Part shown: positions 1 through 64,000 of the stretch, one piece after another
How positions within the stretch are numbered: the stretch's first letter is position 1
How the letters are laid out: each line of letters begins with the position of its first letter
Assembly: GCA_965232455.1 (NCBI GenBank)
Contig: OZ246981.1
Span: forward strand, 3,963,911 to 4,027,910
From: Woeseiaceae bacterium
Lineage (GTDB): Bacteria; Pseudomonadota; Gammaproteobacteria; Steroidobacterales; Woeseiaceae
Direction: 5' to 3'
DNA length: 64,000 nucleotides
Notes under the pieces: generated by a model
The model's database searches: none
What the model saw: only the letters and a program-made list of their open reading frames with translations
Told to the model about the DNA's origin: nothing
Program-made: the position numbers and the translations under genes

Positions 1-171
1 CAGACGATGCATTCAATCGCCATCGATTTGGATACCGAAAACGTATTCTGACCAGCGTTCAATAACCGGCATCTGCACCGAAAATAACGCCCGGTGCAGC
101 CGCGCGGCTCGGAGTGGTTTTCGATGGGCGTGCTAGAGTAACACTCAAAGACCACGTTCCAGAGGCGCATC

Positions 172-1509
172 ATGGCCAAGCCCCTATGCTTTGTCTTAAT
201 GCCGTTCGGCCAAAAACCGGACGAAACCGGACGGCTGATAGACTTCGACGCCGTTTATGACGACCTTATCAAACCGGCGGTCATTGCCGCCGACCTCGAA
301 CCGATCCGTGCAGACGAAGAGAAGGTTGGCGGGATCATCCACAAGCCGATGTTCGAGCGGCTCGTCATGTGTGAATACGCAATCGCCGATTTGACCACCG
401 CCAATGCGAACGTCTTCTATGAGCTCGGCGTACGTCACGCAGCTCGTCCCTGGACCACGATCGTGGTGTTTGCGGACGGAACCCGCCTGCCGTTCGACGT
501 CGCCCCGCTGCGAGGCATGCCGTACCAGCTCGACAATTCAGGCCGTGCATATCGTGCAGACGATGATTCAGCGGCTCTGACCCGAGTACTGCGGGAAGCC
601 CGCGGTCGGACGAAAGATAGCCCCGTTTTTCAGTTTATCGAGGGCATGCAGGAACAGCAGCTCGATCATGAGAAGACGGACCTGTTCCGGGAACGGATCG
701 ACTACTCGCTGCAGCGCAAGAACCAACTGGCGGAAGCGAGGACGCAAGGCGTCGATGCGATAAAGGAAATAGAGCAAGCGCTGGGGGACCTGGAGGATGT
801 CGAAGCGGGCGTTGTCATCGACCTGCTCCTGTCCTATCGCGCCGTCAAAGCCTGGGAAGAGATGGTGGCGCTGGTGGCGAAGATGCCGCCACCGCTGGCG
901 CGCCTGGTGATCGTCCAGGAACAACTCGGCTTTGCGCTGAATCGGCGAGGCGACCGCCAGCAGGCCGAACGCGTACTGTTGTCGGTGATAAAGGACCATG
1001 GCCCGAGCAGCGAGTCCTTCGGCTTGCTGGGTCGTGTGTACAAAGATCAATGGGATGCGGCGCGGCAAAACAACGATACGATCCTGGCGAAGGGATTGCT
1101 CGACAAGGCGATCGACGCTTACCGGCAGGGCTTTGAAGCGGATTGGCGCGACGCCTATCCGGGCATCAATGCGGTAACCCTGATGGAAGTTCGAGACCCG
1201 CCCGACCCTGCCCGCGAGTCGTTGTTGCCGGTCGTCCGCTATTCGGTGGAGCGTCGGATCGAGTCGGGGCAACCCGATTATTGGGATCATGCCACGCAGC
1301 TGGAACTCGCCGTTCTCGCCAAGGACGAGCAGGCAGCGCTAACGCACCTCGCCAGCTCGGTCGGCGCCATCAGAGAAGTGTGGGAGCCGGAAACGACGGC
1401 GAGGAACCTCAGGCTGATTCGTGAAGCGAGAGAGGAGCGCAATGAAGTCCCGCCCTCCTGGTCCCGCGGCATCGAAGAAGAACTCGAAAAACGGGCACAG
1501 CAGCGCTAG
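172..1509 (+). CDS. Hypothetical protein with an N-terminal Rossmann-like (TIR/deoxyribosyltransferase-like, DUF4071-type) domain and a C-terminal alpha-helical TPR-like region
   Basis: ATG at 172 preceded by AGAGGCG. The N-terminus MAKPLCFVLMPFGQK...YELGVRHA has alternating beta/alpha character. The C-terminal half is helical and repeat-like. Confidence 0.45.
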   Translation: MAKPLCFVLMPFGQKPDETGRLIDFDAVYDDLIKPAVIAADLEPIRADEEKVGGIIHKPMFERLVMCEYAIADLTTANANVFYELGVRHAARPWTTIVVFADGTRLPFDVAPLRGMPYQLDNSGRAYRADDDSAALTRVLREARGRTKDSPVFQFIEGMQEQQLDHEKTDLFRERIDYSLQRKNQLAEARTQGVDAIKEIEQALGDLEDVEAGVVIDLLLSYRAVKAWEEMVALVAKMPPPLARLVIVQEQLGFALNRRGDRQQAERVLLSVIKDHGPSSESFGLLGRVYKDQWDAARQNNDTILAKGLLDKAIDAYRQGFEADWRDAYPGINAVTLMEVRDPPDPARESLLPVVRYSVERRIESGQPDYWDHATQLELAVLAKDEQAALTHLASSVGAIREVWEPETTARNLRLIREAREERNEVPPSWSRGIEEELEKRAQQR

Positions 1510-1712
1510 CTGGACGTCATGACATACTTCAACTGAATGCAGAACTCGGGTTCAACCCGGCGAACGGGCGCCGCAAGGGTAACGTTTGCAGACTATGCTA
1601 TTTGTAGGTCACAGAAAGTCTTGAAGATGACCGCTGCATAAAAAGAAAGCCGGAGCACGAAAAAAACGGGCAGTAAAAATAAAGGCAGCGCTCCGCGAAA
1701 GGAGAACCCAAA

Positions 1713-3764
1713 ATGCACCAAGAGAGGACAATTCGCACGGTCACGATCGAATTTCTGCGGGCCGGGCCACCTCACAATCAGCTGCTGTCGCCGCTGACGC
1801 CGTATCTCGCGGTGTGCGGCGAGGCGGGCGCGACCGTCGTGCACGTGCCGTGGGAGCACGCCCACTTCCTTCGACGCATCGAGGAGATGCGCTACGAGAA
1901 GGGAACCGACGAGGATACGCCGCGCCGCCTCGCTATCCTCGAAGAGACGGGCGCGGAGGTGGCGCGTCTACTGGGACAGATCCCCGCACTCTCGGGCGTC
2001 CTCGGCAGTGACGCCGTTGACGGGGAAGTGCTGCACCTTCGACTCGTCATCTCCGCGTCCGAACTCAGCCTCATCCCCTTCGAGTTGTCGAAGATTCCGT
2101 TTGGCCTGGAGCTACCCGCCGAGAACTGGTTGCTGCTTCAGGCGAACATGCCCGTTTGCATGACGCGCCACGTCCGCAGCGTGCCTTACGGCGGCGTCGC
2201 TTGGGACCGGCGACCGCGGATTCTGTTCGTTGCATCGGATCCGGAGGAACTCCCTTACGAAGAACACCGGAACGCTCTGCTGGAGGCCGTCAGACCGTGG
2301 CTGCATCCCGGACAAGAGAAGAGACCGACGGTTCGCAAGGTCGATGGGGAACGTCGCGCGTATTATTACGGGGATATTCTCACGGTGATGCCCGACGCCA
2401 AGATTCAGGACGTCCAGACGCTCTGCGAGCGGCACACCTACACGCACGTGCATGTGCTCGCCCACGGTGGTGTCGACGAGATGGCGGAAAAGCTCGCCTA
2501 TGGAATCGGGCTCTACGGCGAGATCATTACGGGCGGCCGCTTTGCCTCGGCCATCACCACGAGCACCGACCGGCGTATCGAGCGGCCGGCCGTCGTGACC
2601 CTCGCCTCCTGTGACAGCGCGAACGTCGGTTCGGTGATATCCGCCGGCGCCAGCTTTGCACATGCGCTGCACGAGGCGGGCGTGCCGATGGTCGTTGCTT
2701 CACAGTTCCCGCTGAGCTTCGAGGGCTCCACGACGGCGGTTCGGCGTATGTACGGTGAGCGCGACGGATTTTTGTGGGGCTGCAACCCCCTGTTCATGCT
2801 CCACGAGATCCGCCGTTCACTACAGATCATCAACGAGGCGCACTCCCACGATTGGGCCAGTGTGGTCGTCTTCGAGGCGCTCCCGCCTGACCTTCCCGGA
2901 CAACTTGCGACGTACGGCCACAATCAGGCCGCCCGCGGCCTCAAAGCGGCCGAAAAGCTGCTTCAAAAGGCTGACGAGAATATACCCGATAGCGCGTACG
3001 AACTCGTACACGATCAGCTAACCGCTGCCCGCGGCGCGTGCACTCGAGCGCGCGGAACGCTTGGCGCGAGCGGGCCCTATGCGATCGAAGCACTCGCCCT
3101 GAAAGGGGCCAACTACAAGAAACTCGCGGAGGTCGAGTTCCGGCTCGGAGCGAAACCCAGACTGGGGGCCGAGAAACGAGGGCTTCATTTGCGCCGCTGT
3201 CACGATGCATTGGACAGCGCGTACGAGCAGTATCGCAATGCCGTCTCGAGATTCATGAATCCCGAGACCGGCAGCCAGATGAAAGCGCAACTGCACTATG
3301 TATGCGTGCAGATGCTCGCCCTTGGCACGATACTGGGCAAGGAAGAAATAACCGACGGCTATTGGGAAGTCGCGCGAATCTCGGCGCGCGCCCACACGCG
3401 TTTGCCCAGCGACGAAGAGCGCGCCTGGGCGCTCGGCACGCTGCTCGAACTCAACCTCCTCGGCGTCGCCGATCCCACTCTGGGTCCGCACGCCGCCTCG
3501 GCGGACTACAGGCTGAAAGCTATCGGGCATGCGAACGCGCTCGTAGACCTGTTTCCCAAGCGTGGCGAGTTTCCCGTCTACTCCACCTATCGGCAGCTGC
3601 GTCGCTACGTACGCTGGTGGAGCGCCGCTTCGTTCCTGGCCCAACTGGAACACGAGGGCATCGAACGACGATGGGACGTCAAAGACTCCTGGAAAAACAC
3701 GGTCGAGGTCGCCCGGGAACTCCAGTCAATTCTCGAACCGCGAATCTGGAAATCTCAGAGATAG
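1713..3764 (+). CDS. CHAT-domain (caspase-like) protease with an alpha-helical C-terminal region
   Basis: RBS AAAGGAGAA. The His/Cys dyad motifs HVHVLAHGG and VVTLASCDSANVG are typical of CHAT/caspase-fold peptidases. Confidence 0.7.
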   Translation: MHQERTIRTVTIEFLRAGPPHNQLLSPLTPYLAVCGEAGATVVHVPWEHAHFLRRIEEMRYEKGTDEDTPRRLAILEETGAEVARLLGQIPALSGVLGSDAVDGEVLHLRLVISASELSLIPFELSKIPFGLELPAENWLLLQANMPVCMTRHVRSVPYGGVAWDRRPRILFVASDPEELPYEEHRNALLEAVRPWLHPGQEKRPTVRKVDGERRAYYYGDILTVMPDAKIQDVQTLCERHTYTHVHVLAHGGVDEMAEKLAYGIGLYGEIITGGRFASAITTSTDRRIERPAVVTLASCDSANVGSVISAGASFAHALHEAGVPMVVASQFPLSFEGSTTAVRRMYGERDGFLWGCNPLFMLHEIRRSLQIINEAHSHDWASVVVFEALPPDLPGQLATYGHNQAARGLKAAEKLLQKADENIPDSAYELVHDQLTAARGACTRARGTLGASGPYAIEALALKGANYKKLAEVEFRLGAKPRLGAEKRGLHLRRCHDALDSAYEQYRNAVSRFMNPETGSQMKAQLHYVCVQMLALGTILGKEEITDGYWEVARISARAHTRLPSDEERAWALGTLLELNLLGVADPTLGPHAASADYRLKAIGHANALVDLFPKRGEFPVYSTYRQLRRYVRWWSAASFLAQLEHEGIERRWDVKDSWKNTVEVARELQSILEPRIWKSQR

Positions 3765-3775
3765 GGGGAGGGACA

Positions 3776-4915
3776 ATGGCGAAGAAGAAGAAAAGCACGC
3801 CTGGGGCGACGAAACGCAAAACGACGACGCGCAAAAAGACGGCCGCCGGCAAAACCGTGTTCAGCATCGACATGCTTCCCGCCGACCACGGCGACTGCTT
3901 GATCGTCACCTACGGTAACGGCAAAAAACTATCGCGCATTCTCATCGACTGCGGGACTTCGGGCACCGCCGATCGCCTGCAGGCCAAGCTGCGCACGCTC
4001 AAGCCGAGTATCAAGGACTTCGACCTCTTCGTGCTGACACACGTAGACGCCGACCACATCGGCGGCACTATCGACTTCTTCAACGAGGGCGCAGGGGGAC
4101 TATCGTTCGAGGACGTGTGGTTCAACGGCTGGAAGCACCTGCCAAGGAGACGCCTGAGCGCGAAGCAGGGCGAGATCTTTACGACACTGATCGAGGACAA
4201 CAAGCTGCCCTGGAACAAATGGATGAACGGCAAGGCCATTCTGCTGAAGGGCGGGGACCTGCCTGTCACGACATTAAAAGGCGGCATGAAGATAACGCTG
4301 CTCTCCCCGACCCTCAAGAAGCTCGAGTCCCTGTCGCCCGTCTGGCAGAAAGAACTCGACAAACACGGTTTCGGCGGCGACAAGGCGCGCAAAAGATATT
4401 ATCGCCAGTTCCTGGGCGGCACGACGCCAACGATGAGTAACGTCGAGAAGCTGGCAAACTCGAAATTCGGCGCGGACGGCAGCAAACCCAACGGCAGCAG
4501 CATTGCGTTTCTTGCCGAATATGGCGGCAGGCGCGTGCTGTTTGCTGGAGACGCTCACGCCTCGGTCTTAAAATCCTCCATCTCAAAATTGTTGGACGAG
4601 TCCGCCGAGGCACGCCTGAAGCTGGACGCGTTCAAGCTGCCACACCACGGCAGCCGCGCGAACGTCAGTGCCGACCTCGTCAAATTGCTGGACTGCGAGC
4701 ATTATCTGATATCGACCAGCGGCGCGTATTTCAAGCATCCCGACGGAGAGGCAATGGCGCGCGTCGTCATACACGGCGGAGAACAACCTACACTGCACTT
4801 CAACTACCGCACGAAGTACAACGAGTTCTGGGGCACGGCCGCCGCTCAAAAGAAATTCGGCTACCGCACGAAGTTTCCGCCGAAAGGTAAGGAAGGTATT
4901 ACGGTCGATTTGTAG
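3776..4915 (+). CDS. Metallo-beta-lactamase fold hydrolase
   Basis: RBS GGGAGGG lies 6 nt upstream of ATG 3776. The HxHxDH motif (LTHVDADHIGG) is present, plus later His/Asp ligands (KLPHHGS). The six-frame ORF is longer, but the true start is MAKKKK. Confidence 0.7.
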   Translation: MAKKKKSTPGATKRKTTTRKKTAAGKTVFSIDMLPADHGDCLIVTYGNGKKLSRILIDCGTSGTADRLQAKLRTLKPSIKDFDLFVLTHVDADHIGGTIDFFNEGAGGLSFEDVWFNGWKHLPRRRLSAKQGEIFTTLIEDNKLPWNKWMNGKAILLKGGDLPVTTLKGGMKITLLSPTLKKLESLSPVWQKELDKHGFGGDKARKRYYRQFLGGTTPTMSNVEKLANSKFGADGSKPNGSSIAFLAEYGGRRVLFAGDAHASVLKSSISKLLDESAEARLKLDAFKLPHHGSRANVSADLVKLLDCEHYLISTSGAYFKHPDGEAMARVVIHGGEQPTLHFNYRTKYNEFWGTAAAQKKFGYRTKFPPKGKEGITVDL

Positions 4916-5322
4916 GGACTGACGCGTGTTCTTCTGCGCCGCAACCTGCAACTGGTGAAACGTGATGAGTGGAATCGTCGCCTTGCGACACTGCTATACT
5001 AAGAGTAAACAACCAGACGATAGGTAGGCTGAATTCTGCAAATCGCGGAAGAAAACCGGGCAAGGAGGATTTGGAATCACCATCGGACCTACCTCCATCG
5101 CAGCGCTTCCGCTCGTAACATCGACAACACAATAAGAAATCGCTTTCTTGTAAGAATGATTCCCATGACGTGTTTGTACTCACGGGTGTAGATCGAGCTA
5201 CGCGGGTCAGGAAACATCAATTAGAAGGTAATACAAAGAACACTCGCGGCTCATCGCTTGCGCGTATCACTTCCAGCCTCTGATAGCTGACGTGCGGGAA
5301 GAACCGGGAACGGAGTTACGTC

Positions 5323-7092
5323 ATGAATGAAGTATCGCTAGCAACGCGCAGCTATGAAATCCCCCGCAACAGCGCGTGGTCTGGTAAAAGACCGCGCCGC
5401 GCGTCGATCGTGATGGTTTCAACGGCCGCCGCCGTGCTTTGCGGCTGCTCGTTGTTCGATCCCTATGTCAGCGCGACCGGCCCCGAGGTCGACCATCCGA
5501 TCACTACAGGCGTCAGACTGCCTGCCTGCGAAGCAATGGAGATCAGCGCCAACAGGAGTAACACACTGGCCTGTGCTTTGGGCTGGCAGAACGCGTATCG
5601 CGGCGCATTGAAATCTCAGGCGAAACTGAACTCGTACTCGGGTACGACATTGATCCTTGCCGCCGCCACCGCTTTGGGCATGAGCGGTACCGGTGAAACC
5701 GGCGACGGTATTGTCTGGATCGGCGCCGGGAGTGCGGGAATTTACGGAGCGACGTCATGGCTCACCAGCAAGCCCAGGGAAGCTGCGTACATAGCCGGCA
5801 TGAAGGCAATGAGTTGTGCGGTCACCGTGACGCGACCGCTGATGCTCAGCCAGGCAACAAGCGACTCACTGGACGCAAAGCTGACGGCCCTTCGCGATGC
5901 GCTCGCGGCGGCGCGAACCGCCCTTCGGCAGGCAACGGCGGCGACCCGGAGTTTCGAGGCGGCAAACCCGACCGGCAGCGGGGCTGCCACGATACTGTCC
6001 CGTAGCAACGATATCCTCGCCGCGGCCGACACCGAGATCTCGGGCGCGGCCTTGAATTACGAATCCGGCCTGGAGCTGCAGGTCGCGACCGCCGAAGCGC
6101 CGGGGGCGCTTGCCGCGGCGATTCGCCGCATCAGCGCCGAGGTTGACGAACTGATATCGAAAACGACCGCCGACATACAAGCGCTTCCGGGACTGATCGA
6201 CGGTCTCGCCGGTCTGTCGGGCAGCTTCACTCCGCAAGTGCAGGTAGAAGCCGATCGCGCCGACGATGTAACGGGCGTGGAAGTCCAGGCTGAGAACCTC
6301 CTGGCCGACGAACTGCGTAACAGCATTGAAACCCTGCAAACGGCGCTCGATGCCCTAGGAGCCGCGGCCACGGACGTAAGAGTACTGACGGGCGCCGCCA
6401 GACCGAAGCTGACGCAGGCGGACCTCGACGGCTGCAACATCGACGAATCGGCGATTGAAACGGATATCCGGTTGGTTCCAGACACGATCAGTAACATCGC
6501 CCCCAATACCGCGTTCACTCGAACGATAATGATAAGCGGCGGGAAGGCGCCGTACATGGCGGAAATTCTCGAAGCGCCGGTTGCCAATCTGGCCATCAGC
6601 CAACCTCAGCCGTTCGGGCCACGTGTACAAATTCGGGGTGAGAGCGGCATCCCGGCCGGGACCTATACGGTTTTTATTGCCGATGCGTCGGGTCACCAGC
6701 AGTCGTTAACGCTTACGATTCCGCCTGCCGGCGGCGGCGACGGCGGTTCCGGCGCGGAGAACCAAGGTCAGCCCGAAGACGACTTTGCAGCCAGCGCGTG
6801 TCCCGATGCGGTCAGACAGTCCGATGGATTCAACGAACTGACCGCCTTCGAGGCCGAACTCGACACCAATACACCGCGCGTCGAATGCCTGCAGCAAGCG
6901 TTGGGTATGAGCGGCGACGACGTAGACGGCGACATTGGGCCACGGACCCGCAGCGCACTTTGCCAGCGGGAAATCGTATTGGGTCGTGACGCAACGGGCA
7001 AGTTTGAAGAAGCGTTTGTCGAAGAGCTGATCGCTCAGTGGCTCAATACGCCGGAGGGTACCGGGGCGGTATGCGACGCCGAGCCGACATGA
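5323..7092 (+). CDS. Lipoprotein with Ala-rich coiled region and C-terminal peptidoglycan-binding domain
   Basis: Lipobox VLCGCS follows a basic N-terminus. The C-terminus LQQALGMSGDDVDGDIGPRTRSAL resembles PG_binding_1. Confidence 0.5.
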   Translation: MNEVSLATRSYEIPRNSAWSGKRPRRASIVMVSTAAAVLCGCSLFDPYVSATGPEVDHPITTGVRLPACEAMEISANRSNTLACALGWQNAYRGALKSQAKLNSYSGTTLILAAATALGMSGTGETGDGIVWIGAGSAGIYGATSWLTSKPREAAYIAGMKAMSCAVTVTRPLMLSQATSDSLDAKLTALRDALAAARTALRQATAATRSFEAANPTGSGAATILSRSNDILAAADTEISGAALNYESGLELQVATAEAPGALAAAIRRISAEVDELISKTTADIQALPGLIDGLAGLSGSFTPQVQVEADRADDVTGVEVQAENLLADELRNSIETLQTALDALGAAATDVRVLTGAARPKLTQADLDGCNIDESAIETDIRLVPDTISNIAPNTAFTRTIMISGGKAPYMAEILEAPVANLAISQPQPFGPRVQIRGESGIPAGTYTVFIADASGHQQSLTLTIPPAGGGDGGSGAENQGQPEDDFAASACPDAVRQSDGFNELTAFEAELDTNTPRVECLQQALGMSGDDVDGDIGPRTRSALCQREIVLGRDATGKFEEAFVEELIAQWLNTPEGTGAVCDAEPT

Positions 7093-7141
7093 AGGATACG
7101 GCCGGGTTTTCGCCGGTACCGGCCCCATGATTCGGGGAGGA

Positions 7142-8218
7142 ATGGCAGTACGCCGCACGGACGGCGAGCCTGGAACCTGTGGCGTCATCGTTCAAAGTCG
7201 GCACGATCCTGGAAAAGTATTCGTGCTCAGCAACGCTCATGTCCTCGCGTTTGCCGGCAATCTTGCCGCAAGAATTGGCGACGATATTCTTGAAGGCACA
7301 TCGGGCAACACTGTTATCGCCGAACTCGAGGCGTGGTCCGGTTTGTTGAGTGGCGAATCACTTACCGATGCGGCAATCGCCCAGGTCAATCAACCTGACG
7401 ATGCCGAGTTCTCGATTGTCGATCTCGGCCGGCCCCGGTACGACCCCGCCGTTCGCCCATTTGTCGGGATGCCGGTGCGCATGCGCGGCGCACCCGGCGA
7501 ATTGATCACCGCGACGGTACATCGCACACAGGCGTCACAAGACCATTCCCTGTTCATTCCAATGCGCGGCGAGATGCAGGTTCGTTTTTCGGACCAGCTG
7601 GTAATCAAGTACGACACTCCGCGTCCCGCACTGCTGTCCGGATACAGCGGTTCGGCGGTCGTTGACGAGAATAACCACCTGCTGGGCCTGTTCTGGATGG
7701 GCAGCCGAAACTTCGGTCTTGTTTGCAAGATCGAACATGTCTTCGAGGAGTTCCAGGTAAACCTTGCCGGCAACGTTGCGGCTGTCCCCGCATCAGCGGC
7801 CAGTTTGGCGGCGCCCGGCGACGATACGGTTGACATACTGGCAAAAACCGTATGGGGAGAGGCTCGGGGCGAACCCCCCGAAGGCAGAGAGGCCGTTGCT
7901 TCGGTTATTGTCAATCGGGCGGCGCGCCGTCCCGCGGCGTGGTGGGGATCCACGATAAAAGAGGTCTGTCTGAAGCCGTGGCAATTCTCGTGCTGGAACG
8001 AAAACGATCCGAACAGGGCATTACTCGACAGCGCGCACGAAACGGAAGAATTCGGGGAGATCGAGAGAATTGCGCAGTTGGCCGTAGAGGGCAACCTGAC
8101 AGACCTTACCGACGGAGCCACTCATTACCATACTCGAAACATCAATCCGCACTGGTCTGCAAACAAGCAACCGTGTGCGGAAATCGGCGATCACAAATTC
8201 TATAACGACATCGAGTAG
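7142..8218 (+). CDS. Trypsin-like serine protease fused to SleB/CwlJ-type cell wall hydrolase domain
   Basis: GGGGAGGA RBS before ATG 7142. The N-terminal half has NAHVL (His) and GYSGSAV (Ser) chymotrypsin-fold motifs. The C-terminal half has the WGEARGE...VIVNR...CWNENDP...THYHT Hydrolase_2 signature. Confidence 0.6.
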   Translation: MAVRRTDGEPGTCGVIVQSRHDPGKVFVLSNAHVLAFAGNLAARIGDDILEGTSGNTVIAELEAWSGLLSGESLTDAAIAQVNQPDDAEFSIVDLGRPRYDPAVRPFVGMPVRMRGAPGELITATVHRTQASQDHSLFIPMRGEMQVRFSDQLVIKYDTPRPALLSGYSGSAVVDENNHLLGLFWMGSRNFGLVCKIEHVFEEFQVNLAGNVAAVPASAASLAAPGDDTVDILAKTVWGEARGEPPEGREAVASVIVNRAARRPAAWWGSTIKEVCLKPWQFSCWNENDPNRALLDSAHETEEFGEIERIAQLAVEGNLTDLTDGATHYHTRNINPHWSANKQPCAEIGDHKFYNDIE

Positions 8219-8242
8219 CTCTTCAGACTCGGGAGGCCGTTA

Positions 8243-9190
8243 ATGACCAGCATCAACGCGTACGACTTTGAGCAAGCCAGCGCAAAAGCGTTCAGGGGTG
8301 GTTCAAAAGCCGAGCAAGACTGCCAGAAGATGATCTCACGCCTGAACCTGAAGGACGAAATGAACGGGCCGATCGGTACGCTCGGGCCCCTTTTCAAGGA
8401 ATATGTGACCGAGATTCAGCGAAACATCGTCTGGTATCAAAGCAAACTGTGGCGGGAGCGCCTCAAGAGAGCGTGGTACATCATCTTCAGCTTCGCGTTG
8501 CTCATCACCGTGCCCATCTTTGTCGTGTTCATTCCCGAGTTGGTGCAGAGGTTTGTCGCCACGGGGAACGACCCGACAGTCCAAAACGTGACAGCCCAGA
8601 ACGTGACAGCGCAGTTAACTGCCGTACTTACATCGCTGCTGGCGCTTCACCGCACCGTGTCAACATGGCTCGACAAGCGTAAAGTCGCCGGTCGCTGGGC
8701 GCAGACCAGCGCCCAGCTGAAAGAATTGGTCTGGTCGTTTCACCGTGAATGGGATCCGCGTGACATTACGCCGGCCGTGAAAGGCGAACTGGAAAAGAGA
8801 CTGCGGGACGACATCGCCAAGGCCAGAAAACTGACAAGCGACGAACAGGTGTTTTTCTTCGAGAACATGTCATACCCGAACATCGATATTGCGTCCGTAC
8901 TGAAGTCGAGTCGCGCGGCAGCCGAGCAAATCGTTACCGACAACGCTTCGGCAGAAATCAAAAGAATGGACGAACAGGCCAAACGGAGGATGGCTGTCTC
9001 GAGGGCTCAGGCGCTGGTCAATGAATACCGCGCACTGATTGAGGAGCGACAGGCGGAGTTTCGCGACGCTCTCGCCGATAACGACAAGGCGAAGATAACG
9101 AGGCTGAACAGCGAACTGGGCGACCTCTACAAGAAGTTGAACGCTGCAGAGCTCGACAGGGCGACCGCGTTGGCCGACGCCGCACAATAG
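8243..9190 (+). CDS. Membrane protein with two hydrophobic helices and a C-terminal coiled coil (possible SLATT-like 2TM effector)
   Basis: RBS GGGAGG. TM1 is AWYIIFSFALLITVPIFVVFIP and a second amphipathic helix is LTAVLTSLLALH. The C-terminal 150 aa are heptad-rich. Confidence 0.35.
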   Translation: MTSINAYDFEQASAKAFRGGSKAEQDCQKMISRLNLKDEMNGPIGTLGPLFKEYVTEIQRNIVWYQSKLWRERLKRAWYIIFSFALLITVPIFVVFIPELVQRFVATGNDPTVQNVTAQNVTAQLTAVLTSLLALHRTVSTWLDKRKVAGRWAQTSAQLKELVWSFHREWDPRDITPAVKGELEKRLRDDIAKARKLTSDEQVFFFENMSYPNIDIASVLKSSRAAAEQIVTDNASAEIKRMDEQAKRRMAVSRAQALVNEYRALIEERQAEFRDALADNDKAKITRLNSELGDLYKKLNAAELDRATALADAAQ

Positions 9191-9238
9191 CACGGTATGA
9201 ATTCGGGCTGAGCGGCGCATCCACCGAAGAACGGTCCT

Positions 9239-11065
9239 ATGAAAACCGCAGAACGCTGGGATAAGAACACGCTGGGCGAATTGATGAACTTCATGGCGCC
9301 CGCCCTCTGGCGCGGGAAGAGCGTTCCGCGAGTCCTCGCACAGCGTCGACGGGCCCCGGGGTGGCCACCGGACGTGTTTGCGATGTGCGCCGCAGCGTTG
9401 CATGCGACGGGGGCGCATCGAAGACTGTTCTCGGACAAAGGGGTTGGCGACCATCCCGTGGCCGATACACACAGCTGGCCGCGTCGGGCCAGAGAAATTG
9501 GCGCGTCCTGGAAGGACGCCATAAACAGCCTCAACCGTGACCAGTTGGACAAGGGGAACGGGAACCGGTCTCTTGCCTCGCAGCTCAACGCCAACCCGGC
9601 GCTGCTGAAAAACCGTTCCGGCGAGCTGGACGAGTGGTGGCGGCGATTGATCCATTTCGGCCAGACTCCGCTCGCCGACCTCTTCGACCATGAAGAGATT
9701 CCGGCGTTGTTGATGCAGATCCTCGTGGTGGCGGATGAGGCGTCGGCGGGCATAGGAATTACGCGCTTCAAGCGTAACAGGACTTTTCTGATGTTTGTCG
9801 ACAGCGCAATGGCCGGCAACCGGAATCGCAGTTGTTGCGCCGACGTCTCATTGCAAAGAGCGAGCGTGCTTCCGAAACAACATACGCCGACCAAAGGTCT
9901 GACGCTGCGATCGTTGACTCACCATCTCTCTTATGTTCCTTCGAGCGGCGTGTCGGTAGAGTGGCTGGGGCAACTGGAAAACCGGTCGGATAGTGATGAA
10001 CCGCAGACTGAGGTCAATTTGTTATTGGCCCCCTGGCCGGTGAAATTCTCACCATCCAACTTCCATAGCCTCGATTCGGGATTCGCAGGCGACTATGAAC
10101 TTTTCGGTTATTGGCCGGAGTCGGATGCAGATGACGAGAAAAACGGACGTGAATGTCAGGCGCTCACGCACTATCTCGACGAGGCGTACAGACAAGCACT
10201 TTTTCACGTAGACAAACTTCACATGCTGGTCATGCCGGAAATGTCGGTTACCCAGCGCCAATACGCTACCGTGGTCGAACCCTGGGCAATTACCAAGGGG
10301 GTTGCCGTTGTGGCTGGTGTGTGCGACCGCAAGCAGGGAAAGGACCGGATGTTGCACTACAACCGCTGCATACTGCAGACAGGCGGGCTTTCCAAGCTCA
10401 GGGACCGGTGGGGTGACCTGAGTGTTGGAGAGGCCATCCCGAAAGGAAACCCGCTCGCGGAATTTCGAGTCGAGCAATCCAAGCACCATCGGTGGTTGTT
10501 GGATCGGTCGCAGATAGTCCAGTACGGACTGAGCGGCCGCATTCCGGCGTTCATTGGCAGGAAATACTGGGAAGATATCTGCATTGACGAGAATCACATG
10601 AAAATCGTGACCGTTCTCGGCTGGCTAACCTGCGGAGCGTTGATTTGTGAAGACCTGGCCAGACAGGACAACGTGTCCGAAACCATCCGATCAATCGGAC
10701 CCAATCTCATGATCGCCATTCTGATGGACGGCCCACAGATCAGGCAGCGTTGGCCGGCCAAGTATGCGTCTGTCCTTGCGGAAGACCCGGGCTCCTCGGT
10801 GCTCACGCTGACCAGTCTTGCCATGACGCACATGAGTCGACCCGCTCCGGGCCACGTTGACCGGTCCGGAGTGGTTGCGCTCTGGCACGACGCCCAGCAT
10901 GGCGAGGTGGAAATTGAAATGACCGGGAAACAAAACGCCGCCGTCTTGAGTCTAATCCGGCACGGGGCGGAGGAACTTACAGCCGATGGTAGAAGTGACG
11001 ACGGGGTCGCATACCAACCGGTGTTCGCAGGCTACAATGGTCTCGAGGTTTCGCCAAATCAATGA
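9239..11065 (+). CDS. Large protein with C-terminal carbon-nitrogen hydrolase (nitrilase superfamily) domain
   Basis: Putative E-K-C triad context: LVMPEMS (Glu), HYNRC (Lys region) and GALICEDL (Cys). The N-terminal 300 aa show no recognisable similarity. Confidence 0.45.
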   Translation: MKTAERWDKNTLGELMNFMAPALWRGKSVPRVLAQRRRAPGWPPDVFAMCAAALHATGAHRRLFSDKGVGDHPVADTHSWPRRAREIGASWKDAINSLNRDQLDKGNGNRSLASQLNANPALLKNRSGELDEWWRRLIHFGQTPLADLFDHEEIPALLMQILVVADEASAGIGITRFKRNRTFLMFVDSAMAGNRNRSCCADVSLQRASVLPKQHTPTKGLTLRSLTHHLSYVPSSGVSVEWLGQLENRSDSDEPQTEVNLLLAPWPVKFSPSNFHSLDSGFAGDYELFGYWPESDADDEKNGRECQALTHYLDEAYRQALFHVDKLHMLVMPEMSVTQRQYATVVEPWAITKGVAVVAGVCDRKQGKDRMLHYNRCILQTGGLSKLRDRWGDLSVGEAIPKGNPLAEFRVEQSKHHRWLLDRSQIVQYGLSGRIPAFIGRKYWEDICIDENHMKIVTVLGWLTCGALICEDLARQDNVSETIRSIGPNLMIAILMDGPQIRQRWPAKYASVLAEDPGSSVLTLTSLAMTHMSRPAPGHVDRSGVVALWHDAQHGEVEIEMTGKQNAAVLSLIRHGAEELTADGRSDDGVAYQPVFAGYNGLEVSPNQ

Positions 11066-11179
11066 CATACAGGAATTTACCGTACCACCGAGTCTTGATT
11101 TCCGGCCGGCCCGACCGCACACTGGATGGTGTGGGAATCAACCCGTTACGTAACATAGCAACACGCTAGAGGACGTCCG

Positions 11180-11392
11180 ATGATTACATCAGATTTTGCA
11201 ACTCTGGTGAGCCTGGCCAGCGAGGCGAATCAGGCCAAGCCTTCGCGACGGCTGTTGGATGAACTGGCCAACAGCGTATCGGAAGAAGCCAAGGAAGTGG
11301 CGGAAGCGATTTCCCAGGGGTCCAAGGTTTCATTGAACGAAGACCAGAAGAAGTACTTCGACGCAATCGTCGAACTCGCCGCCGAAACGTAA
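11180..11392 (+). CDS. Small hypothetical protein
   Basis: 70-aa ORF with GAGGA before the ATG. No recognisable similarity. Confidence 0.25.
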   Translation: MITSDFATLVSLASEANQAKPSRRLLDELANSVSEEAKEVAEAISQGSKVSLNEDQKKYFDAIVELAAET

Positions 11393-11436
11393 CAAATCGT
11401 TCTGCGCTGTTGGATCTGTTACAGGCCTCCTCGGCG

Positions 11437-13779
11437 CTATTTTTCGCTACCGGTTGAATCTTTCGCAAGCGCCTGCGCCTCCTCCATCAATGCCGCCGAA
11501 CGCTCGGCATCGCCGGTCGCCCGCGCGTATCTTGCCTGCAGCTCGAGAATCTTCGCGCTGGGTTCCTGCTCGATGACGTACCCGAGCAGCGGTTCGACGG
11601 CCGCGGTGTTTCCCTGATCGAGATACAGATTTGCGAGTTTTACCGCGATCTCCGTTTTCTCGGAGGAGAAACCCGTCGTCTCGACGTGCTCCAGCGCCTG
11701 TTCATAAAACTGAACGGCCTGGGGTACGTTCTCCTTCAACACGGCAACGTCCCCCGCGTACTGCATCGCTTCGATCGCGGGCTCGGGAAAATCCTCGGCC
11801 AGCGCGTCCGCAAGCACGGCGTGAATGCGTGACTCGGCGTCGTCGAGCTTGTTCTCGTCCTTGTCGAGCAGCGCCAGGCGCAGTTCGACCTGTGCGGCCC
11901 TGGAGCGATCTTCGATGGAAATGAAGACGTCACGTGATTCGGCAAACGCTTCGCGGGCGGCGGACATGTTGCCGAGCCCACGTTCCGCGGCCGCGAGCTG
12001 GGCGAGACCGGTGGCGATGAACAGTGCGTCGTTGGCCTCGCGCGCGATCTCGACCGCTTCGCTGGAGGCGGCTCTCGCATCCTCGAAGCGGTCCTCCCGC
12101 TCGTAGAGAACGGACAGCATGCCGAGGATCCGCCCCTGTCCGACGCGATCACCGATGTCGCGCCGGATGGCAAGCGACTGTAAATGCAGGTCTTCCGCTT
12201 CGACAAACCGCCCCTGCAGACGGCGCAGGAAGCCGTAATTGTTCAGCATCATGGCTTCGTTGCGCTTGTCGCCGATGCCGCGGAAACTGACCAACGCATC
12301 GTCGAGGTGCTCCTCGGCTTCGTCGAGTTTCCCGTCGTTCATCGCAATGTTTGCGAGCGTCGAATAGATCTGACCGGGCAGGAGCTCCCATTCGATTTGT
12401 CGAAAGGCGAGCGTCGCGCGCGCCAGCAGGTCGCGCGCCAGGGCGAAGTCGCGACGGTCCTTCGCGAGGATGGCCATCGAAACGGACAGGCGTCCGATTT
12501 CCAGCTTGTCGTCCACGCGTTCCGCGATCTCGATGCCCTGCCGATAGGTCGCGTCCGCCAGCTCGAGCCGCCCGGTGCGGTGATAGACCGTGCCGAGCTT
12601 GGCCAGGACTTCGGCATGCAGGCTGTCGCTGTTTTGCACGTCGTCACCGTCGAGAATGCGTTTGAACGCGGCCTCGGCCTCCTCCCATTCGCCTAAACGA
12701 TACGCGCAGTCGGCACGCCCGATGCGGGCGCGCGTCACGCCCTGGTTGCGCGCCAGCACGACGTCGAACAGGGGTTTTGCCTCGGCGCAGCGGCCCTCGA
12801 GTGCAATGCTCATCGCGCGCGCGTACGCCTCGTTGATGAACGGGTCGTCGTCGATTGCGTCGATGCCTTCGGCCAGCGCCTGGCGCCGGCCGCTCAACAG
12901 CGTCGTCACGCCGCGAACCATGCCTTGAACGAGCGCGGTGCTTTGCTCCGACACCATCGTGGAGCGGTTGCGCCGCCCGTCGTTTCCCACCAGCGTGTAA
13001 TTCAGCCGCAGCCCGCCGACCGTCTGCTCCAGTTCCGAGACCAGCACGTGACTTGCTCCGTGCGAGCGGCGGAGCCGATCGATGTGCGCCTCGGCGTCGG
13101 CCGCGTCGAGGCTGCCGCTCCAGCCCATGTTCTCGACGAAGCTGACGACGTCGGCGGCGCGGACGACGTTCAGTTGGGCGGCGTCGACGAACAGGTCGTT
13201 GGCCAAACCCATCAAGCCGAACTTCGCCCAGCCGAGGTCGGCGTCATCGGTGTTGTTGACGACAGGTAACACCGCGATGCGGACGTTGCCGTCGTCCACC
13301 GGTTGGCGCCAGAGCGCCGCGATGCCGACGGCAAGCAGAACGGCCGCGGCCAGTAACAGCCGGCGCAGCCGGGAAGGCATTCTGCTCCCGGAAGCCTCCG
13401 CGGTCGATCGCGCGGCCGGTTCGGCGGCCTGCCCGGTGTCCCTCACGTCCTCCTCGAGCGGCGCGATGAACTGGTAGCCGTGCCCGTGCACGGTGCGGAT
13501 CACCGCCTGCTCGTCGGCGTCGTCGCCGACGGCCCGCCGGGCTTTCATGATGGCCCGGGTCAGCGACGTCTCGGACACGACCACGGTTTTCCAGACCGCG
13601 TCCTGGAGAGCGTCCTTGTCCACCGCCCGGTGACGCTCCTCGATCAGGAACGCCAGCAGATCGAAGACCCTGGGCTCCAGCTGAACCTGCTTGCCGCCCC
13701 GGGTGAGCCGGCGAGTGTCGAGATCGAACTCGCAGTCGCGAAATCGATAATACTTTTTTGCATCGGGCGCCACGGTCAT
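11437..13779 (-). CDS. Winged-helix (OmpR/CadC trans_reg_C) membrane-anchored transcriptional regulator with TPR repeats
   Basis: The N-terminus YRFRDCEFDLDTRRLTRGGKQVQLEPRVFDLLAFL is a trans_reg_C DNA-binding domain. A single TM segment and many TPR-like repeats follow. Confidence 0.65.
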   Translation of the reverse strand: MTVAPDAKKYYRFRDCEFDLDTRRLTRGGKQVQLEPRVFDLLAFLIEERHRAVDKDALQDAVWKTVVVSETSLTRAIMKARRAVGDDADEQAVIRTVHGHGYQFIAPLEEDVRDTGQAAEPAARSTAEASGSRMPSRLRRLLLAAAVLLAVGIAALWRQPVDDGNVRIAVLPVVNNTDDADLGWAKFGLMGLANDLFVDAAQLNVVRAADVVSFVENMGWSGSLDAADAEAHIDRLRRSHGASHVLVSELEQTVGGLRLNYTLVGNDGRRNRSTMVSEQSTALVQGMVRGVTTLLSGRRQALAEGIDAIDDDPFINEAYARAMSIALEGRCAEAKPLFDVVLARNQGVTRARIGRADCAYRLGEWEEAEAAFKRILDGDDVQNSDSLHAEVLAKLGTVYHRTGRLELADATYRQGIEIAERVDDKLEIGRLSVSMAILAKDRRDFALARDLLARATLAFRQIEWELLPGQIYSTLANIAMNDGKLDEAEEHLDDALVSFRGIGDKRNEAMMLNNYGFLRRLQGRFVEAEDLHLQSLAIRRDIGDRVGQGRILGMLSVLYEREDRFEDARAASSEAVEIAREANDALFIATGLAQLAAAERGLGNMSAAREAFAESRDVFISIEDRSRAAQVELRLALLDKDENKLDDAESRIHAVLADALAEDFPEPAIEAMQYAGDVAVLKENVPQAVQFYEQALEHVETTGFSSEKTEIAVKLANLYLDQGNTAAVEPLLGYVIEQEPSAKILELQARYARATGDAERSAALMEEAQALAKDSTGSEK

Positions 13780-13906
13780 TACATCGTCACCGTATCGTCA
13801 GACGTCCGTCACGACTCGCCGCGCGTTCTCCGCGACACTGCGCCCATGCTCAATGAGCGTAGTGATTTCAACGACTTGTAATGAGATTCGCAACGGAGGA
13901 ACCATC

Positions 13907-14668
13907 ATGAAACGTTTATTCGTCCTGGTGTACGGCATTGCGTCCTATGCCGTGTTTTTCGCCACCTTCTTATACGCGATCGGCTTCATCGGTAACCTGA
14001 TCGTACCAAAATCGATCGATTCAGTGCCCGAGGCCCCGATCGGCACGGCCCTGTTCGTGAACCTGCTGCTGCTCGGCGTGTTCGCCGTCCAGCACAGCCT
14101 GATGGCGCGGCCGTTCTTCAAGCGCTGGTGGACCCGGATCGTGCCGCCCGCCGCCGAGCGTAGCACCTACGTGCTGTTCTCGAGCCTGGCACTGATCCTG
14201 TTGTTTGCGCTCTGGGAGCCGATGGGCGGCGTAATCTGGTCGATCGAGAGCACGCCTGGCCGCTGGGCCGCGCACGGTGCGTATGCATTCGGCTGGCTGC
14301 TGGTGCTGTTCAGCACCGTCGCGATCAACCACTTCGATCTGTTCGGCCTGCGCCAGAGCTGGGCTTATTTCCGCAATCGCGAGATGGAGCCGCTCGAGTT
14401 CGTACAGCCCTGGATTTACCGTGTCGTTCGTCATCCGCTGTACGTCGGCTGGTTCTTCGTGATGTGGTCGACGCCGACGATGACCGTCGCGCATCTGGTG
14501 TTCGCCCTGGCGACGAGCATCTACATACTGATCGCGATCCAGTTCGAGGAGCACGATCTCAAGAACGCGCATCCTGAATACGCGGAGTACAAGCGGCGGG
14601 TGCCGATGCTCATCCCATCGCTGACCCGGTTCGTCAAACCCAAGCAGGTGCAGGAGGCGGCCCAATGA
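13907..14668 (+). CDS. Isoprenylcysteine carboxyl methyltransferase family membrane methyltransferase (MddA-like)
   Basis: GGAGG RBS before ATG 13907. Multi-TM protein with RHPLY and EE..L motifs typical of ICMT/PEMT-type methyltransferases. Confidence 0.55.
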   Translation: MKRLFVLVYGIASYAVFFATFLYAIGFIGNLIVPKSIDSVPEAPIGTALFVNLLLLGVFAVQHSLMARPFFKRWWTRIVPPAAERSTYVLFSSLALILLFALWEPMGGVIWSIESTPGRWAAHGAYAFGWLLVLFSTVAINHFDLFGLRQSWAYFRNREMEPLEFVQPWIYRVVRHPLYVGWFFVMWSTPTMTVAHLVFALATSIYILIAIQFEEHDLKNAHPEYAEYKRRVPMLIPSLTRFVKPKQVQEAAQ

Positions 14669-14871
14669 GCGCCGCGAGCGCGGGCGTCCCGGTGAGTCGC
14701 CGCCGCTGGCTCGGACGCCTGGGAATGGCCGGCTTTGCCTTCTTTTTCGTCAAGGGATTGCTCTGGTTGATCGCACCGTTCGTTTTTTACTGGCTCACGT
14801 AAGGAATCTGCGCGAGGCGCCCCGGCGCCGAGCGTAACACCGACACCATCAACCTGCTTAGGGAAACCATC

Positions 14872-15606
14872 ATGAAAAGTGTAATGAAAAACATCGTAAG
14901 AAATGCATTCGTCGGCTCGGTCCTGTTTACGATCACCGCCGTCGCGTTCGCCGACGACGACAGGCGCGCGTACGGACGCAGCTTCGGCGCAAGCGCCGTG
15001 ACTGTCTGGTGGGTGATCTTCAACGCGCCGGAAAACTGTTACGGCAGCCCGGACCCGGACGCGAACTGCACCAGTCTCGACGTGTTCGGCGCGGCGTTCC
15101 TGGAATCGATACAGAACGGTTCGCCGGACCCGTCGCTGATCGCTCCGAACATGGCGACCAAGCCGGCGGTGCTTTACGCGACCGGCGACGTCACCGATTA
15201 CCGTGGCCGCGTTCGCCTGGCCGCGTCGATCTACAGAGTTGCGGAAGGTACGCAGCAGTCGCTGCCACCCGGCGTCGACCCGATGGGCTTCGGCCGCGGC
15301 TACGAGAACGAAGGCGCCGAGGTGCACCTCGTGGTTCGCGATCACGGTCGGGTGAAACGTCGCGACCTGCTGCCGCAGATCACCAACTTCCTCGACCCGT
15401 ACTGCTCGGACCCGAACCTGCTGTACTTCGCCGGCAAGAATCTCTGCGCCGATACGCATTTCGCCGTATTCGGCGCCGAGGAGGCGGGTGAGGACGCCGT
15501 ATACGCCTTCGCCGACATGCGGCCGGTCCGCCGCGCCAGGGCGACGCTGTTGCGTGACGGTGACGTTATTCGCGCAGTGATCGAAACGCGGATCAGGAAG
15601 CGGTGA
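14872..15606 (+). CDS. Secreted hypothetical protein
   Basis: N-terminal signal peptide ending AFADDD. A terminator hairpin follows. Confidence 0.4.
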   Translation: MKSVMKNIVRNAFVGSVLFTITAVAFADDDRRAYGRSFGASAVTVWWVIFNAPENCYGSPDPDANCTSLDVFGAAFLESIQNGSPDPSLIAPNMATKPAVLYATGDVTDYRGRVRLAASIYRVAEGTQQSLPPGVDPMGFGRGYENEGAEVHLVVRDHGRVKRRDLLPQITNFLDPYCSDPNLLYFAGKNLCADTHFAVFGAEEAGEDAVYAFADMRPVRRARATLLRDGDVIRAVIETRIRKR

Positions 15607-15637
15607 ATCACGGTTTGACGTGCACTGTAGTAACGAG

Positions 15638-15669
15638 GCCCTTGTCGCAGAGTCGGCAAGGGTCTTTTT
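15638..15669 (+). terminator. Rho-independent terminator between convergent genes
   Basis: Stem GCCCTTG/CAAGGGT with a 12-nt loop, followed by CTTTTTC. Confidence 0.5.
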
Positions 15670-15711
15670 CGATTGGACGTCGATGAGCGATGTTTACGGT
15701 AAAGAGCCGCT

Positions 15712-17301
15712 TCACGCCTGCCCCGCAATCTTCCGTTCCTCTTCCTCGCGCAGCTCGATGCGCCGTATCTTGCCGGTCAGCGTTTTGGGCAGCGCTTCGA
15801 CGAATTCGATCCGCCGCGGATAGGCATAGGCGGAGAGGCGCCCCCGGACGTGTTCCTGGATTTCCCGCGCCAGATCGTCGCTGCCGTGCGCGCCCGCCGC
15901 GAGGACGATGAACGCTTTGACGACGTTGCCGCGACGCTCGTCCGGCGACGCGACCGCTGCGGCTTCGGCGACCGCCGGGTGCTCCAGGCAGGCGGACTCG
16001 ACCTCGAACGGTCCGATGCGATAGCCCGCCGAGATGATGACGTCGTCGGCCCGGCCCGCGTACCAGAAATACCCGTCTTCGTCCTGTGACGCCGCGTCTT
16101 TGGTGTGAAACCACTCGCCCCCGAACGTGGCGCGCGCCGCCTCCTCGTTGTTCCAGTAACCGAGCGGATAATGCGGATTGCTGCGTGCCTTTAGGCAGAT
16201 CTCGCCGCGCTCGCCCTGCGCCACGGGTTGCTCGTTTTCATCCAGTATCTGCACATCCCAGCCGGGCATCGGCTTGCCCATCGAGCCTTCGCGCACGTCC
16301 ATCCACGGGAAGTTCGCGCACAGCGGGTAACTCTCCGACAGCCCATAGTAGTCGAGCACGGTCACCCCGTACTGTTCACGAAACCAGCGAATGGCCTCCG
16401 GGTTCAGCGGCTCGCCCGCGGAACAGACGATGCGGAACTTCTGCGGATAACGCGTACCGGCGTCCTCGATTCGCATCATCGAACGCATCGCCGTCGGTGT
16501 CGTGAACACGTTGCTGACTTCGTGGCGCGACATGAACGCCAGCTGGTCGTCGGGGTTGAAGCCGCCCTTGCGTTCATACACAGCCTGAACCGCGCCCAGC
16601 CGCCAGGGCCCGAGCAGCGGCGAGATGCCGGCCGCCCACGCCCACTCGCCCATGCCGTGGAACCGCTCGCCGGGCTGTACGTCGTGACAGTAGAGGAATT
16701 CCTCGTGTGCAAGGAGGTAACGCTGCGCGTGCAGGATGCCCTTCGCGAGCCCCGTGGTGCCCGACGTGTAATAGATCTGCGCCGGGTCGTCCGCGAGCGT
16801 GTCGCGCGGCGTGAACTCGGCCGACGCGCCGTCGAGCAGCTCACGCGTCAGGACGACAATCGCCTTCACGGGCAGATCCATCGCGCGGACGCGCTCCGCG
16901 TGCTCTGCGTTGGTGACGATGACCTTTGCTCCGCTGTTCTCGATCCGGTAGCGGATGCCGTCGTCGCCGTACAGCACCGACATCGACAGCAGGATTGCGC
17001 CCGTGGCGTAACACGCGAGGAACGCCGATGCCGTTTCCGGCCGCGGAGTCAGCAGCATCGCGACACGGTCGCCCGCCTCGACGCCGTTCTCCGCTAGCAC
17101 GTTGGCCATGCGCCGGGCGTCGTCCTGAAGCTCGCCCCAGCTTACGTCCCGCCGTTCACCCGAATGACTCTCGAACACCATTGCGAGTCGATCCGCTGGG
17201 TGCTTGAACCCGACGTCCTGCGCGATGTTGTATCGTTCCGGAACCTGCCAGCGGTGGGACGCACACACCTCGTCATACGAACGCGTTTTTGATTCGCTCA
17301 T
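15712..17301 (-). CDS. Acyl-CoA synthetase (AMP-binding enzyme family)
   Basis: YTSGTTGLAKG AMP-binding motif and overall acyl/acetyl-CoA synthetase architecture. The start was chosen at MSESKTR (GGGGG RBS) rather than the longer ORF. Confidence 0.8.
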   Translation of the reverse strand: MSESKTRSYDEVCASHRWQVPERYNIAQDVGFKHPADRLAMVFESHSGERRDVSWGELQDDARRMANVLAENGVEAGDRVAMLLTPRPETASAFLACYATGAILLSMSVLYGDDGIRYRIENSGAKVIVTNAEHAERVRAMDLPVKAIVVLTRELLDGASAEFTPRDTLADDPAQIYYTSGTTGLAKGILHAQRYLLAHEEFLYCHDVQPGERFHGMGEWAWAAGISPLLGPWRLGAVQAVYERKGGFNPDDQLAFMSRHEVSNVFTTPTAMRSMMRIEDAGTRYPQKFRIVCSAGEPLNPEAIRWFREQYGVTVLDYYGLSESYPLCANFPWMDVREGSMGKPMPGWDVQILDENEQPVAQGERGEICLKARSNPHYPLGYWNNEEAARATFGGEWFHTKDAASQDEDGYFWYAGRADDVIISAGYRIGPFEVESACLEHPAVAEAAAVASPDERRGNVVKAFIVLAAGAHGSDDLAREIQEHVRGRLSAYAYPRRIEFVEALPKTLTGKIRRIELREEEERKIAGQA

Positions 17302-17521
17302 CGGTACCCCCGGTGAGATGCCCTTGATCGCGGAAACGTTCGGCGCTCGCCGGCGGATGCGGCGTTCGCCGTAATGACGGCCCGCGGATCCATTTAGCCC
17401 ATTGTGCGACGGCAATTACAAGAGGTTCCGTCGCGGCGCTCGCGGCCGATGCGCAGTGCGAGTCGGATAAAACGCGTTTTGGGTAGAATGTCAGCCCGAA
17501 CGACGACGAGCGAGGCGCAAT

Positions 17522-18829
17522 ATGAGCCGTAGAGTCATCGTCCTGGGCGCTTGGGCAGGCCTCATTGCCTCGGCCGGTGCGCCCGGTCAGGAAACGATTC
17601 ACGCAAGCCCGGAGCGCATGCAGGCGAGGATCGAGTCGCTGTCGCGATTTGGCGCGACGCCCGAAGGCGGAGTCAGTCGTGTTGCCTACAGCGACGCGGA
17701 CGTCGAGGGCCGGGCGTGGCTCACGGAGCGGATGCATGACCTCGGTCTCGAGGTCCGCGTCGATACCGCCGGCAACGTCATTGGCCGCAGAGCCGGCCGC
17801 GACGACGGGCTGCCGCCCATCCTGTTCGGATCGCACATAGACTCGGTTCCCGGCGGCGGCAACTACGACGGCAACGTCGGCGTCGTCGCCGCGCTCGAGG
17901 TCATCGAAATCCTGAACGAGCACGACGTCGAGACCCGCCACCCGCTCGAGGTCGTCAGCTTCACCGATGAGGAAGGCGGCCTCGTCGGCAGCCGGGCGAT
18001 GATCGGCAAGCTGACGGAGGAAGCGATGCAGGTCGTATCGCACAGCGGCATGACCGTGCGCGACGGCATCCGGCGCGTCGGTGGCGACCCCGATCGTCTC
18101 GACCTCACGGCCAGAAAGCCGGGCGAACTCGCCGCCTTCATCGAACTGCACATCGAGCAGGGCGCGATCCTCTATGAAGACAGCATCGACATCGGTGTCG
18201 TCGAAGGAATCGTCGGGATACGCTGGTGGGACGTCACGGTGGAGGGCATGGCCAATCATGCGGGCACGACGCCCATGAACCGGCGCAACGACGCGATGGT
18301 CGCCGCGGCGGAGCTGACGCTGGCGATCAACCGCGTGGCCACCGAGCTCGAAGGCCGGCAGGTCGCGACCGTCGGTCGCATCCAGGCGTCGCCCGGCGCG
18401 CCGAACGTGATCCCGGGCAGAGTCACGATGAGTCTCGAAATCCGCGACCTCGACGCCGGGAAGATGCAACGGGTATTCGACCTGATCGAGGCCGAGGCCG
18501 ACGGCATCGCGGCGGCGAGAGGCGCCGCGATCCGATTCGAGGAGCTGGACGTAGCGTCCCCGCCGGCGCCGACGGACCCGCGAATTCGCGACGTCATCGC
18601 GCAGGCCGCGGACGAACTCGGGCTTTCGTACCGCCGCATGCCGTCCGGTGCGGGTCACGACGCCCAGGATCTCGCGCTCATCGCGCCAACCGGCATGATC
18701 TTCGTGCCCAGCGTCGACGGCATCAGTCATTCGCCACGCGAATTCACGTCGGCCCAGGATATGGCGAACGGGGCGAGCGTGTTACTTCGCACCGTGCTCG
18801 CAATCGACGGCGGTGCCCCTCTTCGATAG
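17522..18829 (+). CDS. M20-family Zn-dependent amidohydrolase (allantoate amidohydrolase/N-carbamoyl-L-amino acid hydrolase type), secreted
   Basis: Signal peptide. HIDSV...GNYDG..DEEGG metal-ligand pattern of AmaB/AllC-like hydrolases. Confidence 0.7.
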   Translation: MSRRVIVLGAWAGLIASAGAPGQETIHASPERMQARIESLSRFGATPEGGVSRVAYSDADVEGRAWLTERMHDLGLEVRVDTAGNVIGRRAGRDDGLPPILFGSHIDSVPGGGNYDGNVGVVAALEVIEILNEHDVETRHPLEVVSFTDEEGGLVGSRAMIGKLTEEAMQVVSHSGMTVRDGIRRVGGDPDRLDLTARKPGELAAFIELHIEQGAILYEDSIDIGVVEGIVGIRWWDVTVEGMANHAGTTPMNRRNDAMVAAAELTLAINRVATELEGRQVATVGRIQASPGAPNVIPGRVTMSLEIRDLDAGKMQRVFDLIEAEADGIAAARGAAIRFEELDVASPPAPTDPRIRDVIAQAADELGLSYRRMPSGAGHDAQDLALIAPTGMIFVPSVDGISHSPREFTSAQDMANGASVLLRTVLAIDGGAPLR

Positions 18830-18949
18830 ATTCGTCTACACTACCTCCGGCTGCGTCGCGGTGCTTTTTCGTTTTGTGTCTTCTGACGAACGCATTCGGT
18901 ACGCCGCGATTCCGGGGGCGTATCGGATCGTTTGCAGACGAGGCGTGAC

Positions 18950-20260
18950 ATGAGCCGTACGATCATCATCATGGGAGCGGCGGGACGCGACTTCCACGTG
19001 TTCAACTGCTGTTATCGCGACAACCCCGAATTCCGCGCGGTCGCATTCACGGCAACTCAGATCCCGCACATAGAGAACCGCGCTTATCCCGCCTCGCTGG
19101 CCGGCTCACTTTACCCGGACGGCATCCCGATCCGGCCGGAGGACGAACTCGACGACCTCATCGTCGAACACGCGATCGACGAGGTGGTTTTTGCCTACTC
19201 CGACGTCAGCAACGCCTACGTCGACGAGCGCCGGCGGCAGGTGGAAGCGCACGGCGTCACGTTCTCGACCTTCGACGTCGACGCGACGATGTTGCCGTCG
19301 TCGAGGCCGGTCATCGCGATCAATGCCATCCGCACCGGCTGCGGCAAAAGCCAGACGTCGAGGCGAGTCACACACATCCTAAAAGACCTGGGCAAGAAGA
19401 CCGTGGCCATCCGCCACCCGATGCCCTACGGCGATCTTGCCAAACAGGCGGTGCAACGCTTCGCAACGATGGACGACCTCGACCGGCACGAGTGCACGAT
19501 CGAGGAACGGGAAGAGTATGAGCCGCACATCCGGAACGGCGTCATCGTGTACGCCGGGATCGACTACGCGGCGATACTGGCCGAGGCGGAAAAGGAGGCG
19601 GACGTCATCGTCTGGGACGGCGGTAACAACGACACGCCGTTTTACAGGCCGGACCTGTGGATCGCCGTCACCGACCCGCACCGGGTCGGCCACGAATTCG
19701 ACTACTTCCCAGGGACCGTGAACTTCGAGCGCGCCGACCTGATACTTGTCAACAAAGTGGACTCGGCCGATGCGGCGAACGTCGAGGCCATTGTCGAGAA
19801 CGCGAAGAACGCGAACCCCGGTTCGATCATTGTCCGCGCCAACTCGCCGCTCGACGTTCCGGACCCGGGCGAGATCGCCGGCAAGCGCGTGCTTGCGGTG
19901 GAGGACGGACCGACGACGACACACGGCGGCATGCCGTTCGGTGCCGGTGTGCTGGCGGCGAGGCAGAACGGCGCCGCGGAAATCGTCGACCCGCGTCCCT
20001 GGGCGGTGGGCGAGATCGCCGAGACGTTCGAGCATTACCCCGAGACAGGGCCGTTGCTGCCGGCCATGGGTTACGGCGAGGCGCAGGTGCGCGACCTCGA
20101 AGCGACGATCAACGCCGTCGATTGCGATCTCGTGCTGGTCGCCACGCCGATCGATCTGACGCGGATTCTGAAGATCAACAAGCGGTTTCAGCGAATCGGG
20201 TATCGCCTCGCCGAGGAAGGTGATGCGCTCGTGGAGGCGGTGCGCAAGGCCGCGGGCTGA
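18950..20260 (+). CDS. P-loop protein of the cyclic 2,3-diphosphoglycerate synthetase-like family
   Basis: GAGG RBS before ATG 18950. Walker A-like IRTGCGKSQTS. The family assignment is tentative. Confidence 0.3.
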   Translation: MSRTIIIMGAAGRDFHVFNCCYRDNPEFRAVAFTATQIPHIENRAYPASLAGSLYPDGIPIRPEDELDDLIVEHAIDEVVFAYSDVSNAYVDERRRQVEAHGVTFSTFDVDATMLPSSRPVIAINAIRTGCGKSQTSRRVTHILKDLGKKTVAIRHPMPYGDLAKQAVQRFATMDDLDRHECTIEEREEYEPHIRNGVIVYAGIDYAAILAEAEKEADVIVWDGGNNDTPFYRPDLWIAVTDPHRVGHEFDYFPGTVNFERADLILVNKVDSADAANVEAIVENAKNANPGSIIVRANSPLDVPDPGEIAGKRVLAVEDGPTTTHGGMPFGAGVLAARQNGAAEIVDPRPWAVGEIAETFEHYPETGPLLPAMGYGEAQVRDLEATINAVDCDLVLVATPIDLTRILKINKRFQRIGYRLAEEGDALVEAVRKAAG

Positions 20261-20272
20261 GTCGGCGAAGCT

Positions 20273-20299
20273 CGTACCGGCCGTTCGCCGGTACGTTTT
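20273..20299 (+). terminator. Rho-independent terminator
   Basis: 9-bp stem CGTACCGGC/GCCGGTACG with a 5-nt loop, followed by TTTTG. Confidence 0.55.
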
Positions 20300-20303
20300 G
20301 CGA

Positions 20304-20909
20304 CTAAGCCTGCCAGCTGGATCGATGTCTCACGGCGTCCGCCCATTGGTTCACGTGCCTGCAGTCATCGGGGACGGGAAGATCGAGGGCGTCCGCGATC
20401 ATCAGGACCGTCATCCCTTGCACGTCGGCCATCGAGAACTCCTTTCCCGCGATGAACGGCCTTCCGTCGGACATCTCGCGATCCAGCCAACGCCATCTGC
20501 CGGGCATCGCCTCGCGCTGCGTCTCGGCAAAAGCAGGCACCTGATCGACGACGTCGGCAAAGAGTGACAGCGTATGGCGTACGAACAGGCCGTAGGTCAT
20601 AAAAAGCTGGGCATAGATCCGCTGGCTCCACATTTCGATATGGCCCTGCTCGGCGGCGTGCCGCCCCATCAGCGCCGGATCGGGATACGCGGCTTCGAGG
20701 TATCGGCAAATGGCGAGGCTTTCGGTGATGATCTGTCCGTCGTCGAGCTCCAACACCGGTAGTTCGCGCAGCGAATTGATGGCTCGAAACTCGGCTGAAC
20801 GTGTACCGGCGGGAATCTCGACTTCGATGCGGGGGATCTGAATGCCCTTTTCCGCGATGAAGATCCGCACGCGTTTCGTGTTGCCGGAGTGCGCGTTATA
20901 GAGTTTCAT
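20304..20909 (-). CDS. Glutathione S-transferase
   Basis: N-terminal thioredoxin-like GST fold (SAEFRAINSLRELPVLELDDG) and C-terminal helical GST domain. Confidence 0.8.
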   Translation of the reverse strand: MKLYNAHSGNTKRVRIFIAEKGIQIPRIEVEIPAGTRSAEFRAINSLRELPVLELDDGQIITESLAICRYLEAAYPDPALMGRHAAEQGHIEMWSQRIYAQLFMTYGLFVRHTLSLFADVVDQVPAFAETQREAMPGRWRWLDREMSDGRPFIAGKEFSMADVQGMTVLMIADALDLPVPDDCRHVNQWADAVRHRSSWQA

Positions 20910-21391
20910 TGGCTCGTCGATTCTTCCAGAAAGTCATCGAGCGCTTGGAGCCCGCCGCTCCAGCCGCCGGTGAGGGCGCGGCGCGCCTCTTCGGTTTGCA
21001 GGCGTTCATGAGTGACGCGGACCTCGACACCGTCGTCGCGGCGATTGAAGTCCACGGTGACACGTGTCGGCGCGCCGTTTTCGTCTCGCCACCCTTTGAC
21101 CTGTTCTTCGGAGGCCCAGGTAAACACCAGCCTGTGCGGCGGACTGATCTCGACAAAAACGCCGAAATGGTGGAAGACGACGTCGTTCGGACCGATCATC
21201 CGAAAACGCCACTCGCCTCCGACCCGCGGATCGTGCGTCAGCACCTCCATGCGAAAACCGGGAGGACCGAACCATTGTTCCAATGACGGGGGATTGATCC
21301 AGGCGTCGTAGGCCGCCTCCACGGACGTGGGATACACGCGGCTGACGCTGACCGTCGGGGGCGAATCGATGGCGTCGGCCTTCGACGTCAT
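20906..21391 (-). CDS. SRPBCC/AHSA1-domain protein (activator of Hsp90 ATPase homologue-like)
   Basis: Typical AHSA1 length and motifs. The start at MTSKAD overlaps the ArsR stop by 4 nt, the classic ArsR-AHSA1 pairing. Confidence 0.65.
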   Translation of the reverse strand: MTSKADAIDSPPTVSVSRVYPTSVEAAYDAWINPPSLEQWFGPPGFRMEVLTHDPRVGGEWRFRMIGPNDVVFHHFGVFVEISPPHRLVFTWASEEQVKGWRDENGAPTRVTVDFNRRDDGVEVRVTHERLQTEEARRALTGGWSGGLQALDDFLEESTSQ

Positions 21392-21738
21392 TCCTTGACC
21401 TCGAGAAAGTCGCCGAGGGAATCGAGCTTCTGCTCCCAAAACTTGCGGTAGTGCAGGACCCAGTCGAAGACTTCCGCCAGCGGCTCTGCATTCAGACGGC
21501 AGCGGATTTTCCGGCCTTCCTTGATGCGGCTCGCAAGGCCGGTGTTTTCGAGAACCTGTATGTGCCGGGAGACGGCGGCGAAGGACATGTCATGCGGCTC
21601 GGTCAATTCGGACACGTAGGCGTCGCCCAGCGCGAGCCGCGCAATAATCGCGCGCCTCGTGGGATCGGCCAGCGCTGCGAATACACCGTCCAGGTGCGAT
21701 CTCGATTGACGGGACAGGGTCTTTCTCCGGATATTCAA
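21388..21738 (-). CDS. ArsR/SmtB family transcriptional regulator
   Basis: LADPTRRAIIARLALGDAYVSEL...SRHIQVLENTGL HTH signature. Confidence 0.8.
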   Translation of the reverse strand: MNIRRKTLSRQSRSHLDGVFAALADPTRRAIIARLALGDAYVSELTEPHDMSFAAVSRHIQVLENTGLASRIKEGRKIRCRLNAEPLAEVFDWVLHYRKFWEQKLDSLGDFLEVKE

Positions 21739-21830
21739 CGAAATTGTAAAATAAACGAATCGCTGCAGTTATTCAACAACTTTGTTGAATATTATGCTGG
21801 ATAGCGACGCTTGCAGAGACCCTGCGAGCC

Positions 21831-22571
21831 TCAGATCAGCGAACCGCGTTTTTTCTCACGACGGATCGCGTGCCACGGAATGAGGACGCCGAGAACGCCA
21901 TAGAATATCCCGGGAACGGCCAGAAGGTTGGCGGGCAACACGGCGGCCAGGAGAATGGAAACCAGTGGAACCGCCACGTTCAACCACCAATGTTGTTCGG
22001 CCGTCTGCGTGTCGAATACTTCAAGAGCGTTCAACGACAGGCTGTCGCGCTGCGAGCGCGCATATCGATTGAGCATCACGATGATGCCCGAAAGCGCCGC
22101 GTATCCGATGCCGAAGATCGTATACATTGAGCGCAGATCCCCGCTCGAGCCAATCGTGAAATACGAGTCGAGAACCCCGCCTGTGAAGAAATCAATCGCA
22201 CCAGAATAGATCGCCCGGAGAGGGTATACGTAGATGAGCACCGCGAAGATCAGCAGGAGGCTGATCAGGACGGCTCTGGCGTCCTCCAGACCGAATCGCC
22301 TGCTCCAGATGTGGTGGGCGTACCAAAACAGCATGATGTTGGCGAAGCTCGCGGCGAATGCGGGAATCTGTTTCATTGCGCCGATCATTGCGTCGAAGTC
22401 CTGCGGTATGGAATCGCCACCTCCGACGACCAGGAGCGTCACGGCAAATGCGAAGGCGGCGTCCGTAAAGGTCTCCAGTCGCGTTGTTTCGGCGCCGCGC
22501 TGCCGGAATCCGTTGACAACCGGCATGGGCCGCGTCTCAACGCCGCTCACAAGAGGAGTTCCCGGAGTCAC
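21831..22571 (-). CDS. DUF1211/TMEM175-family membrane protein
   Basis: RLETFTDAAFAFAVTLLV motif and multi-TM organisation. Confidence 0.55.
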   Translation of the reverse strand: MTPGTPLVSGVETRPMPVVNGFRQRGAETTRLETFTDAAFAFAVTLLVVGGGDSIPQDFDAMIGAMKQIPAFAASFANIMLFWYAHHIWSRRFGLEDARAVLISLLLIFAVLIYVYPLRAIYSGAIDFFTGGVLDSYFTIGSSGDLRSMYTIFGIGYAALSGIIVMLNRYARSQRDSLSLNALEVFDTQTAEQHWWLNVAVPLVSILLAAVLPANLLAVPGIFYGVLGVLIPWHAIRREKKRGSLI

Positions 22572-22858
22572 TTACGAATGGAACGAACACAAGCCCCCTA
22601 CCGTTCGTACGCCGTATGTCCGCGGCCCTTGCCGCCACCCGCAGGACCGATCGCCGAATGATAGCACCGTGACGCGGACGGACGGCAAACAGGTCGGCGC
22701 AAACCTCTCGAACGACCTATGTTCTGTTAAATTTCGCTTGATAGCTGCCCGTTGCTGTCATAGTTTGGCTGTAGTGACAAAGGCAAACCCGTCGAAAGAC
22801 GGGGACGCAAAACCACCGGTCTAAGGACGTTCTTCGTCTACGACAGCGGAGTCGCCGG

Positions 22859-24073
22859 ATGAACCTAGCGGACACAGGGTTGCGCAAACAACCGTTTCGT
22901 ACCCATGGCAAGCCACTGGTGCTTGTGCCGTATGCCGCACAGAGAAACGCCGCCCGGTTTCTCGACGATACCTGCGTCAACAAACACGGCCTGGGACTAT
23001 TTCACGGCCCGCCCCTCTCGGGAAAAACGACGATCGTGCAGCAATTCGCAAGTTCGCTGCCGCGCGACCACGCAGTTGCCGTCGTCGATGGAGCGCGCAC
23101 GGATCCGGACAAGCTACTGAAGCAGATTCTGAGCCAGTTCGGTTACGACCAGGGCGTCAATACGGCCAGTGAACGTTTCAACATGATCCGGGTGGTCGCC
23201 TTGCAGCAGGCCGCAACCGGCCGGCCGCCGGTGCTCGTCATCGAGAACGTCCACAAGATGACGCCGATACTGCTGGAGATGCTTTGCGAGCTGGCCGAGA
23301 TGTCGGTCGATAGAACCAGCGCACTCAGGATCATTCTTGTGAGTGATCATCCGATGCTGCCCATTGTGGAAGCGCCGGCGATGCAATCGATCGAGAACCG
23401 CCTGACCGGCAAGTTCCTCTTGAAGCCGTTGACGCGGACCGAGACGGCTATTTACGCGCACAAGAAACTCAAGAGCGGCGGCTGTTACAACCCGAGGGCC
23501 GTGATGCCGCCGGCGGTGTGCAATCGCTTGCATTCGGCGTCGGGCGGCTGGCCCGGCGTTATCGACCGGCTGGCAATGATGGCGCTGGCGAAAGCCGAAC
23601 ACGTTCCCTTGCTGGTCGAACACATCCCGAAAAGGCTCCAGAAAGACAAGAAGCCACCCAACGTCGTCACCCCCCCACCGCAGCTCATCCTGACCTACAA
23701 GCACAAGATGCTGGGAAAGATCAGTCTCGACAGGCCGCGCTATTTGATCGGCCGAAACGCGCATTGCGAAATCGAGATCGTCCACGAATGGATCAGCCGG
23801 CAACACGCCATCATCGTCCGCAACAAGAAGTCCACCGTGATCGTGGACCTGAAGAGTCGCAACGGGACGTACGTTAATGACCAACGCGTCAAGAGCCACG
23901 TCCTCATCAACAACGACATCGTTTCCCTGGGCGATCATCGCCTCAAATTCGTCGACCCGTCGGCCACACACCGGACCAGCCTGCGCGGCGCCGGATGGGA
24001 CGCCACCACGCTGACCCAATCTATCCGGGATTCTCGCAAGGTGTTGATCAGGAAGTTGAGGAGGACGAGTTGA
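22859..24073 (+). CDS. AAA ATPase (ExeA/GspA-like) with C-terminal FHA domain
   Basis: Walker A GPPLSGKTT, then an ExeA-like AAA region. The C-terminal region has an FHA-like beta-sandwich pattern (RYLIGRN...NGTYVN). Confidence 0.55.
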   Translation: MNLADTGLRKQPFRTHGKPLVLVPYAAQRNAARFLDDTCVNKHGLGLFHGPPLSGKTTIVQQFASSLPRDHAVAVVDGARTDPDKLLKQILSQFGYDQGVNTASERFNMIRVVALQQAATGRPPVLVIENVHKMTPILLEMLCELAEMSVDRTSALRIILVSDHPMLPIVEAPAMQSIENRLTGKFLLKPLTRTETAIYAHKKLKSGGCYNPRAVMPPAVCNRLHSASGGWPGVIDRLAMMALAKAEHVPLLVEHIPKRLQKDKKPPNVVTPPPQLILTYKHKMLGKISLDRPRYLIGRNAHCEIEIVHEWISRQHAIIVRNKKSTVIVDLKSRNGTYVNDQRVKSHVLINNDIVSLGDHRLKFVDPSATHRTSLRGAGWDATTLTQSIRDSRKVLIRKLRRTS

Positions 24074-24357
24074 AGAGACGTACCGACCGGACCGTGAGGT
24101 TTGCGCTGAAAGACGGCACGCTCCGAATGCTCGATACGCTTGACAATCCGGATTCGAGGCGTATAGTGCGCGGCCCTATGATCAATTTCATCAACAACGT
24201 GGTGTTTGCAACCGGACCCGGTACCCGGCCGCACGGCATTCGTGCGTCTCGACTCCGAGCGGTTCCTGTGACTCCGAACGTCGGAGCCACGATGCGTTAG
24301 CCTTCCCGTCTTTGTTGCTGGAGGGCTCATGAGAATGACCCCTTCCAGCGCTGAAAG

Positions 24358-24393
24358 AGCCCTGGTTGGACGTCCAATCAGGGCTTTTTTATT
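24358..24393 (+). terminator. Rho-independent terminator
   Basis: Extended stem AGCCCTGGTTGGA...TCCAATCAGGGCT, followed by TTTTTTATT. Confidence 0.6.
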
Positions 24394-24429
24394 GCCCGGA
24401 AAATCAACAAGACACAAAGGAGGACAGCC

Positions 24430-25293
24430 ATGACTAAGCTTGAGAAAACGAAGCTGAACGGGTCGCCGACGCTGACTGGCATCTGGCTGACCTACCGACA
24501 GAAGATCCTGGCGACGATGAGCATGCTGACACTCGAGCGGCTCTGCGACGTTGCCGTGCCGTTCGTGTTGGGCATCGCGATCAACGACCTCATCGCAGGA
24601 AGCTATCGCGGCATCTGGCTGCTTGCCGCGCTCGAGCTGACCGTGTTGACGATCGGCACGTTGCGTCGGCTGTACGACACGCGCGTCTACGCACGCATGT
24701 ACACCGAAATCGCCGACCGGACGGCGAAGACGTCGACGTTGCCGGTAACCAAGCGGGCCGCAAGGCTGCAGCTCGGACGGGAACTCGTCGACTTTTTCGA
24801 GTGGGAGCTGCCGCAGCTCGTCGCGGCGATAATCGGGATCGTCGGAGCGTTCGCGATGTTGCTGTATCTGCTGCCGCTCGTCGGCGGGATCAGCGTGCTG
24901 ATTGCCGGATTGATCGGGCTGGTGTTCGTCGCGAGCAAACGCCGCATGTTCGGGCTCAACAAGCTCTTGAACAACGAGCTGGAACGGCAGGTCACGATGC
25001 TCGAGCGCGATACGGACATTTCGCGCCACCTGCATCTTGGCCGGCTCGCAAGATGGCGTATTCACCTGTCGGACATGGAGGCAGCCAACTTCGCGTTGGC
25101 AGAGCTGATGCTGGCCGCACTGATCATCGGTGCCGTCGTCATCACGACCGGGACGGGAATGTCGGTAGGCGGGGTATTCGCCGTGCTGACTTACCTGATC
25201 GACCTGGCGGAAGGACTCATTGTCCTGCCATGGACGTATATGCAGTCAATCCGTGCTCAGGAGATCGGTGGCCGTATGGCGGCTTCGCAATGA
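24430..25293 (+). CDS. ABC exporter transmembrane domain protein lacking a nucleotide-binding domain
   Basis: Six-TM ABC_membrane-like profile over 287 aa. No NBD in the ORF or downstream. Confidence 0.45.
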   Translation: MTKLEKTKLNGSPTLTGIWLTYRQKILATMSMLTLERLCDVAVPFVLGIAINDLIAGSYRGIWLLAALELTVLTIGTLRRLYDTRVYARMYTEIADRTAKTSTLPVTKRAARLQLGRELVDFFEWELPQLVAAIIGIVGAFAMLLYLLPLVGGISVLIAGLIGLVFVASKRRMFGLNKLLNNELERQVTMLERDTDISRHLHLGRLARWRIHLSDMEAANFALAELMLAALIIGAVVITTGTGMSVGGVFAVLTYLIDLAEGLIVLPWTYMQSIRAQEIGGRMAASQ

Positions 25294-25429
25294 GCGTGCG
25301 TGGCTCCCGGTCGGGAGCCACGCTCGACTCGAACTGGCGACCCGGGGAAACAACGAAGATCGAACCGCTACAGGTACTCCGGCTTTTTGTGTTATACAAG
25401 CCAAACTCCGATTCACTTTGTAATAGCCA

Positions 25430-25828
25430 TTGCGCGACGAACCACTCAACATCGCCGGCCGAATTCGTGCCGCTCGTATGCGCGCGCAGATGGAACCGGC
25501 CGCCCTGAGAGCGGCGTTGCGCGAATACGGGATCGACCTGTCCAAGACCGGTTTGCACCGACTCGAAACAACCGAACCCAAGAACCCGAACCTGAGGATC
25601 ATCGAGGCGATAGCGGAGATCACCAACGTGTCTCCAGGATGGATCCTCTTTGGAAAAGGCCCAAGCGTTCCCGATACGGAGGTCGGCTCCGCTATACGCA
25701 ATCGCGTGATTGACACCATTGAGCTGATGGCAGGTGCACTGGATTTAACCGTTCGTCAGGAATCGACGCTACATAATTGGCTGAAATCGGTTCGCACGAC
25801 GAAACCGAAACGCATCAAGAAGCCGTAG
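25430..25828 (+). CDS. XRE-family helix-turn-helix transcriptional regulator
   Basis: HTH region LNIAGRIRAARMRAQMEPAALRAALREYGIDLSKTGLHRLE. Sits immediately upstream of the tRNA array promoter. Confidence 0.6.
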   Translation: MRDEPLNIAGRIRAARMRAQMEPAALRAALREYGIDLSKTGLHRLETTEPKNPNLRIIEAIAEITNVSPGWILFGKGPSVPDTEVGSAIRNRVIDTIELMAGALDLTVRQESTLHNWLKSVRTTKPKRIKKP

Positions 25829-25876
25829 TCGTTCAGACGCTGTTCACTTTTTCGGAACTTCTGTTCACTTTAGTAG

Positions 25877-25904
25877 TTGACAGATCTTTTTCTACGCGTA
25901 TACT
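25877..25904 (+). promoter_or_regulatory. Sigma70-type promoter (TTGACA-16-TATACT) flanked by direct repeats CTGTTCACTTT
   Basis: Near-consensus -35 and -10 hexamers. Two copies of CTGTTCACTTT lie just upstream, a candidate operator for the adjacent XRE regulator. The promoter points into the tRNA array. Confidence 0.5.
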
Positions 25905-26159
25905 CCCGTCCACTATGAATTACTTCATTCAACAACCCGGTTTACCAACCGCCGCCAAACAGCGCTGGCAGTCTTATGCCAACGTCGATGGAGACGGCGG
26001 CGCTCGCCTGTCCGGTATGAACGTCATACCGGCGCATACGGCGTTTAACCGTTGTGATTCGCTCGCCACGATTAGTGGGGAACCGATGACTTAGCCTTCC
26101 TGAGAACATTTCCTGGAAGGCTCGAATATCGAACCTTCCAGGGAAACTCCAACAAGAGA

Positions 26160-26193
26160 CCCCGGTCGGTTCACACCCACCGGGGTTTTTTTA
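26160..26193 (+). terminator. Terminator/attenuator hairpin
   Basis: Stem CCCCGGT/ACCGGGG with a 12-nt loop and a T8 run. A second 9-bp hairpin lies at 26112-26142 (CCTGGAAGG...CCTTCCAGG). Confidence 0.5.
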
Positions 26194-26225
26194 TGCCCGG
26201 CGGAACGCTCTTTAACAATGTGGAT

Positions 26226-26302
26226 TGTGTAGACGTTGGGGCAGAGCCTTTGTCCTCCATGAGGATGGGGAAAGGCTGCGGCACTCAGACTTAGGCCCGT
26301 GC
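26226..26302 (+). ncRNA. Unclassified structured RNA-like element closed by a 10-bp terminal stem
   Basis: GTTGGGGCAG...CTGCCCCAAC encloses about 57 nt with internal hairpins. It is not foldable as a canonical tRNA. Confidence 0.25.
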
Positions 26303-26366
26303 GCGTATGCGCCTGCCCCAACGTGCTGACGTGGATCGACCGCGCGTTTGCCCGAGTCCGGTTCAC

Positions 26367-26525
26367 CGCCAGCAAAGATGTTTCAATGGAGCGGCTATTA
26401 CCGGCGAAATAGCCCGGCTGTAAACCGGGTGCCTCTTGGCTGTGCGGGTTCACCAAACGCGCCAGCGTTTAGGACGCGCGAAGCGCGCCCCGCAGGGGTG
26501 AGAATCGGCGCCAGACGATTCTAAT
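26367..26525 (+). tRNA. tRNA-Tyr(GTA) interrupted by a 76-nt structured module in the T-loop
   Basis: Acceptor GGAGCGG/CTGCTCC, discriminator A and CCA. Anticodon arm CCCGG-CTGTAAA-CCGGG and a long variable arm. After GGTTCA the T-loop is split by AAACGCGCCAGCG...GATTCTAATC. Confidence 0.5.
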
Positions 26526-26603
26526 CAACTCCTACCTGCTCCACCACCCAGATGAGTCGTCCAGGCGACGACGGCGGACTGTTAATCCGCGCTGAGCGAG
26601 GTT
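26526..26603 (+). tRNA. tRNA-Asn(GTT)
   Basis: Acceptor CCCAGAT/ATCTGGG, anticodon arm GCGGA-CTGTTAA-TCCGC, T-arm CGAGG-TTCGAGT-CCTCG, encoded CCA. Directly abuts the previous tRNA. Confidence 0.7.
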
Positions 26604-26604
26604 C

Positions 26605-26678
26605 GAGTCCTCGATCTGGGGCCAAGGCTCTGTGGTGAAATGGGATCACATGCCCCTGTCACGGGCAATTCCGGGGAT
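26605..26678 (+). tRNA. tRNA-Asp(GTC)
   Basis: Acceptor GGCTCTG/TAGAGCC, D GTGA..TCAC, anticodon arm TGCCC-CTGTCAC-GGGCA, T-loop ATCGAAA, CCA. Confidence 0.75.
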
Positions 26679-26684
26679 CGAAAC

Positions 26685-26755
26685 CCCGTAGAGCCGCCAA
26701 ACAACTGTCCGGGTACGGGGTACAGCCGGTCCTTACAAGACCAGCTTGCTGAGTT
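26685..26755 (+). tRNA. tRNA-Val(TAC)
   Basis: Acceptor TGTCCGG/ACGGACA, anticodon loop CTTACAA, T-arm CTGAG-TTCGAGT-CTCAG, CCA. Confidence 0.55.
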
Positions 26756-26762
26756 CGAGTCT

Positions 26763-26848
26763 CAGACGGACAACCAGGTCTATGCGGGTGTGGCGGAAGC
26801 AGGCAGACGCGCCGGGTTCAGATTCCGGTGTCTCATGACGTGTGGTTT
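26763..26848 (+). tRNA. tRNA-Leu(CAG), class II
   Basis: Acceptor GCGGGTG/CACCCGT with G1:U72. Anticodon arm CCGGG-TTCAGAT-TCCGG, variable-arm hairpin GTC-TCAT-GAC, 86 nt, CCA. Confidence 0.55.
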
Positions 26849-26852
26849 CGAG

Positions 26853-26928
26853 GCCCTCCACCCGTACCAGATTGGGGGGTGCTCAAGGGTAAGCTGGTTT
26901 CCCTTGCAAGGAGACTGTATGCGCGGAG
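26853..26928 (+). tRNA. tRNA-Ala(TGC)
   Basis: Acceptor GGGGGGT/ATCCTCC with the G3:U70 identity pair. Anticodon loop CTTGCAA, T-arm CGCGG-AGCGTTA-CCGCG, CCA. Confidence 0.7.
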
Positions 26929-26934
26929 CGTTAC

Positions 26935-27066
26935 CGCGATCCTCCACCAGATGCTGCGGCCGTCGTTTAAAGGCCAGGACAACGGTTGTTGATTCGCGGC
27001 TTCGCCGCTCACCTTTCACGCGTACTCGCTGACGCTCGTACGCCTGTTGGACGATTATGCCGGGTT
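26935..27066 (+). tRNA. tRNA-like gene with about 55-nt internal insertion (identity unresolved)
   Basis: Acceptor GCGGCCG/TGGCCGT with two G:U pairs, T-arm CCGGG-TTCAAGT-CCCGC, CCA. The 132-nt length implies an intervening segment. Confidence 0.35.
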
Positions 27067-27067
27067 C

Positions 27068-27144
27068 AAGTCCCGCTGGCCGTACCACGCTCCTATCGTC
27101 TAGTCGGACCAGGACACCACTCTTTCAAGGTGGAGACCGGGGAT
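27068..27144 (+). tRNA. tRNA-Glu(TTC)
   Basis: Close match to the canonical tRNA-Glu body (GTCTAG..GGAC, CTTTCAA). T-loop variant ATCGTAG, CCA. Confidence 0.8.
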
Positions 27145-27150
27145 CGTAGC

Positions 27151-27219
27151 CCCGTAGGAGTACCAGACAATGTTGAGGTAGCCGAGGAGGCATTTGGACT
27201 GTGACCCCGACTCAGCGGT
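27151..27219 (+). tRNA. tRNA-His-like (GTG), atypical
   Basis: Anticodon loop CTGTGAC. Ambiguous 3' end, no G-1, one acceptor mismatch. Confidence 0.35.
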
Positions 27220-27220
27220 T

Positions 27221-27290
27221 CGAGTCCGCGCCTCACCCCACGATGCGGAGCTGGGAGTACACGCAGGCTGCAACCCTCCGTTCGACGGTT
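27221..27290 (+). tRNA. tRNA-Cys(GCA)
   Basis: Perfect acceptor GATGCGG/CCGCATC, anticodon loop CTGCAAC, T-arm GACGG-TTCGAGT-CCGTC, CCA, 70 nt. Confidence 0.55.
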
Positions 27291-27292
27291 CG

Positions 27293-27356
27293 AGTCCGTC
27301 CCGCATCTCCAACTCTCTGTAGCGTAATTTGGTGACCCGCCCGCAGGGTGAGCGCA
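27293..27356 (+). other. Stand-alone copy of the structured module flanked by a 7-bp terminal stem
   Basis: TCTCTGT...CCCGCAGGGTGAGCGCAGCGAATC...GCAGAGA. Same core as the T-loop inserts. Confidence 0.3.
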
Positions 27357-27367
27357 GCGAATCACTC

Positions 27368-27443
27368 CTGCCGCAGAGACCGGATAACTGCGCTGTAGCT
27401 CAACGGTCAGAGCATCCGTCTGATACACGGGAGGCAGGTGGTT
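27368..27443 (+). tRNA. tRNA-Ile(GAT)
   Basis: D GCTC-AACGGTCA-GAGC, anticodon arm TCCGT-CTGATAC-ACGGG, T GGTGG-TTCGACT-CCACT, CCA. U1:G72. Confidence 0.75.
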
Positions 27444-27444
27444 C

Positions 27445-27515
27445 GACTCCACTCAGCGCGACCACGCTTCGACTGTTAGTGCAGTCCCGTCGTTGCCATC
27501 GACCGGTGCCGGGTG
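27445..27515 (+). tRNA. tRNA-Gly(GCC)
   Basis: Perfect acceptor GCTTCGA/TCGAAGC, anticodon loop TTGCCAT, T-arm CCGGG-TGCGATT-CCCGG, CCA. Confidence 0.6.
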
Positions 27516-27516
27516 C

Positions 27517-27588
27517 GATTCCCGGTCGAAGCTCCACGCCCGACAAGCATTAACGGTGATGCACCGGCTTTGTAACCCGGAGAACGGG
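27517..27588 (+). tRNA. tRNA, probable Thr(TGT); no encoded CCA
   Basis: Acceptor GCCCGAC/GTTGGGC, T-loop ATCGTTA. The anticodon stem is imperfect. Confidence 0.35.
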
Positions 27589-27597
27589 GATCGTTAC

Positions 27598-27673
27598 CTC
27601 GGTTGGGCACAATACGATCGCGCAGTAGCTCAACGGTCAGAGCGGCACCCTCATAAGGTGCGAGGTGCGGGTT
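27598..27673 (+). tRNA. tRNA-Met(CAT)
   Basis: Anticodon arm GCACC-CTCATAA-GGTGC, T GCGGG-TTCAACT-CCCGC, CCA. C1:U72 mismatch. Confidence 0.75.
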
Positions 27674-27676
27674 CAA

Positions 27677-27819
27677 CTCCCGCCTGCGCTACCAGATACG
27701 GTGACCAACCGGATCGGAGTCTTCCCTGCGAAGGAAGACCGTGCAGGTTGGAACGCAAGCTTCGCTCGCTCACCGCCGCTATGCGGCGGTGTCTGTCGCA
27801 GCGCGTTGTGCTGCTCGGC
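27677..27819 (+). tRNA. tRNA-Arg(GCG) with 72-nt T-loop insert
   Basis: Acceptor ACGGTGA/TCGCCGT, anticodon arm TCTTCC-CTGCGAA-GGAAGA, T-stem GCAGG/CCTGC. The insert contains hairpin CCGCCGC-TAT-GCGGCGG. Confidence 0.5.
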
Positions 27820-27820
27820 T

Positions 27821-27893
27821 GAGTCCTGCTCGCCGTGCCAAACCCTCTCCGGTGGACCCGGTGGCGGCGCTTCGAACGCTGCTTAAGGAAGTT
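27821..27893 (+). tRNA. tRNA-Arg(TCG)
   Basis: Perfect acceptor ACCCTCT/AGAGGGT, anticodon loop CTTCGAA, T GGAAG-TTCGATT-CTTTC, CCA. Confidence 0.6.
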
Positions 27894-28173
27894 CGATTCT
27901 TTCAGAGGGTGCCAGATTCAAGGTGCTTCCTATCGAAGCCGGGCCACCAGACCCGTCGCAGATGCTGGGAGACGTAAGTCCGGGGGTGAAATACCCCTGA
28001 TTACTGAAGGCTGCGCTGTTTGGACAGCAAGCAGTCTTGAACCGCGACCGGCATAGTCGGCCGACAGAAGTACGAGCGTCAGCGAGCACGCCCGAAGGGT
28101 GAGCGGCGCTGCCGCGAATCAAAACTGGGCCGGTGGCAACGCCGATGTAGCTGAGAAGGATTAGCGCCGAGTT
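27894..28173 (+). other. Unresolved tRNA-like/structured block containing another module copy (28060-28125)
   Basis: Multiple hairpins (CCGGGGGTGAAATACCCCTG, TCGGCCGA). Module core CCCGAAGGGTGAGCGGCGCTGCCGCGAATC. No canonical cloverleaf recovered by eye. Confidence 0.3.
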
Positions 28174-28250
28174 GTAGCCGAGGCATCCTGACAATCCTCC
28201 GTAGCTCAAGCGGGCAGAGCACCGGGCTTTTAACCTGTGAGATGTCGGAT
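28174..28250 (+). tRNA. tRNA-Lys(TTT)
   Basis: Acceptor TCCTCCG/CGGGGGA, anticodon loop CTTTTAA, T-arm GTCGG-ATCGTGG-CCGAC, CCA. Confidence 0.7.
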
Positions 28251-28255
28251 CGTGG

Positions 28256-28345
28256 CCGACCGGGGGAACCAGACACGGAAGGTAAACCGGACAGGCGTGC
28301 CGGAGGCGGTTGCTACCCTACCTGATCGCTCACGCGGTTGTGATT
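28256..28345 (+). tRNA. Class II tRNA, probable Ser(GCT)
   Basis: Acceptor GGAAGGT/GCCTTCC, 90 nt, T-loop TTCGAGT, CCA. The anticodon stem is imperfect. Confidence 0.4.
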
Positions 28346-28351
28346 CGAGTT

Positions 28352-28422
28352 CACTGCCTTCCTCCAAACGCCACCTCGTGTGCTGGGCATAGACGAGATT
28401 CCAAACCTTGTCGTGTTGGGTT
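28352..28422 (+). tRNA. tRNA, probable Trp(CCA)
   Basis: Acceptor ACCTCGT/ACGGGGT, loop TTCCAAA, T TTGGG-TTCGATT-CCTGA, CCA. Confidence 0.4.
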
Positions 28423-28428
28423 CGATTC

Positions 28429-28499
28429 CTGAACGGGGTGCCAACCAATCGCGGTGTGTACAGGGTACCGACCGGATTCTGAGTCCGTGAGCGAGAGTT
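28429..28499 (+). tRNA. tRNA-Gln(CTG)
   Basis: Acceptor CGCGGTG/CACCGCT with a C1:U72 mismatch. Anticodon loop TTCTGAG, T GAGAG-TTCGAAT-CTTTC, CCA. Confidence 0.5.
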
Positions 28500-28654
28500 C
28501 GAATCTTTCCACCGCTACCAACCGGATGCGTCGAGATCAGGGATCGGAAGAGGCTTTGACCCTTGGAGATACGGTTCGAGTCCGTACGGCGCTGCCATGC
28601 TCCACTAGCCCAACCGGCGGAAGTGTCGGACTTAAACACCGTCAGGTCTAGGTT
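28500..28654 (+). other. Two tRNA-like units, unresolved
   Basis: Complete T-arms TACGG-TTCGAGT-CCGTA and GTCTA-GGTTCGAT-TAGAC, each followed by ...CCA. No matching 5' acceptor strands were found. Confidence 0.3.
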
Positions 28655-29019
28655 CGATTAGACGATGGCGTACCAGCTCTCGGTTTTTATCAAATTCAAG
28701 GTCATCGACTTCGGTCGGGGCCTCGTTTAGCGGCCTGGCGCTGCTAACCGTCGGCGACGGCGGGAAAGGAATGCAGCACTGCATTTCGCCGAGCCATTGC
28801 GCTCGGTCAATCCAGGCAAGTCCGGCCTCCCGAGTTCTCGATACGTCGGGAATAGCGGCGAAGTGATGCGGATGACTCGCATCGTTAGTCGTGAGGGGCA
28901 ACGGATAGTGCAGGTGTGCGAGCTTCGCAAACAAGTGCGCTTGTGCAGAAATCCGGGGAGTCGGCGTGCAGCCGACGTCCTGGCTTTCCGTCTAGTAGCC
29001 GGCGGGTGAAAGACATTCG

Positions 29020-29046
29020 GCAAGTGGCCGCCTCGCGGCCACTTGC
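29020..29046 (+). promoter_or_regulatory. Perfect 12-bp hairpin (GCAAGTGGCCGC-CTC-GCGGCCACTTGC) just upstream of tRNA-Asp
   Basis: No T-tract. Candidate processing or structural element. Confidence 0.35.
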
Positions 29047-29054
29047 CACCCCCC

Positions 29055-29129
29055 GCTGCGGTAGCTCAATGGCAGAGCGTCGGATTGTCGATCCGGAAGA
29101 TGTCGGTTCAAACCCGATCCGCAGCGCCA
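29055..29129 (+). tRNA. tRNA-Asp(GTC), second copy
   Basis: Perfect acceptor GCTGCGG/CCGCAGC, D GCTC..GAGC, loop TTGTCGA, T GTCGG-TTCAAAC-CCGAT, CCA. Confidence 0.7.
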
Positions 29130-29202
29130 CACTTGCGAGTGTGTGCTACTCGCGAATTTATCGTCGCGAAGCGACCCTTCTCAACCTGTCTTCGGAGGCA
29201 TT

Positions 29203-29430
29203 ATGAATATCAAGGACATCGTGAAAGACAATACCGTTCGATTCGTCCGGTATCGCCAGGGGGTCGCTTACTACGGCGTCAGCGTACCCACCGAAGGCGA
29301 CTACATCTTTCCCGTTCCGCTCGAGGATATTGGGGACGCCACCCTCGAGCTCGAAGACAAAGCGATCCTGTTCATGCGCTACATCCGACGCGCAATCGGA
29401 GAAGGGTCGTTCGTTCCTCTGGCGTCGTAA
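29203..29430 (+). CDS. Small hypothetical protein (75 aa) embedded in the tRNA array
   Basis: GGAGG RBS 6 nt before the ATG. Clean ORF MNIKDIVKDNTVRFVRYRQGVAYYGVSVP... No recognisable similarity. Confidence 0.4.
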   Translation: MNIKDIVKDNTVRFVRYRQGVAYYGVSVPTEGDYIFPVPLEDIGDATLELEDKAILFMRYIRRAIGEGSFVPLAS

Positions 29431-29437
29431 CTTTTGT

Positions 29438-29513
29438 AGACCGGTAGCTCAGGAAGAAGAGCGCGCGACTGATATTCGCGAGGTCGGCTGTGCAACTCAG
29501 CCTCGGTCTACCA
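29438..29513 (+). tRNA. tRNA-Ile(GAT), second copy
   Basis: Acceptor AGACCGG/TCGGTCT, perfect anticodon arm CGCGA-CTGATAT-TCGCG, atypical T-loop TGCAACT, CCA followed by a T-run. Confidence 0.7.
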
Positions 29514-29519
29514 TTTTTT

Positions 29520-29731
29520 CTGGGAGTAGCTCAGGCTGGTCAGAGTACTCGGTTTGGACCCCAATTTGCCCACGTTGCCGAAAGAACGAAACGGATCGGT
29601 GCAAATTGATCTTTAGTGGAATATGCGGCAGTGCGCTTCCACTCGACCCACTAAAGATCAATCCGCATCCACCCTCTACTTTCTTTGGAAGCACTAGGGC
29701 GGATTGGGTTCGAATCCAGCCTTCCAGACCA
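29520..29731 (+). tRNA. tRNA-like gene interrupted by about 140 nt, including a 15-bp inverted repeat and the CTAAAGATCAATCCGCA element
   Basis: Acceptor CTGGGAG/CTTCCAG plus CCA. Canonical 5' D-arm GCTC-AGGCTGGTCA-GAGT. Internal IR ATTGATCTTTAGTGG...CCACTAAAGATCAAT. 3' GGGTTCGAATCC. Confidence 0.35.
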
Positions 29732-29740
29732 AATTCGAAG

Positions 29741-29971
29741 GGAGACTCGCAAGGTCGGCGTGCTTATCCGGTTTGATCCGAGGAGCGCGCAGCGCGACGA
29801 CAGACGCACGCAGTGCGCCCGCAGGGTGAGCGGCGCAGCCGCGAATCCACCCGGTGATGTCCTCACGGGCGTGGGGGTTCAACCGAGGCGCGTAGCGCCG
29901 ACAGACGGATTCGCGAAGCGAATGCCGCCCGAAGGGCGAGCGCAGCGAGTCCATCCCCTCAGTCTCCTCCA
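29741..29971 (+). tRNA. tRNA-like gene with two module insertions
   Basis: Acceptor GGAGACT/AGTCTCC plus CCA, T-stem GGGGG/CCCTC. Module copies at about 29795-29860 and 29882-29950 (cores CCCGCAGGGTGAGCGGCGCAGCCGCGAATCC and CCCGAAGGGCGAGCGCAGCGAGTC). Confidence 0.35.
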
Positions 29972-29980
29972 AAAGACGAT

Positions 29981-30056
29981 GGTGAGCCTAGCTTAACGGC
30001 AAAGCCCCAGGCCGTGACCCTGGTTGATACCGGTTCAAGTCCGGTGGTTCACCCCA
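29981..30056 (+). tRNA. tRNA-His(GTG)
   Basis: Encoded G-1 opposite C73. Acceptor GTGAGCC/GGTTCAC, perfect anticodon arm CCAGG-CCGTGAC-CCTGG, T ACCGG-TTCAAGT-CCGGT, CCA. Confidence 0.75.
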
Positions 30057-30060
30057 AATT

Positions 30061-30184
30061 GGAGAAGTGGCCGAGTGGCTTAAGGCGCTCGTTAGCTAAA
30101 CTAGAGGGGCGCTGTGTTCCACCCAGGTTCGCACCGAGGAGCGTAGCGACGACAGGCCGAAGGCCCATCCTGGCTTCTCCTCCA
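30061..30184 (+). tRNA. Class II (Leu/Ser-type) tRNA with 34-nt insert in the T-loop
   Basis: Perfect acceptor GGAGAAG/CTTCTCC, class II D-arm GCCGAGTGGCTTAAGGC, T-stem CCAGG/CCTGG. T-loop TTCG-[CACCGAGGAGCGTAGCGACGACAGGCCGAAGGCC]-CAT, CCA. Confidence 0.45.
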
Positions 30185-30188
30185 ACAT

Positions 30189-30328
30189 CCGCCTGTAGCT
30201 CAGAAGGAGCAGAGCAGCTTGTTTGACTCGCTTCGTTCACCCTGCGGACGCACTGCGTGCTTCTGTTGGCGCTTTGCGCCTCGGTGCGAACCAGCAGGCC
30301 GGGGGTTCAAGTCCCTCCAGGCGCTCCA
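30189..30328 (+). tRNA. tRNA-like gene with about 65-nt insertion between anticodon region and T-arm
   Basis: D GCTC-AGAAGGAGC-AGAGC, T GGGGG-TTCAAGT-CCCTC, acceptor CCGCCTG/CAGGCGC with a 1:72 mismatch, CCA. Confidence 0.35.
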
Positions 30329-30332
30329 CTTT

Positions 30333-30406
30333 CCGCTCTTGGCATAGTGGCTGTGCACCTGGCTTTTACCCAGGTGACGGGAGTTCGATTCTCTCAGGGC
30401 GGACCA
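30333..30406 (+). tRNA. tRNA-Lys(TTT), second copy
   Basis: Acceptor CCGCTCT/AGGGCGG, perfect anticodon arm CCTGG-CTTTTAC-CCAGG, T GGGAG-TTCGATT-CTCTC, CCA. Confidence 0.7.
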
Positions 30407-30414
30407 CACAACAT

Positions 30415-30487
30415 GCGGGCATAGCTCAACTGGCAGAGCGCGACGGTGCCAATGTCGAGGTTGTGGACTCGGTCTCCACTGCCCGCT
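30415..30487 (+). tRNA. tRNA-Gly(GCC), second copy (no encoded CCA)
   Basis: Perfect acceptor GCGGGCA/TGCCCGC, D GCTC-AACTGGCA-GAGC, loop GTGCCAA, atypical T-loop CTCGGTC. Confidence 0.65.
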
Positions 30488-30629
30488 CCCAGTCCGCCCA
30501 CGGGGTTGCGTTACTCGGCAACGGCCATTGCGGACTGACATTTATTGCGCTAAAGATCAATCCGCATCAACCATTCTTCCACATTCATCATCGAGGGCGG
30601 ATTGGGTTCGATCCCGGCCCTCTCGACCA
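30488..30629 (+). other. tRNA-like unit carrying the second repeat family (CTAAAGATCAATCCGCA...GGGCGGATTGGGTTCGATCCC)
   Basis: 8-bp stem CAATCCGC/GCGGATTG encloses a variable loop. Ends ...GGCCCTCTCGACCA. Confidence 0.3.
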
Positions 30630-30632
30630 TAT

Positions 30633-30709
30633 TGTCCGATAGCTCAGCAGGGCAGAGCACCGCTCTTACAGAGCGGAGGTCGTCGGTTCGATTCCGACTC
30701 GGATTACCA
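30633..30709 (+). tRNA. tRNA-Val(TAC), second copy
   Basis: D GCTC-AGCAGGGC-AGAGC, perfect anticodon arm CCGCT-CTTACAG-AGCGG, T GTCGG-TTCGATT-CCGAC, CCA. 1:72 mismatch. Confidence 0.55.
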
Positions 30710-30710
30710 G

Positions 30711-30818
30711 GGTTGGGCCAGCGCGCGGCGTTCAGCGGTTCGGGTTCTGATCCCGTCTGGCGCACTCACGCTCCCATCGCACGGTGTGTACCGAGCGAAC
30801 CGTTAGCACTCAACCACC
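30711..30818 (+). other. tRNA-like unit, unresolved
   Basis: Acceptor candidate GGTTGGG/CTCAACC. Internal hairpins. Ends CCACCCA. Confidence 0.25.
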
Positions 30819-30820
30819 CA

Positions 30821-30892
30821 GGGAAATTAGCTCAGTGGGTAGAGCATCAGACCTCTAATCTGAAGTCGCAAGTTCGAATCTTGCATTTCCGC
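30821..30892 (+). tRNA. tRNA-Arg(TCT)
   Basis: D GCTC-AGTGGGT-AGAGC, perfect anticodon arm TCAGA-CCTCTAA-TCTGA, T GCAAG-TTCGAAT-CTTGC. No CCA. Confidence 0.6.
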
Positions 30893-30950
30893 AAATGCCC
30901 TGAAACGGCATCTTGGCAAGGCTTAGGCCCGCGGTTCGAGTCCGCTCCCG
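30893..30950 (+). pseudogene. Truncated tRNA (3' portion only) marking the distal end of the main array
   Basis: GGCCCGCGG-TTCGAGT-CCGC followed by an acceptor-like strand. No matching 5' half. Confidence 0.3.
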
Positions 30951-31429
30951 GGTGAGGATATCGCCCTCCCCGTGTCCGCTGTTAGCAAAGACGTTCGACC
31001 GCCCGAAAGGACGCCAGAGCTGTCCGAGCAGCACGACTGTCGCCGATCAGTGATCCGCCGCGTCGGTCCAGCGGGTCGTCCACGTCGTTTCCGCCTGACA
31101 CTTGTGAATGCTTTGGCGATCACGGGAAAAGGTCGACACCGCGTGCACGATTCGCCCGATCGGCCGGCGCCACCGGTCCGCAGCACTCCTGTGACAGCGG
31201 CCACACATATTCATCCGTCCTGGTCGCAAATGGCGAGGACTCTTTTAACCATAGGTAATAGACGATAAAGGAGGTGATCCAAGTGGCTGGTCTCAGTCGA
31301 CTGGCAGAAGTAGAGCGACGCATTCATGCGCGCAGGACCAGTCATCAGGCGACCGGACCAGCGCGAACACCGCGTCCAAAAAAACGCCCGTCTTTTGACG
31401 GAAACATCAACGAAGAAGGAGAACGCACT

Positions 31430-32572
31430 ATGTGGTTCATGCAAAAATTCATCGTGCGCAAGCACGAACGCGGTCTCCTGTTTAAGGACGGAGACTTCAT
31501 CAAGTTCCTGGAAGCAGGAACTTATCGCTACTTTGGCCTGCGCAGCCGCTACGCGGTAGAGCGTTTCGACCTGTCGGTCGCCGCGTTCGAGCACCGCCTG
31601 GCCGACTACCTGGTCGAGGCTGAACGCGCCGAGGTCGATCGTCTGTTTCACGTCGTTGAGACCCATGCCGACGAAGTCGCGCTGGTCTACCTCAACGAAC
31701 GTGCCGCAGCGATTCTCGGCCCGGCGGAGCGCAAGCTCTACTGGAAAGGCGTGGTTAAAGTTCGCATCGAACGCTTCGACCTCAATGAGGGCATCGCGCT
31801 GGATGCACGCCTGACCAAGCGCCTCGTCAACGGCCGCGATGCACAAGTGCTTGCGGTTGCGGGCAAGGCCGTCTACGCCCGCGTCGTTCCGGACGGTCAT
31901 GTTGGCCTGCTGTACGTTGACGGTGAACTCGCCGAAACCCTGGCGGCCGGCCTGCACGCCTACTGGAACGTTGCCCACGCCGTTGGCGTGGAGCTTGTGG
32001 ACCTGCGCGTCAAGGCACTGGAGGTTCAGGGCCAGGAAATCCTGACCAAGGACAAAGTGGCGCTGCGTATCAACGTGACCGCTACCTACCAGTACGTCGA
32101 CGCGGCGAAAGCCGTTCGCGCGGTCAAGGACCCGCTGGATCAGCTGTACAAAGAGATCCAGTTCGGTCTGCGCGCGGCGGTCGGTACCCGCAAGCTGGAC
32201 GCGCTGCTCGAGGATAAAACCGCAATCGACCGCGACATCGCGGATCACCTCGGCAAGCGTTTCGCTGAGATCGGCCTCAGCGTGATCAGCGTAGGCGTGA
32301 AAGACATCATCCTGCCCGGCGACATGAAGGACCTGCTGGGCAAGGTGGTGGAAGCCGAAAAAGCGGCACAAGCGAACGTCATTCGCCGCCGCGAAGAGAC
32401 CAACGCAACCCGATCACTTCTGAACACCGCAAAAGTGATGGAAAGCAACACCGTTGCGCTGCGTCTCAAGGAACTCGAGACCCTGGAGAAGGTTACTGAA
32501 AACGTCGGTAACCTGTCTGTCGTTGGTGGTCTCGACGGACTGCTGAATGGACTGGTGAACATCAAACAGTGA
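31430..32572 (+). CDS. SPFH/band-7 (slipin-like) domain protein
   Basis: GAAGGAGAA RBS before ATG 31430. Band-7 core and C-terminal coiled-coil typical of slipin/HflKC-like proteins. The longer six-frame ORF is trimmed. Confidence 0.65.
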   Translation: MWFMQKFIVRKHERGLLFKDGDFIKFLEAGTYRYFGLRSRYAVERFDLSVAAFEHRLADYLVEAERAEVDRLFHVVETHADEVALVYLNERAAAILGPAERKLYWKGVVKVRIERFDLNEGIALDARLTKRLVNGRDAQVLAVAGKAVYARVVPDGHVGLLYVDGELAETLAAGLHAYWNVAHAVGVELVDLRVKALEVQGQEILTKDKVALRINVTATYQYVDAAKAVRAVKDPLDQLYKEIQFGLRAAVGTRKLDALLEDKTAIDRDIADHLGKRFAEIGLSVISVGVKDIILPGDMKDLLGKVVEAEKAAQANVIRRREETNATRSLLNTAKVMESNTVALRLKELETLEKVTENVGNLSVVGGLDGLLNGLVNIKQ

Positions 32573-32581
32573 TTCGGCACC

Positions 32582-32619
32582 GGGAGGGTGTGCAACGCAC
32601 CCTCCCAACTTTTTCTACA
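32582..32619 (+). terminator. Rho-independent terminator
   Basis: 9-bp stem GGGAGGGTG/CACCCTCCC with a 7-nt loop, followed by AACTTTTT. Confidence 0.6.
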
Positions 32620-32628
32620 CGGCTGTAG

Positions 32629-32768
32629 CTCAGTGGACAGAGCGCGACTATGCGAAGGTCGAGGTCACAGGTTCACAAAACGCGCCAGCGATTTGGACGC
32701 ACATAGTGCGCCCCGAAGGGGCGAGAGTCGCCCATAGGCGATTCGAGTCAATCTTGTCAGCCGTACCA
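32629..32768 (+). tRNA. tRNA-Arg(GCG) with 66-nt module in the T-loop
   Basis: Perfect acceptor ACGGCTG/CAGCCGT, D GCTC-AGTGGACA-GAGC, anticodon arm CGACT-ATGCGAA-GGTCG. T-stem ACAGG/CTTGT with the loop split as TTCA-[66 nt]-AAT, CCA. Confidence 0.5.
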
Positions 32769-32776
32769 AACATTGA

Positions 32777-32903
32777 TCGGCGCTCGTCCAACGGCAGGAT
32801 GCGAGACTTTGAATCTCGAGATCGCGGTTCGCACCGAGGCGCGTAGCGCCGACAGACGCACGAAGTGCGCCCGCAGAGCAAGCGAAGCGAGTCAATCCAC
32901 GGC
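32777..32903 (+). tRNA. tRNA-Gln(TTG) with 56-nt module in the T-loop
   Basis: Acceptor TCGGCGC/GCGCCGG, perfect anticodon arm CGAGA-CTTTGAA-TCTCG. T-loop TTCG-[CACCGAGGCGCGTAGCGCC...GCGAGTC]-AAT, CCA. Confidence 0.5.
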
Positions 32904-33085
32904 GCCGGGCCAAATTCGTCCGCGTTGTTAATCGAGGATCCGATGGACAGCACGGATTTGTCTTTAGTGGTTTACGTGTAAGTGCGTCGGCGCCACTACC
33001 ACGAAAGTCGAAACAACCCCTGGGTCAGTCGTCTGACGGTAAGACGGCGGATTCGAGCGCCAAGGAACGAACTGCTAAAGAAACA

Positions 33086-33478
33086 TCATGGCTTAAATGT
33101 GACTACCAAAACGATCACCGTCACAAGCACCAATCCTAGTGGCAAGAGAAAATGCCCAATTGCCTCTGGATCGGTTGCTCCTGATGTGGAGCGGCGCAGC
33201 TTTCCTGCCAACACGCCGTGTAATCCAGACAGAATCAACACCAGAGGGATCTTTATCGCTAGCCAGGACTGTGCGAACCAGCCCCCCTGAACCGCGAGCA
33301 GGATGCCGAATACCCAGGCAGCCACCATAGCAGGCGACGTTATGATCCGATCATAAGTCTTCAGCTGTTTCAAGAACGATAGGACGGGGTGTCTCAAGGA
33401 TAGGGCCACAGCCACCATGCCACCGATCCACACAAACAACGACACCAAGTGTGCGGCTTTAGTGAGTGCATAAATCAT
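33086..33478 (-). CDS. Small multi-TM membrane protein (CopD/HemJ-like)
   Basis: Four predicted TM helices. Start overlaps the upstream stop by 4 nt. Confidence 0.35.
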   Translation of the reverse strand: MIYALTKAAHLVSLFVWIGGMVAVALSLRHPVLSFLKQLKTYDRIITSPAMVAAWVFGILLAVQGGWFAQSWLAIKIPLVLILSGLHGVLAGKLRRSTSGATDPEAIGHFLLPLGLVLVTVIVLVVTFKP

Positions 33479-33771
33479 TGTTGCGTGGATGCCTCCGTAC
33501 TTCGACCGCGTAGCCATCGTTCATTGACGAAACCGCCCATTGGAATCAGGGCACCGACGAACAATCGGAAGGCCCCTATTCCGTTGATTAGTCCCTCTGC
33601 CCAAGATCGCACAACAAACCAGAGGAACACCATGAACATCAGTCCATGCACTGGTCCCACAACGGAGACCACCCATGGATCTCCGACGATGTACTTGATC
33701 GGCATCGCGACGCAGAAAAGCGCTAACAGCGTCACAGCCTCAGCTAACGCTGCGCGCCGAAGACCCGTCAT
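33475..33771 (-). CDS. Small membrane protein (DUF3817-like)
   Basis: Two to three hydrophobic helices. No recognisable similarity. Confidence 0.35.
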   Translation of the reverse strand: MTGLRRAALAEAVTLLALFCVAMPIKYIVGDPWVVSVVGPVHGLMFMVFLWFVVRSWAEGLINGIGAFRLFVGALIPMGGFVNERWLRGRSTEASTQQ

Positions 33772-34000
33772 AGCGTGGTGCTAACTCCAAGCTTCGTTGT
33801 CAACTAAAAAACCTCGCGACATCGAATTCCCCGGGGTACAACCAATACCAACTCGCCACGTAGAGCGCTGAGAAAACTACGATTGAAATCGCGATCAGGA
33901 GACGGCGTTCTATAGCATTCATACTGGAAATAATGCTGGACATCGGATATGGCGTAAATGACAATGTTCCGACAATATCGGCCATAATCTCCTGGAGACA

Positions 34001-34999
34001 ATGAAGAAAGCAGCAGCTAATGCGAGGCGAGGCGTCCATCGGCGTGTCGTGTTTGTCGCATTTCCTCACGTTGTTCTGCTGGATCTGATTGGCCCGTGGG
34101 AAGTGTTCTCCCTAGCGAACAAACTCGCCGATAGAGATTCGCCACCGTACGATTTGGAACTGGTGAGCGGCGCTAATTCTGCGAAGATTCCCTCCGGCGG
34201 TGGGATTTCATTGGAAAGTCACCGACCGGCGAAGAACTGCCGGGGAGCTATCGATACGCTGATCGTTCCGGCGACTGATTGGGCGCGGGCCTCAGAGGCG
34301 CAACAATTCTCGTCCGTCTTACAGCGGCTGGCACAGCGGTCTCATCGTATCGTTTCAATCTGCGGCGGTGCTTTTCTCCTGGCAGAGGCTGGACTCCTTG
34401 ATGGCAAGAAAGCAACGACGCATTGGCGTGGAACTGAAGATTTGGCCACACGCTTTCCAAAGGTCGACGTTCAAGCCGACTCAATTTTTGTGAAGGACGG
34501 AAATACCTATACGTCTGCTGGTGTTACCGCAGGTATAGACCTTGCCCTAGCGCTTGTCGAAGAGGATCTTGGACAGGCAGTAGCACTGGATTGCGCCCGT
34601 AACCTGGTCGTTTTCATGCGTCGCCCGGGCGGACAGTCACAATTCAGCGCCACTTTGGAATCGCAACATGCTGAACGGGACGTCATCAACGAGTTGGTAG
34701 CGTGGGCCGCCGATAACCTCGGCAATGACCTTTCCGTTCAGGTACTGGCTGAGCGCGCTCACATGAGCCTACGCAACTTCTCTCGTGTTTTTCGAGCTGA
34801 GGTTGGTCAAACGCCTGCCGCATTCGTCGAAAAGCTGCGAGTGGACGCGACGCGGCAACGCCTCGAAGAGACGGACGAATCAATCGATGAGATCTCCAAG
34901 CACTGCGGCTTTCGCAGCGCAGACTCGATGAGGCGTTCATTTCAACGCGTCGTGAAAGTAGCTCCCAGTGACTACCGTCAACGGTTCCGCAGGCTTTGA
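34001..34999 (+). CDS. GlxA-family transcriptional regulator (DJ-1/PfpI domain plus AraC-type HTH)
   Basis: DJ-1-like N-terminus (SICGGAFLLAEAGLLDG) and C-terminal AraC HTH. Confidence 0.8.
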   Translation: MKKAAANARRGVHRRVVFVAFPHVVLLDLIGPWEVFSLANKLADRDSPPYDLELVSGANSAKIPSGGGISLESHRPAKNCRGAIDTLIVPATDWARASEAQQFSSVLQRLAQRSHRIVSICGGAFLLAEAGLLDGKKATTHWRGTEDLATRFPKVDVQADSIFVKDGNTYTSAGVTAGIDLALALVEEDLGQAVALDCARNLVVFMRRPGGQSQFSATLESQHAERDVINELVAWAADNLGNDLSVQVLAERAHMSLRNFSRVFRAEVGQTPAAFVEKLRVDATRQRLEETDESIDEISKHCGFRSADSMRRSFQRVVKVAPSDYRQRFRRL

Positions 35000-35111
35000 C
35001 ACCTTCATGCCCCTACTCCACGCCATACCGTCGGAGTTGTCGTCCCAGTGGGTTAATCCGAACCAAGGCTAGAAATCGCGACAATCATAAGATTGCCGAA
35101 ACGGCAAACTT

Positions 35112-35186
35112 ATTCCTGAATCGGCAGACAAAAGCACCGAGCTTCTAACTCGGGGATTGCAGGTTCAACTCCTGCCGGGGGTACCA
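35112..35186 (+). tRNA. tRNA-Arg(TCT)-like, weak acceptor
   Basis: Perfect anticodon arm CCGAG-CTTCTAA-CTCGG and T-arm GCAGG-TTCAACT-CCTGC plus CCA. The 5' acceptor ATTCCTG pairs only through three G:U wobbles. Confidence 0.35.
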
Positions 35187-35194
35187 AATACCAT

Positions 35195-35273
35195 GGCCGT
35201 CTGACGGGAATTAGGCATACCTACCTGTCTTAGAAACAGGTGTTTCTCGGTTCGACTCCGAGGGCGGCTACCA
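35195..35273 (+). tRNA. tRNA with anticodon TAG (Leu-reading) but a short variable arm
   Basis: Acceptor GGCCGTC/GGCGGCT, 6-bp anticodon stem ACCTGT-CTTAGAA-ACAGGT, T CTCGG-TTCGACT-CCGAG, CCA. Confidence 0.5.
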
Positions 35274-35278
35274 ACAAC

Positions 35279-35390
35279 GCGGATCGTGGTAGTGGCTGCG
35301 GTGCAGCGACCAGCAGCGCACTAAAGATCAATCCGCACCGGCCTTGTCCGCATTGTTCGGCAAAATTGGGCGGATTGGGGGCTGCGCACC
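35279..35390 (+). other. Third copy of the CTAAAGATCAATCCGCA...GGGCGGATTGGGG repeat element ending in GCTGCGCACCA
   Basis: 8-bp stem CAATCCGC/GCGGATTG with a different loop. tRNA-like 3' tail. Confidence 0.3.
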
Positions 35391-35635
35391 AAATCAGGGC
35401 ACGTTGGCAAATGGATGCCGCCACCTAAAACGTAGGCCGCAGGTGGTCCGGATAACACCGGTCGTTGTCTAAGAGGTCGGGAGGGTATGGTTGAGGATGC
35501 AGGCGACTGCTCTGCGTAAGGGTTACTCGCTGGCGCGCGTTTTCCAACAACCGATCTGCCGGTAGTAATGCCCCGGTTACAACGGTATGCGGGTTCGATA
35601 CCCGTCGTGTCCACCACAAAACTGCACGATCCACA

Positions 35636-36220
35636 TTGTCACCGCGAGAAATGACGATGAGAATTCTAAAACTGGATGTAGGCGGACGACCGATCGCGTG
35701 GATTACACGCGAGGACGGCGCTTTGCTGTACTGCCGCGAGCAGGTTGCGTGGGAGGCCGGCGTTGAAGAGATCGTTCTTCGTGGTGGCTACTCACAGCGC
35801 ACTGGTCTTCGGTCAGTCCTGCGCGTGAATTCGATCGTCGCTACGACTTCGGTAGACAAAGGTGCAGATGACTGGGCCGGTACTCCGGCCCTGACCAACC
35901 CGCGCCTGTTCCGTCGAGACGACTACATGTGTCTCTACTGCGGCGAGGTGCTGCCACCACGACTACTCACTCGTGACCACGTGGTTCCCGTATTTTCGGG
36001 TGGCCGCGACGATTGGGGGAACGTTGTGACGGCGTGCCGTCCCTGCAATCACAGGAAAGACAACCATGCGCTGGAAACAATCGGAATGCGACTGCTCGCC
36101 GTGCCCTACGCACCGAATCGTGCGGAAGGCCTGATTCTGGAAAACCGCCGCATTCTGGCGGACCAGATGGAGTTTCTGCGATCGCGCGTCGGCTCAGGCA
36201 GCCGGCTGCGTGTACCATGA
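35636..36220 (+). CDS. HNH endonuclease
   Basis: C-terminal HNH motif YCGEVL...DHVVPVFSGGRDDWGNVVTACRPCNHRK. Confidence 0.65.
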   Translation: MSPREMTMRILKLDVGGRPIAWITREDGALLYCREQVAWEAGVEEIVLRGGYSQRTGLRSVLRVNSIVATTSVDKGADDWAGTPALTNPRLFRRDDYMCLYCGEVLPPRLLTRDHVVPVFSGGRDDWGNVVTACRPCNHRKDNHALETIGMRLLAVPYAPNRAEGLILENRRILADQMEFLRSRVGSGSRLRVP

Positions 36221-36238
36221 CTTTGGAAGGACAAGACA

Positions 36239-37648
36239 ATGTCATATTTGCACGAAGTACAAAAAGTCTCGGACGCACATTACGTGCTGCCAAAGATCGG
36301 CGACATGCGTACCGAGGTTCACGCGTACCTGTCCGAGACGCTGTTTGCGCAGACCGATGAGGCGCTCTGGCGTCAGGCGGCTCAGGCCGCGGCTTACCCG
36401 GGCATGATTGGCCTGTACCTGATGCCGGATACCCACCTGGGCTACGGGATCCCCGTGGGCGGCGTTGCCGTGACGGAAGACGTCATTATCCAGGCCGGCA
36501 GCGGCTACGACATCTCATGCGGCGTCGTATACCTGCGGGTGCCTGGCCTGACGGCCGCCGACATCGCCGACTGGGACAAGCGCAAGTGCTGGATCGATGA
36601 CGTCGAACTCCGCATCGCAACCGGAATCGGTAGCGACCGGCCGAAGCACATGCCGCGCCTGTCGGAGTCGAAGATCGAAGACATCTTTCGCTATGGCGCG
36701 AAGGCGGTCGGCGTGCGCGCGGACGTCTGCGAGCGGCAGTACATCGACGTGGACGACTCGGTGCTGGATACCGAGCGTGTACAGCGTGCCCGCGACAAGG
36801 CCTGCCCGCAGATCGGTTCGGTCGGCGGCGGCAACCATTTCGTCGAGATGCAGGTTGACGTCAACGACGGTTCGGTGTGGGTGATGATTCACTGTGGAAG
36901 CCGTGGTTACGGCTGGCAAACTGCGAACCATTACTTCTACGCCGGCGCGGAACTGCGCGGCCTGGCAAAGAACCGTCGGGAAGAATCGTGGCTGCGCGCC
37001 GACGAGCCTCTGGGGCGGGAGTACTGGGCGCATCACAATTCCGCGGCGAACTATGCGGTCGCAAACCGCCACATAATCGTGCGCGGCGTGCAGAAAGCGC
37101 TGGAAAACGTCTTTAAGGCAACGGGTGAGGTTTTCTACGAAATCTCGCACAACCTGGTGCAGGAAGAGACGCTGGTGCTGCCGGACGGCACGACCAAGAA
37201 AGGATTCGTACACCGCAAGGGCGCGACGCGTGCATTCCCGGCAGGGCATCCCGACCTGGTTGGAACCAAGTGGGAGGGGACGGGACACCCGTGCCTGGTT
37301 CCCGGTTCGATGCTGGACGGCGCCGCCATCCTGTATCCGTTGGAAGGGGCATACCAGTCGGGTTGCTCGGTGAACCACGGTTCGGGCCGTGTCATGGCGC
37401 GCGGTAGGGCGAAGCGTGAATTGGCAGAGATTCACGACGACATCGACGCCGAGATGCGCGACATCACCCGTACGTTGGGCGGTGTGGAGGTTCGAGGAAT
37501 CGTAGGCAACACGGAGCGGACTCCGCTCGACGAGTGTGGTCACGTCTACAAGGACCTCGATGAAGTGCTCTGCGTGCTGGAAGCGGAAGGAATCGCGAAA
37601 ATCGCTCACCGGATGTATCCGGTGGCGAACATCAAGGGCACCGACTGA
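36239..37648 (+). CDS. rtcB: RNA-splicing ligase RtcB (3'-phosphate/5'-hydroxyl RNA ligase)
   Basis: PDTHLGYGIPVGGV, GGGNHFVEMQ and the C-terminal HNH/GSGR-type His-rich motifs characteristic of RtcB. 469 aa. Confidence 0.85.
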   Translation: MSYLHEVQKVSDAHYVLPKIGDMRTEVHAYLSETLFAQTDEALWRQAAQAAAYPGMIGLYLMPDTHLGYGIPVGGVAVTEDVIIQAGSGYDISCGVVYLRVPGLTAADIADWDKRKCWIDDVELRIATGIGSDRPKHMPRLSESKIEDIFRYGAKAVGVRADVCERQYIDVDDSVLDTERVQRARDKACPQIGSVGGGNHFVEMQVDVNDGSVWVMIHCGSRGYGWQTANHYFYAGAELRGLAKNRREESWLRADEPLGREYWAHHNSAANYAVANRHIIVRGVQKALENVFKATGEVFYEISHNLVQEETLVLPDGTTKKGFVHRKGATRAFPAGHPDLVGTKWEGTGHPCLVPGSMLDGAAILYPLEGAYQSGCSVNHGSGRVMARGRAKRELAEIHDDIDAEMRDITRTLGGVEVRGIVGNTERTPLDECGHVYKDLDEVLCVLEAEGIAKIAHRMYPVANIKGTD

Positions 37649-37674
37649 GGTGCCCTCTCTTTTGAGAAACGATC

Positions 37675-38598
37675 ATGAAACGGTCGGAAGCCCTGGAGAT
37701 AATAGAATGCTTGCCAAAAGGTAAGACTCCATTCTATTACTTCAAGGACCGGTACGCGTTCCTGCTGCTCAACACCGTGGTCGATCGCGCAAAGACCAAG
37801 AGCGAGCTTGCGCGTTCACGATTCGCCAAGTTGTTAACCAAACCCATCGTCAAAGACACAATCGCCCAGTACGGTCGCGGAACCGTAACACCCGACGTCC
37901 TTTGTGCCTATTGGCCGCTTGATGCCGAGTGCTACTTTCTCACTCTCGATATCTGGGGATCAAACAACCGGTGGAACGACCAGACAACTCGCCGCGGGCA
38001 CAATTTAGTGCTTCAGCTAAATTTCTCGAATAAACACGATGCAGAATATCGGCGGCTTATCGAACCGAGCGGAAAACATCCATTCGAGTACCGGGGGCAC
38101 CCCATATCCAGAGGCAGGCGTCGCACACTGGCCTGGGCGAGATTGGACATCGATTTGGCCAGCGGCGAAGCGTTGGTAGAGGAGGTTCAGACAGATTGGG
38201 TTCGATACGCGCTCCGTGCCCGGCGGATAGCAGCTCGTCGTGGACAGGTTAGGTACGGAGATGGAGCTACGATATCGAAAGATCGAATCACTCAATACGT
38301 CGACAGCGTATTGATGCCGCACGTGCGGCTGTGGGATGAGGCGATTCTTGCGGCAACGATCTGGTTTCTACGTGAGGAGTTGGGCATCAACACGATCTAT
38401 TATCACACGCACGAGTCGGGGGCGTTGTTGAAAAAGATTTCGTATACGCTGCCGCCGCGCTCACTCTATACGAAACTCCCACGTAAATTCTGTTTTTCTC
38501 AATCGGGTGAGCGTCCCGATTTCTTGCCGAAGAAGGCGAAGACCGCGGATTCGAGGAAACTGCTGGAAAAGGCTAAATTCCATGTAATGACCTGGTAG
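37675..38598 (+). CDS. Hypothetical protein (307 aa) co-oriented with HNH-RtcB
   Basis: No recognisable motif. Basic patches and conserved His/Glu (YYHTHESG). Confidence 0.4.
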   Translation: MKRSEALEIIECLPKGKTPFYYFKDRYAFLLLNTVVDRAKTKSELARSRFAKLLTKPIVKDTIAQYGRGTVTPDVLCAYWPLDAECYFLTLDIWGSNNRWNDQTTRRGHNLVLQLNFSNKHDAEYRRLIEPSGKHPFEYRGHPISRGRRRTLAWARLDIDLASGEALVEEVQTDWVRYALRARRIAARRGQVRYGDGATISKDRITQYVDSVLMPHVRLWDEAILAATIWFLREELGINTIYYHTHESGALLKKISYTLPPRSLYTKLPRKFCFSQSGERPDFLPKKAKTADSRKLLEKAKFHVMTW

Positions 38599-38783
38599 TG
38601 CTGATTGCTTGATGGCCGGCGAGAAGCAACTGTTTCTGATCATTCGCAAACGACATTCAGGATCTTGCCAGATTGAGAAAAGGAGAGGCGACACGCGGTT
38701 TTTAGTTTAGTTGCGGAATCTCCTTGAGAACTCTGGCTTGGCTTCGTTATTCTTTCCCCCAGCTCATTTCTACGCCGAATTCG

Positions 38784-40016
38784 CTACCAGACCTCTCGAA
38801 TCAGCCTCAGGAAATTCTTGCCGAGTATCTTCTCGATCCTGGCGCTCGAATGGCCACGCCTAGCGAGCATCTCGGCCAGCTTTTGAAATTGCGTGGGCCC
38901 CATTAAATCCGGGATAAGCGGAACAACCTGGTCCGTTTCGCCTGCGGCGCCAATACCGGCCTGACGCCGCTGCCTTACTTCTTCGGCGATTGCGGCGCGA
39001 TACATTGACATATCGTCAATTGCGGTAGCGTCTCCATCAGTGCCAATGCCGACGTGCTCTTCACCACAGACGTTGACGGCATGTTCAATATGCCGAATTA
39101 CGTCGGCTGCTCGAGCTTGTCCGTCGTGCCGCAGAAACGGCATGAAGTAGATTCCAACGACACCGCCTTTTTCCGCTACCAGGCGCATTTCCTCGTCGGT
39201 CTTGTTCCTTGGTATGTCGACCAACGCACGGCAACCGGTATGGGAGATCGTAATCGGAACATTGGCGGATTTGACCGCATCAAGACAGGTGTTCTCACCG
39301 CTGTGACTAAGATCTATCAGAACTCTATTGTCGCTGAGCGCTTCGATGAGCTCAAAGCCGAACGGAGTCAACCCCTTGTTTTCCGCGACCGAGCTCCCGT
39401 CGCCAATTTGATTTCGACCGTTATACGTCAACTGAATGATTCTCACCCCGAGATTGGAAAAGGTGCTGACGCGTTCCAGTCTATTGCCGACGCTTCTTGC
39501 ATTTTGAAAGCCGAAAACAATACCTATCTTGTCTTCTTCTTTTGCTCTTAGGATGTCGTTGACGGTCCAGACCTTGAGAAGGTCTTCAGGATGCCGCCGA
39601 ATCAGGGCGTTCCATCTCGCAATATCGTCAATCGTGTATTCGTAAGGCTCTTCCGGACCGGCTACGTAACCAAGGGTCACATTGATTGCGGTTACGTCAG
39701 AATCACGAGTATCGCGAATGGCGCGGCTATCGATGTTACGGACACGGGCCAGAGTTGCGTTTGCAATATTCTCAACTCCCTGCCCCGATTGCCGGGCCCA
39801 GAGATTCTGATTGGATATTCCTCCCAGGGCATTGAAGACGATCAAATCCTCAATACGCATCTCTCCATCAGCCGCGTTCAAGGGAATCGGCACCATGGCA
39901 AATGGCGATGCAACGAGTCCTGCCGAACTCATCTGCACGAAACTACGTCGCGATAATTTTTGTTTCATGTCGCTCACCATTTGCAGCTCTGACGGGTTGT
40001 GGCTTTTCTTGTGCAA
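38784..40016 (-). CDS. Membrane dipeptidase (peptidase M19, renal dipeptidase family)
   Basis: Tat-like signal SRRSFVQMSSAGL. M19 core motifs. Confidence 0.7.
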   Translation of the reverse strand: MHKKSHNPSELQMVSDMKQKLSRRSFVQMSSAGLVASPFAMVPIPLNAADGEMRIEDLIVFNALGGISNQNLWARQSGQGVENIANATLARVRNIDSRAIRDTRDSDVTAINVTLGYVAGPEEPYEYTIDDIARWNALIRRHPEDLLKVWTVNDILRAKEEDKIGIVFGFQNARSVGNRLERVSTFSNLGVRIIQLTYNGRNQIGDGSSVAENKGLTPFGFELIEALSDNRVLIDLSHSGENTCLDAVKSANVPITISHTGCRALVDIPRNKTDEEMRLVAEKGGVVGIYFMPFLRHDGQARAADVIRHIEHAVNVCGEEHVGIGTDGDATAIDDMSMYRAAIAEEVRQRRQAGIGAAGETDQVVPLIPDLMGPTQFQKLAEMLARRGHSSARIEKILGKNFLRLIREVW

Positions 40017-40082
40017 ACTGCCTGACGTTCCAAAGACGCAGTGTAAATCGGGGCGGCATACCCGCCCCCGACTCCACCTGCA

Positions 40083-42356
40083 TTAGAAATTACGGCGAAA
40101 CGAGACGCCCGATGTCCTCGGGCGCACCGCAAAAACGGAACGATCGGTAAAATCGCTGAATGCCCGGTTGGATTGACCCGTTTCGTCGAAAACGTTGTCC
40201 ACGTAAATCAGCGCGCCCCATTTCTCGCCATCGACGGCGAGACTGATATTGGCTAACGTGTAGTCATCGATTTCCAGAAAGAAGGGGTCGTCCGGCCGCA
40301 ACTCGGTATTGCGGGAATCGACGTGCGACACATCCAATCGAAGTGATCCGTCGAGGTTTCTCGGCAGCCGGAAAAACGTTTCCGCGGCAACGCCGAACGT
40401 CAGGTCAGGAACACGCGGAATGTCGTCCCCATCGAGACCGGGTGCCCGAAAGTCACCGGATTCGTCAACCTGGTCTTCAGTCAGCTCGGCGTTCAGGTAG
40501 GTGAACCCGCCGCTCAGCAGCAAATTTTCCAGCGGCTGCGACGTGACCTCAATCTCGATTCCATTGACCTCGGCCGAGCCGGCGTTGCCGATGAACGCGA
40601 ACGCGCCGTCGGGTGTTGTACCGCCGACCTGGATGTTGTCCCAATCCATGCGGAACAACGCCGCGTTTAGCGTCATGCTGCCGTCGAGCAACGTCGTTTT
40701 TGCACCCAACTCGAAGTTGGTGACGGAATCGGAGTCGAACTGCGGCGGAACCTCGACGAACACCGACTGATTTGCGCCGCCGAGTCGAAATCCTTCGACA
40801 ACCTGGAAGTACGTCATCACATCGTCGGTGAGATCATAAGATGCATTGAATTTGAAAATCGTGTCTTCCTCGCTTGCGTCTCCATCGGGAGCTGGCCCCG
40901 CCGGCGCATTCACCAGGCTGAAGCCCACTATGGTTTCACCGCGGTTCTTTTTGTCATAGTCGAACCAGCGTGCGCCGCCGGTGACACGGAATCGATCGGT
41001 GATGTTGTAGGTCACCTCACCGAAGAACGATAACTGGTCAACGTCCTCGAATGCCTGGCGGAAGAAAATAAACTCGAACGGTACGCGCGCCAAACCCTCG
41101 GGTGTTGCCGCCAGCACCTGGCTCTTTAGATCAGATGAACGGTCCTCGATGAACAGTCCTACCGTCCAGTCGAACATTCTCTGACCGCTCGACGACAGGC
41201 GAACTTCACCTGTCCAGCTTTCGATGTTCTGCGGCTGCTTCACGGTCGCCGGCAGGAAGCCGTTGATAAACTCCGTGTGCGCCGCCGCTTCGGCGGGCGT
41301 ACAAACGTATGTCGCCGGATCCTGTCCATTTTGAATCGCGCAGATCGCATTGTTATCGAAACCGGCGATAAACGGCGTTGTGTCGAAATTGAACTCGACA
41401 AAACGTTCATAGTAGGACGTAGAGGCAACGAGGTCTGCAAACCCAAGGTCCCAATTGAGCGTGGCATTGAAAATGTCCGCATCGTCGACCAGGATCTCTT
41501 GCGTGACACGATCGGTCTGGAGTTCTCCGACAGTCGGGAAAAACTCCGGCCGGCCACCGGTATCGGTGCGCTGCACCATTGCCGTAAGATCCAGTGTGAC
41601 GCCGTCGGACGGCAGCCAGCGTAAAGCGGCTCTGCCTCCCCAGGTTTCCTCATCGTTGATATTCGAGCTTCCCAGCGCCGTGTTGTCGACGTAACCGGAT
41701 TCGTCGCGATAGTAGCCGACGAATCTTGCAGCTAACGTATCCTCGACCAGCGGCACGTTCACCATGCCGTTGAATCCGAGGTTTCCGCTACCGTTATTGG
41801 TACTCGATACATCGGCTTCGACGAACCCGTCGAGCCCCGAAGCATCCGGTTTGTTGGTAATGACTCTGAGTGTGCCGCCCACCGACCCTGCGCCATACAA
41901 TGTGCCCTGCGGACCGCGCAGTACTTCGACACGGTTGATATCGACAAGTTTGAAATCCGGCTGACGCGAGCCGCTATCGGCTTCCGCACCCGGAGCGCCG
42001 GTCACGAATGTCTCGTCGTAATAAAGGCCGACCTGAGACTCGCCGACGCCATTGATGCCGCGAATCACCAACCGCCGTTCTCCGGGCCCTTGGTCGACCA
42101 ACGTCAGTCCCGGGACTGAATTGGCATAGTCGATAAAATCATCAGCGCCGCGCCGCTCCAGCAGGTCACCGCTCAGTGCAGTAATCGATATTGGCGTGTC
42201 CTGCACCGTCGTTTCTCGCTTGGTCGCCGTGACGACAATTTCGTCGAGCGCTCGACCGCTGTTTTCGTCTTGCTGTGCGTAGGTTTGCGGTGCGGCGAGA
42301 GCCACGGCGATGAGAGCTTGCATCCGAACGTGTTGCCAGGTTTTGTTATTCGACAT
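40083..42356 (-). CDS. TonB-dependent outer membrane receptor
   Basis: Signal peptide, TonB box DEIVVTATKR, plug and barrel, C-terminal ...SFRRNF. Confidence 0.8.
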   Translation of the reverse strand: MSNNKTWQHVRMQALIAVALAAPQTYAQQDENSGRALDEIVVTATKRETTVQDTPISITALSGDLLERRGADDFIDYANSVPGLTLVDQGPGERRLVIRGINGVGESQVGLYYDETFVTGAPGAEADSGSRQPDFKLVDINRVEVLRGPQGTLYGAGSVGGTLRVITNKPDASGLDGFVEADVSSTNNGSGNLGFNGMVNVPLVEDTLAARFVGYYRDESGYVDNTALGSSNINDEETWGGRAALRWLPSDGVTLDLTAMVQRTDTGGRPEFFPTVGELQTDRVTQEILVDDADIFNATLNWDLGFADLVASTSYYERFVEFNFDTTPFIAGFDNNAICAIQNGQDPATYVCTPAEAAAHTEFINGFLPATVKQPQNIESWTGEVRLSSSGQRMFDWTVGLFIEDRSSDLKSQVLAATPEGLARVPFEFIFFRQAFEDVDQLSFFGEVTYNITDRFRVTGGARWFDYDKKNRGETIVGFSLVNAPAGPAPDGDASEEDTIFKFNASYDLTDDVMTYFQVVEGFRLGGANQSVFVEVPPQFDSDSVTNFELGAKTTLLDGSMTLNAALFRMDWDNIQVGGTTPDGAFAFIGNAGSAEVNGIEIEVTSQPLENLLLSGGFTYLNAELTEDQVDESGDFRAPGLDGDDIPRVPDLTFGVAAETFFRLPRNLDGSLRLDVSHVDSRNTELRPDDPFFLEIDDYTLANISLAVDGEKWGALIYVDNVFDETGQSNRAFSDFTDRSVFAVRPRTSGVSFRRNF

Positions 42357-42699
42357 TGTTATTCTCCCCCGTTGGATTCACGATCCTGATCGGCATTCGG
42401 CGCAGCTTATTAAAAGAACGCGCTCTTCACTGAATGCCTGATACGCTGCAATGTACTTGTTCTATAACTGGTTATTTCCTCATAGCTGATTTTTGAGTCC
42501 AATGCCGCAGTATCCGGCATTGATACAAGGTTAGACGAATCTTTTTGGAATGGGGAAATTTGGGCATAACAGAATCCGCTCTCGCGGGCTCATCGGGGCC
42601 GGAATAATGGCAGCAGCCAGAAGAGCCCGGCGTGAGATCGACAAGCCCGTCTTCATCAGTGTGTAAGGTCGACGCCGGCGAAGTCGCGAAAGCGCCCTG

Positions 42700-45600
42700 C
42701 TATTTCACAGCACCCAGATGGCGGTCGAGCCAGCTCTCGATCTCCTCGATCAGCTCGCGCCGGTCGGATGGTATGTGCCCACCGGCTAGACGGGCGTGAC
42801 GCTTGTCGTTCGGCGACGTTCCGAGCAGCTCGAACAACGTTCTCTGCGCCGTAGCGAACGGCATGATGAAGTCGTCGACGCCGTTGATCATCAGGGTCGG
42901 AACCATCGAGCGCGGTGCGAACGCAATGAGCGAAGTATCCGGTGGAAAAAAATCGACGCTACCTCCGCCGAGGAGGACACTGGCGGCGAACCGGTCTTCG
43001 ATCGCGGTGAAGATCGGGCCGTATACGGCCCCCGCGCTGAAACCATAGTAGGCGATTCGGCTGGAGTCGATGTCGTCGCGCTGCTCGAGGTAATCCAGCG
43101 TCCGTGCCAGGTCCTTCGACCATACCGCAAGCATGTCGCGCATCTGGTTGGGTCCAGCCGGAATTTCGGTCTGCATGGATCGCTGGTACGTACCCTTGTA
43201 GACGGGATACACCAGCGCTCTTCCTCCGCCCGGTATGAAGTCGAACAGGTAGGGCGAAGCCAGCACGCCATCGGCGTCGAAAAGGAACGCATCGTTCCCG
43301 GGATACCAGACCACGGCCTGGTAAGGAGGCTCGGCAGCCGGCGGCAGGAACAGGTGCGCCATGACCCGCTCACCGCCGTAGGCCGCGTCGAAGGACACGA
43401 ACTCGTAGCGCCACTTGCTTTCCTGCCGACGCTCTTCGACCCGTGCGTCGAGCGGCCCCTTGTCGTACTCGAAAATCCTGCTGTAAGCCTCGTACAGCTC
43501 ATCGCTGACCGTCGCCAGCGCGTACTGCTGCTCGTCGAATTCCAGCACCTGGGTCAGCTCAGCGTCGAGCGGCGCCGGGTAGCGCGCGCAGCGCAGTCCG
43601 TTCGTCGCGGCCCGCACCCACGGATCGTTGCTGTCCGTATCGACGTTGAACGAGTGGGTAGGATCCGACCAGGCGCCTCCGAGAACGTACCGTCCAGTCG
43701 GACTGGCGTTGAAAACCCACTCGCGCACATTACCGGCCAGGTCATACGTGCCGAAGTCGCTCAAGGCCCGGCGATTGCCGACCGGCGCCGGTGCCTCCCC
43801 GAAATTGCTGACACCAACGATGTCGGAAAGCTGTTCCTGCCGGTTGGCGGCGGACCAGTGAAACAGCGTTGGCAGCTCCTTCTCTCGATACCGGCAATAG
43901 GCGTCGGCCTCGAACCAGCTCACACCGCGCACGGGCATATCCGCGCCGTCTTGATCGTAGCCGCCGTCCTGCCAACCGGCAGGGCCCGGTTTACCGTCGC
44001 GGTCGACGAAACGGGCCATGGCGTCGGCGAACGGCAGTTCGCGCCCGCCGTCGACAAACGCCTGCTGCCAGTAGCGCGGCGTTTCGTAGCCACCATCGGC
44101 GATGAATTCCGCGTACTCCCGGTTGGATACCTCGTACTGGTCCAGCCAGTAATCGTCGAGTACGACCGGCGGAAAAAGCACTCGCTGATAACTGCCACCC
44201 GGGATCCTGGTCATGCCCGGCGGTTGTTCGTCCTCCGGCACCAATGAAAGACCTTTGCCGAACACCGTGAACGACGCGACGCCGAACGGCGCGCCAACGA
44301 ATGTGGCGTAACCCTCTTTCTCGATGCGCCATTCCATCATCGCGTACGGAATACGCTGCCCGATGAGGGGCGTTTCACCGACGTCGATCCACGCCTCTTC
44401 GCTCGCGTACGGTCGAAATCGCACGCGCGCACCGTCCGGCTCGGTGTTAATGACGATGGGCAGCGTAATGCGGTCGAGCCGTTGCCGGATCGGCGGATCG
44501 TCGGGCAGCCGTTCGGCAATCGGATACAGCAGGCTGTAGGCCCTTGCCAGCTCACCGGCTTCCGTCAGTGCGTCAACCTCGTGCAGCGTGTCTCGCTCGA
44601 TCCAGCGAATGGCGTCGTCGTAGAACGCCTGGTAAGCAAGGACTGTAGCGACAACGACGATGCCGAGCAGCGTTGCGATTGCCGCTCGCTTGTCGAGTCG
44701 GACCCCGCCCTTGCCGGCATGCCGCGCCTCGATCTCTCGCAGGGCGGCGGCCAGTTCCGCCGTTGTGCCGAATCGTTTGTCGGGGTCTTTCTCGAGACAG
44801 CGCATGACCAGAATCTCGAGCTCGGCAGGCACCTCCGGCCTGAGTTGCCGTATGGGTTCGGGCATGTCCGAGAGCAGGCTCTCAACGACGGCCGCGGTCG
44901 TCTCGCCGCGAAACGGCCGCTGCCGGGTTAACATCTCGTACAAGGTTGCGCCCAGGGAGAACTGGTCGGCAATCGCATCGACGGGCTCTCCCCGAGCCTG
45001 TTCCGGCGACATGTACGGCGCCGTACCCATCACGGTGCCGAACCGGGTCATGCGACTCAACGCGAATGTGTCGGGATCCTCCGGCGACCCGGCCGCCTCG
45101 CCGGCGTTGTCCAGCGCCGGCATCACCGGGCCCTGCGACCGTTTCGCAAGACCGAAGTCGAGCAGCTTGGCGCCCGACTCGCCGAGCATGACGTTGCCCG
45201 GCTTGATGTCACGATGGACGATCCCGGATTCGTGAGCGCGGTTTAAGCCCTCGGCGAGTTGTCGCGCATAAGTCACGGCAAGCGGCACCGGCAGAGATCC
45301 TTTTGCAAGCGCGGCCGCGAGCGTTTCACCGTCGATGTACTCCATGACGAGGTAACCAACGCCTTGCTCGGTACCGATATCGTGGAGTGTGCATATGTGC
45401 GGGTGATTGAGCCTCGAGATCACCCGGGCTTCGCGCTCGAAGCGCTGGCGCCGGGCGTCGTCATCGGCGAACCGACCCGGCAGAACCTTGATGGCGACGA
45501 CGCGCTCCAGCCTGGAGTCGCGCGCGCGGTAAACCTGGCCCATGCCGCCGGTGCCGATGAGTGACTCGATTTCGTAGGGGCCCAGTCGTGAACCCGGCTC

Positions 45601-45831
45601 GAGAAACGTTTGGCTCGCATCGTCGGGCGAGTCACCCGTTGCCGCGACGAGAAGCGGCTGTTCCAGGAAACCGTCGTCGGCTGCGTAGAAAAGCAACGAC
45701 TCGACTTCATCGCGAAGCTCGCGGTCATCGGCGCAGGTTTTCTCGATGAACGCCGCCCGATCGTCTTCCGGCAGTTCCAGCGCCTCGCTGACGATCGCCT
45801 TGATGCGTTGCCAGTTTTCGTCGCTGTTCAC
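42700..45831 (-). CDS. Ser/Thr protein kinase fused to formylglycine-generating-enzyme (SUMF1) domain and C-terminal alpha/beta hydrolase
   Basis: Kinase VAIKVL...HRDIKPGNVML...DFG. One TM. FGE-type region (WEWV, GGAWSD). C-terminal GFSAGAVYG nucleophile elbow. Confidence 0.7.
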   Translation of the reverse strand: MNSDENWQRIKAIVSEALELPEDDRAAFIEKTCADDRELRDEVESLLFYAADDGFLEQPLLVAATGDSPDDASQTFLEPGSRLGPYEIESLIGTGGMGQVYRARDSRLERVVAIKVLPGRFADDDARRQRFEREARVISRLNHPHICTLHDIGTEQGVGYLVMEYIDGETLAAALAKGSLPVPLAVTYARQLAEGLNRAHESGIVHRDIKPGNVMLGESGAKLLDFGLAKRSQGPVMPALDNAGEAAGSPEDPDTFALSRMTRFGTVMGTAPYMSPEQARGEPVDAIADQFSLGATLYEMLTRQRPFRGETTAAVVESLLSDMPEPIRQLRPEVPAELEILVMRCLEKDPDKRFGTTAELAAALREIEARHAGKGGVRLDKRAAIATLLGIVVVATVLAYQAFYDDAIRWIERDTLHEVDALTEAGELARAYSLLYPIAERLPDDPPIRQRLDRITLPIVINTEPDGARVRFRPYASEEAWIDVGETPLIGQRIPYAMMEWRIEKEGYATFVGAPFGVASFTVFGKGLSLVPEDEQPPGMTRIPGGSYQRVLFPPVVLDDYWLDQYEVSNREYAEFIADGGYETPRYWQQAFVDGGRELPFADAMARFVDRDGKPGPAGWQDGGYDQDGADMPVRGVSWFEADAYCRYREKELPTLFHWSAANRQEQLSDIVGVSNFGEAPAPVGNRRALSDFGTYDLAGNVREWVFNASPTGRYVLGGAWSDPTHSFNVDTDSNDPWVRAATNGLRCARYPAPLDAELTQVLEFDEQQYALATVSDELYEAYSRIFEYDKGPLDARVEERRQESKWRYEFVSFDAAYGGERVMAHLFLPPAAEPPYQAVVWYPGNDAFLFDADGVLASPYLFDFIPGGGRALVYPVYKGTYQRSMQTEIPAGPNQMRDMLAVWSKDLARTLDYLEQRDDIDSSRIAYYGFSAGAVYGPIFTAIEDRFAASVLLGGGSVDFFPPDTSLIAFAPRSMVPTLMINGVDDFIMPFATAQRTLFELLGTSPNDKRHARLAGGHIPSDRRELIEEIESWLDRHLGAVK

Positions 45832-46026
45832 TTGACGGTTCAGACCTCCGTGAGACGCGGCGCCGACCCGCGGATCACCGCCGGCGCCGCCTCGGCAATG
45901 TACTAATTACAACCAAACCCGGCAGACTTGCAACACCGGGACTACGGAGGCCATGAGCGGATGCGGCCTCCCGAGGGTCACGGCGACATTTGCTGCCGCC
46001 TGGCGCATCCGTCATGGCAATTCTCC

Positions 46027-46536
46027 TCAGTCTGCCCTTCGGCTGTAGTAGCCGACTCGGCGCACCTGGTAGGTCCACAGATTGGCCAGGTCCTGCGACA
46101 TACCGAGGATCTCGCTACGGCCGACGACTGCGATGGAGTCGGTGCGAGTCGAGCCCAATCCGGTGACGAACGTCAGCGTGCCCGTGCAGTCCGGGTTGAT
46201 GACCACCGAGCCTTCGTAGGGAACCCCGGGCGCGAAGAACGTATCTTCGACCGTGACGTCGAAGGTCCCGCTTATCGAACCGTCCCGCTTGATGAACATG
46301 GTGCCGAGTGCCGTGATGTCCTTATCCGGCGGAAGATCCGGCAGCATCTGCCGGCCGATGGACGTTGCGAACAACCACCTGCCGGTGACGTTTCGCAACG
46401 AGCAACCGTATCGACCGCCGATGAACCGCTCGGGCCCTGCGTAGGACTCGCCGTTCGTAGCGGATTCGGCGCCGGCGGCGGTGCCGCACAGCGATGCCAT
46501 AGCGCACGCTACCAGTATGTTTTTGAGTGATTTCAT
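46027..46536 (-). CDS. Secreted hypothetical protein
   Basis: GAGGAG RBS before MKSLKNILVACAMASLCGTAAG, a signal peptide. Confidence 0.45.
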   Translation of the reverse strand: MKSLKNILVACAMASLCGTAAGAESATNGESYAGPERFIGGRYGCSLRNVTGRWLFATSIGRQMLPDLPPDKDITALGTMFIKRDGSISGTFDVTVEDTFFAPGVPYEGSVVINPDCTGTLTFVTGLGSTRTDSIAVVGRSEILGMSQDLANLWTYQVRRVGYYSRRAD

Positions 46537-46639
46537 CGTTTTCTCCTCGTTTCGCTGTTTGCCTGGCCCGGCGATTACCGCGCCTTCATTGGTTAAGGCG
46601 CAGACAGCGAAAAAAGGGATCACGGGAATTCCGGAATCG

Positions 46640-47209
46640 TCAGTCCCGACCCGACAACGCGCGACGGAGCCACACCCGGGCGACTGCCCAGTCGCGCTTT
46701 ACCGTGGGAACGGATACACCAAGTACGGCGGCGATCTCGTCGTTCTTCAACCCGCCGAAATAGCGCATTTGCACGACCTGGCACTGGCGCTCGTCGAGCG
46801 CCGCCAGTTTGTTCAGCGCCTCGTCGAGTGCAATCAGATCGACCTCCTCGACACGGCCGTCCGATTGCCGTGATTCGATGAGCGTCACGGCGCTGGCATC
46901 GCCGCCTCGTTTTGCGGCTTTCCGTTTGCGGGCGTGATCGACCAGTACACGATGCATGATCCTGGACGCCATCGCGAAGAAATGCGCACGATTCTTCCAG
47001 GAGATGTTTTCGTAGCTACCGAGCCGGAGGTAGACCTCGTGGACCAGGGCGGTGGGCGCGAGGGTGTGGCCGGCTCGCTCGCCGGCAAGGTGATAACTGG
47101 CGACGCGGCGCAGCTCATCGTAAACGGCCGGCATGAGCTCAACCAGCGCATCGTGATCGCCGGCCTCCCATCGGGCCAGCAATTGTGTCAAAGGGCCGGC
47201 ATCAGCCAT
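46640..47209 (-). CDS. ECF-type RNA polymerase sigma factor
   Basis: Region 2 VHEVYLRL and a region 4 HTH. Sits adjacent to the Ser/Thr kinase gene. Confidence 0.8.
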   Translation of the reverse strand: MADAGPLTQLLARWEAGDHDALVELMPAVYDELRRVASYHLAGERAGHTLAPTALVHEVYLRLGSYENISWKNRAHFFAMASRIMHRVLVDHARKRKAAKRGGDASAVTLIESRQSDGRVEEVDLIALDEALNKLAALDERQCQVVQMRYFGGLKNDEIAAVLGVSVPTVKRDWAVARVWLRRALSGRD

Positions 47210-47496
47210 CGCAAGCGCTCCGATTACCGGCTTTACATCGATCGCCGGGGCACAGTTTCGTCAAAGGGTCTCAATCACGCGCGGTAGAAACCCCGAAAGG
47301 GAATTATCGCAAAAACTCGAGCCAACGTGTCGCAGGCGTCCCGAGCCCCTGGACTGGTTAGTTGCGGGAACCTGCACGAGCTGAACGAGTCCTATCGCGA
47401 GCGCGCCATTGAAAATACGCTTGATCTTTGCTGATTTACCAATGCGCCTACATCATAAGCGACACGAAACGCGAACAACCAACCGTCGAGACATGC

Positions 47497-48948
47497 ATGC
47501 CGCACCGCACATTCCTTCTTCGATTCTCTGCCTCGGCGCTGCTGCTGTCGATGAACACCGTCAACGCCGGCTCCGAATACGTCGAGCCCTCGTTCAGGGT
47601 CCAGACGGCTGTCTTGTCTTTGCAGTTTCCCGAACAGAATGCTTCAAGCCTGGCGTTTGCAGGACGCAACAAGGATGGGAAGCCGATGCTGGGGCTGATT
47701 CGTATCGAGCAAGGCGATCTCCGTTATCGAGAGATCGATTTGCCGGATGGCGCCGTTGCGATCGACGTCGGGCCGGTATCCGCGGAGGCCAGCGCGCTGT
47801 ACGTACTGGCTGCCGGTGCGGTCTACTCGGTCACCACCTACCAAAGCGAACTCGCATTGATCGCCGAGACGACAAGCCTCTACCGCGGTCGCTCGCTCGC
47901 TGAGCTGACCAGCGACCTCGACTTCGCTCGTGACATTGACGGCGATGAAGTTACCGAGTTGCTCGTTCCGGACTTCGATGCTTTGCACGTCGTGGGTGCG
48001 ACGGCTCGCCGCAGCATCGCATTACCCAGTTATCGCCGCGGTTACGATCAAACCGTCACGTATCGCGCGCCGGCGGTAGCGACGGCGCCTGACGTGGCCG
48101 GCGGCAGGTTGTACGCCGTGCGCGGCGACGAGCTGTTGCAGTTCGGGCCAGGATCGAAGACGGCGAGCGCCAGCAAACTCGCCCTGGGCCTTAGCAACGA
48201 GCTGGAGCAGGAGACCTTCTACAACAGTTATGAGGACATCGATCAGACTGACGTAGTTCTGCGCGAAGTGGAACGGTTCACGGACGTCAATGGCGACGGC
48301 GTGCCGGACATTGTAACGCTGGAGACCGTCAGCACCGGCGTGTTCAACAAGACCACGACTTATCGCGTGCATCATGGCAGACTCGAAGCCGATCAACTCG
48401 CCTTCGACAGCGAAGCGGACACCGTACTCTCCAGCCGCGGCTTTCAGCTCAGTGCGCGGATCGCGCCGCTCGATGACACGCGCAAGATGATGGTGACCGC
48501 GAGCGTCCAGCTTGGTGTCGGAACGATTATTGGCGCGCTGTTTTCGCGTGCCGTCACGATGCGGATCAACGTCCATCCACCCGCGAGCGACGGGACCATC
48601 GCGTCGGCACCGAGCACAACCATAAAGGGCCGCGTCAGATTCGATTTCGGCACCGGACAGGTCGAGTTTCCGACCATAGCGTTCGGCGACATCGATGGAG
48701 ACGGTATCAACGACCTGATTCTGAAGGAACGTAAGCGCGTCTTGTATTGGCGGCGCGGAACCGGCGACGGTAGTTTCGAGACCCGCTCCAAAAAACTGGA
48801 AGTTACAGGCCCCGCCGACGGCACGAACGTGGCGCTTGCCGACCTCACCGGCGATGGCCGAGAGGAGCTGGTGGTGCTCTACGGCAGAGCGGACGGGGAG
48901 GCATTGACGGGCCGTGTTGCGGTGATTCGCGACTTTCCGCAGAGCTGA
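47497..48948 (+). CDS. Secreted FG-GAP/VCBS-like repeat protein
   Basis: Signal peptide. Repeats DVNGDGVPDIV, DIDGDGINDLI and DLTGDGREELV. Confidence 0.5.
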   Translation: MPHRTFLLRFSASALLLSMNTVNAGSEYVEPSFRVQTAVLSLQFPEQNASSLAFAGRNKDGKPMLGLIRIEQGDLRYREIDLPDGAVAIDVGPVSAEASALYVLAAGAVYSVTTYQSELALIAETTSLYRGRSLAELTSDLDFARDIDGDEVTELLVPDFDALHVVGATARRSIALPSYRRGYDQTVTYRAPAVATAPDVAGGRLYAVRGDELLQFGPGSKTASASKLALGLSNELEQETFYNSYEDIDQTDVVLREVERFTDVNGDGVPDIVTLETVSTGVFNKTTTYRVHHGRLEADQLAFDSEADTVLSSRGFQLSARIAPLDDTRKMMVTASVQLGVGTIIGALFSRAVTMRINVHPPASDGTIASAPSTTIKGRVRFDFGTGQVEFPTIAFGDIDGDGINDLILKERKRVLYWRRGTGDGSFETRSKKLEVTGPADGTNVALADLTGDGREELVVLYGRADGEALTGRVAVIRDFPQS

Positions 48949-49056
48949 TCCGCGAGCGTCGAGTTCCCCGCACCCCGTGCGCCGTTTACGTCAAGGCATA
49001 GACTTCATTGCCGTTATCGGCCAGCTGCGACTCCAGCCACTCGGCAAGGAGATTAG

Positions 49057-50331
49057 TTACGCGGATTTGGCAAGCGCCTGATCCAGATCAGCGATGATAT
49101 CGTCGATGTGTTCGATGCCGATACACAATCGAATCATGTCCGGGGTGACGCCGGCCGCCGTTAGTTCGTCATCCGAGAGTTGGCGATGTGTCGTAGACGC
49201 CGGGTGTGCTGCGAGTGACTTCACGTCACCAATATTCACCAACCGCACGAACATCTCGAGCGAGTCATAGAACTTCACACCCGCATCGAACCCACCCTTG
49301 ATACCGAACGTGAGCAGTGCCGAGGGTTTGCCATTAGTGTACTTCTGGGCAAGCTCGAAATAGGGAGAGTCGGGAAGGCCGGCGAAGTGTACCCATTCGA
49401 CGCGGGGATGTTCAGAAAGGTATTTCGCAACCGCCAGAGCGTTCTCGCAGTGCCGTTCCATCCGCAACGGCAGCGTCGCAAGACCTTGCAGAATTATGAA
49501 GGCGTTCATCGCACTCATTGCCGAGCCCGTGTTCCGCAATGGGACGGTGCGGGCGCGGCCAATGTATGCGGCGGGCCCGAGTGCCTCTGTATAAACAACG
49601 CCGTGATAGGAGCTTTCGGGCTCCGTCAACATGTGAAACTTCTCCGCGTGATCCGCCCACGGGAAGTTGCCGCTGTCGACGATAACGCCGCCCAGGGAGT
49701 TGCCGTGGCCGGCCATGTACTTCGTCAGCGAGTTAACGACGATGTCGGCGCCCCAGCGAATCGGTTTGATCAACGCCGGGGTCGCAACGGTGTTGTCGAC
49801 AATCAGCGGGACGCCTCGGTCATGCGCCAAGTTGGCCATCGCCTCGATATCGACAATGTTGCCAGCGGGATTGCCAATAGACTCGCAGAAGACGGCTGTC
49901 GTCTTGTCGTCGATCAAACTTCGCATCGCATCGACCGAATCATTCTCGGCGAAACGTACGTCCACACCGAGTTTTGGGAGCATGTGCTTGAACAAGGTGT
50001 ACGTACCGCCGTACAGCAGCGGCACGGTGACGATGTTGTTGCCCTTCTCGGCGATATTCAGAATTGCATAATTGATGGCTGCGCTGCCCGCACTGACACA
50101 CAAACCTGCGATACCGCCCTCGAGTTCCGCGCTCCGCTTTTCCAGTATATCGACGGTGGGATTCATGATCCGCGAATAGATGTTTCCTTCCACTTCGAGG
50201 TTAAACAGTGCGGCGCCGTGGGCTGCATCATCGAATTCGTAGGCGACGGTCTGATAAATCGGTACGGCGACGGCCTTGGTGGTGGGGTCTGCTTTGAATC
50301 CGGCGTGAATAGAGAGTGTCTCGTCTTTCAT
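49057..50331 (-). CDS. metY: O-acetylhomoserine aminocarboxypropyltransferase (O-acetylhomoserine sulfhydrylase)
   Basis: Cys/Met-metabolism PLP enzyme signature, MetY-like throughout. Confidence 0.85.
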   Translation of the reverse strand: MKDETLSIHAGFKADPTTKAVAVPIYQTVAYEFDDAAHGAALFNLEVEGNIYSRIMNPTVDILEKRSAELEGGIAGLCVSAGSAAINYAILNIAEKGNNIVTVPLLYGGTYTLFKHMLPKLGVDVRFAENDSVDAMRSLIDDKTTAVFCESIGNPAGNIVDIEAMANLAHDRGVPLIVDNTVATPALIKPIRWGADIVVNSLTKYMAGHGNSLGGVIVDSGNFPWADHAEKFHMLTEPESSYHGVVYTEALGPAAYIGRARTVPLRNTGSAMSAMNAFIILQGLATLPLRMERHCENALAVAKYLSEHPRVEWVHFAGLPDSPYFELAQKYTNGKPSALLTFGIKGGFDAGVKFYDSLEMFVRLVNIGDVKSLAAHPASTTHRQLSDDELTAAGVTPDMIRLCIGIEHIDDIIADLDQALAKSA

Positions 50332-50340
50332 TGTGAATCC

Positions 50341-51387
50341 TTAGTTTCGACTGAGTGGATTTTCGGGATCTATTCCCGCCATGAACTGTTTTGTGCGATC
50401 GAGATTGGTGAGCTGATAAACCAGGCCAAGCCAGTTGTTGACAATCGATTTAGCCGTATCTCCCCAGGTGTTCATGAGCTCGACGTCAACTTCGTTGTCG
50501 AGGATGTCGATGAGCGCATCAGTATTTGAGTAGGACGATTCTATGCGATTCCACACCTTACTCGGAAAGTAGTTTTCGGGAAATGGCGGCAATGCATCCC
50601 GTGCACCGGACTGATAGCGGCGTATTTCGCGCTTGTATTCTTTGAGCAAACTATTGTAGTCGTACTCGGGATGGCCTTGAAAATAGACGATTCGGATCTG
50701 ATCCGAACTCACCGCCATGTGTACGCCGCCTTCATCGCTTTCGGCCAGAACTCTCAGGCCGGCGTCCTCCAGTTGTTGTCGTGAGATATCGTTGAATCGC
50801 GAATGAGGAACATCGAATTTCGTATTCACGTCGCGCATTAGCGGGTGGTCCGCGTCACACACACGATGGCTGTAGACACCCCACCGTTTCGCCGGTAATG
50901 GCTGCCGATCAATGTCATGAAAGCGTTTCAGCAGGGCGTGGGTTGCCAGACAGGAGCAGAGAATCGACGCAACATTCCCTTGCGCCCAGCTCACCACATC
51001 GAGCAACGGCGTCCAGAACTTTTCCTGATTGAGATGCGGATTGGCGACGTTCGCACCCGTGATAATCAGTGCGTCCAGGCCTTGTATTCGCAGTTCGTCA
51101 AAATCGCTGTAGTAACGCTCGATGTACTCACAGGTTTCATCGCTGCGCTCCAGCGCAGGTAGCGAGAACGGATAAACGTAAAACTGCGCGATACGATTAC
51201 AGCTTCCGACCAAACGGATGAACTGCCGCTCAGTCGCCTGCAACGCCGCATCCGGCATCATGTTGAGAAAACCGATATGCAGTTCACGGATGTCTTGCTT
51301 TTCGGCACGCTCCGGAGACAGAACGTCGTGGCCTTGCCGGCGTAGCTCGGCGAAGGTCGGCAGGTCCGTGTGCGCGATGAGTGTCAC
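50341..51387 (-). CDS. metA: Homoserine O-acyltransferase (MetA family)
   Basis: MetA-type transferase motifs (GFLNMMP...). Tandem with metY. Confidence 0.8.
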   Translation of the reverse strand: MTLIAHTDLPTFAELRRQGHDVLSPERAEKQDIRELHIGFLNMMPDAALQATERQFIRLVGSCNRIAQFYVYPFSLPALERSDETCEYIERYYSDFDELRIQGLDALIITGANVANPHLNQEKFWTPLLDVVSWAQGNVASILCSCLATHALLKRFHDIDRQPLPAKRWGVYSHRVCDADHPLMRDVNTKFDVPHSRFNDISRQQLEDAGLRVLAESDEGGVHMAVSSDQIRIVYFQGHPEYDYNSLLKEYKREIRRYQSGARDALPPFPENYFPSKVWNRIESSYSNTDALIDILDNEVDVELMNTWGDTAKSIVNNWLGLVYQLTNLDRTKQFMAGIDPENPLSRN

Positions 51388-51716
51388 GGTCAGTCAGCGA
51401 TTGGTTGCAACTGCAAGGGTTGTTTGTAAGCGTTTCTGTGGAACACCACTTGGCACACCAGTGTCACTCGGGTATCGGTAGTTTGTCTGAAAGAATCGCC
51501 GAAAGCACTACCAGGCCACTGTTTCGAGCGGATGACTACACACTACCCGGCAGCCGAACTCGCAAAGCTCACTGAGGCAGCGTACAAATTATGCGAAGGG
51601 GACGGTCACAAGCCTGAACTTCTGGTGCTGCGACAAGTAAATGTCAGTTAGGCCTGACGGGGAACTCACGCATCCCGATCCTGTTTCTCGGCTTCAGGGG
51701 ACAGCCTGGCCAAGAA

Positions 51717-53945
51717 TCAGTCAGCCAGGTATTCAGCCAGCCAAGCGTGCACTTCTTGCCAGTAGTAACGCGCCTCAGACCCCTTCATGATCCAGTGGTC
51801 CGCGTCGTGAAACACGAGCAGCCGTCCGGGAACCTGTCTGCGCTGCACGTAACTCCATGCCGCGATCGTCTGGTTGATGGGTACCCGAAAATCCTTCTCG
51901 CCGATTGTCAGTAGTATCGGTGTCGAGTAGTTGCGGGCAAACGACGACGGGCTCTGCTCGTCCCAAATCGGGCTGTCGCCCCAGGGCGGGCCGCCGGCAT
52001 TGATTTCACGATGATGTATGACGTCACTCGTCGACCACTGGCCTTCCATGTCGACCAGTCCCGCATGACCCACGAGGGCGCGAAAACGCGTGGTCGTGCC
52101 CTGCAGCCAGTTGATCAGGTGGCCACCATAGCTCGCGCCGCTGGCGGCCTGGCGATCGGCGTCGATGAACGGATAGCGCCTGATAGCCTCGTCCAACGCC
52201 GCCACGATCTCATCGCCGGGAGTCTTCAGCGGATCGCCCTGTATCGCCCGCGAGAACTCGACACCGTAGCCGACGGAGCCGGTGTAATCGGTCATGACCA
52301 CGACGTAGCCCGCAGACGCCAGCAGGTGCGGGCTCCAGCGAACGTGGTCGGCATCCAGCGACGACGCGTGCGGGCCGCCGTGGATCAGCGTGACGACGGG
52401 ATACTTCTTATTCTCGTCGAACTTCGGTGGCAGCGCGACGTAGCTGTGGATGCGCCGCCCCAGCGTACTCTCGAACCAGAATTCCCTGAACGGTTGCCGG
52501 TCGAGGACCGCGGCCCGGTCGACGTTAAATGCCGTCAGGCGCTCGTGCTCGCCGTTGCGGGTATGAACACGAACGATTTCGGCCGGCCGCGTCGCGTCTT
52601 CCCAACGAGCGACGACTGCCCGCCCCGCCGCCTGCGGGCCGGCATAGACGCCGCCACTGTTGCCGTTCAGCGCCTCGACACCGCCCCGGCCGCTGGCAGC
52701 CACGCCGAAGAGCCGCACCCTGCCCTCGTCTGGCGCCGTGAAATACACACGATCGCCGCCGCGGCTCACGGTCATGTCCGATACGGAACGATCGAACCCG
52801 GCGGTGAGGAGCTTCGGCTCAGCCGGAAAGTCCTTGGCCTCGCCGCTTTTCGGCCAGTCGAATTGCGCGATCTCGGTGAGATTGTAGGCGTAGCCCGTAA
52901 CCGGTTCGAACAGGCAGTACAGCGAGTTCCCGTCCGCGGAGAACGTCGCCGCGCGGCAACTCCACTCGTCGCCGACTGTCAGCGCTTCCGGCTCACCGCC
53001 GCTGTCCGCGATACGGAACAGGTGGTAGAGCGTCTCGGCGTGCGCGCTGTCGTCCAGGTTCACCGTCGCCGATATCACCAGCGCACGGCCGTCGGGCGCC
53101 CACTCCGGGTGCAGGCTTTCGCCCGCGAGCGACGGGACGCCGGCGAAGCCGGGCAAGGCCACGAAATCCGTGCCTGCCATCAGGTCCCTCGCCTCAGCGC
53201 CCGGCACGGCCTGCTGCACAAATACGTGCGTCTGCAGATCGTCGCGCCAGCGATTCCACTGCCGGATCGGAAAGATCTCGTATGTCGAAACCTCGTAGTC
53301 GCGGTCTTCCCGCGCCTTTTTTTCTTCTGCATTCTCTTCGTCCGACATGGCACCCGGATAGACGCGGCTCTCGAATGCCACGCGTTTGCCATCCGGACTC
53401 CATTTCGGCCCGGATGCGCCGGTGGCGAGCGACGTGATCTGCTGAGCCTCACCCGGCATTGTCATGTCCAGCACGTATATCTGGCTGACGTCTTCTTCGC
53501 CGCGCTTACTGCTGAAGGCGATCCGTGTGCTGTCGGGACTCCATGCAACACCGTCTTCCGAGTCGCTCGATGCCGTCAACCGCCTAGGCTCCCGGTCCCC
53601 GTCCACAGCCACCAGCCACAAATCGCTGACGGTTTCCTCTTCGTCGTAGTCAGGCTCCGTCACCTGAACAATCACCCACTCGCCATCGGGACTCGGCACC
53701 GGCGTTCCGAGGCGGCGCATGGTCCAGACGTCTTCGTGGGTGACGGGGCGTACATCGGCGCCATCGTGGCTGTCTGCAACGACATTGGTTGGGAAATAGA
53801 CAAGCAACAACAAGCCGATGATTCGCGACACAACGATTCTCCTCGTATCCGGTGGGGCAAGCGCCACATAATACTCTGGGTCATGCCGTTCCGCTCTCAG
53901 CATTTTGTGCATACATGATGCATAGCTGACATACGCAAATCTCAC
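51717..53945 (-). CDS. S9 prolyl-oligopeptidase family peptidase with N-terminal beta-propeller
   Basis: C-terminal GASYGG nucleophile elbow and His/Asp. TolB-like propeller repeats. N-terminal anchor. Confidence 0.75.
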   Translation of the reverse strand: MRFAYVSYASCMHKMLRAERHDPEYYVALAPPDTRRIVVSRIIGLLLLVYFPTNVVADSHDGADVRPVTHEDVWTMRRLGTPVPSPDGEWVIVQVTEPDYDEEETVSDLWLVAVDGDREPRRLTASSDSEDGVAWSPDSTRIAFSSKRGEEDVSQIYVLDMTMPGEAQQITSLATGASGPKWSPDGKRVAFESRVYPGAMSDEENAEEKKAREDRDYEVSTYEIFPIRQWNRWRDDLQTHVFVQQAVPGAEARDLMAGTDFVALPGFAGVPSLAGESLHPEWAPDGRALVISATVNLDDSAHAETLYHLFRIADSGGEPEALTVGDEWSCRAATFSADGNSLYCLFEPVTGYAYNLTEIAQFDWPKSGEAKDFPAEPKLLTAGFDRSVSDMTVSRGGDRVYFTAPDEGRVRLFGVAASGRGGVEALNGNSGGVYAGPQAAGRAVVARWEDATRPAEIVRVHTRNGEHERLTAFNVDRAAVLDRQPFREFWFESTLGRRIHSYVALPPKFDENKKYPVVTLIHGGPHASSLDADHVRWSPHLLASAGYVVVMTDYTGSVGYGVEFSRAIQGDPLKTPGDEIVAALDEAIRRYPFIDADRQAASGASYGGHLINWLQGTTTRFRALVGHAGLVDMEGQWSTSDVIHHREINAGGPPWGDSPIWDEQSPSSFARNYSTPILLTIGEKDFRVPINQTIAAWSYVQRRQVPGRLLVFHDADHWIMKGSEARYYWQEVHAWLAEYLAD

Positions 53946-54107
53946 GCACGCCGTGATTTAGAAGCGGACGTCCCACATCCGCACACGCCCGTCCCACGAG
54001 CGGACGTCTCCGGCCGGTAGTGATTCGGCTGAAAAACACTGAAGCTCCACATATCAAGCGCTTACGGTCTGCACGCAAGCTGGCACGATTAATGCAGATT
54101 TGCCGGC

Positions 54108-55361
54108 ATGGATATCAAAAGAACGGGAGTTCAGGCGCGCAAGCGCCGTCGCCGGATTTGGATCGGGTCGGCGATAGCCGCGGTGGCCGCGCTGATTGCC
54201 TTCGTCATGCTTGGCATCGAACCGCCAACGCCCACAGTACAGCAGTCGCAAATCTGGATCGACCGCGTGCAGGAGGGCGAGATGCTCCGCCAGGTGCGTG
54301 GCACAGGCGTACTGGTGCCGAGGGAAGTGCGATGGATAGCCGCACAGAGCCCCGGCCGTATCGAGCGTATCCTGGTCAAGCCCGGAGCGCGTGTCACCGC
54401 CGACCAGGTATTGATGGTCATGACCAACCCGGACCTGCACCAGGCCATGGAAGAAAGCGAGTGGGCCCTGAGCGCGGGGCGGGCCGAATTCGCGTCGGCA
54501 CGCGTGGAGATGGAAAACGAGATCCTGGACCGACAGGCAAACCTGGCCAGTGTCGAAGCCCGGTACGAGAGCGCCCGGCTGCAAAGTGAAGCCGAAACCA
54601 GACTCTCGAAAGACGGCATCGTCCCCGAAATTCAGGCGCAGCAATCCACGCTGGATGCGGAGCAGCTGAAGACTCGCCTGGACATTGAGCGCCAACGATT
54701 CGAGAAGTACCGCCTGGTCGTCGAGGCTCGACTGGAAGCCGAAGAGGCACGGGTTCAGCAGCTGGAAAACACGCTTTCCCGGCGACGTGAGCAGGTTACC
54801 AACCTGGAAGTGCGCGCCGGCACGGACGGCGTGCTGCAGGAGTTGGTCGTGGAAGAAGGCCAGCAAATCGTCATCGGCACGAGCATCGGGCGCGTGGCCC
54901 GTCCCGGTGACCTGATGGCGGAATTGCGGATACCGGAGATCAACGCACGATTCGTGCAGCTCGACCAGCTTGTCGCGATCGATACGCGCAATGGAAAGGT
55001 CGGCGGCCGGGTAGCCCGCATTGATCCGGCGGTAAGAAACGGGACCGTACAGGTTGATGTCGATCTGGCGGGCGAATTGCCAACGGGCGCGAGACCCGAT
55101 CTCACGGTGGACGGGATCATCGAGATAGAGCGCCTGGACGACGTCGTCTTTGTCAGCCGCCCGGCGTACGCCCAGGCCGACAGCGTAACGCAGCTGTTTC
55201 GCGTCGACGACTCCGGCGTCGCCACGCGCGTACAGGTTCGACTCGGCCGTACCTCCGTCAACCAGGTGGAAGTCCTGGGCGGCCTGTCGCCCGGTGACCA
55301 GGTCATCGTCTCCGACATCAGCGCATGGGATCGTCACGATCGATTGAAGATCGACTACTAG
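54108..55361 (+). CDS. HlyD/MacA-type periplasmic adaptor (membrane fusion protein)
   Basis: N-terminal TM, coiled coils, beta-barrel lipoyl-like segments. Confidence 0.75.
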   Translation: MDIKRTGVQARKRRRRIWIGSAIAAVAALIAFVMLGIEPPTPTVQQSQIWIDRVQEGEMLRQVRGTGVLVPREVRWIAAQSPGRIERILVKPGARVTADQVLMVMTNPDLHQAMEESEWALSAGRAEFASARVEMENEILDRQANLASVEARYESARLQSEAETRLSKDGIVPEIQAQQSTLDAEQLKTRLDIERQRFEKYRLVVEARLEAEEARVQQLENTLSRRREQVTNLEVRAGTDGVLQELVVEEGQQIVIGTSIGRVARPGDLMAELRIPEINARFVQLDQLVAIDTRNGKVGGRVARIDPAVRNGTVQVDVDLAGELPTGARPDLTVDGIIEIERLDDVVFVSRPAYAQADSVTQLFRVDDSGVATRVQVRLGRTSVNQVEVLGGLSPGDQVIVSDISAWDRHDRLKIDY

Positions 55362-55413
55362 GGCCCGTGAGTTTGAAAGATGCTACTTCGTCACAGAAAC
55401 AGGAAACCAGAAT

Positions 55414-56187
55414 ATGAGTGCCAGTCATCTGATCGAGATCAATAACCTGAGCAAGGTCTTCTATACCGACGAGATCGAGACCCATGCCTTGTCGGACATC
55501 GAGCTTCACATCCGTACCGGGGAGTACGTTGCGATCAACGGTCCATCGGGTTGCGGCAAGTCAACCCTGCTGTCGATTCTCGGCCTGCTGGACACACCCA
55601 GCAACGGATCGTATCGGCTGAACGGCGTACCCGTCGAAGACATCGACATAGTTGAACGGGCCCGAATCCGCAATCAGGAAATCGGCTTCATATTCCAGGC
55701 ATTCAATCTTATTGGCGAACTGACCGTTGCGGAAAACGTCGCCATGCCGCTGGTTTACCGCGACGGTGTGTCGAAGGGCGAGCGGTTCAAGCTTGCGGAG
55801 GCTGCGCTCGAGCGCGTAGGCATGGCGCACCGCGTAAATCATTACCCGGCCCAGCTATCGGGTGGCCAACAGCAACGGGTAGCCGTAGCCAGGGCCCTCG
55901 TCGGACACCCGAAGATCCTGCTGGCCGATGAGCCCACGGGTAACCTGGACTCCCGCAACGGTGAAGGGGTCATGGCCCTGCTGGAAGAACTCCATGCCCA
56001 CGGCGCGACTATCTGCATGGTGACGCACGATCCCCGTTACGCCGAGTTCGCCCAGCGCAGCGTGCATCTTTTTGACGGTCGCATCGTCGACGAGGAAACG
56101 ATGAGCCAGATGCGCGAGGAAGAGGAGCTACGATTTCGCAAGCTGATCGAAAACGCACGCCAGTCGGCTCGTGCGGCGACAGCCTGA
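55414..56187 (+). CDS. ABC transporter ATP-binding protein (MacB/LolD type)
   Basis: Walker [10 protein letters not shown], signature LSGGQQQR, Walker B, H-loop. Confidence 0.85.
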
Positions 56188-56199
56188 AGGAGATGCAGC

Positions 56200-58686
56200 A
56201 TGAGTAACCGTGACGACCTCGATTTTGCATGGAAATCGCTGCGCAAGAGCCCCGGGTTCGCTGCCGTCGCGATCGTGACGCTGGCGCTCGGGCTCGGGCT
56301 CAACGCCGCCGTCTTCAGCATCGTCAACGCAGTGCTGCTCAAACCGCTGGAGCTACCGAATCCGGATGAGCTGGTGTTCGTCAACGGAGAGATGAAGGTG
56401 CGCGAGGTAGACTATTTCCCGTATTCGCCTCCGGACTGGCGTGATCTGAACGACACGGCGGACCTGCTCGTCGGTATCGCGGCCTACAACACCTTTAACA
56501 ACACGCTCAGAAGCCTGGAGGGTGATGCCGAACAGGTTATCGCTGCCGGCATCACCAACAACTTCTTCGAGGTGGCGGGGGTGCGGCCGTATATCGGTCG
56601 AGCATTCGATGCCGGGGACGCCGCCTACTCACTGCAGGACGTACCCGAAGGAACGCCGTTTCCTGCAAACACATTCGCACCGGCCAGGGTCGCGCTGGTC
56701 AGTCACGAACTCTGGCAACGGCGATTCGGCGGAAGCGAGGAAATCCTGGGGCAGGTGATGGACCTGGGTGGCAATCGGGTCGAGATCGTCGGCGTCATGC
56801 CGGACGGGTTCCGTTTCGATATGCCGCCCGAGGCCGGTACGAATCCGGAACCCGACGTGTTCCTACCCGTGCGGATAGACTACGAGAATGCGCTGCGCGA
56901 CAACGTATTCATGAACCTCGTTGGCCGGCTCAAGCCGAACGTCACTACGGAACAGGCGCAGGCCCAGCTCGATGCGTTCGTCGCCCGCATTAACGACCGC
57001 TACGAGATCAGGGCGTCAGTCGGCTGGAATACCTATTACCGCGACTTGCACAGTGCGATCAGCACACCGGTTCGTGCGTCGGTACTCGTACTGATGGCAG
57101 CCGTCGTATTCGTGCTGTTGATCGCCTGCGCCAACGTGGCGAATCTGCTGCTGGTGCGAGCATCCAGCCGTTCACGCGAAACGGCCATTCGTGCGGCGCT
57201 GGGCGGCACCCGACGTCGATTGCTTCGCCAGATGTTTATGGAAGCCGGCCTCATAGCGATCGGCGGCGCTGTACTTGGACTCGTCCTGGCCGAGGGTGGC
57301 ATCCGTTTCCTGCATGCGCTCGGCCCGGAGGGCCTGCCGATGGCGAGCCAGATCCGGCTGGACCTGAACGTCGTACTGTTCACGTTGTTGATCACCGTGG
57401 GCTCGACCGTGCTGGCCGGCATCGTGCCCGCGCTCAGGGCATCCCGGTCCAGCCTGGTCGACGAGCTGCGACAGCGCGCCGGCAGTTCCCGCTCCAGCGG
57501 CGGCAAGCTGTTTCGCGATGGCATGGTCATCCTGGAAGTCACGCTGTCTTTCGTGCTGCTGGTCGGCGCCGGCCTGATGGTGCGTAGCTTCATTTCACTG
57601 CAATCGACGGACCCGGGCTTCAATCCGGAAAACGTGCTGACGTTCAACCTGAACCTGCCCAACGACAAATATCCGCTGCCGGCTGACCAGCTCCGTTTCT
57701 GGGACCAGCTTTACGAGCAGATCTCCCTGACACCCGGCGTCGAAAGTGTCGGAACGATCGGCCCGCTCCCGCTTACGGGCGTAGGCCTCAACGGCCGCTA
57801 TGCAACCGAGGAGAACAGCGGCAACCTGGAATCGTACCGGCAGGCGGATTACCGTGCCATCAAGGGCGACTACTTTCAGACCATGCAGACGGAGTTACTG
57901 GCCGGCCGCGTGTTCAATCGCGACGACGAGCTGAACGCGCCGGCCTACGTCATCATCGACGACATTTTGGCCAGCAAGAATTTCGCCGGCGAGGACCCGG
58001 TGGGCCAGAAGCTTATGGTGCGATTCGGGCCGGATCCCACCCTTGTAGAGATCATCGGCGTGGTGCGTCACCAGGATTCGGCTCAGCTCCAGGAGGAAGG
58101 GAACGATACCCTCTTCATGACGAACGAGCTGATGGCGGCTTTCGGGCCATTCGGATCGTTCGTCGTACGCACCCAGGCGGATCCGGCGAGCTTCGCCGGA
58201 CCCGTCAGGGAACTCGTGCGCAACCTGGATGCCGACGTCGTTCTGCAGGACGTGCAGCCCATGACCGAGGTCGTGGATGAGGCCCAGGCACCGACGTGGT
58301 TTGCGCTGAGCCTGATCAGCATCTTTGGCGCTATTGCCCTGATACTCGCGAGCGTCGGTCTGTACTCGGTTCTGTCTTACATCGTTCGCCTGCGGCAGGG
58401 CGAGCTGGGCGTCCGAATGACCTTCGGCGCCACGCCCGCGCGCATCTTTTCGCTCGTCGTGGGCCGGGGACTCTTCCTGGCAGTGATCGGCGGTGCCTTG
58501 GGCGTCGTGATCGCGCTCTCGGTTACGCGCCTCATGCAGGACCTGCTGATCGGCGTCTCGCCGACTGATCCGGTTGCGTTCGTATCCACCGCCGTATTGT
58601 TCCTGGGGATTGCGTTCCTTGCGTCCTTCATCCCGGCGCGACGCGCAACCCGCGTCGATCCCGTGATCTCGCTACGCTGGGAATAG
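56200..58686 (+). CDS. ABC transporter permease with duplicated FtsX domains
   Basis: 828 aa. MacB_PCD-like periplasmic domains and two FtsX 4-TM modules. Confidence 0.8.
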   Translation: MSNRDDLDFAWKSLRKSPGFAAVAIVTLALGLGLNAAVFSIVNAVLLKPLELPNPDELVFVNGEMKVREVDYFPYSPPDWRDLNDTADLLVGIAAYNTFNNTLRSLEGDAEQVIAAGITNNFFEVAGVRPYIGRAFDAGDAAYSLQDVPEGTPFPANTFAPARVALVSHELWQRRFGGSEEILGQVMDLGGNRVEIVGVMPDGFRFDMPPEAGTNPEPDVFLPVRIDYENALRDNVFMNLVGRLKPNVTTEQAQAQLDAFVARINDRYEIRASVGWNTYYRDLHSAISTPVRASVLVLMAAVVFVLLIACANVANLLLVRASSRSRETAIRAALGGTRRRLLRQMFMEAGLIAIGGAVLGLVLAEGGIRFLHALGPEGLPMASQIRLDLNVVLFTLLITVGSTVLAGIVPALRASRSSLVDELRQRAGSSRSSGGKLFRDGMVILEVTLSFVLLVGAGLMVRSFISLQSTDPGFNPENVLTFNLNLPNDKYPLPADQLRFWDQLYEQISLTPGVESVGTIGPLPLTGVGLNGRYATEENSGNLESYRQADYRAIKGDYFQTMQTELLAGRVFNRDDELNAPAYVIIDDILASKNFAGEDPVGQKLMVRFGPDPTLVEIIGVVRHQDSAQLQEEGNDTLFMTNELMAAFGPFGSFVVRTQADPASFAGPVRELVRNLDADVVLQDVQPMTEVVDEAQAPTWFALSLISIFGAIALILASVGLYSVLSYIVRLRQGELGVRMTFGATPARIFSLVVGRGLFLAVIGGALGVVIALSVTRLMQDLLIGVSPTDPVAFVSTAVLFLGIAFLASFIPARRATRVDPVISLRWE

Positions 58687-58765
58687 CCGACCCGCCGGCG
58701 ACCGCGCATGCGCCCTGCCCGGTCGCCGCTTGACCCGTTGTGTCAATTGGCGTAAGAGCGACGGT

Positions 58766-60166
58766 ATGTCAGCAGCGACAACAGCCCCGTCCGGGCGCAA
58801 GTCCGATCTCACCAGGGTGCTGGTTGCCGACGATCAGCGTGACGTAACACGGGCGCTCGAACTGCTGTTGGGTGGTGAGGGATTCGACGTCGACTGTGCC
58901 GAATCCCCGGAGGCGGTGCTCGCCGCCGTTCGCGATGAGAGTTACGACGTCGCCCTGATTGACCTGAATTACACGCGAGACACGACATCCGGCGCCGAAG
59001 GGCTGCAGCTGCTCGACGAACTGCGGAATCTCGATCCGGATTTGCGGGTAGTCGTCATGACCGCATGGAGCACGGTGGAACTGGCCGTGAACGCCATGCA
59101 GCACGGCGCAGCCGACTTCGTCGAGAAGCCCTGGAAGAACAATCGGCTGCTCAACATATTGCGCAGCCAGGCCACGCTGGTCGGAGCGTTGCGGGATCAA
59201 CGGCGCATCCGCGCTGCCGGCCGGCGGCAGACCGAAGACGCTGCCGACGAGCTCATTGCCGAGGCGCCTGCCATGCTGTCGGTACTGGAGACGGTCTCGC
59301 GCGTGGCACCGTCCGACGCGAGTGTGCTGATTACCGGGGACAACGGCACCGGCAAGACCCTGATTGGCAGGCAGATACATCTCATGTCCGAGCGTGCGCA
59401 GGGGCCTTTCGTGCTGATCAACATGGGGGGACTGGCGGGCGGTGTGTTCGAGAGCGAAATGTTCGGTCATTTGAAAGGCGCGTTTACGGACGCCAGGGAA
59501 GAGCGTATCGGACGAATCGAGATGGCGCACGGCGGCACGCTCTTCCTCGACGAGATCGGCAACCTGCCAATGGAGCAGCAGACCAAGCTGCTTCACGTTA
59601 TCGAGACAGGCCAGTTCGAGCCCGTCGGCGCGTCGCGCAGCCGAACCAGCGACGTGAGGCTGATCACCGCGACCAATTCCGATCTCAAACAGGCAGTCGC
59701 CGATGGCGCGTTTCGCAAGGACCTGTACTTTCGCCTCAACACCGTGGAAATCGAGCTGCCGCCGCTTGCCGAACGGTCCGAAGATATCGAGCCGCTGGCG
59801 CGGCATTTTCTCGCACGCCACCGCGAGCGCTACGGGCGTTCCGATCTGCAACTCTCCTCGGCCGCGATGGACGTGCTCGGTCGCTATCCCTGGCCGGGAA
59901 ACGTCCGGGAGCTGGACCACGTCGTGGAACGCGCCGTGCTGCTGGCCACGGAAACTGCAATCGAGCCTGCCGACCTGCGCCTCGAAGATGGCGGTGGAGC
60001 GTTCGGCGCAGGCCTATCGGTGATGACGCTCGACGAAGCCGAAAAAACATTGATACAGACCGCCATTTCCCGTTGCGACGGTAGTGTGACCCGTGCCGCC
60101 AAAATACTTGGGGTTAGCCGCAGCGCCCTATACCGGCGGATGGAGAAACACGGACTTGGCACCTGA
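58766..60166 (+). CDS. Sigma-54-dependent response regulator (NtrC family)
   Basis: REC domain (VLVADD...D), AAA+ sigma-54 activator (GESGTGK-like, GAFTDA), C-terminal HTH_8. The start was moved to ATG 58766 from a TTG. Confidence 0.85.
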   Translation: MSAATTAPSGRKSDLTRVLVADDQRDVTRALELLLGGEGFDVDCAESPEAVLAAVRDESYDVALIDLNYTRDTTSGAEGLQLLDELRNLDPDLRVVVMTAWSTVELAVNAMQHGAADFVEKPWKNNRLLNILRSQATLVGALRDQRRIRAAGRRQTEDAADELIAEAPAMLSVLETVSRVAPSDASVLITGDNGTGKTLIGRQIHLMSERAQGPFVLINMGGLAGGVFESEMFGHLKGAFTDAREERIGRIEMAHGGTLFLDEIGNLPMEQQTKLLHVIETGQFEPVGASRSRTSDVRLITATNSDLKQAVADGAFRKDLYFRLNTVEIELPPLAERSEDIEPLARHFLARHRERYGRSDLQLSSAAMDVLGRYPWPGNVRELDHVVERAVLLATETAIEPADLRLEDGGGAFGAGLSVMTLDEAEKTLIQTAISRCDGSVTRAAKILGVSRSALYRRMEKHGLGT

Positions 60167-61511
60167 TAGACAATCCGTCGGCACTCGGCACAGACAGCGA
60201 CACCCTCATTACGAGCATCGACTGGTACTGATCGCAGCACTGAGCGCCGTGCCATTCGCCGTGCTTTGCGTTTTATTTCTTGCCGGCGTCCGACCGCCAC
60301 CGCTCATCGGAGTTGCCTGGCTGCTGGCGGCACTGGGATTGTGGTGGCTGGGACTTCGCGCGCTCAGGAAGCGTGCCGCCTATTCATTGCGGACCGTGGC
60401 GACGTTGCTCGAGTCGCTACGCGAAGGCGACTTTCTCCATCGGGGTCGCATGGACATGCCGGGCGATGCATTGGGGGAACTGGTCAGAGAAGTCAATCAA
60501 CTTCGAGACACCCTGCATCGACAACGAGTCAAGGTGCAGGAGACGACCGCCCTGCTTGCGAAGGTGATCGACACGGTGGACATCGCCGTGTTCACGTTCG
60601 GCCCTGATCGGCGTTTGCGACTGGTAAACGCGGCCGGCCGCGCCCTTGCCGGTATACAGACCCGGTCCAGCGACGAACTACAGGGGCTGGATGCCACCAC
60701 GCTGAAGCTCGACGACCTGCTGGATGCTCCCCACCAACAAGTGATCGAGCGCGAGTTTGATGGAACCCCCGGTCGCTGGGAGGTTCGCCATCGCATATTT
60801 CGGGAAGGCGGAGAGGTGCATCATCTACTCGTGATTGCCGATCTCAGCCGCGCACTGCGTGAGCAGGAACGCCAGGCATGGCAACGACTCATCCGGGTGC
60901 TCGGCCATGAGATCAATAACTCACTGGCGCCGATTCAATCGATCAGCGAGACGCTGGCCGGCCGTGTCGACGGTCGCCTGACCGACTCGGGTCTTGAGGA
61001 AGACGTGAAAGACGGCCTGGGCCTTATATCCGACCGATCAGCGGCACTGGAACGGTTCGTCAAAGGTTACACCCTGCTGGCAAAGTTGCCGGAGCCGAGC
61101 CTGGAGACTGTAGACCTTGGCACCCTGATACGACGAGCGGCAAGGTTTGAGGATACGGAGAGGGTGACTTGCGACGGACCGGAAGCAATGGTTCAAGCGG
61201 ATCCCGCACAACTCGAGCAACTCCTGCTCAATCTGATTAAAAACGGACTCGAGGCGAGCCCGCCGGACGGGAAGGTGCATATCGCCTGGACCGTCGACCA
61301 GCATGGCGCCACGATCGATATCGAAGACGAAGGCGCGGGCGTACCGGAATCGGAAAACCTGTTCGTTCCGTTCTTCACCACGAAGCCCGATGGTAACGGT
61401 ATCGGACTGGTCCTTGCCCGCCAGATCGCCGAGGCTCATGGTGGGCAGGTCGAGCTCTGCAACCGTGAGGCGACCGGTTGTCGGGCCCGGCTGCGGTTAC
61501 CGAGCATTTGA
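60093..61511 (+). CDS. Sensor histidine kinase (NtrB-like); start uncertain
   Basis: TM helices, H-box HEINNSLAPI, HATPase GNGIGLVLARQI. The annotated start overlaps the upstream gene by about 70 nt, so the true start is probably internal. Confidence 0.65.
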   Translation: MPPKYLGLAAAPYTGGWRNTDLAPDRQSVGTRHRQRHPHYEHRLVLIAALSAVPFAVLCVLFLAGVRPPPLIGVAWLLAALGLWWLGLRALRKRAAYSLRTVATLLESLREGDFLHRGRMDMPGDALGELVREVNQLRDTLHRQRVKVQETTALLAKVIDTVDIAVFTFGPDRRLRLVNAAGRALAGIQTRSSDELQGLDATTLKLDDLLDAPHQQVIEREFDGTPGRWEVRHRIFREGGEVHHLLVIADLSRALREQERQAWQRLIRVLGHEINNSLAPIQSISETLAGRVDGRLTDSGLEEDVKDGLGLISDRSAALERFVKGYTLLAKLPEPSLETVDLGTLIRRAARFEDTERVTCDGPEAMVQADPAQLEQLLLNLIKNGLEASPPDGKVHIAWTVDQHGATIDIEDEGAGVPESENLFVPFFTTKPDGNGIGLVLARQIAEAHGGQVELCNREATGCRARLRLPSI

Positions 61512-61801
61512 AGAGGCAGGTGCCGCAGGCTCGACAACCGGCTCGCTCGCGCGGTTATGCCGTTTTATCGGTTTCCCGAAGACCACCATCGTCGGACCGG
61601 TGTGACTCAAACTCATGACACCGGAGGGTCGGAGTTTGCGAGACGCATTCGAGGCGTTGATGGATTACGAGTAAGCTTGCTGCGACAGCCACGGTGCTGG
61701 AGAATGACGGTGCTTGAGATTGATCGGCGATTGCTTTTCGAGCATGCCGGCCAATGCGTGTTGATTTGAAACACGGCAGCACTCTCCGGGCCGGATGCGT
61801 C

Positions 61802-62824
61802 ATGGATATCACGGACATGTTTGCAGCAATTCGCACTACCGCGTCGATCCTCGCTCTTTGCTTGCTGACCGCGTGCACGGAAAATTTGTCGGCCAACCGG
61901 CCCTATATCCTGACGACAGCCACGACCGGTGGGACCTACTACCCGGTCGGCGTTGCGCTGGCAACGATCACGAAGTCCGAGCTACACCGAACGGAGGGCA
62001 TCAGCCTTTCCGCGATCAGCTCGGCCGGCTCGATGGAGAACATCAAATTGATGCGCGACAACCAGGCGCAGTTCGCGCTGTTGCAGGGTATCTTCGCGGC
62101 ATGGGCATGGAACGGCGACGGACCGATCAAAAAGCCGCAACCGTGGCTTCGCAGTATCGGCGCCATGTGGCAGAACGCCGAGCACTTCGTGTTGCTGAAA
62201 GAGCTGGCCACGGACGGGTCAATCATGGACCTCGATTCGCTGAACGGCCACCGGTTTGTGCTCGGCGCCAGGAATTCGGGCGCGGAGAGGTCGGGCGACC
62301 ACATCCTCAATAGCCTCGGCATCAACTACAAAGACAAGTTCAACCTCGCCTACATGGGCTATGGCGCGACGGCCAACGCGATTCAGGACGGCACCATCGT
62401 GGGTATGAATATCCCGGCCGGTGTTCCGGTGACAGGCATCACGCGGGCATTCGCGATGGTCGGCGACGAGCTGGTCTTGCTGAGCTTTTCCGATGAGCAA
62501 TTGGCACGAGTCAATGCCCGATATGCGCTGTGGAACCGCTATGTTATTCCGGCAGGCACCTATCCGAATCAACCGCGGGATATCGAATCGATAGCACATC
62601 CAAACGTGCTGGCGGTTCATGCGGACGTTCCCGATGAGGCCGTTTACCAGATCACGCGTGCGATATTCGAGAATCTCGCTTCCCTACGGGAGATCCACAA
62701 AGCCACCCGTGAGGTCACGCTGGAACGCGCACTGATCGGCCTCGGCGCACCGCTGCACCCCGGCGCGTTGCGCTACTACCGGGAAGCCGGGATGGAGATT
62801 CCGCCGGAGCTGGCCCCGCCATGA
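61802..62824 (+). CDS. TAXI-family TRAP transporter solute-binding protein
   Basis: Lipoprotein signal LALCLLTAC and the TAXI core TTATTGGTYYPVGVALA. Confidence 0.75.
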   Translation: MDITDMFAAIRTTASILALCLLTACTENLSANRPYILTTATTGGTYYPVGVALATITKSELHRTEGISLSAISSAGSMENIKLMRDNQAQFALLQGIFAAWAWNGDGPIKKPQPWLRSIGAMWQNAEHFVLLKELATDGSIMDLDSLNGHRFVLGARNSGAERSGDHILNSLGINYKDKFNLAYMGYGATANAIQDGTIVGMNIPAGVPVTGITRAFAMVGDELVLLSFSDEQLARVNARYALWNRYVIPAGTYPNQPRDIESIAHPNVLAVHADVPDEAVYQITRAIFENLASLREIHKATREVTLERALIGLGAPLHPGALRYYREAGMEIPPELAPP

Positions 62825-64000
62825 AGGTTGCGGTAGTGAAGTGGCTTGCCGTACTGTTCGCGCTCTTCCACGTCTACAACAACTGGTTCACAGCCGTCTC
62901 CGAGTTGTGGTTCGCCGCCATTCACTTTGGCGGTTTTGGCGCGCTGTGCGCACTCACCTTTCATAAGCCGGCGCAGGACACTCGGCAAAGCGTATTGCGG
63001 GAATTGCCGGACATCTTTTTGGCAATCCTTTCGGTCGCGATTGCGGTGTATCTCATCCTGTTCGAGAACGCGCTCTATGAACGCGAGGCGGAGTTCGTTC
63101 CGGCCGACTACGTTTTCGCCGGCGCTGCCGTCCTGCTCGCGATCGAGTTTACCCGCCGTACCAGCGGATGGTTCATGCCGGCCCTGATCGTAGTCAGCCT
63201 GTCTTACATCCTGTTCCTGGGGCGCTACGTTCCCGGCGTGTTCGCGTTTCCCGGACTGAGCCTCGAAACGGTCCTGTACCGCAGCTACTGGAGCGCCGAT
63301 GGCATGTTCGGCATGGTGGCGAACATTTCATCGACGTTCGTGTTCATGTTCATCCTGTTTGGTTCGTTCCTGCTCAAGTCCGGGGCAGGGGATTTCATCG
63401 TCAAAATCGCGCGCAGCATCGCCGGCCGCTACCAGGGCGGCGCGGGACACGTCGCCGTGATCGGTTCGGGCTTGATGGGATCGGTGTCCGGTTCGGCCGT
63501 CGCGACGACGGTCTCCACCGGCGTAATCACCATCCCAATGATGATCAGATCCGGGTTTTCGCCGAGGTTCGCGGCCGGTGTCGAAGCGGCTGCCTCCACC
63601 GGCGGACAGATCATGCCGCCCATCATGGGTGCCGGCGCATTCGTCATGGCGAGCTACACGCAGATCCCCTATCTGCAGATCGTCTCGGTATCGTTGCTGC
63701 CGGCGTTGCTCTATTTCTTGACGGTCGCGTTCTTCGTTCGCATTGAAGCCCGGCGCTTGCAAATCCCGATAGACAAGGATGACGAGACGTCCTCGACGGT
63801 CGATGCACTGAAAAGCGGCTGGCACTTCATCGTTCCACTCGCTGTTCTGATTGTCTCGCTCATCGTTGGATACACGCCTGTGCGCTCCGCCACGTTCGCG
63901 ATCATCGCAGTGATCGTGGTTTCGTGGATGACGAGCACACCGATGACGCTGGAGCGCTGCATCGATGCCGTCCTCGATGCGCTGCGCATCATGGTGCCGA
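62821..64000 (+). CDS. TRAP transporter fused permease (TAXI type), 3' end beyond window
   Basis: ATG 62821 overlaps the upstream stop. Continuous hydrophobic ORF to the window end. Absent from the ORF track because no stop falls in the window. Confidence 0.6.
   Translation, partial: MKVAVVKWLAVLFALFHVYNNWFTAVSELWFAAIHFGGFGALCALTFHKPAQDTRQSVLRELPDIFLAILSVAIAVYLILFENALYEREAEFVPADYVFAGAAVLLAIEFTRRTSGWFMPALIVVSLSYILFLGRYVPGVFAFPGLSLETVLYRSYWSADGMFGMVANISSTFVFMFILFGSFLLKSGAGDFIVKIARSIAGRYQGGAGHVAVIGSGLMGSVSGSAVATTVSTGVITIPMMIRSGFSPRFAAGVEAAASTGGQIMPPIMGAGAFVMASYTQIPYLQIVSVSLLPALLYFLTVAFFVRIEARRLQIPIDKDDETSSTVDALKSGWHFIVPLAVLIVSLIVGYTPVRSATFAIIAVIVVSWMTSTPMTLERCIDAVLDALRIMVP

Follow-up and report, generated by a model that had tools for sequence, protein, structure and literature searches.

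In type VIII Thoeris, the TIR protein ThsB makes cyclic ADP-ribose (cADPR) and ThsI, annotated as 'CMP hydrolase and TPR', arrests growth when cADPR is supplied, a response reported for the canonical form of the molecule (bioRxiv 10.64898/2025.12.03.692087). In type IV Thoeris, a TIR is paired with the caspase-like ThsE and the signal is N7-cADPR. The prediction of TPR-centred TIR systems, with caspase among the partner genes, is credited to Burroughs & Aravind 2020 in bioRxiv 10.1101/2023.05.26.542521. That preprint reports that BcTpr (TIR-like domain plus TPR), and not its TIR partner, converts NAD+ to a cADPR isomer, and that BcTpr alone gave no protection, the TIR partner being needed. The two preprints conflict over this ThsI/BcTpr-type protein: a cADPR-type signal is received by it in one (10.64898/2025.12.03.692087) but made by it in the other (10.1101/2023.05.26.542521). 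Finally, a protease–MBL effector module has already been characterised with trypsin: in Hachiman-MBL, the MBL of Avs1a type is a DNase that inhibits itself until the protease cuts two loops, and one Avs1a-associated-type MBL is a DNase that is inactive on RNA, beta-lactam and choline esters (bioRxiv 10.1101/2025.09.03.673762).

Layout of the locus and the ThsI-like protein

We analysed a 64-kb stretch of DNA from a Woeseiaceae bacterium (hereafter the window), at the left end of which a sequence-only reading had placed a candidate defence module. The three genes that it named are real and co-directional, P1 (445 aa), P2 and P3 (379 aa) all lying on the + strand:

1..51, + strand: upstream ORF, 3' end, cut by the window edge (translation …QTMHSIAIDLDTENVF*)
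172..1509, + strand: P1, ThsI-like protein with a TIR-like / CMP-hydrolase / nucleoside-deoxyribosyltransferase (NDT)-like N-domain, then a helical TPR-S sensor of the ASK1 type
409..429, + strand: NVFYELG motif of P1 (residues 80-86), with E84 as predicted catalytic Glu
850..1185, + strand: TPR-S core of P1 (residues 227-338; Pfam PF20308, E 2.4e-26, model 1-102, its full length)
1510..1712, + strand: P1-P2 intergenic spacer, 203 nt, with an AGGAG ribosome-binding site in the sequence ahead of the P2 ATG
1713..3764, + strand: P2 (683 aa), caspase-like protease of the CHAT type, carrying a TPR-S-like helical domain at its C-terminus
2445..2630, + strand: P2 segment with the catalytic dyad, H251 (within HVHVLAHGG, residues 245-253) and C300 (within ASCDSANVG, 298-306)
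3036..3617, + strand: sensor domain of P2 resembling TPR-S, roughly residues 442-635
3776..4915, + strand: P3, MBL-fold hydrolase of the defence-associated Avs1a / LmuA / ComEC-like type, probable DNase
4040..4057, + strand: HxDxDH metal-binding motif of P3 (H89-V-D91-A-D93-H94)
4544-4558 and 4643-4654, + strand: further P3 motifs, AGDAH and HHGS respectively

The true start of P3 is the ATG at 3776, internal to a longer mechanical ORF; it stands 11 nt after P2, behind a strong GGGGGAGGG Shine-Dalgarno sequence. The tight linkage originally described thus holds for the CHAT-to-MBL junction but not for P1 and P2, whose 203-nt gap makes their linkage looser than had been implied. Scanning of this spacer gave no promoter or terminator consensus, and its RNA fold is ordinary (z = -0.6 in a fold scan).

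The by-eye description of P1 as DUF4071-like and TPR-bearing was borne out: P1 matches Pfam MAP3K_TRAF_bd (formerly DUF4071) at E 5e-49 and TPR-S at E 2e-26 (92.7 bits for PF20308, cut-off 27.6). As in the TPR-S conflict systems (PF20308), its TPR-S is fused to an effector-type enzyme domain. In this domain E84, Y83, G86, D73 and N80 are invariant across 30 homologues, and E84 is presumably the catalytic Glu of the NDT/TIR-like fold, as in NDT-family enzymology. Judged by these domains, P1 has the architecture of ThsI, the effector of type VIII Thoeris. The likeness, one of domain architecture, lies in the CMP-hydrolase/NDT-like domain and the TPR domain predicted by the Aravind group; unlike type VIII, P1 is followed here by CHAT and MBL genes, which are foreign to that system, and is seen without a TIR gene in the window, where the upstream flank is cut off. 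The TIR-like + TPR-S core equally recalls the TPR-centred systems, and the partners TIR, patatin, calcineurin-like phosphoesterase and caspase-type protease match the list relayed in bioRxiv 10.1101/2023.05.26.542521. BcTir/Tpr, by contrast, is a two-gene TIR+Tpr operon without protease or MBL.

The CHAT protease, its C-terminal domain and the MBL hydrolase

P2 and P3 had been correctly recognised as a CHAT protein and an MBL fold (Pfam CHAT PF12770, E 1.5e-15; Lactamase_B, E 1e-12). Peptidase_C14 (PF00656) gave no match in P2 at E <= 0.1, nor in 31 family members at E <= 1. The His and Cys put forward as the catalytic dyad, H251 and C300, are invariant across 31 homologues, together with H245, H247, G252 and D301. 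On the other hand, P1 is not the only sensor, and P2 carries a TPR-S-like domain of its own. The C-terminus of P2 aligns with TPR-S (hhalign 95.6%, E 1.2e-8, null controls included) and this alignment brings together residues that are invariant in P2 and P1 (E459~E281, K469~K291, Y507~Y317, W572~W371 and E579/L580~E378/L379). P2 itself stays below significance against Pfam TPR-S and the homology is one of profile comparison, while a homologue of the P2 family, P0375, clears the Pfam TPR-S cut-off. At this level of comparison, we consider the C-terminal domain of P2 to be a divergent TPR-S sensor. In a search of 1.84 billion representative proteins, none of the ten odd-length matches that were Pfam-scanned carried this domain on an effector other than CHAT: nine are CHAT(-MBL) fragments truncated at the N-terminus, and the tenth is P0375, a longer CHAT+TPR-S protein.

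These features bring P2 near type IV Thoeris, with which it shares a caspase-fold protease, a C-terminal putative ligand-binding domain and, in homologous loci, linkage to TIR genes. It differs in being a CHAT (PF12770) and not a Peptidase_C14 (PF00656) protease, in the TPR-S-like nature of its C-terminal domain, and in being paired or fused with an MBL and, elsewhere, with a calcineurin-like phosphoesterase. In SAVED-CHAT proteins, the SAVED domain binds cyclic oligoadenylates, unlike the TPR-S of P2. In Craspase (type III-E CRISPR), the TPR of the TPR-CHAT protein Csx29 is N-terminal and docks on Cas7-11, whereas the helical domain of P2 is C-terminal to CHAT; a TPR-CHAT protein with Cas7-11/gRAMP was not found here, Cas domains being absent from the Pfam-scanned nearest neighbours.

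Among the best 120 homologues of P2, the majority measure 1050-1120 aa (about 1070 aa) and carry both CHAT and Lactamase_B, laid out as CHAT–helical domain–MBL in a single protein; Bradyrhizobium sp. ARR65 has one such fused homologue. The split P2/P3 form is kept in the closest clade, with gaps of 10-54 nt. The Lys/Arg/Thr-rich N-terminal tail of P3 is equivalent to the linker found in the fused homologues, and the HxDxDH, AGDAH and HHGS motifs recur in the consensus of these proteins. P2 and P3 are one unit, the split counterpart of a CHAT–TPR-S–MBL protein that is widespread as a single chain. The CHAT family of P2 occupies 345 loci in a set with one representative genome per species, and in 24 loci a calcineurin-like phosphoesterase replaces the MBL as partner of the CHAT–TPR-S protein.

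P3 gave strong PADLOC matches to LmuA (PDLC03854, E 2.5e-74, residues 29-365), Avs1a (8e-47) and RTasMBL (5e-44). Its match to NCBIfam Avs1a (E 2e-66) reaches 224 bits for an equivalog cut-off of 420, and P3 is therefore an Avs1a homologue, not an equivalog. Its closest solved relatives are the MBL domains of ComEC, and a weak Pfam match was seen to the anti-Pycsar protein Apyc1 (E 0.023). P3 is thus a homologue, along its whole length, of the Avs1a and LmuA models of the trypsin-MBL modules (AVAST type 1, Hachiman-MBL/HamMAB, short pAgo, retron, Lamassu), and as in those modules its gene directly follows that of a protease, most relatives fusing the two. Here, however, a CHAT protease stands in the place of trypsin, and the sensor is a TPR-S domain, not a STAND NTPase, helicase, SMC or Argonaute. 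The partner genes that define AVAST type 1, Lamassu and Craspase are absent, and membership of these systems was rejected on that ground; Cas and CD-NTase annotations are likewise absent from the eight neighbouring gene products covered by the Pfam scan.

Gene neighbourhoods and the search for a TIR gene

The trio had been proposed as a neighbourhood that might be conserved elsewhere, and comparison across genomes went against this. P2 relatives at 85-88% identity lack P1 and have an unrelated membrane protein or a patatin upstream instead; over the family, the gene upstream of CHAT varies between patatin, Tle1-like lipase, TIR-TPR and membrane protein. Conversely, P1 relatives at 82-86% identity lack CHAT and MBL, and one of them, at 86% identity, is flanked on either side by TIR genes, with CHAT missing. 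Across 80 loci with a close homologue of P1, no P3-like MBL was found. The trio P1/P2/P3 is, in the light of these comparisons, not a fixed unit, and P1 is a facultative neighbour.

The neighbourhoods nevertheless sustain the defence context that had been proposed, which the LmuA and Avs1a matches of P3 also indicate. TIR genes adjoin CHAT in many homologous loci, and TIR/TPR-S genes reach a density of 1.36 per 10 kb in the first kb beside the CHAT unit, against 0.1 per 10 kb at 5-10 kb, a more than 10-fold enrichment. P1 and CHAT are linked as well: a P1-like gene occurs no more than 10 kb from CHAT in 12 of 80 loci, and of 80 loci with a close homologue of P1, 6 have a CHAT-family gene next to it. 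A TIR or TPR-S gene lies within 3.5 kb in 28 of 75 CHAT loci; in about 60% of the 75, both are absent over that distance, so that the CHAT–MBL protein may function without one. A single co-directional array of Paraburkholderia caribensis MBA4, whose CHAT is calcineurin-paired, comprises Metallophos, CHAT, a P1 homologue and SIR2-TIR. In four loci, TIR_2–TPR proteins are encoded upstream of CHAT–MBL and on its strand, the position that P1 has here, with gaps of 16-46 nt, and their TPR part aligns with the TPR-S of P1 (hhalign 84%, E 7.5e-6). Beside a 76% identical P1 homologue lie a TPR-S–trypsin fusion, an S8 peptidase and an LmuA/Avs1a-type MBL, in what appears from the domains to be a non-homologous replacement of the protease.

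Around P1 homologues of 60-63% identity, the flanking TIRs match both validated type VIII ThsB TIR domains (E down to 4e-23). With these two domains and a TIR HMM as queries, no TIR gene was detected in the 64-kb window, whose edge truncates the gene immediately before P1. This ORF, ending at nt 51, is a candidate site of a TIR or other partner gene. Its C-terminus showed no similarity to the C-termini of genes neighbouring P1 homologues, its 16-aa C-terminal peptide gave only chance matches as a query, and the upstream region of the 82% identical P1 homologue has no similarity to that of the window.

Proposed cascade, competing explanations and flanking genes

On balance, we lean towards P1 and P2+P3 being two effector arms of a TIR/NAD+-derived-signal (Thoeris-like) module, each gated by TPR-S. 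In one arm, the TPR-S of P1 would bind a cyclic ADP-ribose-type signal and the NDT/CMP-hydrolase-like domain, its catalytic Glu intact, would then hydrolyse nucleotides or NAD+. In the other, the signal would be bound by the TPR-S-like domain of P2, switching on the caspase-like protease, which would cleave P3, and maybe other proteins, thereby releasing or activating the MBL DNase. The outcome would be abortive infection. The signal might come from the N-domain of P1 or from a TIR gene, located past the left edge or at some other place in the genome.

Alternatively, two independent systems may share a defence island, P1 belonging to a type VIII Thoeris system, or a remnant of one, with its TIR outside the window and the self-contained CHAT–MBL sensing its own trigger, perhaps a phage protein or a different small molecule, through its helical C-terminal domain. 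The occurrence of the closest homologues of P1 and of P2 without each other, the 203-nt gap, the roughly 60% of CHAT loci with no TIR/TPR-S gene nearby and the variable CHAT-upstream gene are all consistent with such independence. It accounts poorly, however, for the crowding of TIR/TPR-S genes into the first kb beside CHAT, for the recurrence of the layout with a trypsin protease fused to TPR-S, and for the homology of the P2 domain to the P1 sensor, which argues for a shared ligand class; we regard separate systems as rather unlikely, if a serious contender. The reported synthesis of a cADPR isomer from NAD+ by BcTpr (bioRxiv 10.1101/2023.05.26.542521) raises instead the idea of a closed three-gene system needing no TIR, in which the TIR-like N-domain of P1 makes the isomer when infection is sensed, the TPR-S of P2 senses it, and CHAT and then the MBL act. 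P1 retains the invariant catalytic Glu and is placed as the TIR_2–TPR proteins are beside CHAT–MBL in the four loci, with TPR parts that align, and the window holds no TIR gene. Yet where type VIII Thoeris has been validated, cADPR comes from the TIR and ThsI responds (bioRxiv 10.64898/2025.12.03.692087), BcTpr was not protective without its TIR partner (bioRxiv 10.1101/2023.05.26.542521), and the closest CHAT–MBL relatives have no P1, so that we find a closed system improbable.

The role of P3 can also be read otherwise, as a phosphodiesterase that degrades the ADPR-derived signal, as the calcineurin-like phosphoesterase would elsewhere, with a reset or threshold function in place of that of a nuclease effector. 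The exchange of MBL for calcineurin-like phosphoesterase in 24 loci, the presence of cyclic-nucleotide phosphodiesterases in both folds and the weak Apyc1 match point that way, and Burroughs & Aravind assumed this role for the calcineurin partner according to bioRxiv 10.1101/2023.05.26.542521. We hold it to be very improbable, as the strong full-length matches of P3 are to LmuA/Avs1a-type MBLs, the nearest solved structures are ComEC nuclease domains, and an Avs1a-associated-type MBL is a proven DNase (bioRxiv 10.1101/2025.09.03.673762).

The trio had been called an undescribed system. The literature covered, with Burroughs & Aravind 2020 itself outside its scope, contains no description of a CHAT+MBL+Thoeris or CHAT+TPR-S combination; CHAT and lactamase annotations are absent from the Thoeris survey supplements and TPR-S is unmentioned in two eLife papers of the Aravind laboratory. 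The ThsI architecture, the TPR-centred TIR systems and the trypsin-MBL module are known, however, and the trio seems to combine, in a new way, anti-phage parts that are already known. If the two-arm reading is true, TIR-derived cADPR signalling, caspase-like executioner proteases and protease-activated MBL DNases would be joined in one module, and a function would be assigned to the unannotated C-terminal half of the CHAT family. More tentatively, and at somewhat below an even chance, the CHAT–TPR-S–MBL proteins and their calcineurin-paired relatives could be unrecognised, widespread Thoeris-type effectors, in which a TIR-made ADPR signal would act through TPR-S on a protease and then on a phosphoesterase or nuclease; the cascade would here be co-encoded with a ThsI paralogue of its sensor, one signal firing two effectors. 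TPR-S is also a domain of the animal ASK1 apoptosis signalosome, so that a bacterial TPR-S gating a caspase-fold protease would bear on the origin of cell-death signalling; in the central regulatory region of ASK1/MAP3K5 it is kinase-coupled, whereas in the bacterial proteins it is hydrolase- or protease-coupled.

Among the flanking genes, PADLOC gave no significant STAND or helicase match for six genes of the region. A 315-aa membrane protein (8243-9190), considered as an effector of the SLATT/DUF4231 type (ThsH-like), showed no similarity and was rejected. A 589-aa protein encoded downstream has a weak PADLOC match to LmuB (E 0.004).

Gene layout and the ThsI-like protein P1

Preceded by an incomplete reading frame, the first three genes of the window genuinely form a set of defence type, a new variation on known parts.

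ends at nt 51, + strand: upstream ORF, incomplete, cut by the window edge
172-1509, + strand: P1, ThsI-like protein, 445 aa
1713-3764, + strand: P2, CHAT caspase-like protease, 683 aa
3776-4915, + strand: P3, MBL-fold hydrolase, 379 aa

The sequence-only reading had proposed a co-directional, tightly linked defence trio. The common direction and defence character hold, as does the tight linkage of P2 and P3 (11-nt gap, with a strong Shine-Dalgarno sequence before the P3 ATG), but P1 and P2 are separated by a 203-nt spacer, in which a scan revealed no promoter or terminator consensus and an ordinary RNA fold.

P1 matches the Pfam families MAP3K_TRAF_bd (former DUF4071; E 5e-49) and TPR-S (PF20308, an ASK1-type helical sensor domain; E 2e-26), and its residues 54-122 match a TIR effector model of PADLOC, in agreement with the TIR-like N-domain and TPR array read earlier. 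The motif NVFYELG, including E84, which we take to be at the catalytic Glu position of NDT-family enzymes, is invariant across 30 homologues; the family has thousands of members and is very conserved, with 60-65% identity across phyla. Type VIII Thoeris comprises a TIR protein making canonical cADPR and the effector ThsI, annotated 'CMP hydrolase and TPR', whose TPR domain was predicted by Aravind's group to act in TIR signalling (both per bioRxiv 10.64898/2025.12.03.692087). With the two type VIII TIR domains given as validated in Table S1 of that preprint as queries, we found, in at least 10 loci, TIR genes directly beside P1 homologues of 60-63% identity (E down to 4e-23). Because P1 has a ThsI-type architecture and type VIII-matching TIR genes lie beside its homologues, we filed it as ThsI-like on architecture and genomic context, ThsI being known here from its description.

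The P2/P3 pair and its putative sensor domain

P2 and P3 form one unit. Most of the best 120 P2 homologues are single proteins of 1050-1120 aa carrying CHAT and Lactamase_B, the size of P2 and P3 together (683 + 379 aa). Since the closest clade (85-88% and 52% identity) likewise keeps the two as separate genes, the split does not stem from a sequencing error. H251 and C300, previously picked out as the catalytic residues of P2, are both invariant among CHAT homologues. In PADLOC, P3 matches LmuA over its full length (2.5e-74) and also Avs1a and RTasMBL, while its NCBIfam Avs1a score of 224 bits is below the 420 cut-off; among solved structures, the MBL domains of ComEC are its nearest relatives, and the HxDxDH, AGDAH and HHGS motifs are all retained.

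Four concordant lines of evidence identify the C-terminal half of P2 as a TPR-S-like domain. Comparison of a CHAT-family C-terminus profile (74 sequences) with a TPR-S family profile (40 sequences) gave a probability of 95.6% and an E of 1.2e-8 over 152 columns, pairing P2 442-635 with P1 264-419, against an E of about 0.8 for reversed-sequence controls; smaller alignments had earlier given 88% and 3e-6. Family-invariant residues of P2 and P1 coincide in this pairing (E459 with E281, K469 with K291, Y507 with Y317, W572 with W371, E579/L580 with E378/L379). When 31 CHAT homologues were searched singly against Pfam, TPR-S was the sole recurrent family beyond CHAT and MBL (6 members, best E 0.0016). 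Finally, one homologue retrieved with the P2 C-terminal domain carries CHAT and TPR-S at 27.9 bits, above the Pfam cut-off of 27.6, and its TPR-S stretch (729-820) overlaps the query-matched segment (753-919). This putative sensor domain is the most useful new point: with a CHAT protein carrying its own TPR-S-like domain, a cascade from a cADPR-type signal to protease to nuclease would be directly testable.

Neighbours of P1 and P2 homologues

A check of the trio's conservation across genomes found no fixed unit; the closest P1 and P2 homologues have other neighbours. The 85% identical CHAT homologue lies between an unrelated membrane protein gene upstream and a TIR gene downstream, the 88% identical one (locus L085) has a patatin upstream, with several TIR genes and a further CHAT paralogue in the vicinity, and the 52% identical one follows a divergently oriented Tle1-like lipase gene. 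P1 homologues are flanked by a TIR gene on either side, with no CHAT gene (86% identical), or preceded by a TPR-S–patatin gene (82%). The most telling case is the 76% identical P1 homologue, where the window layout recurs with another protease: trypsin, fused to TPR-S, is encoded next to it together with an S8 peptidase and an LmuA/Avs1a-type MBL. L085 is a very dense TIR-associated island, in which, within 10 kb, three TIR genes are accompanied by a Tle1-like lipase and a patatin; its CHAT+MBL pair is directly followed, at 13260-16229, by the further CHAT paralogue, which is divergent and 643 aa long, and by a DUF4062 protein.

Among 75 non-redundant CHAT-family loci from many phyla, the CHAT protein is fused or adjacent to an MBL, or is MBL-less with a calcineurin-like phosphoesterase immediately upstream (24 loci), which appears to replace the MBL partner. 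Recurrent direct neighbours are Tle1-like lipase, patatin, TIR_2–TPR and TIR-like–TPR-S genes. The density of TIR or TPR-S genes drops from 1.36 per 10 kb within the first kilobase of the CHAT unit to 0.1 per 10 kb at a distance of 5-10 kb, and 28 of the 75 loci have such a gene within 3.5 kb. A P1-like protein lies within 10 kb of CHAT in 12 of 80 loci retrieved; conversely, of 80 loci around close P1 homologues, 6 contain a CHAT-family gene, all six calcineurin-paired and none with a P3-like MBL. In the cultured Paraburkholderia caribensis MBA4, a co-directional array comprises calcineurin-like phosphoesterase, CHAT, GDSL lipase, a P1 homologue (61% identical), SIR2-TIR and STAND NTPase. The phosphoesterase (~500 aa) had no PADLOC match; its gene overlaps the MBL-less CHAT–TPR-S gene that follows by up to 3 nt or precedes it by up to 16 nt. 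In betaproteobacterial MAGs, a distinct class of TIR-like+TPR-S proteins (668-713 aa) adjoins CHAT–MBL genes; its extra C-terminal domain (~200 aa, GGGACGGD motif, without Pfam match) might be SLOG/LOG-like.

L047 4047-5555: calcineurin-like phosphoesterase
L176 976-2484: calcineurin-like phosphoesterase
L005/L016/L022 7230-9294, - strand: 668-713 aa class
L011, L032, L037, L070, + strand: 668-713 aa class

Proposed mechanism and flanking genes

The trio is best read as a Thoeris-like module whose two arms are each gated by TPR-S. In one, P1 would act as a ThsI-type hydrolase of nucleotide or NAD+; in the other, P2 would be a ligand-gated caspase-like protease that releases or activates P3, a putative MBL DNase. 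This model builds on the observed homologies, CHAT–MBL fusion and genomic linkage, and we infer the ligand identity, CHAT activation and P3 cleavage by analogy with type IV and type VIII Thoeris and trypsin–MBL work.

That P1 and P2/P3 are two independent neighbouring systems is rather unlikely. A closed three-gene system, its signal generated by P1, is less probable still. In its favour, a TIR-like+TPR protein is reported to produce a cADPR isomer itself (bioRxiv 10.1101/2023.05.26.542521), and no TIR gene was found in the 64-kb window, where the gene upstream of P1 is cut by the edge; in type VIII Thoeris, by contrast, cADPR is produced by the TIR protein and ThsI is the responder (bioRxiv 10.64898/2025.12.03.692087). 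Given a phosphoesterase in place of the MBL partner elsewhere, P3 might be imagined as a signal-degrading phosphodiesterase and not a nuclease, which we consider highly improbable beside its LmuA match; the Avs1a-type MBL of the Hachiman-MBL system is an auto-inhibited DNase, activated through two-loop cleavage by an adjacent trypsin-like protease (bioRxiv 10.1101/2025.09.03.673762).

Among the parts compared with known systems, P1 has the architecture that defines ThsI of type VIII Thoeris, although no TIR gene is seen beside it, the upstream gene being cut off. Type IV Thoeris does not fit: P2 is a CHAT protease where that system has a Peptidase_C14. P3 is homologous to the MBLs of Avs1a/LmuA systems, but their trypsin/STAND, helicase or SMC partners are absent here. 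The earlier statement that this exact trio is not a described system stands in that neither the literature search nor the Thoeris survey supplements yielded a description of a CHAT–TPR-S–MBL effector; it needs qualifying in that P1 has the ThsI architecture and that TPR-centred TIR systems with partners including patatin, calcineurin and caspase were, according to bioRxiv 10.1101/2023.05.26.542521, predicted by Burroughs & Aravind 2020.

Directly 3' of the MBL gene are four co-directional genes (5323-11065, 24-48 nt from one another), encoding a 589-aa protein with a weak peptidoglycan-binding match, a 363-aa fusion of trypsin-like peptidase and SleB-type cell-wall hydrolase, a 315-aa membrane/coiled-coil protein in which no similarity to a DUF4231/SLATT-type protein was found, and a 608-aa protein without match in Pfam or PADLOC. 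Just past them, a convergent gene (11437-13779, - strand) encodes a 780-aa SARP/BTAD-type regulator lookalike that combines a Trans_reg_C domain of the winged-helix type with an extended TPR_12 array. Dense tRNA arrays are often a sign of phage-derived or mobile DNA; the window holds one of 18 genes on the + strand (26547-30892), with duplicated anticodons for Asp, Val, Ile, His and Lys and some unusually short genes (68-71 nt), and a further tRNA-Leu 4 kb past it (35195-35273).

Follow-up and report, generated by a model that had tools for sequence, protein, structure and literature searches.

Four closely spaced genes on the forward strand of a Woeseiaceae genome raise the question of whether they act together and, if not, which of them form a unit and what that unit might do. 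They were examined as part of a 64,000-nucleotide stretch of DNA, referred to here as the window. The initial annotation had described four same-strand open reading frames separated by 24–48 nt, and an ORF check of the window reproduced both the coordinates and the spacing (Table 1), with gaps of 34, 24 and 48 nt between consecutive genes, here called g1 to g4. A promoter and terminator scan of the region gave no signal above chance. The GC content of the genes (0.56–0.62) is close to that of the whole window (0.60), so base composition does not mark them as foreign.

Table 1. Positions in the window of the four genes, their main domains and the three-gene unit.
Feature	Positions	Strand	Length (aa)	Description
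g1	5323–7092	+	589	lipoprotein
g2	7127–8218	+	363	protease-hydrolase fusion
g2, N-terminal half	~7181–7690			chymotrypsin-fold serine protease
g2, C-terminal half	~7868–8203			SleB/endolysin-type Hydrolase_2 domain
g3	8243–9190	+	315	all-helical membrane protein
g3, transmembrane hairpin	8474–8671			residues ~78–143
g4	9239–11065	+	608	predicted cytoplasmic protein, nitrilase fold
g4, C-terminal domain	~10001–11053			nitrilase/CN-hydrolase fold
g1–g2–g3	5323–9190	+		trio

An operon of closely packed same-strand genes need not be a functional unit, and comparison with other genomes divided the region into two independent units, the g1–g2–g3 trio and the stand-alone gene g4. When all window proteins were searched by tblastn against 82 loci carrying a g4 homologue, g1, g2 and g3 were found in none of them (0/82), and g4 was never found in trio loci other than the window. 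Clustering of the g4 neighbours gave no link either, with no neighbour family common to more than 6 of 80 loci, and a four-gene unit was rejected. The initial view of the four genes as one set thus did not hold. It had come with the caveat that the domains might resolve to housekeeping families that are not conserved together; this turned out to describe g4 relative to the other genes, but not g1–g3 among themselves. In the source genome, g4 may be co-transcribed with the trio, given the 48-nt gap and the absence of a detected terminator.

The initial annotation had also put forward a wider system of all four genes, perhaps together with the upstream TPR-S, CHAT and MBL genes, with g1–g4 as its effector set. 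The same tight packing is in its favour, as is the recurrence of TPR-S or TIR modules near trios with a g3-like partner. In addition, a nitrilase domain is the effector of the DRT1 defence system (PMC13275509), and DRT1 is the best, although insignificant, solved-structure match of the g4 sequence (E = 0.18). However, 407 nt separate the upstream operon from g1, and no homologues of the window TPR-S, CHAT or MBL proteins (the last of which matches LmuA at 1.7e-73) were found in 166 loci, 7 of them trio loci. Pfam listings of trio loci added later contained a TPR-S protein in one of them (L177) and no CHAT or MBL. The proposed link to the CHAT module is therefore not conserved, and an obligatory link of the trio to it was rejected. 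Together with the separation of g4 from g1–g3 in all other genomes, these synteny data largely refute the one-system proposal, to which we assign very little probability. The recurrence of TIR, TPR-S and STAND modules near the trio makes a looser defence-island or sensor-effector link possible.

Outside the window, a g1-like gene and g2 occur together in 11 further loci. The g1-like gene lies directly upstream of g2 in all of them (11/11) and is thus the constant partner of g2. The membrane partner varies. It is g3-like (type A, the type found in the window) in four loci, L083, L084, L085 and L177, where it adjoins g2; in six it is a multi-TM protein that is unrelated to g3 and carries a peptidoglycan-binding-like domain (type B), and in one it is missing. 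The membrane proteins of the trios range from 290 to 710 aa. Next to or near three of the type-B trios lies a gene for a second endolysin-type enzyme, Peptidase_M15_4. At one locus (L090), a g1-like gene is accompanied by separate trypsin-like and Hydrolase_2 genes, and this split favours a functional link between the domains fused in g2. A metagenome scan with the g2 alignment returned mostly stand-alone Hydrolase_2 genes, with full-length fusions only in L092 and L096. Judged from its sequences, the trio, which occupies only about 3.9 kb, is a conserved, previously undescribed three-gene envelope module.

The two halves of g2 are both recognizable enzymes. The N-terminal half has a trypsin-like fold with H38, D81 and S174 in the canonical His-Asp-Ser order of the S1/PA clan. 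A profile search of solved structures matched it to the S1 proteases Der p 3, V8 protease, HtrA and factor Xa (E = 6e-8 to 1e-5), and its score with the Trypsin_2 model was 27.1 bits, just short of the cut-off of 27.6. The C-terminal half matches the Hydrolase_2 model of the SleB/CwlJ family (PF07486; E = 4.9e-21, 75.7 bits against a cut-off of 27) and SleB structures (2.6e-13), and contains the conserved catalytic residue E245 within a GEARGE motif, along with the conserved Cys281 and Cys289. H38, D81, S174 and E245 are invariant across 25 aligned g2 sequences. Still, g2 is not an orthologue of spore SleB: it scores 42 bits on the NCBIfam SleB model (TIGR02869), against a cut-off of 236.5, and it has a protease at the N-terminus and no signal peptide, whereas spore SleB is exported and carries an N-terminal peptidoglycan-binding domain. 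The combination of trypsin and SleB/CwlJ domains had been flagged initially as unusual. The domains and their fusion are real but not unique, since a near-full-length fusion occurs in roughly 100 clusters among the matches listed, several of them named 'cell wall hydrolase'. Relatives of g2 are few and patchily distributed (about 150 clusters in 5.8 billion proteins). In a phage search no record carried the protease-hydrolase fusion, and matches to the trypsin domain on plasmids were unrelated stand-alone proteases. In the protein collection, g2 is represented by a 331-aa copy, which starts ~32 codons later and lacks a conserved N-terminal stretch that includes the invariant G16.

Sequence comparison places the hydrolase domain of g2 closest to holin-dependent phage endolysins. 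Residues 232–363 share 44–49% identity with endolysins of Gram-negative phages (Pseudomonas, Pelagibacter and Caulobacter phages), and g2 matches PHROG endolysin and protease families. Neither g2 nor any of its 24 aligned homologues has a signal peptide. This combination points to triggered lysis more than to routine remodelling of the envelope; envelope remodelling had been considered initially. In a remodelling or autolysin complex, g2 would act on peptidoglycan with two activities, a peptide-cutting protease and a glycan-cutting SleB-type domain; g1 and the membrane partner would keep it in check and in position, and the purpose would be regulated remodelling of the wall, not suicide. Such control has a precedent in which SleB depends on a partner protein together with a trypsin-fold protease. 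In Bacillus spore cortex lysis, SleB is held by the membrane-anchored YpeB, and cleavage of YpeB by the serine protease HtrC sets it free (PMC13393411). The trio shares with that system a SleB-type Hydrolase_2 domain, a trypsin-fold protease and a membrane-anchored partner, but its protease and hydrolase form one signal-less polypeptide, its hosts are Gram-negative non-sporeformers, and g1 has no sequence match to YpeB. The peptidoglycan-binding-like domains on g1 and on the type-B partners also suit remodelling, as do four trios (L168, L169, L170 and L178) whose surroundings are T6SS, regulatory or metabolic genes and include no defence-type neighbour. However, housekeeping periplasmic hydrolases and SleB are exported, which does not fit the 25 signal-less g2 sequences. 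The patchy distribution, the neighbourhoods that differ from locus to locus and the proximity of the hydrolase domain to phage endolysins also speak against remodelling, which we regard as unlikely.

The constant partner, g1, is a lipoprotein. Its N-terminal region reads KRPRR...AAAVLCG-C42, a signal peptide that ends in a lipobox, and G41 and C42 are invariant among seven aligned homologues, as are G134, Y156, G159 and C165. The lipobox is present in further homologues too. Downstream of it, a conserved Gly/Ala-rich hydrophobic hairpin (residues ~105–150), an Ala-rich coiled-coil region and a beta-rich domain (residues ~395–470) are predicted. The initial domain calls for the locus were largely correct, among them the SLATT-like guess for g3 and the E..K..C motifs of g4, but the peptidoglycan binding attributed to g1 is only weakly indicated, by a domain at its C-terminus (residues ~515–560). 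This domain matches PG_binding_3 at E = 0.004, under the Pfam cut-off, and a search with the g1 profile gave the peptidoglycan-binding domain of SltB3 (E = 0.019); for one homologue there is a weak precomputed match to PG_binding_1. With a length of 460–660 aa and this weak peptidoglycan-binding domain, g1-type lipoproteins differ from o-spanins, and g1 matches no PHROG family.

SLATT proteins, treated by Burroughs in 2015, are reportedly two-TM effectors of nucleotide-signalling conflict systems, and g3 had been described initially as a SLATT-like two-helix protein with a coiled coil. In the AlphaFold2 model (pLDDT 91), g3 consists entirely of helices. Hydropathy indicates one strong TM segment (residues 79–97), and a second, amphipathic helix (residues ~112–143) can be read from sequence and model; the hairpin is followed by a long helical/coiled-coil C-terminus. 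The charge distribution, with Lys/Arg-rich flanks, suggests that both ends are cytoplasmic. This arrangement corresponds to that of the SLATT superfamily, two TM helices and, after them, a helical region in the cytoplasm (PMC9812332); its members are predicted pore-forming effectors of conflict systems (Kaur 2020, PMC7159879). A word-indexed search retrieved only two homologues, and the family (307 representative clusters) was seen by exhaustive search. Among 53 relatives, DUF4231 was matched in 17 and SLATT_1 in 5, all below threshold and at best E = 4e-4, and no SLATT-clan model matched g3 at a curated threshold. These weak but recurrent matches suggest a distant relationship of g3 to the SLATT clan. 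SLATT proteins are associated with nucleotide-signal enzymes (SMODS, SLOG, TIR). TIR-containing genes lie near 3 of the 12 trios (L083, L096 and L177), one of which (L096) has the type-B partner, and no SMODS, SLOG or TIR gene is present in the window. A protease-hydrolase and a lipoprotein are not among the SLATT partners described in PMC7159879. No match of g3 was found among PHROG families or, in a plasmid search, on plasmids.

The overall organization of the trio resembles the holin-endolysin(-spanin) cassettes of Gram-negative phages, in that a signal-less endolysin-type hydrolase is encoded beside a membrane protein and a lipoprotein. The exchange of the membrane partner for a non-homologous one, with g1 and g2 constant, is also reminiscent of holins. 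Unlike phage lysis cassettes, however, the trio lies outside prophages, and the neighbours listed are cellular genes. Its hydrolase shares a polypeptide with a serine protease, its membrane protein is not a small holin, and g1 and g3 belong to no phage holin or spanin family. Our preferred, still tentative, reading is that the trio is a holin/endolysin-like triggered lysis module, most plausibly for altruistic suicide on phage infection, with g4 as an unrelated neighbour. In such a module, g2 would be made in the cytoplasm as a combined protease and endolysin-type hydrolase lacking an export signal, and g3, with its two TM helices and cytoplasmic coiled-coil tail, would act like a holin. Upon a trigger, g3 would open the inner membrane, so that the hydrolase domain of g2 could reach and cut the cell wall; in other genomes, the type-B protein would stand in for g3. 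The protease domain may be a switch that operates by self-cleavage or by cutting g3 or g1. As for g1, we can only guess that, as a lipid-anchored periplasmic peptidoglycan binder, it tethers or completes the envelope attack, in the manner of a spanin or of YpeB. If this is correct, bacteria would have turned the logic of phage endolysins against the phages themselves, with a protease serving as safety catch, and SLATT-like proteins would gain a concrete job as the gate for a wall hydrolase.

The same three-part logic of membrane protein, signal-less wall hydrolase and lipoprotein could instead serve a release process of the type 10 secretion kind, for which Serratia ChiWXYZ is the comparison system. 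The trio would then open the wall locally for large cargo or vesicles and spare the population. We consider this improbable: no conserved cargo gene lies beside the trio in the 12 loci, and the lack of holin or spanin matches for g1 and g3 counts against it as well.

Within the lysis reading, altruistic suicide is the most plausible outcome because defence-gene neighbours are frequent. The window itself has TPR-S, CHAT and MBL genes nearby. TIR, STAND or restriction genes are found close to about half of the trio loci, namely TIR-WD40 in L083, a ThsB-like TIR (5.8e-64) in L096, where the membrane partner is of type B, patatin, TPR-S and pYEATS-TIR in L177, a STAND NTPase in L176 and a type IIG restriction-modification gene in L085. 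A PADLOC comparison found defence matches in the neighbour sets of both the trio and g4, and since the g4-family neighbours also include occasional defence genes, an enrichment of such genes near the trio is only a possibility. The four trios with no defence-type neighbour (L168, L169, L170 and L178) count against the suicide reading. In PADLOC-DB v2, g3 and g4 had no match, and g1 and g2 had only marginal matches to Lamassu models (E about 1e-3; g2 to LmuA, E = 0.0011). A more specific proposal, that the trio is an undescribed anti-phage abortive-infection system in which the SLATT-like gate frees an endolysin armed by the fused protease, possibly triggered by neighbouring TIR- or TPR-S-type sensors, is possible but doubtful. 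In that case the trio would be a lysis cassette domesticated by the host, with membrane gates that can be exchanged.

Directly downstream of one trio, L168 from Amantichitinum, are vgrG, a lipase effector and Tli4 immunity genes, an arrangement that brings up a different possibility, that g2 is an antibacterial toxin delivered to rivals, for example by a T6SS, and g1 its periplasmic immunity lipoprotein. T6SS cargo usually lacks a signal peptide, as does g2, and g1 is predicted to be periplasmic. However, T6SS genes occur near only 1 of the 12 loci, and no known T6SS delivery domain was found on g2 with Pfam. The g1 homologues, with their length and coiled coil, are far larger than known immunity proteins, and the conserved membrane partner would have no role. 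Of all the readings, we give this one the least credence.

The remaining gene, g4, is a stand-alone cytoplasmic enzyme from a large uncharacterized branch of the nitrilase superfamily and adjoins the trio only in the source genome. The C-terminal carbon-nitrogen hydrolase that the initial annotation had recognized from its E..K..C residues, in MPEM and GALICED, was confirmed by the fold, a four-layer alpha-beta-beta-alpha sandwich. E334 (MPEM), K415 and C470 (LICED), the putative Glu-Lys-Cys triad, are invariant in 29 family sequences, and the second acidic residue, D422, seven residues past K415, is at least 90% conserved. No Pfam or NCBIfam model, including Pfam CN_hydrolase, matched g4 at E ≤ 0.1; its membership of the superfamily therefore follows from fold and motifs. 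It is probably active as an amidase or acyl-transferase-type enzyme. In contrast to known nitrilase superfamily enzymes, including DRT1, with which it shares only 7–16% sequence identity, g4 has its own conserved N-terminal domain of ~250 aa (motifs WPPD, ADEAS.GIG and LPKQHTP) and mostly ordinary genomic contexts; unlike DRT1, it carries no reverse transcriptase. With an apparently intact active site, a unique N-terminal domain and no curated model, the family is a target for enzyme discovery. It comprises at least 837 proteins from 417 species genomes, mostly of soil phyla, and has four weak relatives in viral contigs. The neighbours are mostly ordinary metabolic genes, with occasional defence genes, and lie on the same strand within 150 nt in 22 of 74 cases upstream and 12 of 76 downstream. 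The closest relative of g4 (69% identity) is located after a PlaB-like phospholipase.

ORF calling recovered the four genes that the initial annotation had described as one operon, all on the plus strand: g1 (lipoprotein), g2 (protease-hydrolase fusion), g3 (two-helix membrane protein) and g4 (nitrilase-fold protein). The gaps between consecutive genes are 34, 24 and 48 nt; upstream of g1, the nearest gene lies 407 nt away. Consensus scans of the region identified no promoter or terminator above chance, and its composition does not distinguish it (GC content of 0.56–0.62 for the four genes and 0.60 for the whole window). The g2 copy in the protein collection has 331 aa and starts ∼32 codons downstream of the ATG at position 7127; the start at 7127 is preferred because the shorter version lacks conserved N-terminal residues (window 7127–7222), including the invariant G16.

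Positions of features in the window and in fetched loci (L-numbers) of other genomes
Feature	Sequence	Position	Strand	Remark
TPR-S/MAP3K_TRAF_bd protein	Window	172–1509	+	
CHAT protease	Window	1713–3764	+	
MBL hydrolase	Window	∼3776–4915	+	Strong LmuA match
g1	Window	5323–7092	+	589 aa ORF
g2	Window	7127–8218	+	363 aa ORF
g3	Window	8243–9190	+	315 aa ORF
g4	Window	9239–11065	+	608 aa ORF
70-aa ORF	Window	11180–11392	+	Downstream of g4; weak PRA-PH/MazG-like match, E = 0.0013
780-aa gene	Window	11437–13779	−	Convergent; Trans_reg_C + TPR regulator
ATPase/FHA protein	Window	22859–24073	+	AAA_22 ATPase domain and C-terminal FHA domain
tRNA array	Window	26547–30892	+	18 tRNA genes in ∼4.3 kb
Further tRNA-Leu	Window	35195–35273		
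Split module	L090	2597–6900		g1-like gene, then separate protease gene
Peptidase_M15_4 gene	L169	11031–11837		Near type B trio
Peptidase_M15_4 gene	L176	10150–10965		Near type B trio
Peptidase_M15_4 genes	L170	5140–6213 and 12918–13991		Near type B trio
Phospholipase gene	L167	7–1392		PlaB-like; 17 nt upstream of g4 relative

Three of the genes, g1, g2 and g3, belong to a conserved gene set (the trio) whose membrane partner is interchangeable. Every g2-like fusion examined in other genomes has a g1-like lipoprotein gene upstream, and its neighbour on the other side encodes a membrane protein, either g3-like (type A; the window, L083, L084, L085 and L177, where the gene is convergent and lies 4 nt past g2) or an unrelated multi-helix protein (type B; L096, L168, L169, L170, L176 and L178). 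The only exception is L092, which has the lipoprotein gene, no membrane partner and a transposase nearby. Type B proteins are 450–710 aa long and comprise an N-terminal transmembrane (TM) helix and more TM helices, with a weak peptidoglycan-binding domain at the C-terminus; three of the type B trios adjoin, or lie near, genes of the endolysin-type peptidase family Peptidase_M15_4. In L090 the module is split: the g1-like gene is followed by a distinct gene whose 420-aa product contains a V8/Spl-like serine protease domain, and Hydrolase_2 is encoded nearby by a gene of its own on the opposite strand. The occurrence of both in one locus without fusion favours a functional link between protease and hydrolase.

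The fusion of a trypsin-fold protease to a SleB-type domain, which the initial annotation had noted as unusual, was confirmed for g2. Pfam searches gave Hydrolase_2 with E = 4.9e-21 and Trypsin_2 with 27.1 bits (the cut-off is 27.6), and among solved structures the g2 profile matched the catalytic domain of SleB (2.6e-13) as well as S1 proteases, e.g. V8, HtrA and factor Xa. The alignment of 25 homologues shows both active sites of g2 to be intact, with H38/D81/S174 of the protease triad and Glu245 (GEARGE) of the hydrolase invariant; g2 also has no export signal (a signal peptide was found in 0 of the 25). An alternative reading of the trio, which we consider unlikely, is a controlled autolysin complex of the SleB-YpeB-HtrC kind (PMC13393411). 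The hydrolase domain is matched by PHROG endolysin families, is 44–49% identical to endolysins of phages of Gram-negative bacteria and is thus of phage-endolysin type, and the phage search with g2 found the protease-hydrolase fusion in no phage. The fusion is not peculiar to g2 but recurs: among the matches listed, ∼100 clusters span nearly the full length of g2, several of them named 'cell wall hydrolase'.

At the N-terminus of g1, a basic stretch and a hydrophobic core precede a lipobox (...AAAVLCG-C42), in which Gly41-Cys42 is invariant in 7/7 homologues. Also invariant in the seven proteins are G134, Y156, G159 and C165, residues of a predicted Gly/Ala-rich hydrophobic hairpin that lies a short way past the lipobox. 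The product had been described as a peptidoglycan-binding lipoprotein; its lipoprotein nature is borne out, and peptidoglycan binding is suggested by weak matches to PG_binding_3 (E = 0.004, under the Pfam cut-off) and to the peptidoglycan-binding domain of Pseudomonas SltB3 (g1 profile, E = 0.019), and by a weak precomputed PG_binding_1 match in one homologue. In g3, residues 79–97 form a strongly hydrophobic helix, the second helix is amphipathic, Lys/Arg-rich segments flank both, and a long coiled coil follows the helix pair; the AlphaFold2 model is all-helical (pLDDT 91). This agrees with the two-helix, coiled-coil architecture for which g3 had been called SLATT-like. An exhaustive profile search delineated a family of 307 representative clusters. 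Weak matches to DUF4231 occur in 17 of 53 g3 relatives and to SLATT_1 in five of the 53, and in both homologues individually checked the DUF4231 match maps to the TM region. The SLATT superfamily, DUF4231 included, is characterized by two TM helices and a helical cytoplasmic C-terminus (PMC9812332); 'SLATT-like' is therefore plausible as a label of remote homology, with membership not proven.

We tentatively propose that the trio is a triggered lysis module. The membrane partner would serve as a gate, either holin-like or similar to the pore of SLATT proteins, which are predicted pore-forming effectors (PMC7159879). Opening of the gate would give the hydrolase access to the wall, the protease domain of g2 would act as the switch, and g1 may tether the envelope attack or complete it; the purpose would be triggered lysis, perhaps abortive infection. 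An endolysin-type hydrolase encoded beside a membrane protein could also serve holin/endolysin-type secretion, which we regard as improbable; the trio proteins match no holin or spanin family. In its working, the proposed lysis module is closest to the phage lysis cassette and to SLATT-type suicide effectors, yet it belongs to neither class: in contrast to the former it is located outside any prophage and has the family differences just described, and in contrast to the latter g3 reaches the threshold of no SLATT profile. No PADLOC model covers the trio, and it did not turn up in the principal survey of conflict systems of this type. With its function proposed, it is a reasonable candidate for experimental work.

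The TPR-S, CHAT and MBL genes upstream of g1 probably constitute a separate defence system. The MBL protein matches Lamassu LmuA (1.7e-73), as well as the MBL effector of AVAST type 1 (Avs1a) and RT-associated MBL effectors. No homologues of these three proteins were found near other trios, in a search of 166 loci of which seven hold a trio; this argues against a conserved link to the CHAT module. Other trios do lie close to similar kinds of genes, at five loci: TIR-WD40 in L083; a ThsB-like TIR (5.8e-64) and a calcineurin-like phosphoesterase in L096; patatin, TPR-S and pYEATS-TIR in L177; a STAND NTPase in L176; and a type IIG restriction-modification gene in L085. At four trio loci the surroundings are ordinary or T6SS genes are adjacent; that the trio is a T6SS effector with its immunity protein is the least probable of the readings considered.

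The fourth gene stands apart. Searches with all window proteins found relatives of g1, g2 and g3 in 0/82 g4-homologue loci, and relatives of the upstream TPR-S, CHAT and MBL proteins likewise in 0/82; neighbour clustering revealed no family common to more than 6/80 loci, and a close same-strand neighbour is present upstream in 22/74 and downstream in 12/76. The empty trio search, the lack of a common neighbour and the scarcity of close same-strand genes therefore indicate that g4 is an independent, usually monocistronic gene. The initial annotation, largely upheld in its observations and partly in its domain assignments, does not hold for the four genes as one unit, and a single system of this kind is very unlikely. 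The closest g4 relative (69% identity) has a partner that differs from the window, a phospholipase similar to Legionella PlaB (E = 2.8e-107). Small ORFs also lie downstream of g4 homologues at a few other loci, without conservation.

Matches to g4 were found in none of Pfam, NCBIfam, PADLOC and PHROGs, and at least 837 full-length relatives occur, in 417 species-representative genomes; among the genomes listed, these are mainly Acidobacteriota, Pseudomonadota, Myxococcota and Planctomycetota. The carbon-nitrogen hydrolase that had been recognized from its E..K..C motifs is confirmed, with invariance of E334 (PE), K415 (KHHRW) and C470 (CEDLARQ), and the N-terminal domain (∼250 aa) contains the motifs WPPD, ADEAS.GIG and LPKQHTP. 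Within the well-known nitrilase superfamily, g4 represents a new, uncurated branch, and its intact triad and fold point to an active enzyme. A connection with defence is hinted at solely by an insignificant match to the DRT1 nitrilase domain (E = 0.18). Neighbours of g4 homologues are mainly ordinary metabolic genes, with some defence genes, and such ordinary surroundings speak against a role in defence. Elsewhere in the window lies a tRNA array; such dense arrays are unusual and often linked to mobile elements, and in this one the Asp, Val, His, Ile and Lys genes are duplicated.

Follow-up and report, generated by a model that had tools for sequence, protein, structure and literature searches.

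The tRNA array and its upstream regulator

In marine sediment bacteria we find a control region that combines a regulator gene, a strong promoter, a short ORF, an apparently switchable terminator and an anti-termination signal of the rRNA type, and that stands ahead of a long array of tRNA genes. All of these features are kept in 53 related loci, 25 from genomes and 28 from metagenomes, of Woeseiaceae and other marine Gammaproteobacteria, with 49 distinct leader sequences among them; promoter, operator, ORF, switch segments, terminator and boxA are found together in this set. The window, that is, the whole stretch of 64,000 nucleotides analysed here, contains one such locus with the following features.

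25386-25398, + strand: candidate extended -10 promoter of the XRE gene (TTTGTGTTATACA), a recurring motif and the left border of the conserved module
25430-25828, + strand: gene for an XRE/Cro-CI-type helix-turn-helix regulator of 132 aa with a TTG start, assigned by HTH matches and homologue names
25841-25871, + strand: candidate operator with GTTCAC (25842-47), CGGAAC (25853-58) and GTTCAC (25863-68), a conserved consensus
25877-25904, + strand: sigma-70 promoter TTGACA-16-TATACT, 11/12 consensus matches
25905-25914, + strand: GC-rich discriminator CCCGTCC and predicted transcription start (about A25912), read from the sequence
25915-26094, + strand: leader ORF of 59 codons plus TAG, ATG start, open in 53/53 loci
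25966-25981, 26012-26032 and 26064-26080, + strand: local RNA hairpins within the ORF, from pairing and covariation
26080-26087, + strand: segment 0 (GAACCGAT, Glu-Pro-Met codons), predicted by folding as long-range partner of the 5' strand of the terminator
26093-26100, + strand: segment 1 (AGCCTTCC), overlapping or abutting the stop codon, from stop context and the 1:2 hairpin
26109-26125, + strand: segment 2 (TTTCCTGGAAGGCTCGA), predicted by folding to pair with segment 1 or segment 3
26129-26145, + strand: segment 3 (TCGAACCTTCCAGGGAA), predicted by folding to pair with segment 2 or, as anti-terminator, with segment 4
26154-26192, + strand: intrinsic terminator with segment 4 (CCCCGGTCGGTTC, 26160-26172), segment 5 (CCCACCGGGG, 26176-26185) and a T7 run
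26207-26218, + strand: rrn-type boxA (GCTCTTTAACAA), exact 12/12 match to the consensus GCUCUUUAACAA
26222-26232, + strand: boxC-like GU-rich stretch (GGATTGTGTAG), conserved in nearly all loci
26233-26324, + strand: conserved structured RNA element with a closing stem of at least 10 pairs and two hairpins, from RNAalifold
26325-38598, + strand: the controlled unit, a co-oriented tRNA array with cargo genes, from ARAGORN and Pfam

The array starts with a decayed tRNA-Thr gene and a tRNA-Tyr gene that is interrupted by a 75-nt insertion, and ARAGORN then reports tRNA genes from 26547 to 35273 of the window. With these 19 tRNAs, up to 28 in relatives and an upstream context that differs per locus, the array has the defining traits of the long tRNA arrays known as L-arrays; the leader is followed by 1-28 tRNAs in the loci with enough downstream sequence. 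The cargo consists of a Band_7 gene, a DJ-1/PfpI-AraC-type HTH gene (34001-34999), an HNH gene, RtcB (36239-37648, Pfam E = 6e-88) and a 307-aa gene without assigned function. Locus L001 has the same gene order and also carries RtcB, and the DJ-1/PfpI-AraC-type HTH gene is absent from the corresponding position there. The genes upstream of the module differ between loci, no similarity extends further upstream of the XRE promoter motif, and a plasmid collection gave matches to a tRNA-Leu segment only. Long tRNA arrays are widespread, spread horizontally and are mostly silent. To our knowledge, the only control of such arrays that has been worked out is a repressor in one cyanobacterium, where the sensing of impaired translation is still an open question.

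The product of the regulator gene scores just below the Pfam cut-offs for HTH_31 (22 bits, cut-off 27) and HTH_26 (21.2 bits, cut-off 22) and gives a weak DicA-like match. Its 268 homologues at 66-95% identity include some that are named XRE-family or HTH regulators by their sources and several that carry a precomputed PF13560; a look-up of the exact protein returned no record. Almost all leader-carrying loci with enough sequence have this gene immediately upstream in the same orientation, about 50 nt ahead of the promoter/operator region, and the identity of its product goes down to 66% across the loci in which the control elements recur together. Its dN/dS is 0.09 at a dS of 1.6. In about 10 loci the motif TTTGTGnTATACA is found some 35-40 nt ahead of its start.

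A reading of this DNA made from the sequence alone had described most of the anatomy, and the XRE gene, repeats, promoter, 59-codon ORF, hairpin and terminator are all present, apart from small coordinate slips. The two repeats that it placed after the XRE gene stand there as CTGTTCACTTT at 25840-25850 and 25861-25871. The candidate operator has a pair of direct repeats at a distance of 21 bp that flank an inverted half-site, and follows the consensus gtTcacnTTTTcgGaAcatttgTTcactTTaantGTTGACA over 49 distinct sequences. Within the window the exact operator 10-mer is found at the candidate operator only, and with at most one mismatch it is mildly enriched (5 vs 1.96 expected). We infer that the XRE-type protein modulates the promoter via the GTTCAC/GGAAC sites just upstream of the -35 box; judged from the sequence, their position at about -38 to -75 from the predicted start site fits either activation or UP-element occlusion. 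A third, imperfect repeat upstream of the XRE gene (25404-25419) was considered as an autoregulatory operator and rejected, as it is not conserved in other loci.

The promoter itself was also found as the sequence-only reading had given it, TTGACA-16-TATACT at 25877-25904. In the 53 loci its hexamers are invariant and their spacing is fixed at 16 bp, with a variable spacer sequence. Consensus-like promoters are not unusual in the window alone (3 found vs 2.0 +/- 1.5 expected in 8 kb), and on the + strand between 24200 and 32000 this one is the sole example. The decisive evidence that the features are beyond chance is their conservation across loci and not window-only statistics. The ATG follows the -10 box by 9-11 nt in all loci, the predicted 5' leader ahead of it measures at most 4 nt, and there is no Shine-Dalgarno sequence; consequently leaderless-type translation initiation would be required. 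With its TTGACA-16-TATACT hexamers and GC-rich discriminator, the promoter resembles in sequence the promoters that drive stable RNA genes. Discriminators rich in GC are usually a sign of down-regulation by ppGpp, which would oppose induction by plain amino-acid starvation and is a point against an attenuator.

An open frame with a drifting peptide

The leader ORF is remarkable for its frame. Stops number 0, 155 and 147 in the three frames of its 49 unique versions, and its length varies between 48 and 63 codons, hence every net insertion or deletion has been in frame. The comparison of loci indicates that the ORF is under selection to stay open. Selection bias in this count was checked, and loci found by the promoter or hairpin pattern alone all have an intact ORF. 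The conservation of the small ORF, which the sequence-only reading had suggested comparing, is thus of two kinds: the frame is open in all 53 loci, the amino-acid sequence drifts almost neutrally. Its dN/dS is 0.7-0.9 vs 0.09 for the XRE gene, and third codon positions show no excess variation. By these comparisons the leader peptide is not conserved as a protein. At the same time the synonymous sites evolve about seven times slower than those of the XRE gene (dS 0.24 vs 1.6), which points to constraint at the RNA level.

The three hairpins within the ORF have 80.9% of cells paired, compared with at most 46.7% in slid controls, their covariation score was exceeded in 0/500 shuffles, and compensatory change is seen at 10 pairs. 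When RNAalifold was applied to the ORF in full, it gave no spanning consensus structure; the local hairpins alone stand up.

The composition of the peptide is also unusual. All 20 amino acids occur in 25/49 leader peptides (mean 19.3 kinds, range 17-20), where the null expectations are 1-3.6% for segments of real proteins, 2-6% for a composition model and 8% for shuffles. Trp is present in 84% of the peptides (expected 55%) and Cys in 92% (expected 40%), at many and varied positions. The leaders are related by phylogeny, so about 15 semi-independent lineages underlie these figures; when the peptides are collapsed to 15 clusters, all 20 amino acids are present in 5 (P = 0.006 to 0.0001). The ORF contains no codon run for one amino acid, and each rare amino acid occurs about once. 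Amino-acid diversity did not correlate significantly with array size (rho 0.39, P = 0.12). The near-neutral amino-acid sequence, the presence of all 20 amino acids and a stop codon joined to segment 1 had been overlooked in the sequence-only reading.

Alternative helices, terminator and boxA

The stop codon context is invariably TAG-CCTTCC or TAA-GCCTTCC, abutting segment 1. From there on the leader RNA offers several mutually exclusive pairings. In the window the predicted energies are -14.4 kcal/mol for the 1:2 hairpin (z -4.1), -23.6 kcal/mol for the 2:3 helix, -17.1 kcal/mol for the 3:4 anti-terminator and -23.6 kcal/mol for the 4:5 terminator (z -5.8). The 2:3 helix corresponds to a hairpin that had been placed at 26112-26142; the hairpin is real as a prediction, but it is not the 9 bp claimed, since its arms at 26109-26125 and 26129-26145 form about 15 pairs. 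Similarly, a terminator had been given at 26160-26193 with a T8 run. The terminator is present and is picked up by a terminator scan, with a stem at 26154-26185, but its run is T7 (26186-26192).

In 46 sequences every candidate switch helix reaches 91-97% pairing, well beyond the slid controls. The terminator has 94.8% of cells paired and three compensatory pairs; the 3:4 helix has 96.5% and is nearly invariant; the 0:4 pairing has 92.9% (46 sequences) and zero compensatory changes. The switch segments are almost invariant, hence covariation tests of the alternative helices find almost zero compensatory changes. Two loci (L028 and L016) carry A-to-G changes in segment 2, and both pairings are retained via G-U pairs. 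The pairing of the alternative helices, as modelled, is compatible with an attenuator, short of proof.

Folding of RNAs of increasing length suggests how the choice could be made. Naked nascent RNA is predicted to fold as 0:4 plus 2:3, RNA transcribed up to segment 4 folds as 1:2 plus 3:4 in 22/24 loci, and full-length RNA as 2:3 plus terminator, also in 22/24. For the full-length RNA, the conformation with the terminator is the most stable one (-47 kcal/mol), hence read-through would depend on kinetic trapping. In a ribosome-mask model of the window, segment 4 is sequestered with a probability of 0.63 when the RNA is free or the ribosome stalled, vs 0.04 with the ribosome at the stop codon. 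Over 47 leaders the means are 0.75 vs 0.38, and the value is lower with the ribosome at the stop codon in 43/47; this equilibrium model gives a clear switch (a drop of at least 0.3) in only 25/47. These values refer to the segment 4 core, and a ribosome-scan model that includes the A/G-rich terminator base shows no switch.

The terminator had been described as lying just before the first tRNA. This does not hold: boxA, the boxC-like stretch, the structured element and two decayed tRNA genes intervene before the first ARAGORN tRNA at 26547. BoxA begins 14 nt after the T run, a gap that leaves no room for another promoter. Its 12-mer is exact and at the same position in 20/28 genome loci (21 records, two of which, L001 and L004, represent one place); most metagenome members have it too, and it is identical to the E. 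coli rrn boxA, 'ugcucuuuaacaa' (PMC2724277, Table 1). RNAalifold on the aligned stretch of 135 nt predicts 27 pairs, 10 of them with compensatory change; 5 of the 27 belong to an invariant hairpin in the boxA-boxC spacer. Rfam searches at gathering and permissive thresholds gave no family for either the leader or the element that follows boxA, with His_leader as a sub-threshold match only. BoxA directly after the terminator had escaped the sequence-only reading, and it alters the reading of the whole region.

A possible translation-sensing switch and its alternatives

We put a probability of roughly 60% on the reading that a long, horizontally mobile tRNA array with RtcB ligase has its control module here, with an XRE-gated, ribosome-mediated attenuator followed by processive anti-termination; the array and its RNA-repair ligase would then probably be switched on upon ribosome stalling. 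The core of this proposal, a regulator-gated promoter and a leader-ORF attenuator ahead of the tRNA array, had already been suggested from the sequence and is now strongly backed by comparative and folding evidence. Transcription would proceed from the strong TTGACA-16-TATACT promoter, modulated by the adjacent XRE-type protein. The transcript would start 0-4 nt ahead of the ATG and be translated by leaderless-type initiation on the ORF of 48-63 codons, and it is the act of translating that would matter, not the peptide product. A ribosome at the end of the ORF would cover segments 0 and 1, segments 2 and 3 would pair and segment 4 would stay free, whereupon the 4:5 terminator would form, transcription would stop at the T7 run and the array would be off. 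With the ribosome stalled earlier or absent, segment 4 would be captured before segment 5 is made, either by segment 3, when 1:2 has formed, or by segment 0, when 2:3 has, and the polymerase would read through. BoxA would then emerge and may recruit NusB/NusE, making the polymerase termination-resistant for the long untranslated tRNA array and the Band_7, HNH and RtcB genes. The switch could respond when almost any tRNA is in short supply or cleaved, or when elongation is inhibited in general; almost any tRNA would do because the leader carries nearly every amino-acid kind. The attenuator model also gains support from known biology, as in Anabaena such arrays are silent, respond to translational stress by induction and have RtcB co-regulated (PMC8421152, PMC10272220).

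A more far-reaching proposal, which we advance tentatively and with more doubt than confidence, is that the leader ORF is a general tRNA-pool sensor, selected for at least one codon per amino acid. If any one tRNA species were depleted or cleaved, the ribosome would stall short of the ORF end and the attenuator would flip, and boxA would then drive expression of the full spare tRNA set and RtcB. Anticodon nucleases, contact-dependent or colicin-type ribotoxins and phage-triggered defence could be the cause. If this were true, the module would be a self-contained "translation rescue" island with a built-in damage detector for all codons, relevant to tRNA-targeting toxins and phage defence, and the all-amino-acid leader would be a new type of attenuator signal, one that responds to any tRNA and not just to a single amino acid. 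More generally, the module offers a direct physical link, in which a ribosome reading a leader with nearly all codon families would decide on spare tRNAs and an RNA ligase. In a compact, portable and testable design, an operator-gated promoter would be followed by a ribosome-mediated attenuator and this by Nus/boxA anti-termination, all three of them classical devices.

One could argue that the 59-codon ORF instead encodes a functional small protein (e.g., a partner of the XRE protein) with its own promoter and terminator, that the array is expressed only by constitutive leakage and that translation is not regulatory. The strictly maintained frame, the conserved C-terminal motif GEPMT and the prediction of the ORF by gene callers in 25 database entries agree with a protein. 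However, its dN/dS is 0.7-0.87 vs 0.09 in the neighbouring XRE gene, well under half of the residues are conserved (by eye in alignments) where the XRE protein is 70% identical, no Pfam or NCBIfam family matches the peptide, and a homology search returned 25 close relatives, none of them annotated. The conserved C-terminal codons moreover overlap segment 0 and a hairpin arm, and a protein would leave unexplained why the stop codon is always joined to segment 1. We regard such a protein as unlikely. A trans-acting factor on the leader RNA (XRE, RtcB, a Nus factor, or uncharged tRNA as in the T-box) could also work the switch in place of the ribosome, with the ORF translated incidentally: the alternative helices would be equally workable with a ligand-stabilised conformer, and several conserved leader hairpins with covariation, along with the strong nucleotide-level constraint (low dS), would suit it. 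Yet a factor of this kind fails to explain a frame open in 53/53 loci with in-frame indels or a stop codon locked to segment 1, and no T-box or other riboswitch family was matched, permissive thresholds included, which leaves it quite unlikely.

If promoter, ORF and terminator made up a trans-acting small RNA of about 280 nt, the terminator would be no attenuator and unrecognised internal promoters would drive the array. The terminator is strong, with its GC-rich 13-bp stem and T7 run, and sRNA activity is known for terminated attenuator RNAs such as rnTrpL (PMC7968998). But boxA, 14 nt after the T run and co-conserved with it, makes sense only if polymerase comes from upstream, no consensus-like + strand promoter is found in 26200-32000, and in L013 and L017 the first tRNA directly follows the terminator; we find this explanation improbable. 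A repressor of the XRE type next to a strong promoter with repeated operators is a typical arrangement in prophages, and tRNA arrays are often found in phages. The sequence-only reading had likened the region to prophage immunity regions. On a prophage view, a CI-like repressor would silence a lytic-type promoter and the tRNAs would be phage cargo. The sole match of the XRE protein among PDB sequences, a phage CI, falls short of significance (E = 0.97). The likeness goes no further: neither the XRE protein nor the leader DNA matches any of 50,697 phage records, Pfam scans detect neither integrase nor capsid nor terminase domains in the flanking ORFs tested, the regulator is transcribed in the direction of its target and not divergently, and the module occurs in varied chromosomal contexts without phage genes. 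A prophage origin of this control has very little to recommend it.

Closer to the module than prophage immunity regions are amino-acid-operon attenuators, stress-induced long tRNA arrays and the anti-termination leaders of rrn operons. Like the attenuators of amino-acid operons (trp, his, leu, thr and pheA leaders), the array leader would combine a short leader ORF, mutually exclusive hairpins, an intrinsic terminator and a choice made by ribosome position, and the Rfam RF00514 His_leader model aligns weakly to its 2:3 hairpin and terminator (30.7 bits, below the 49-bit threshold). In contrast to them it has no run of codons for a single amino acid, an ORF 3-4 times longer in which almost no amino acid is missing, five segments that give the terminator strand a choice of two other partners, apparently no Shine-Dalgarno sequence or real 5' leader, and tRNA genes and an RNA ligase as targets instead of biosynthetic enzymes. 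In the leaders of ermC/ermB, bmrCD and msrD and in Salmonella mgtL/mgtP, stalling in a short upstream ORF, brought about by antibiotics or scarce charged tRNA, likewise remodels the leader RNA and switches on genes that relieve the translational problem (PMC4191407, PMC10314930, PMC3641672). However, those ORFs are short, with specific arrest motifs or one codon type, whereas the array leader has no evident arrest motif and a composition that suggests sensitivity to any codon.

With L-arrays the unit shares long, co-oriented supernumerary tRNA genes covering most amino acids, horizontal spread and linked rtcB (PMC8421152). The trn operon of Anabaena PCC 7120 with its repressor TrcR is a long tRNA array (L-array) that is silent and induced by translational stress, with RtcB co-regulated (PMC8421152, PMC10272220). 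It resembles the present module in its strong sigma-70 promoter, direct repeats, dedicated small DNA-binding regulator and expected signal of impaired translation. In Anabaena, however, the -10 box and start site fall within the repeats, and the gene for the regulator, a ribbon-helix-helix protein, is located at a distance; in the present module an XRE-type regulator is the direct neighbour, the candidate sites are found upstream of -35, and the promoter is followed by a putative translated attenuator and boxA. A leader ORF, terminator or boxA is not described in PMC8421152, as searched by these terms, or in the abstract and outline of PMC10272220.

The final element recalls the Nus-factor leaders of rrn operons (boxB-boxA-boxC), with an identical boxA 12-mer followed by a GU-rich, boxC-like stretch (PMC2724277). 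As in rrn leaders and in the boxA upstream of CRISPR arrays, it stands at the start of a long untranslated, structured and otherwise Rho-exposed transcript (PMC2724277, PMC7665894). The putative Nus site described here differs from both in preceding a tRNA array and in lying immediately downstream of a putatively regulated intrinsic terminator, so that only polymerases that have passed the attenuator would be modified.

The proposed control module and its related loci

Our analysis suggests that ribosome-mediated attenuation governs the tRNA array of the window, acting downstream of an XRE-gated promoter and upstream of a boxA signal for anti-termination. This is the best-supported mechanism, to which we assign a probability of roughly 0.6; we go no higher, since sequence conservation and predicted folds stand behind it and the rest is inferred. 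The elements named in the sequence-only reading, i.e., the XRE regulator, repeats, promoter, 59-codon ORF, hairpin and terminator, were all found in the sequence, with some corrections: the hairpin has about 15 pairs rather than nine, the T run is T7 and not T8, and the terminator does not lie just before the first tRNA, as the first gene recognised by ARAGORN begins at 26547.

Features of the module in the window
25430-25828, +, XRE-type gene with a TTG start; helix-turn-helix matches slightly below Pfam thresholds
25840-25850 and 25861-25871, two exact CTGTTCACTTT repeats
25877-25904, promoter TTGACA-16-TATACT
25915-26094, leader ORF, ATG to TAG, 59 codons
26109-26125 / 26129-26145, arms of a long hairpin, about 15 pairs
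26154-26185, GC-rich terminator hairpin, followed by a T7 run at 26186-26192
26207-26218, boxA GCTCTTTAACAA, starting 14 bases past the T run, exact match to E. coli rrn boxA

Judged from the window alone, neither the promoter nor the repeat exceeds chance expectation by much, and the case for their reality comes from conservation across loci. In all, 268 proteins are homologous to XRE at 66-95% identity; every one comes from an uncultured marine gammaproteobacterium, in many cases one placed in Woeseiaceae. XRE protein homology was used to gather 28 genome loci, while a metagenome scan by the hairpin sequence alone gave 82 loci, 28 of them with the promoter. TTGAC(A) and GTATACT do not vary in the 53 promoter-bearing loci and the spacing is always 16 bp, whereas the spacer sequence is free to vary; this pattern marks what appears to be a working promoter. 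The -10 box is followed by a GC-rich discriminator (CCCGCCC-like), with the ATG 9-11 nt past the box. In combining a 16-bp spacer with a discriminator rich in GC, the promoter is like those of stable RNAs, for example rrnB P1.

The consensus 5' of the -35 box, GTTCAC-N5-CGGAAC-N4-GTTCAC-TTT, contains a candidate operator, a pair of direct repeats at a distance of 21 bp that flank an inverted half-site (about -38 to -75). Nearly all members have the XRE gene about 50 nt upstream in the same orientation, the exceptions being L039 (1-600) and L044 (reverse strand), where promoter and leader have no XRE upstream and the middle operator element is degenerate, and L029, where XRE is split by an insertion. 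This linkage argues that the XRE protein acts at this promoter, and the position of the sites would fit repression and activation alike.

The genes 5' of XRE are different at every locus, and the similarity among loci starts some 40 nt 5' of XRE, at a candidate extended -10 promoter. These observations argue that the module is inserted DNA whose left end is defined. A co-oriented tRNA array follows in every locus of sufficient length, closed by Band_7, HNH and RtcB genes in the window and in the related locus L001, the loci whose sequence reaches that far. The array varies from 1 to 28 tRNA genes across L003-L029 with leader, terminator and boxA intact, which suggests that the control region outlasts its cargo or additionally serves the downstream protein genes. 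L003 has just two tRNAs left, beside HNH and transposases, and L029 (10001-13662), with an insertion of about 3.4 kb in XRE, yet has the largest array seen (28 tRNAs). The protein genes within and after the array of the window (29143-38598, +) are a 95-aa ORF, Band_7/SPFH, an AraC/DJ-1 gene, the HNH nuclease, RtcB and a 307-aa protein that matches no family; the order Band_7, HNH, RtcB, unknown is repeated in L001 (12008-16351).

The proposed terminator switch and the leader ORF

The region from the ORF end to the terminator can be divided into successive segments, numbered 0-5, with alternative partners.

Segments and predicted helices of the putative switch in the window
Segment 0, GAACCGAT, conserved codons for Glu-Pro-Met, at the 3' end of the ORF; possible alternative captor of segment 4
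Segment 2, CCTGGAAGGCT, can pair with segment 1 or segment 3
Segment 3, GAACCTTCCAGGG, can pair with segment 2 or segment 4
Segment 4, CCCCGGTCGGTTC, 5' strand of the terminator, formed with segment 5
Helix 1:2, -14.4 kcal/mol
Helix 3:4, -17.1 kcal/mol
Helix 2:3, -23.6 kcal/mol
Helix 4:5 (terminator), -23.6 kcal/mol

Stop codon and segment 1 are fused in every case, as TAG-CCTTCC or TAA-GCCTTCC. Folded from the stop codon onward, RNA ending at segment 4 is predicted to form 1:2 and 3:4 in 22 of 24 loci; with the end of the ORF added, the predicted helices are 0:4 and 2:3. Both predicted folds tie up segment 4 at a stage when segment 5 has yet to be made. We modelled a translating ribosome by masking its footprint with the stop codon in the A site: the mask removes segments 0 and 1, keeps 2:3 and is predicted to release segment 4. 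The predicted probability of segment 4 being paired upstream falls from 0.63 to 0.04 in the window and on average from 0.75 to 0.38 over 47 leaders, being lowered in 43 of them and by at least 0.3 in 25. All helices are 91-97% paired over 46 sequences, far above slid controls. Compensatory changes are rare because the helices are so conserved, and the alternative pairings are therefore plausible but not proven. Rfam His_leader aligns weakly to the 2:3 hairpin and terminator (30.7 bits, threshold 49), which is common architecture and not family membership.

The sequence-only reading had proposed that conservation of the small ORF be compared. The frame from the conserved ATG is open in 53 of 53 promoter-bearing loci (48-63 codons), against 155 and 147 stops in the other two frames of the 49 unique versions, and the peptide itself is nearly free to change. 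Loci were selected independently of the ORF, thus the count is not circular. The ORF has a dN/dS of 0.7-0.87 with no excess at the third position (0.09 for XRE) and a synonymous divergence about 7-fold below that of XRE, which indicates that selection maintains the open frame and the RNA rather than the peptide. Three local hairpins within the ORF carry compensatory changes; no consensus structure was found across the whole of it.

The composition of the drifting peptides is unusual. They contain on average 19.3 amino-acid kinds, and all 20 occur in 25 of the 49 unique versions, including versions of 48 and 52 residues without mutual sequence relationship. All 20 are found in 1-3.6% of same-length real-protein segments from these loci (mean 17.1 kinds), in 2-6% under a codon-position composition model (17.0-17.8) and in 8% of nucleotide shuffles (17.9). 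Against expectations of 55% for Trp and 40% for Cys, these residues occur in 84% and 92% of the peptides, respectively, mostly once each and at many varied positions. Among 15 clusters at 60% identity, five have all 20 (binomial P = 0.006 to 0.0001), and the mean of cluster medians is 19.1. Diversity above these nulls suggests that every amino acid is selected to be present, as would be predicted if the signal were stalling at any type of codon. A leader peptide limited to 18 kinds or fewer is seen solely with arrays of at most 10 tRNAs; the correlation of diversity with array size is not significant. The weakest link of the attenuation argument is initiation: no Shine-Dalgarno sequence precedes the leader ATG and the inferred 5' leader is at most 4 nt, so translation would have to start in a leaderless-type manner.

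Proposed read-through, boxA and comparison with known arrays

No other consensus-like + strand promoter is present up to 32000 in the window, and the gap between terminator and boxA is too small for one. The array would therefore have to be supplied by read-through past the terminator. Among the 28 genome loci 20 have boxA at the same position, as do most metagenome members; a conserved GU-rich GGATTGTGTAG follows it. The attenuator decision would come first, and polymerases that pass it would then become resistant to termination over a long transcript that is structured and not translated, presumably through Nus-factor binding at boxA. The same role was shown for boxA 5' of CRISPR arrays (PMC7665894).

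The claim of attenuator control appears largely right: it was incomplete, as boxA was missed, and it was coupled to an analogy with prophage immunity regions that we judge wrong, since Pfam scans of flanking ORFs and searches of a phage collection gave nothing in its favour. Closer general biology is offered by long tRNA arrays, which, according to two reports (PMC8421152, PMC10272220), are horizontally spreading and silent; the Anabaena array is described there as induced by translational stress via the ribbon-helix-helix repressor TrcR, which binds repeats over the -10 box, with rtcB co-regulated. In contrast to that description, the module here has an adjacent XRE-type regulator, sites 5' of the -35 box, a putatively translated attenuator and boxA. 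A full-text literature search found no leader-ORF attenuator or all-amino-acid leader described ahead of tRNA arrays, and the all-20 leader is the most original element of the module.

Variants and neighbouring features

The clade of L013 (10652-10760) and L017 (9688-9800) has neither boxA nor the structured element described below, its terminator directly abutting the first tRNA; it also has no segment 0, and its leader peptides are the least diverse (17-18 kinds). In L016 (10762) boxA differs by one base, GCTCTTTATCAA. Between boxC and the first tRNA of the window lies a conserved structured RNA (26233-26324, +) with a closing stem of at least 10 pairs (GTTGGGGCAG/CTGCCCCAAC) and two hairpins, loosely cloverleaf-like. 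RNAalifold predicted 27 pairs in the aligned 135-nt stretch containing it, 10 with compensatory change. It matches no Rfam family and may act as a processing signal or represent a degenerate tRNA-like gene. The first two array genes of the window (26325-26545, +) are damaged and uncalled by ARAGORN and Rfam: tRNA-Thr is a mere remnant, and tRNA-Tyr(GUA) has a 75-nt T-loop insertion (~26453-26527) that L004, L015 and L022 do not share.

Outside the module, a c-di-GMP-I-GGC riboswitch aptamer (22773-22860, +; 71.9 bits, threshold 59) extends up to the start codon of an FHA and AAA-ATPase gene (22859-24073). A second near-consensus promoter, TTGACA-16-TATAGT (24140-24167, +), is located 5' of an ABC_membrane_3 gene (24430-25293), and directly 3' of this gene there is a perfect 10-bp inverted repeat (25300-25321), about 65 nt 5' of the left border of the module (25386).
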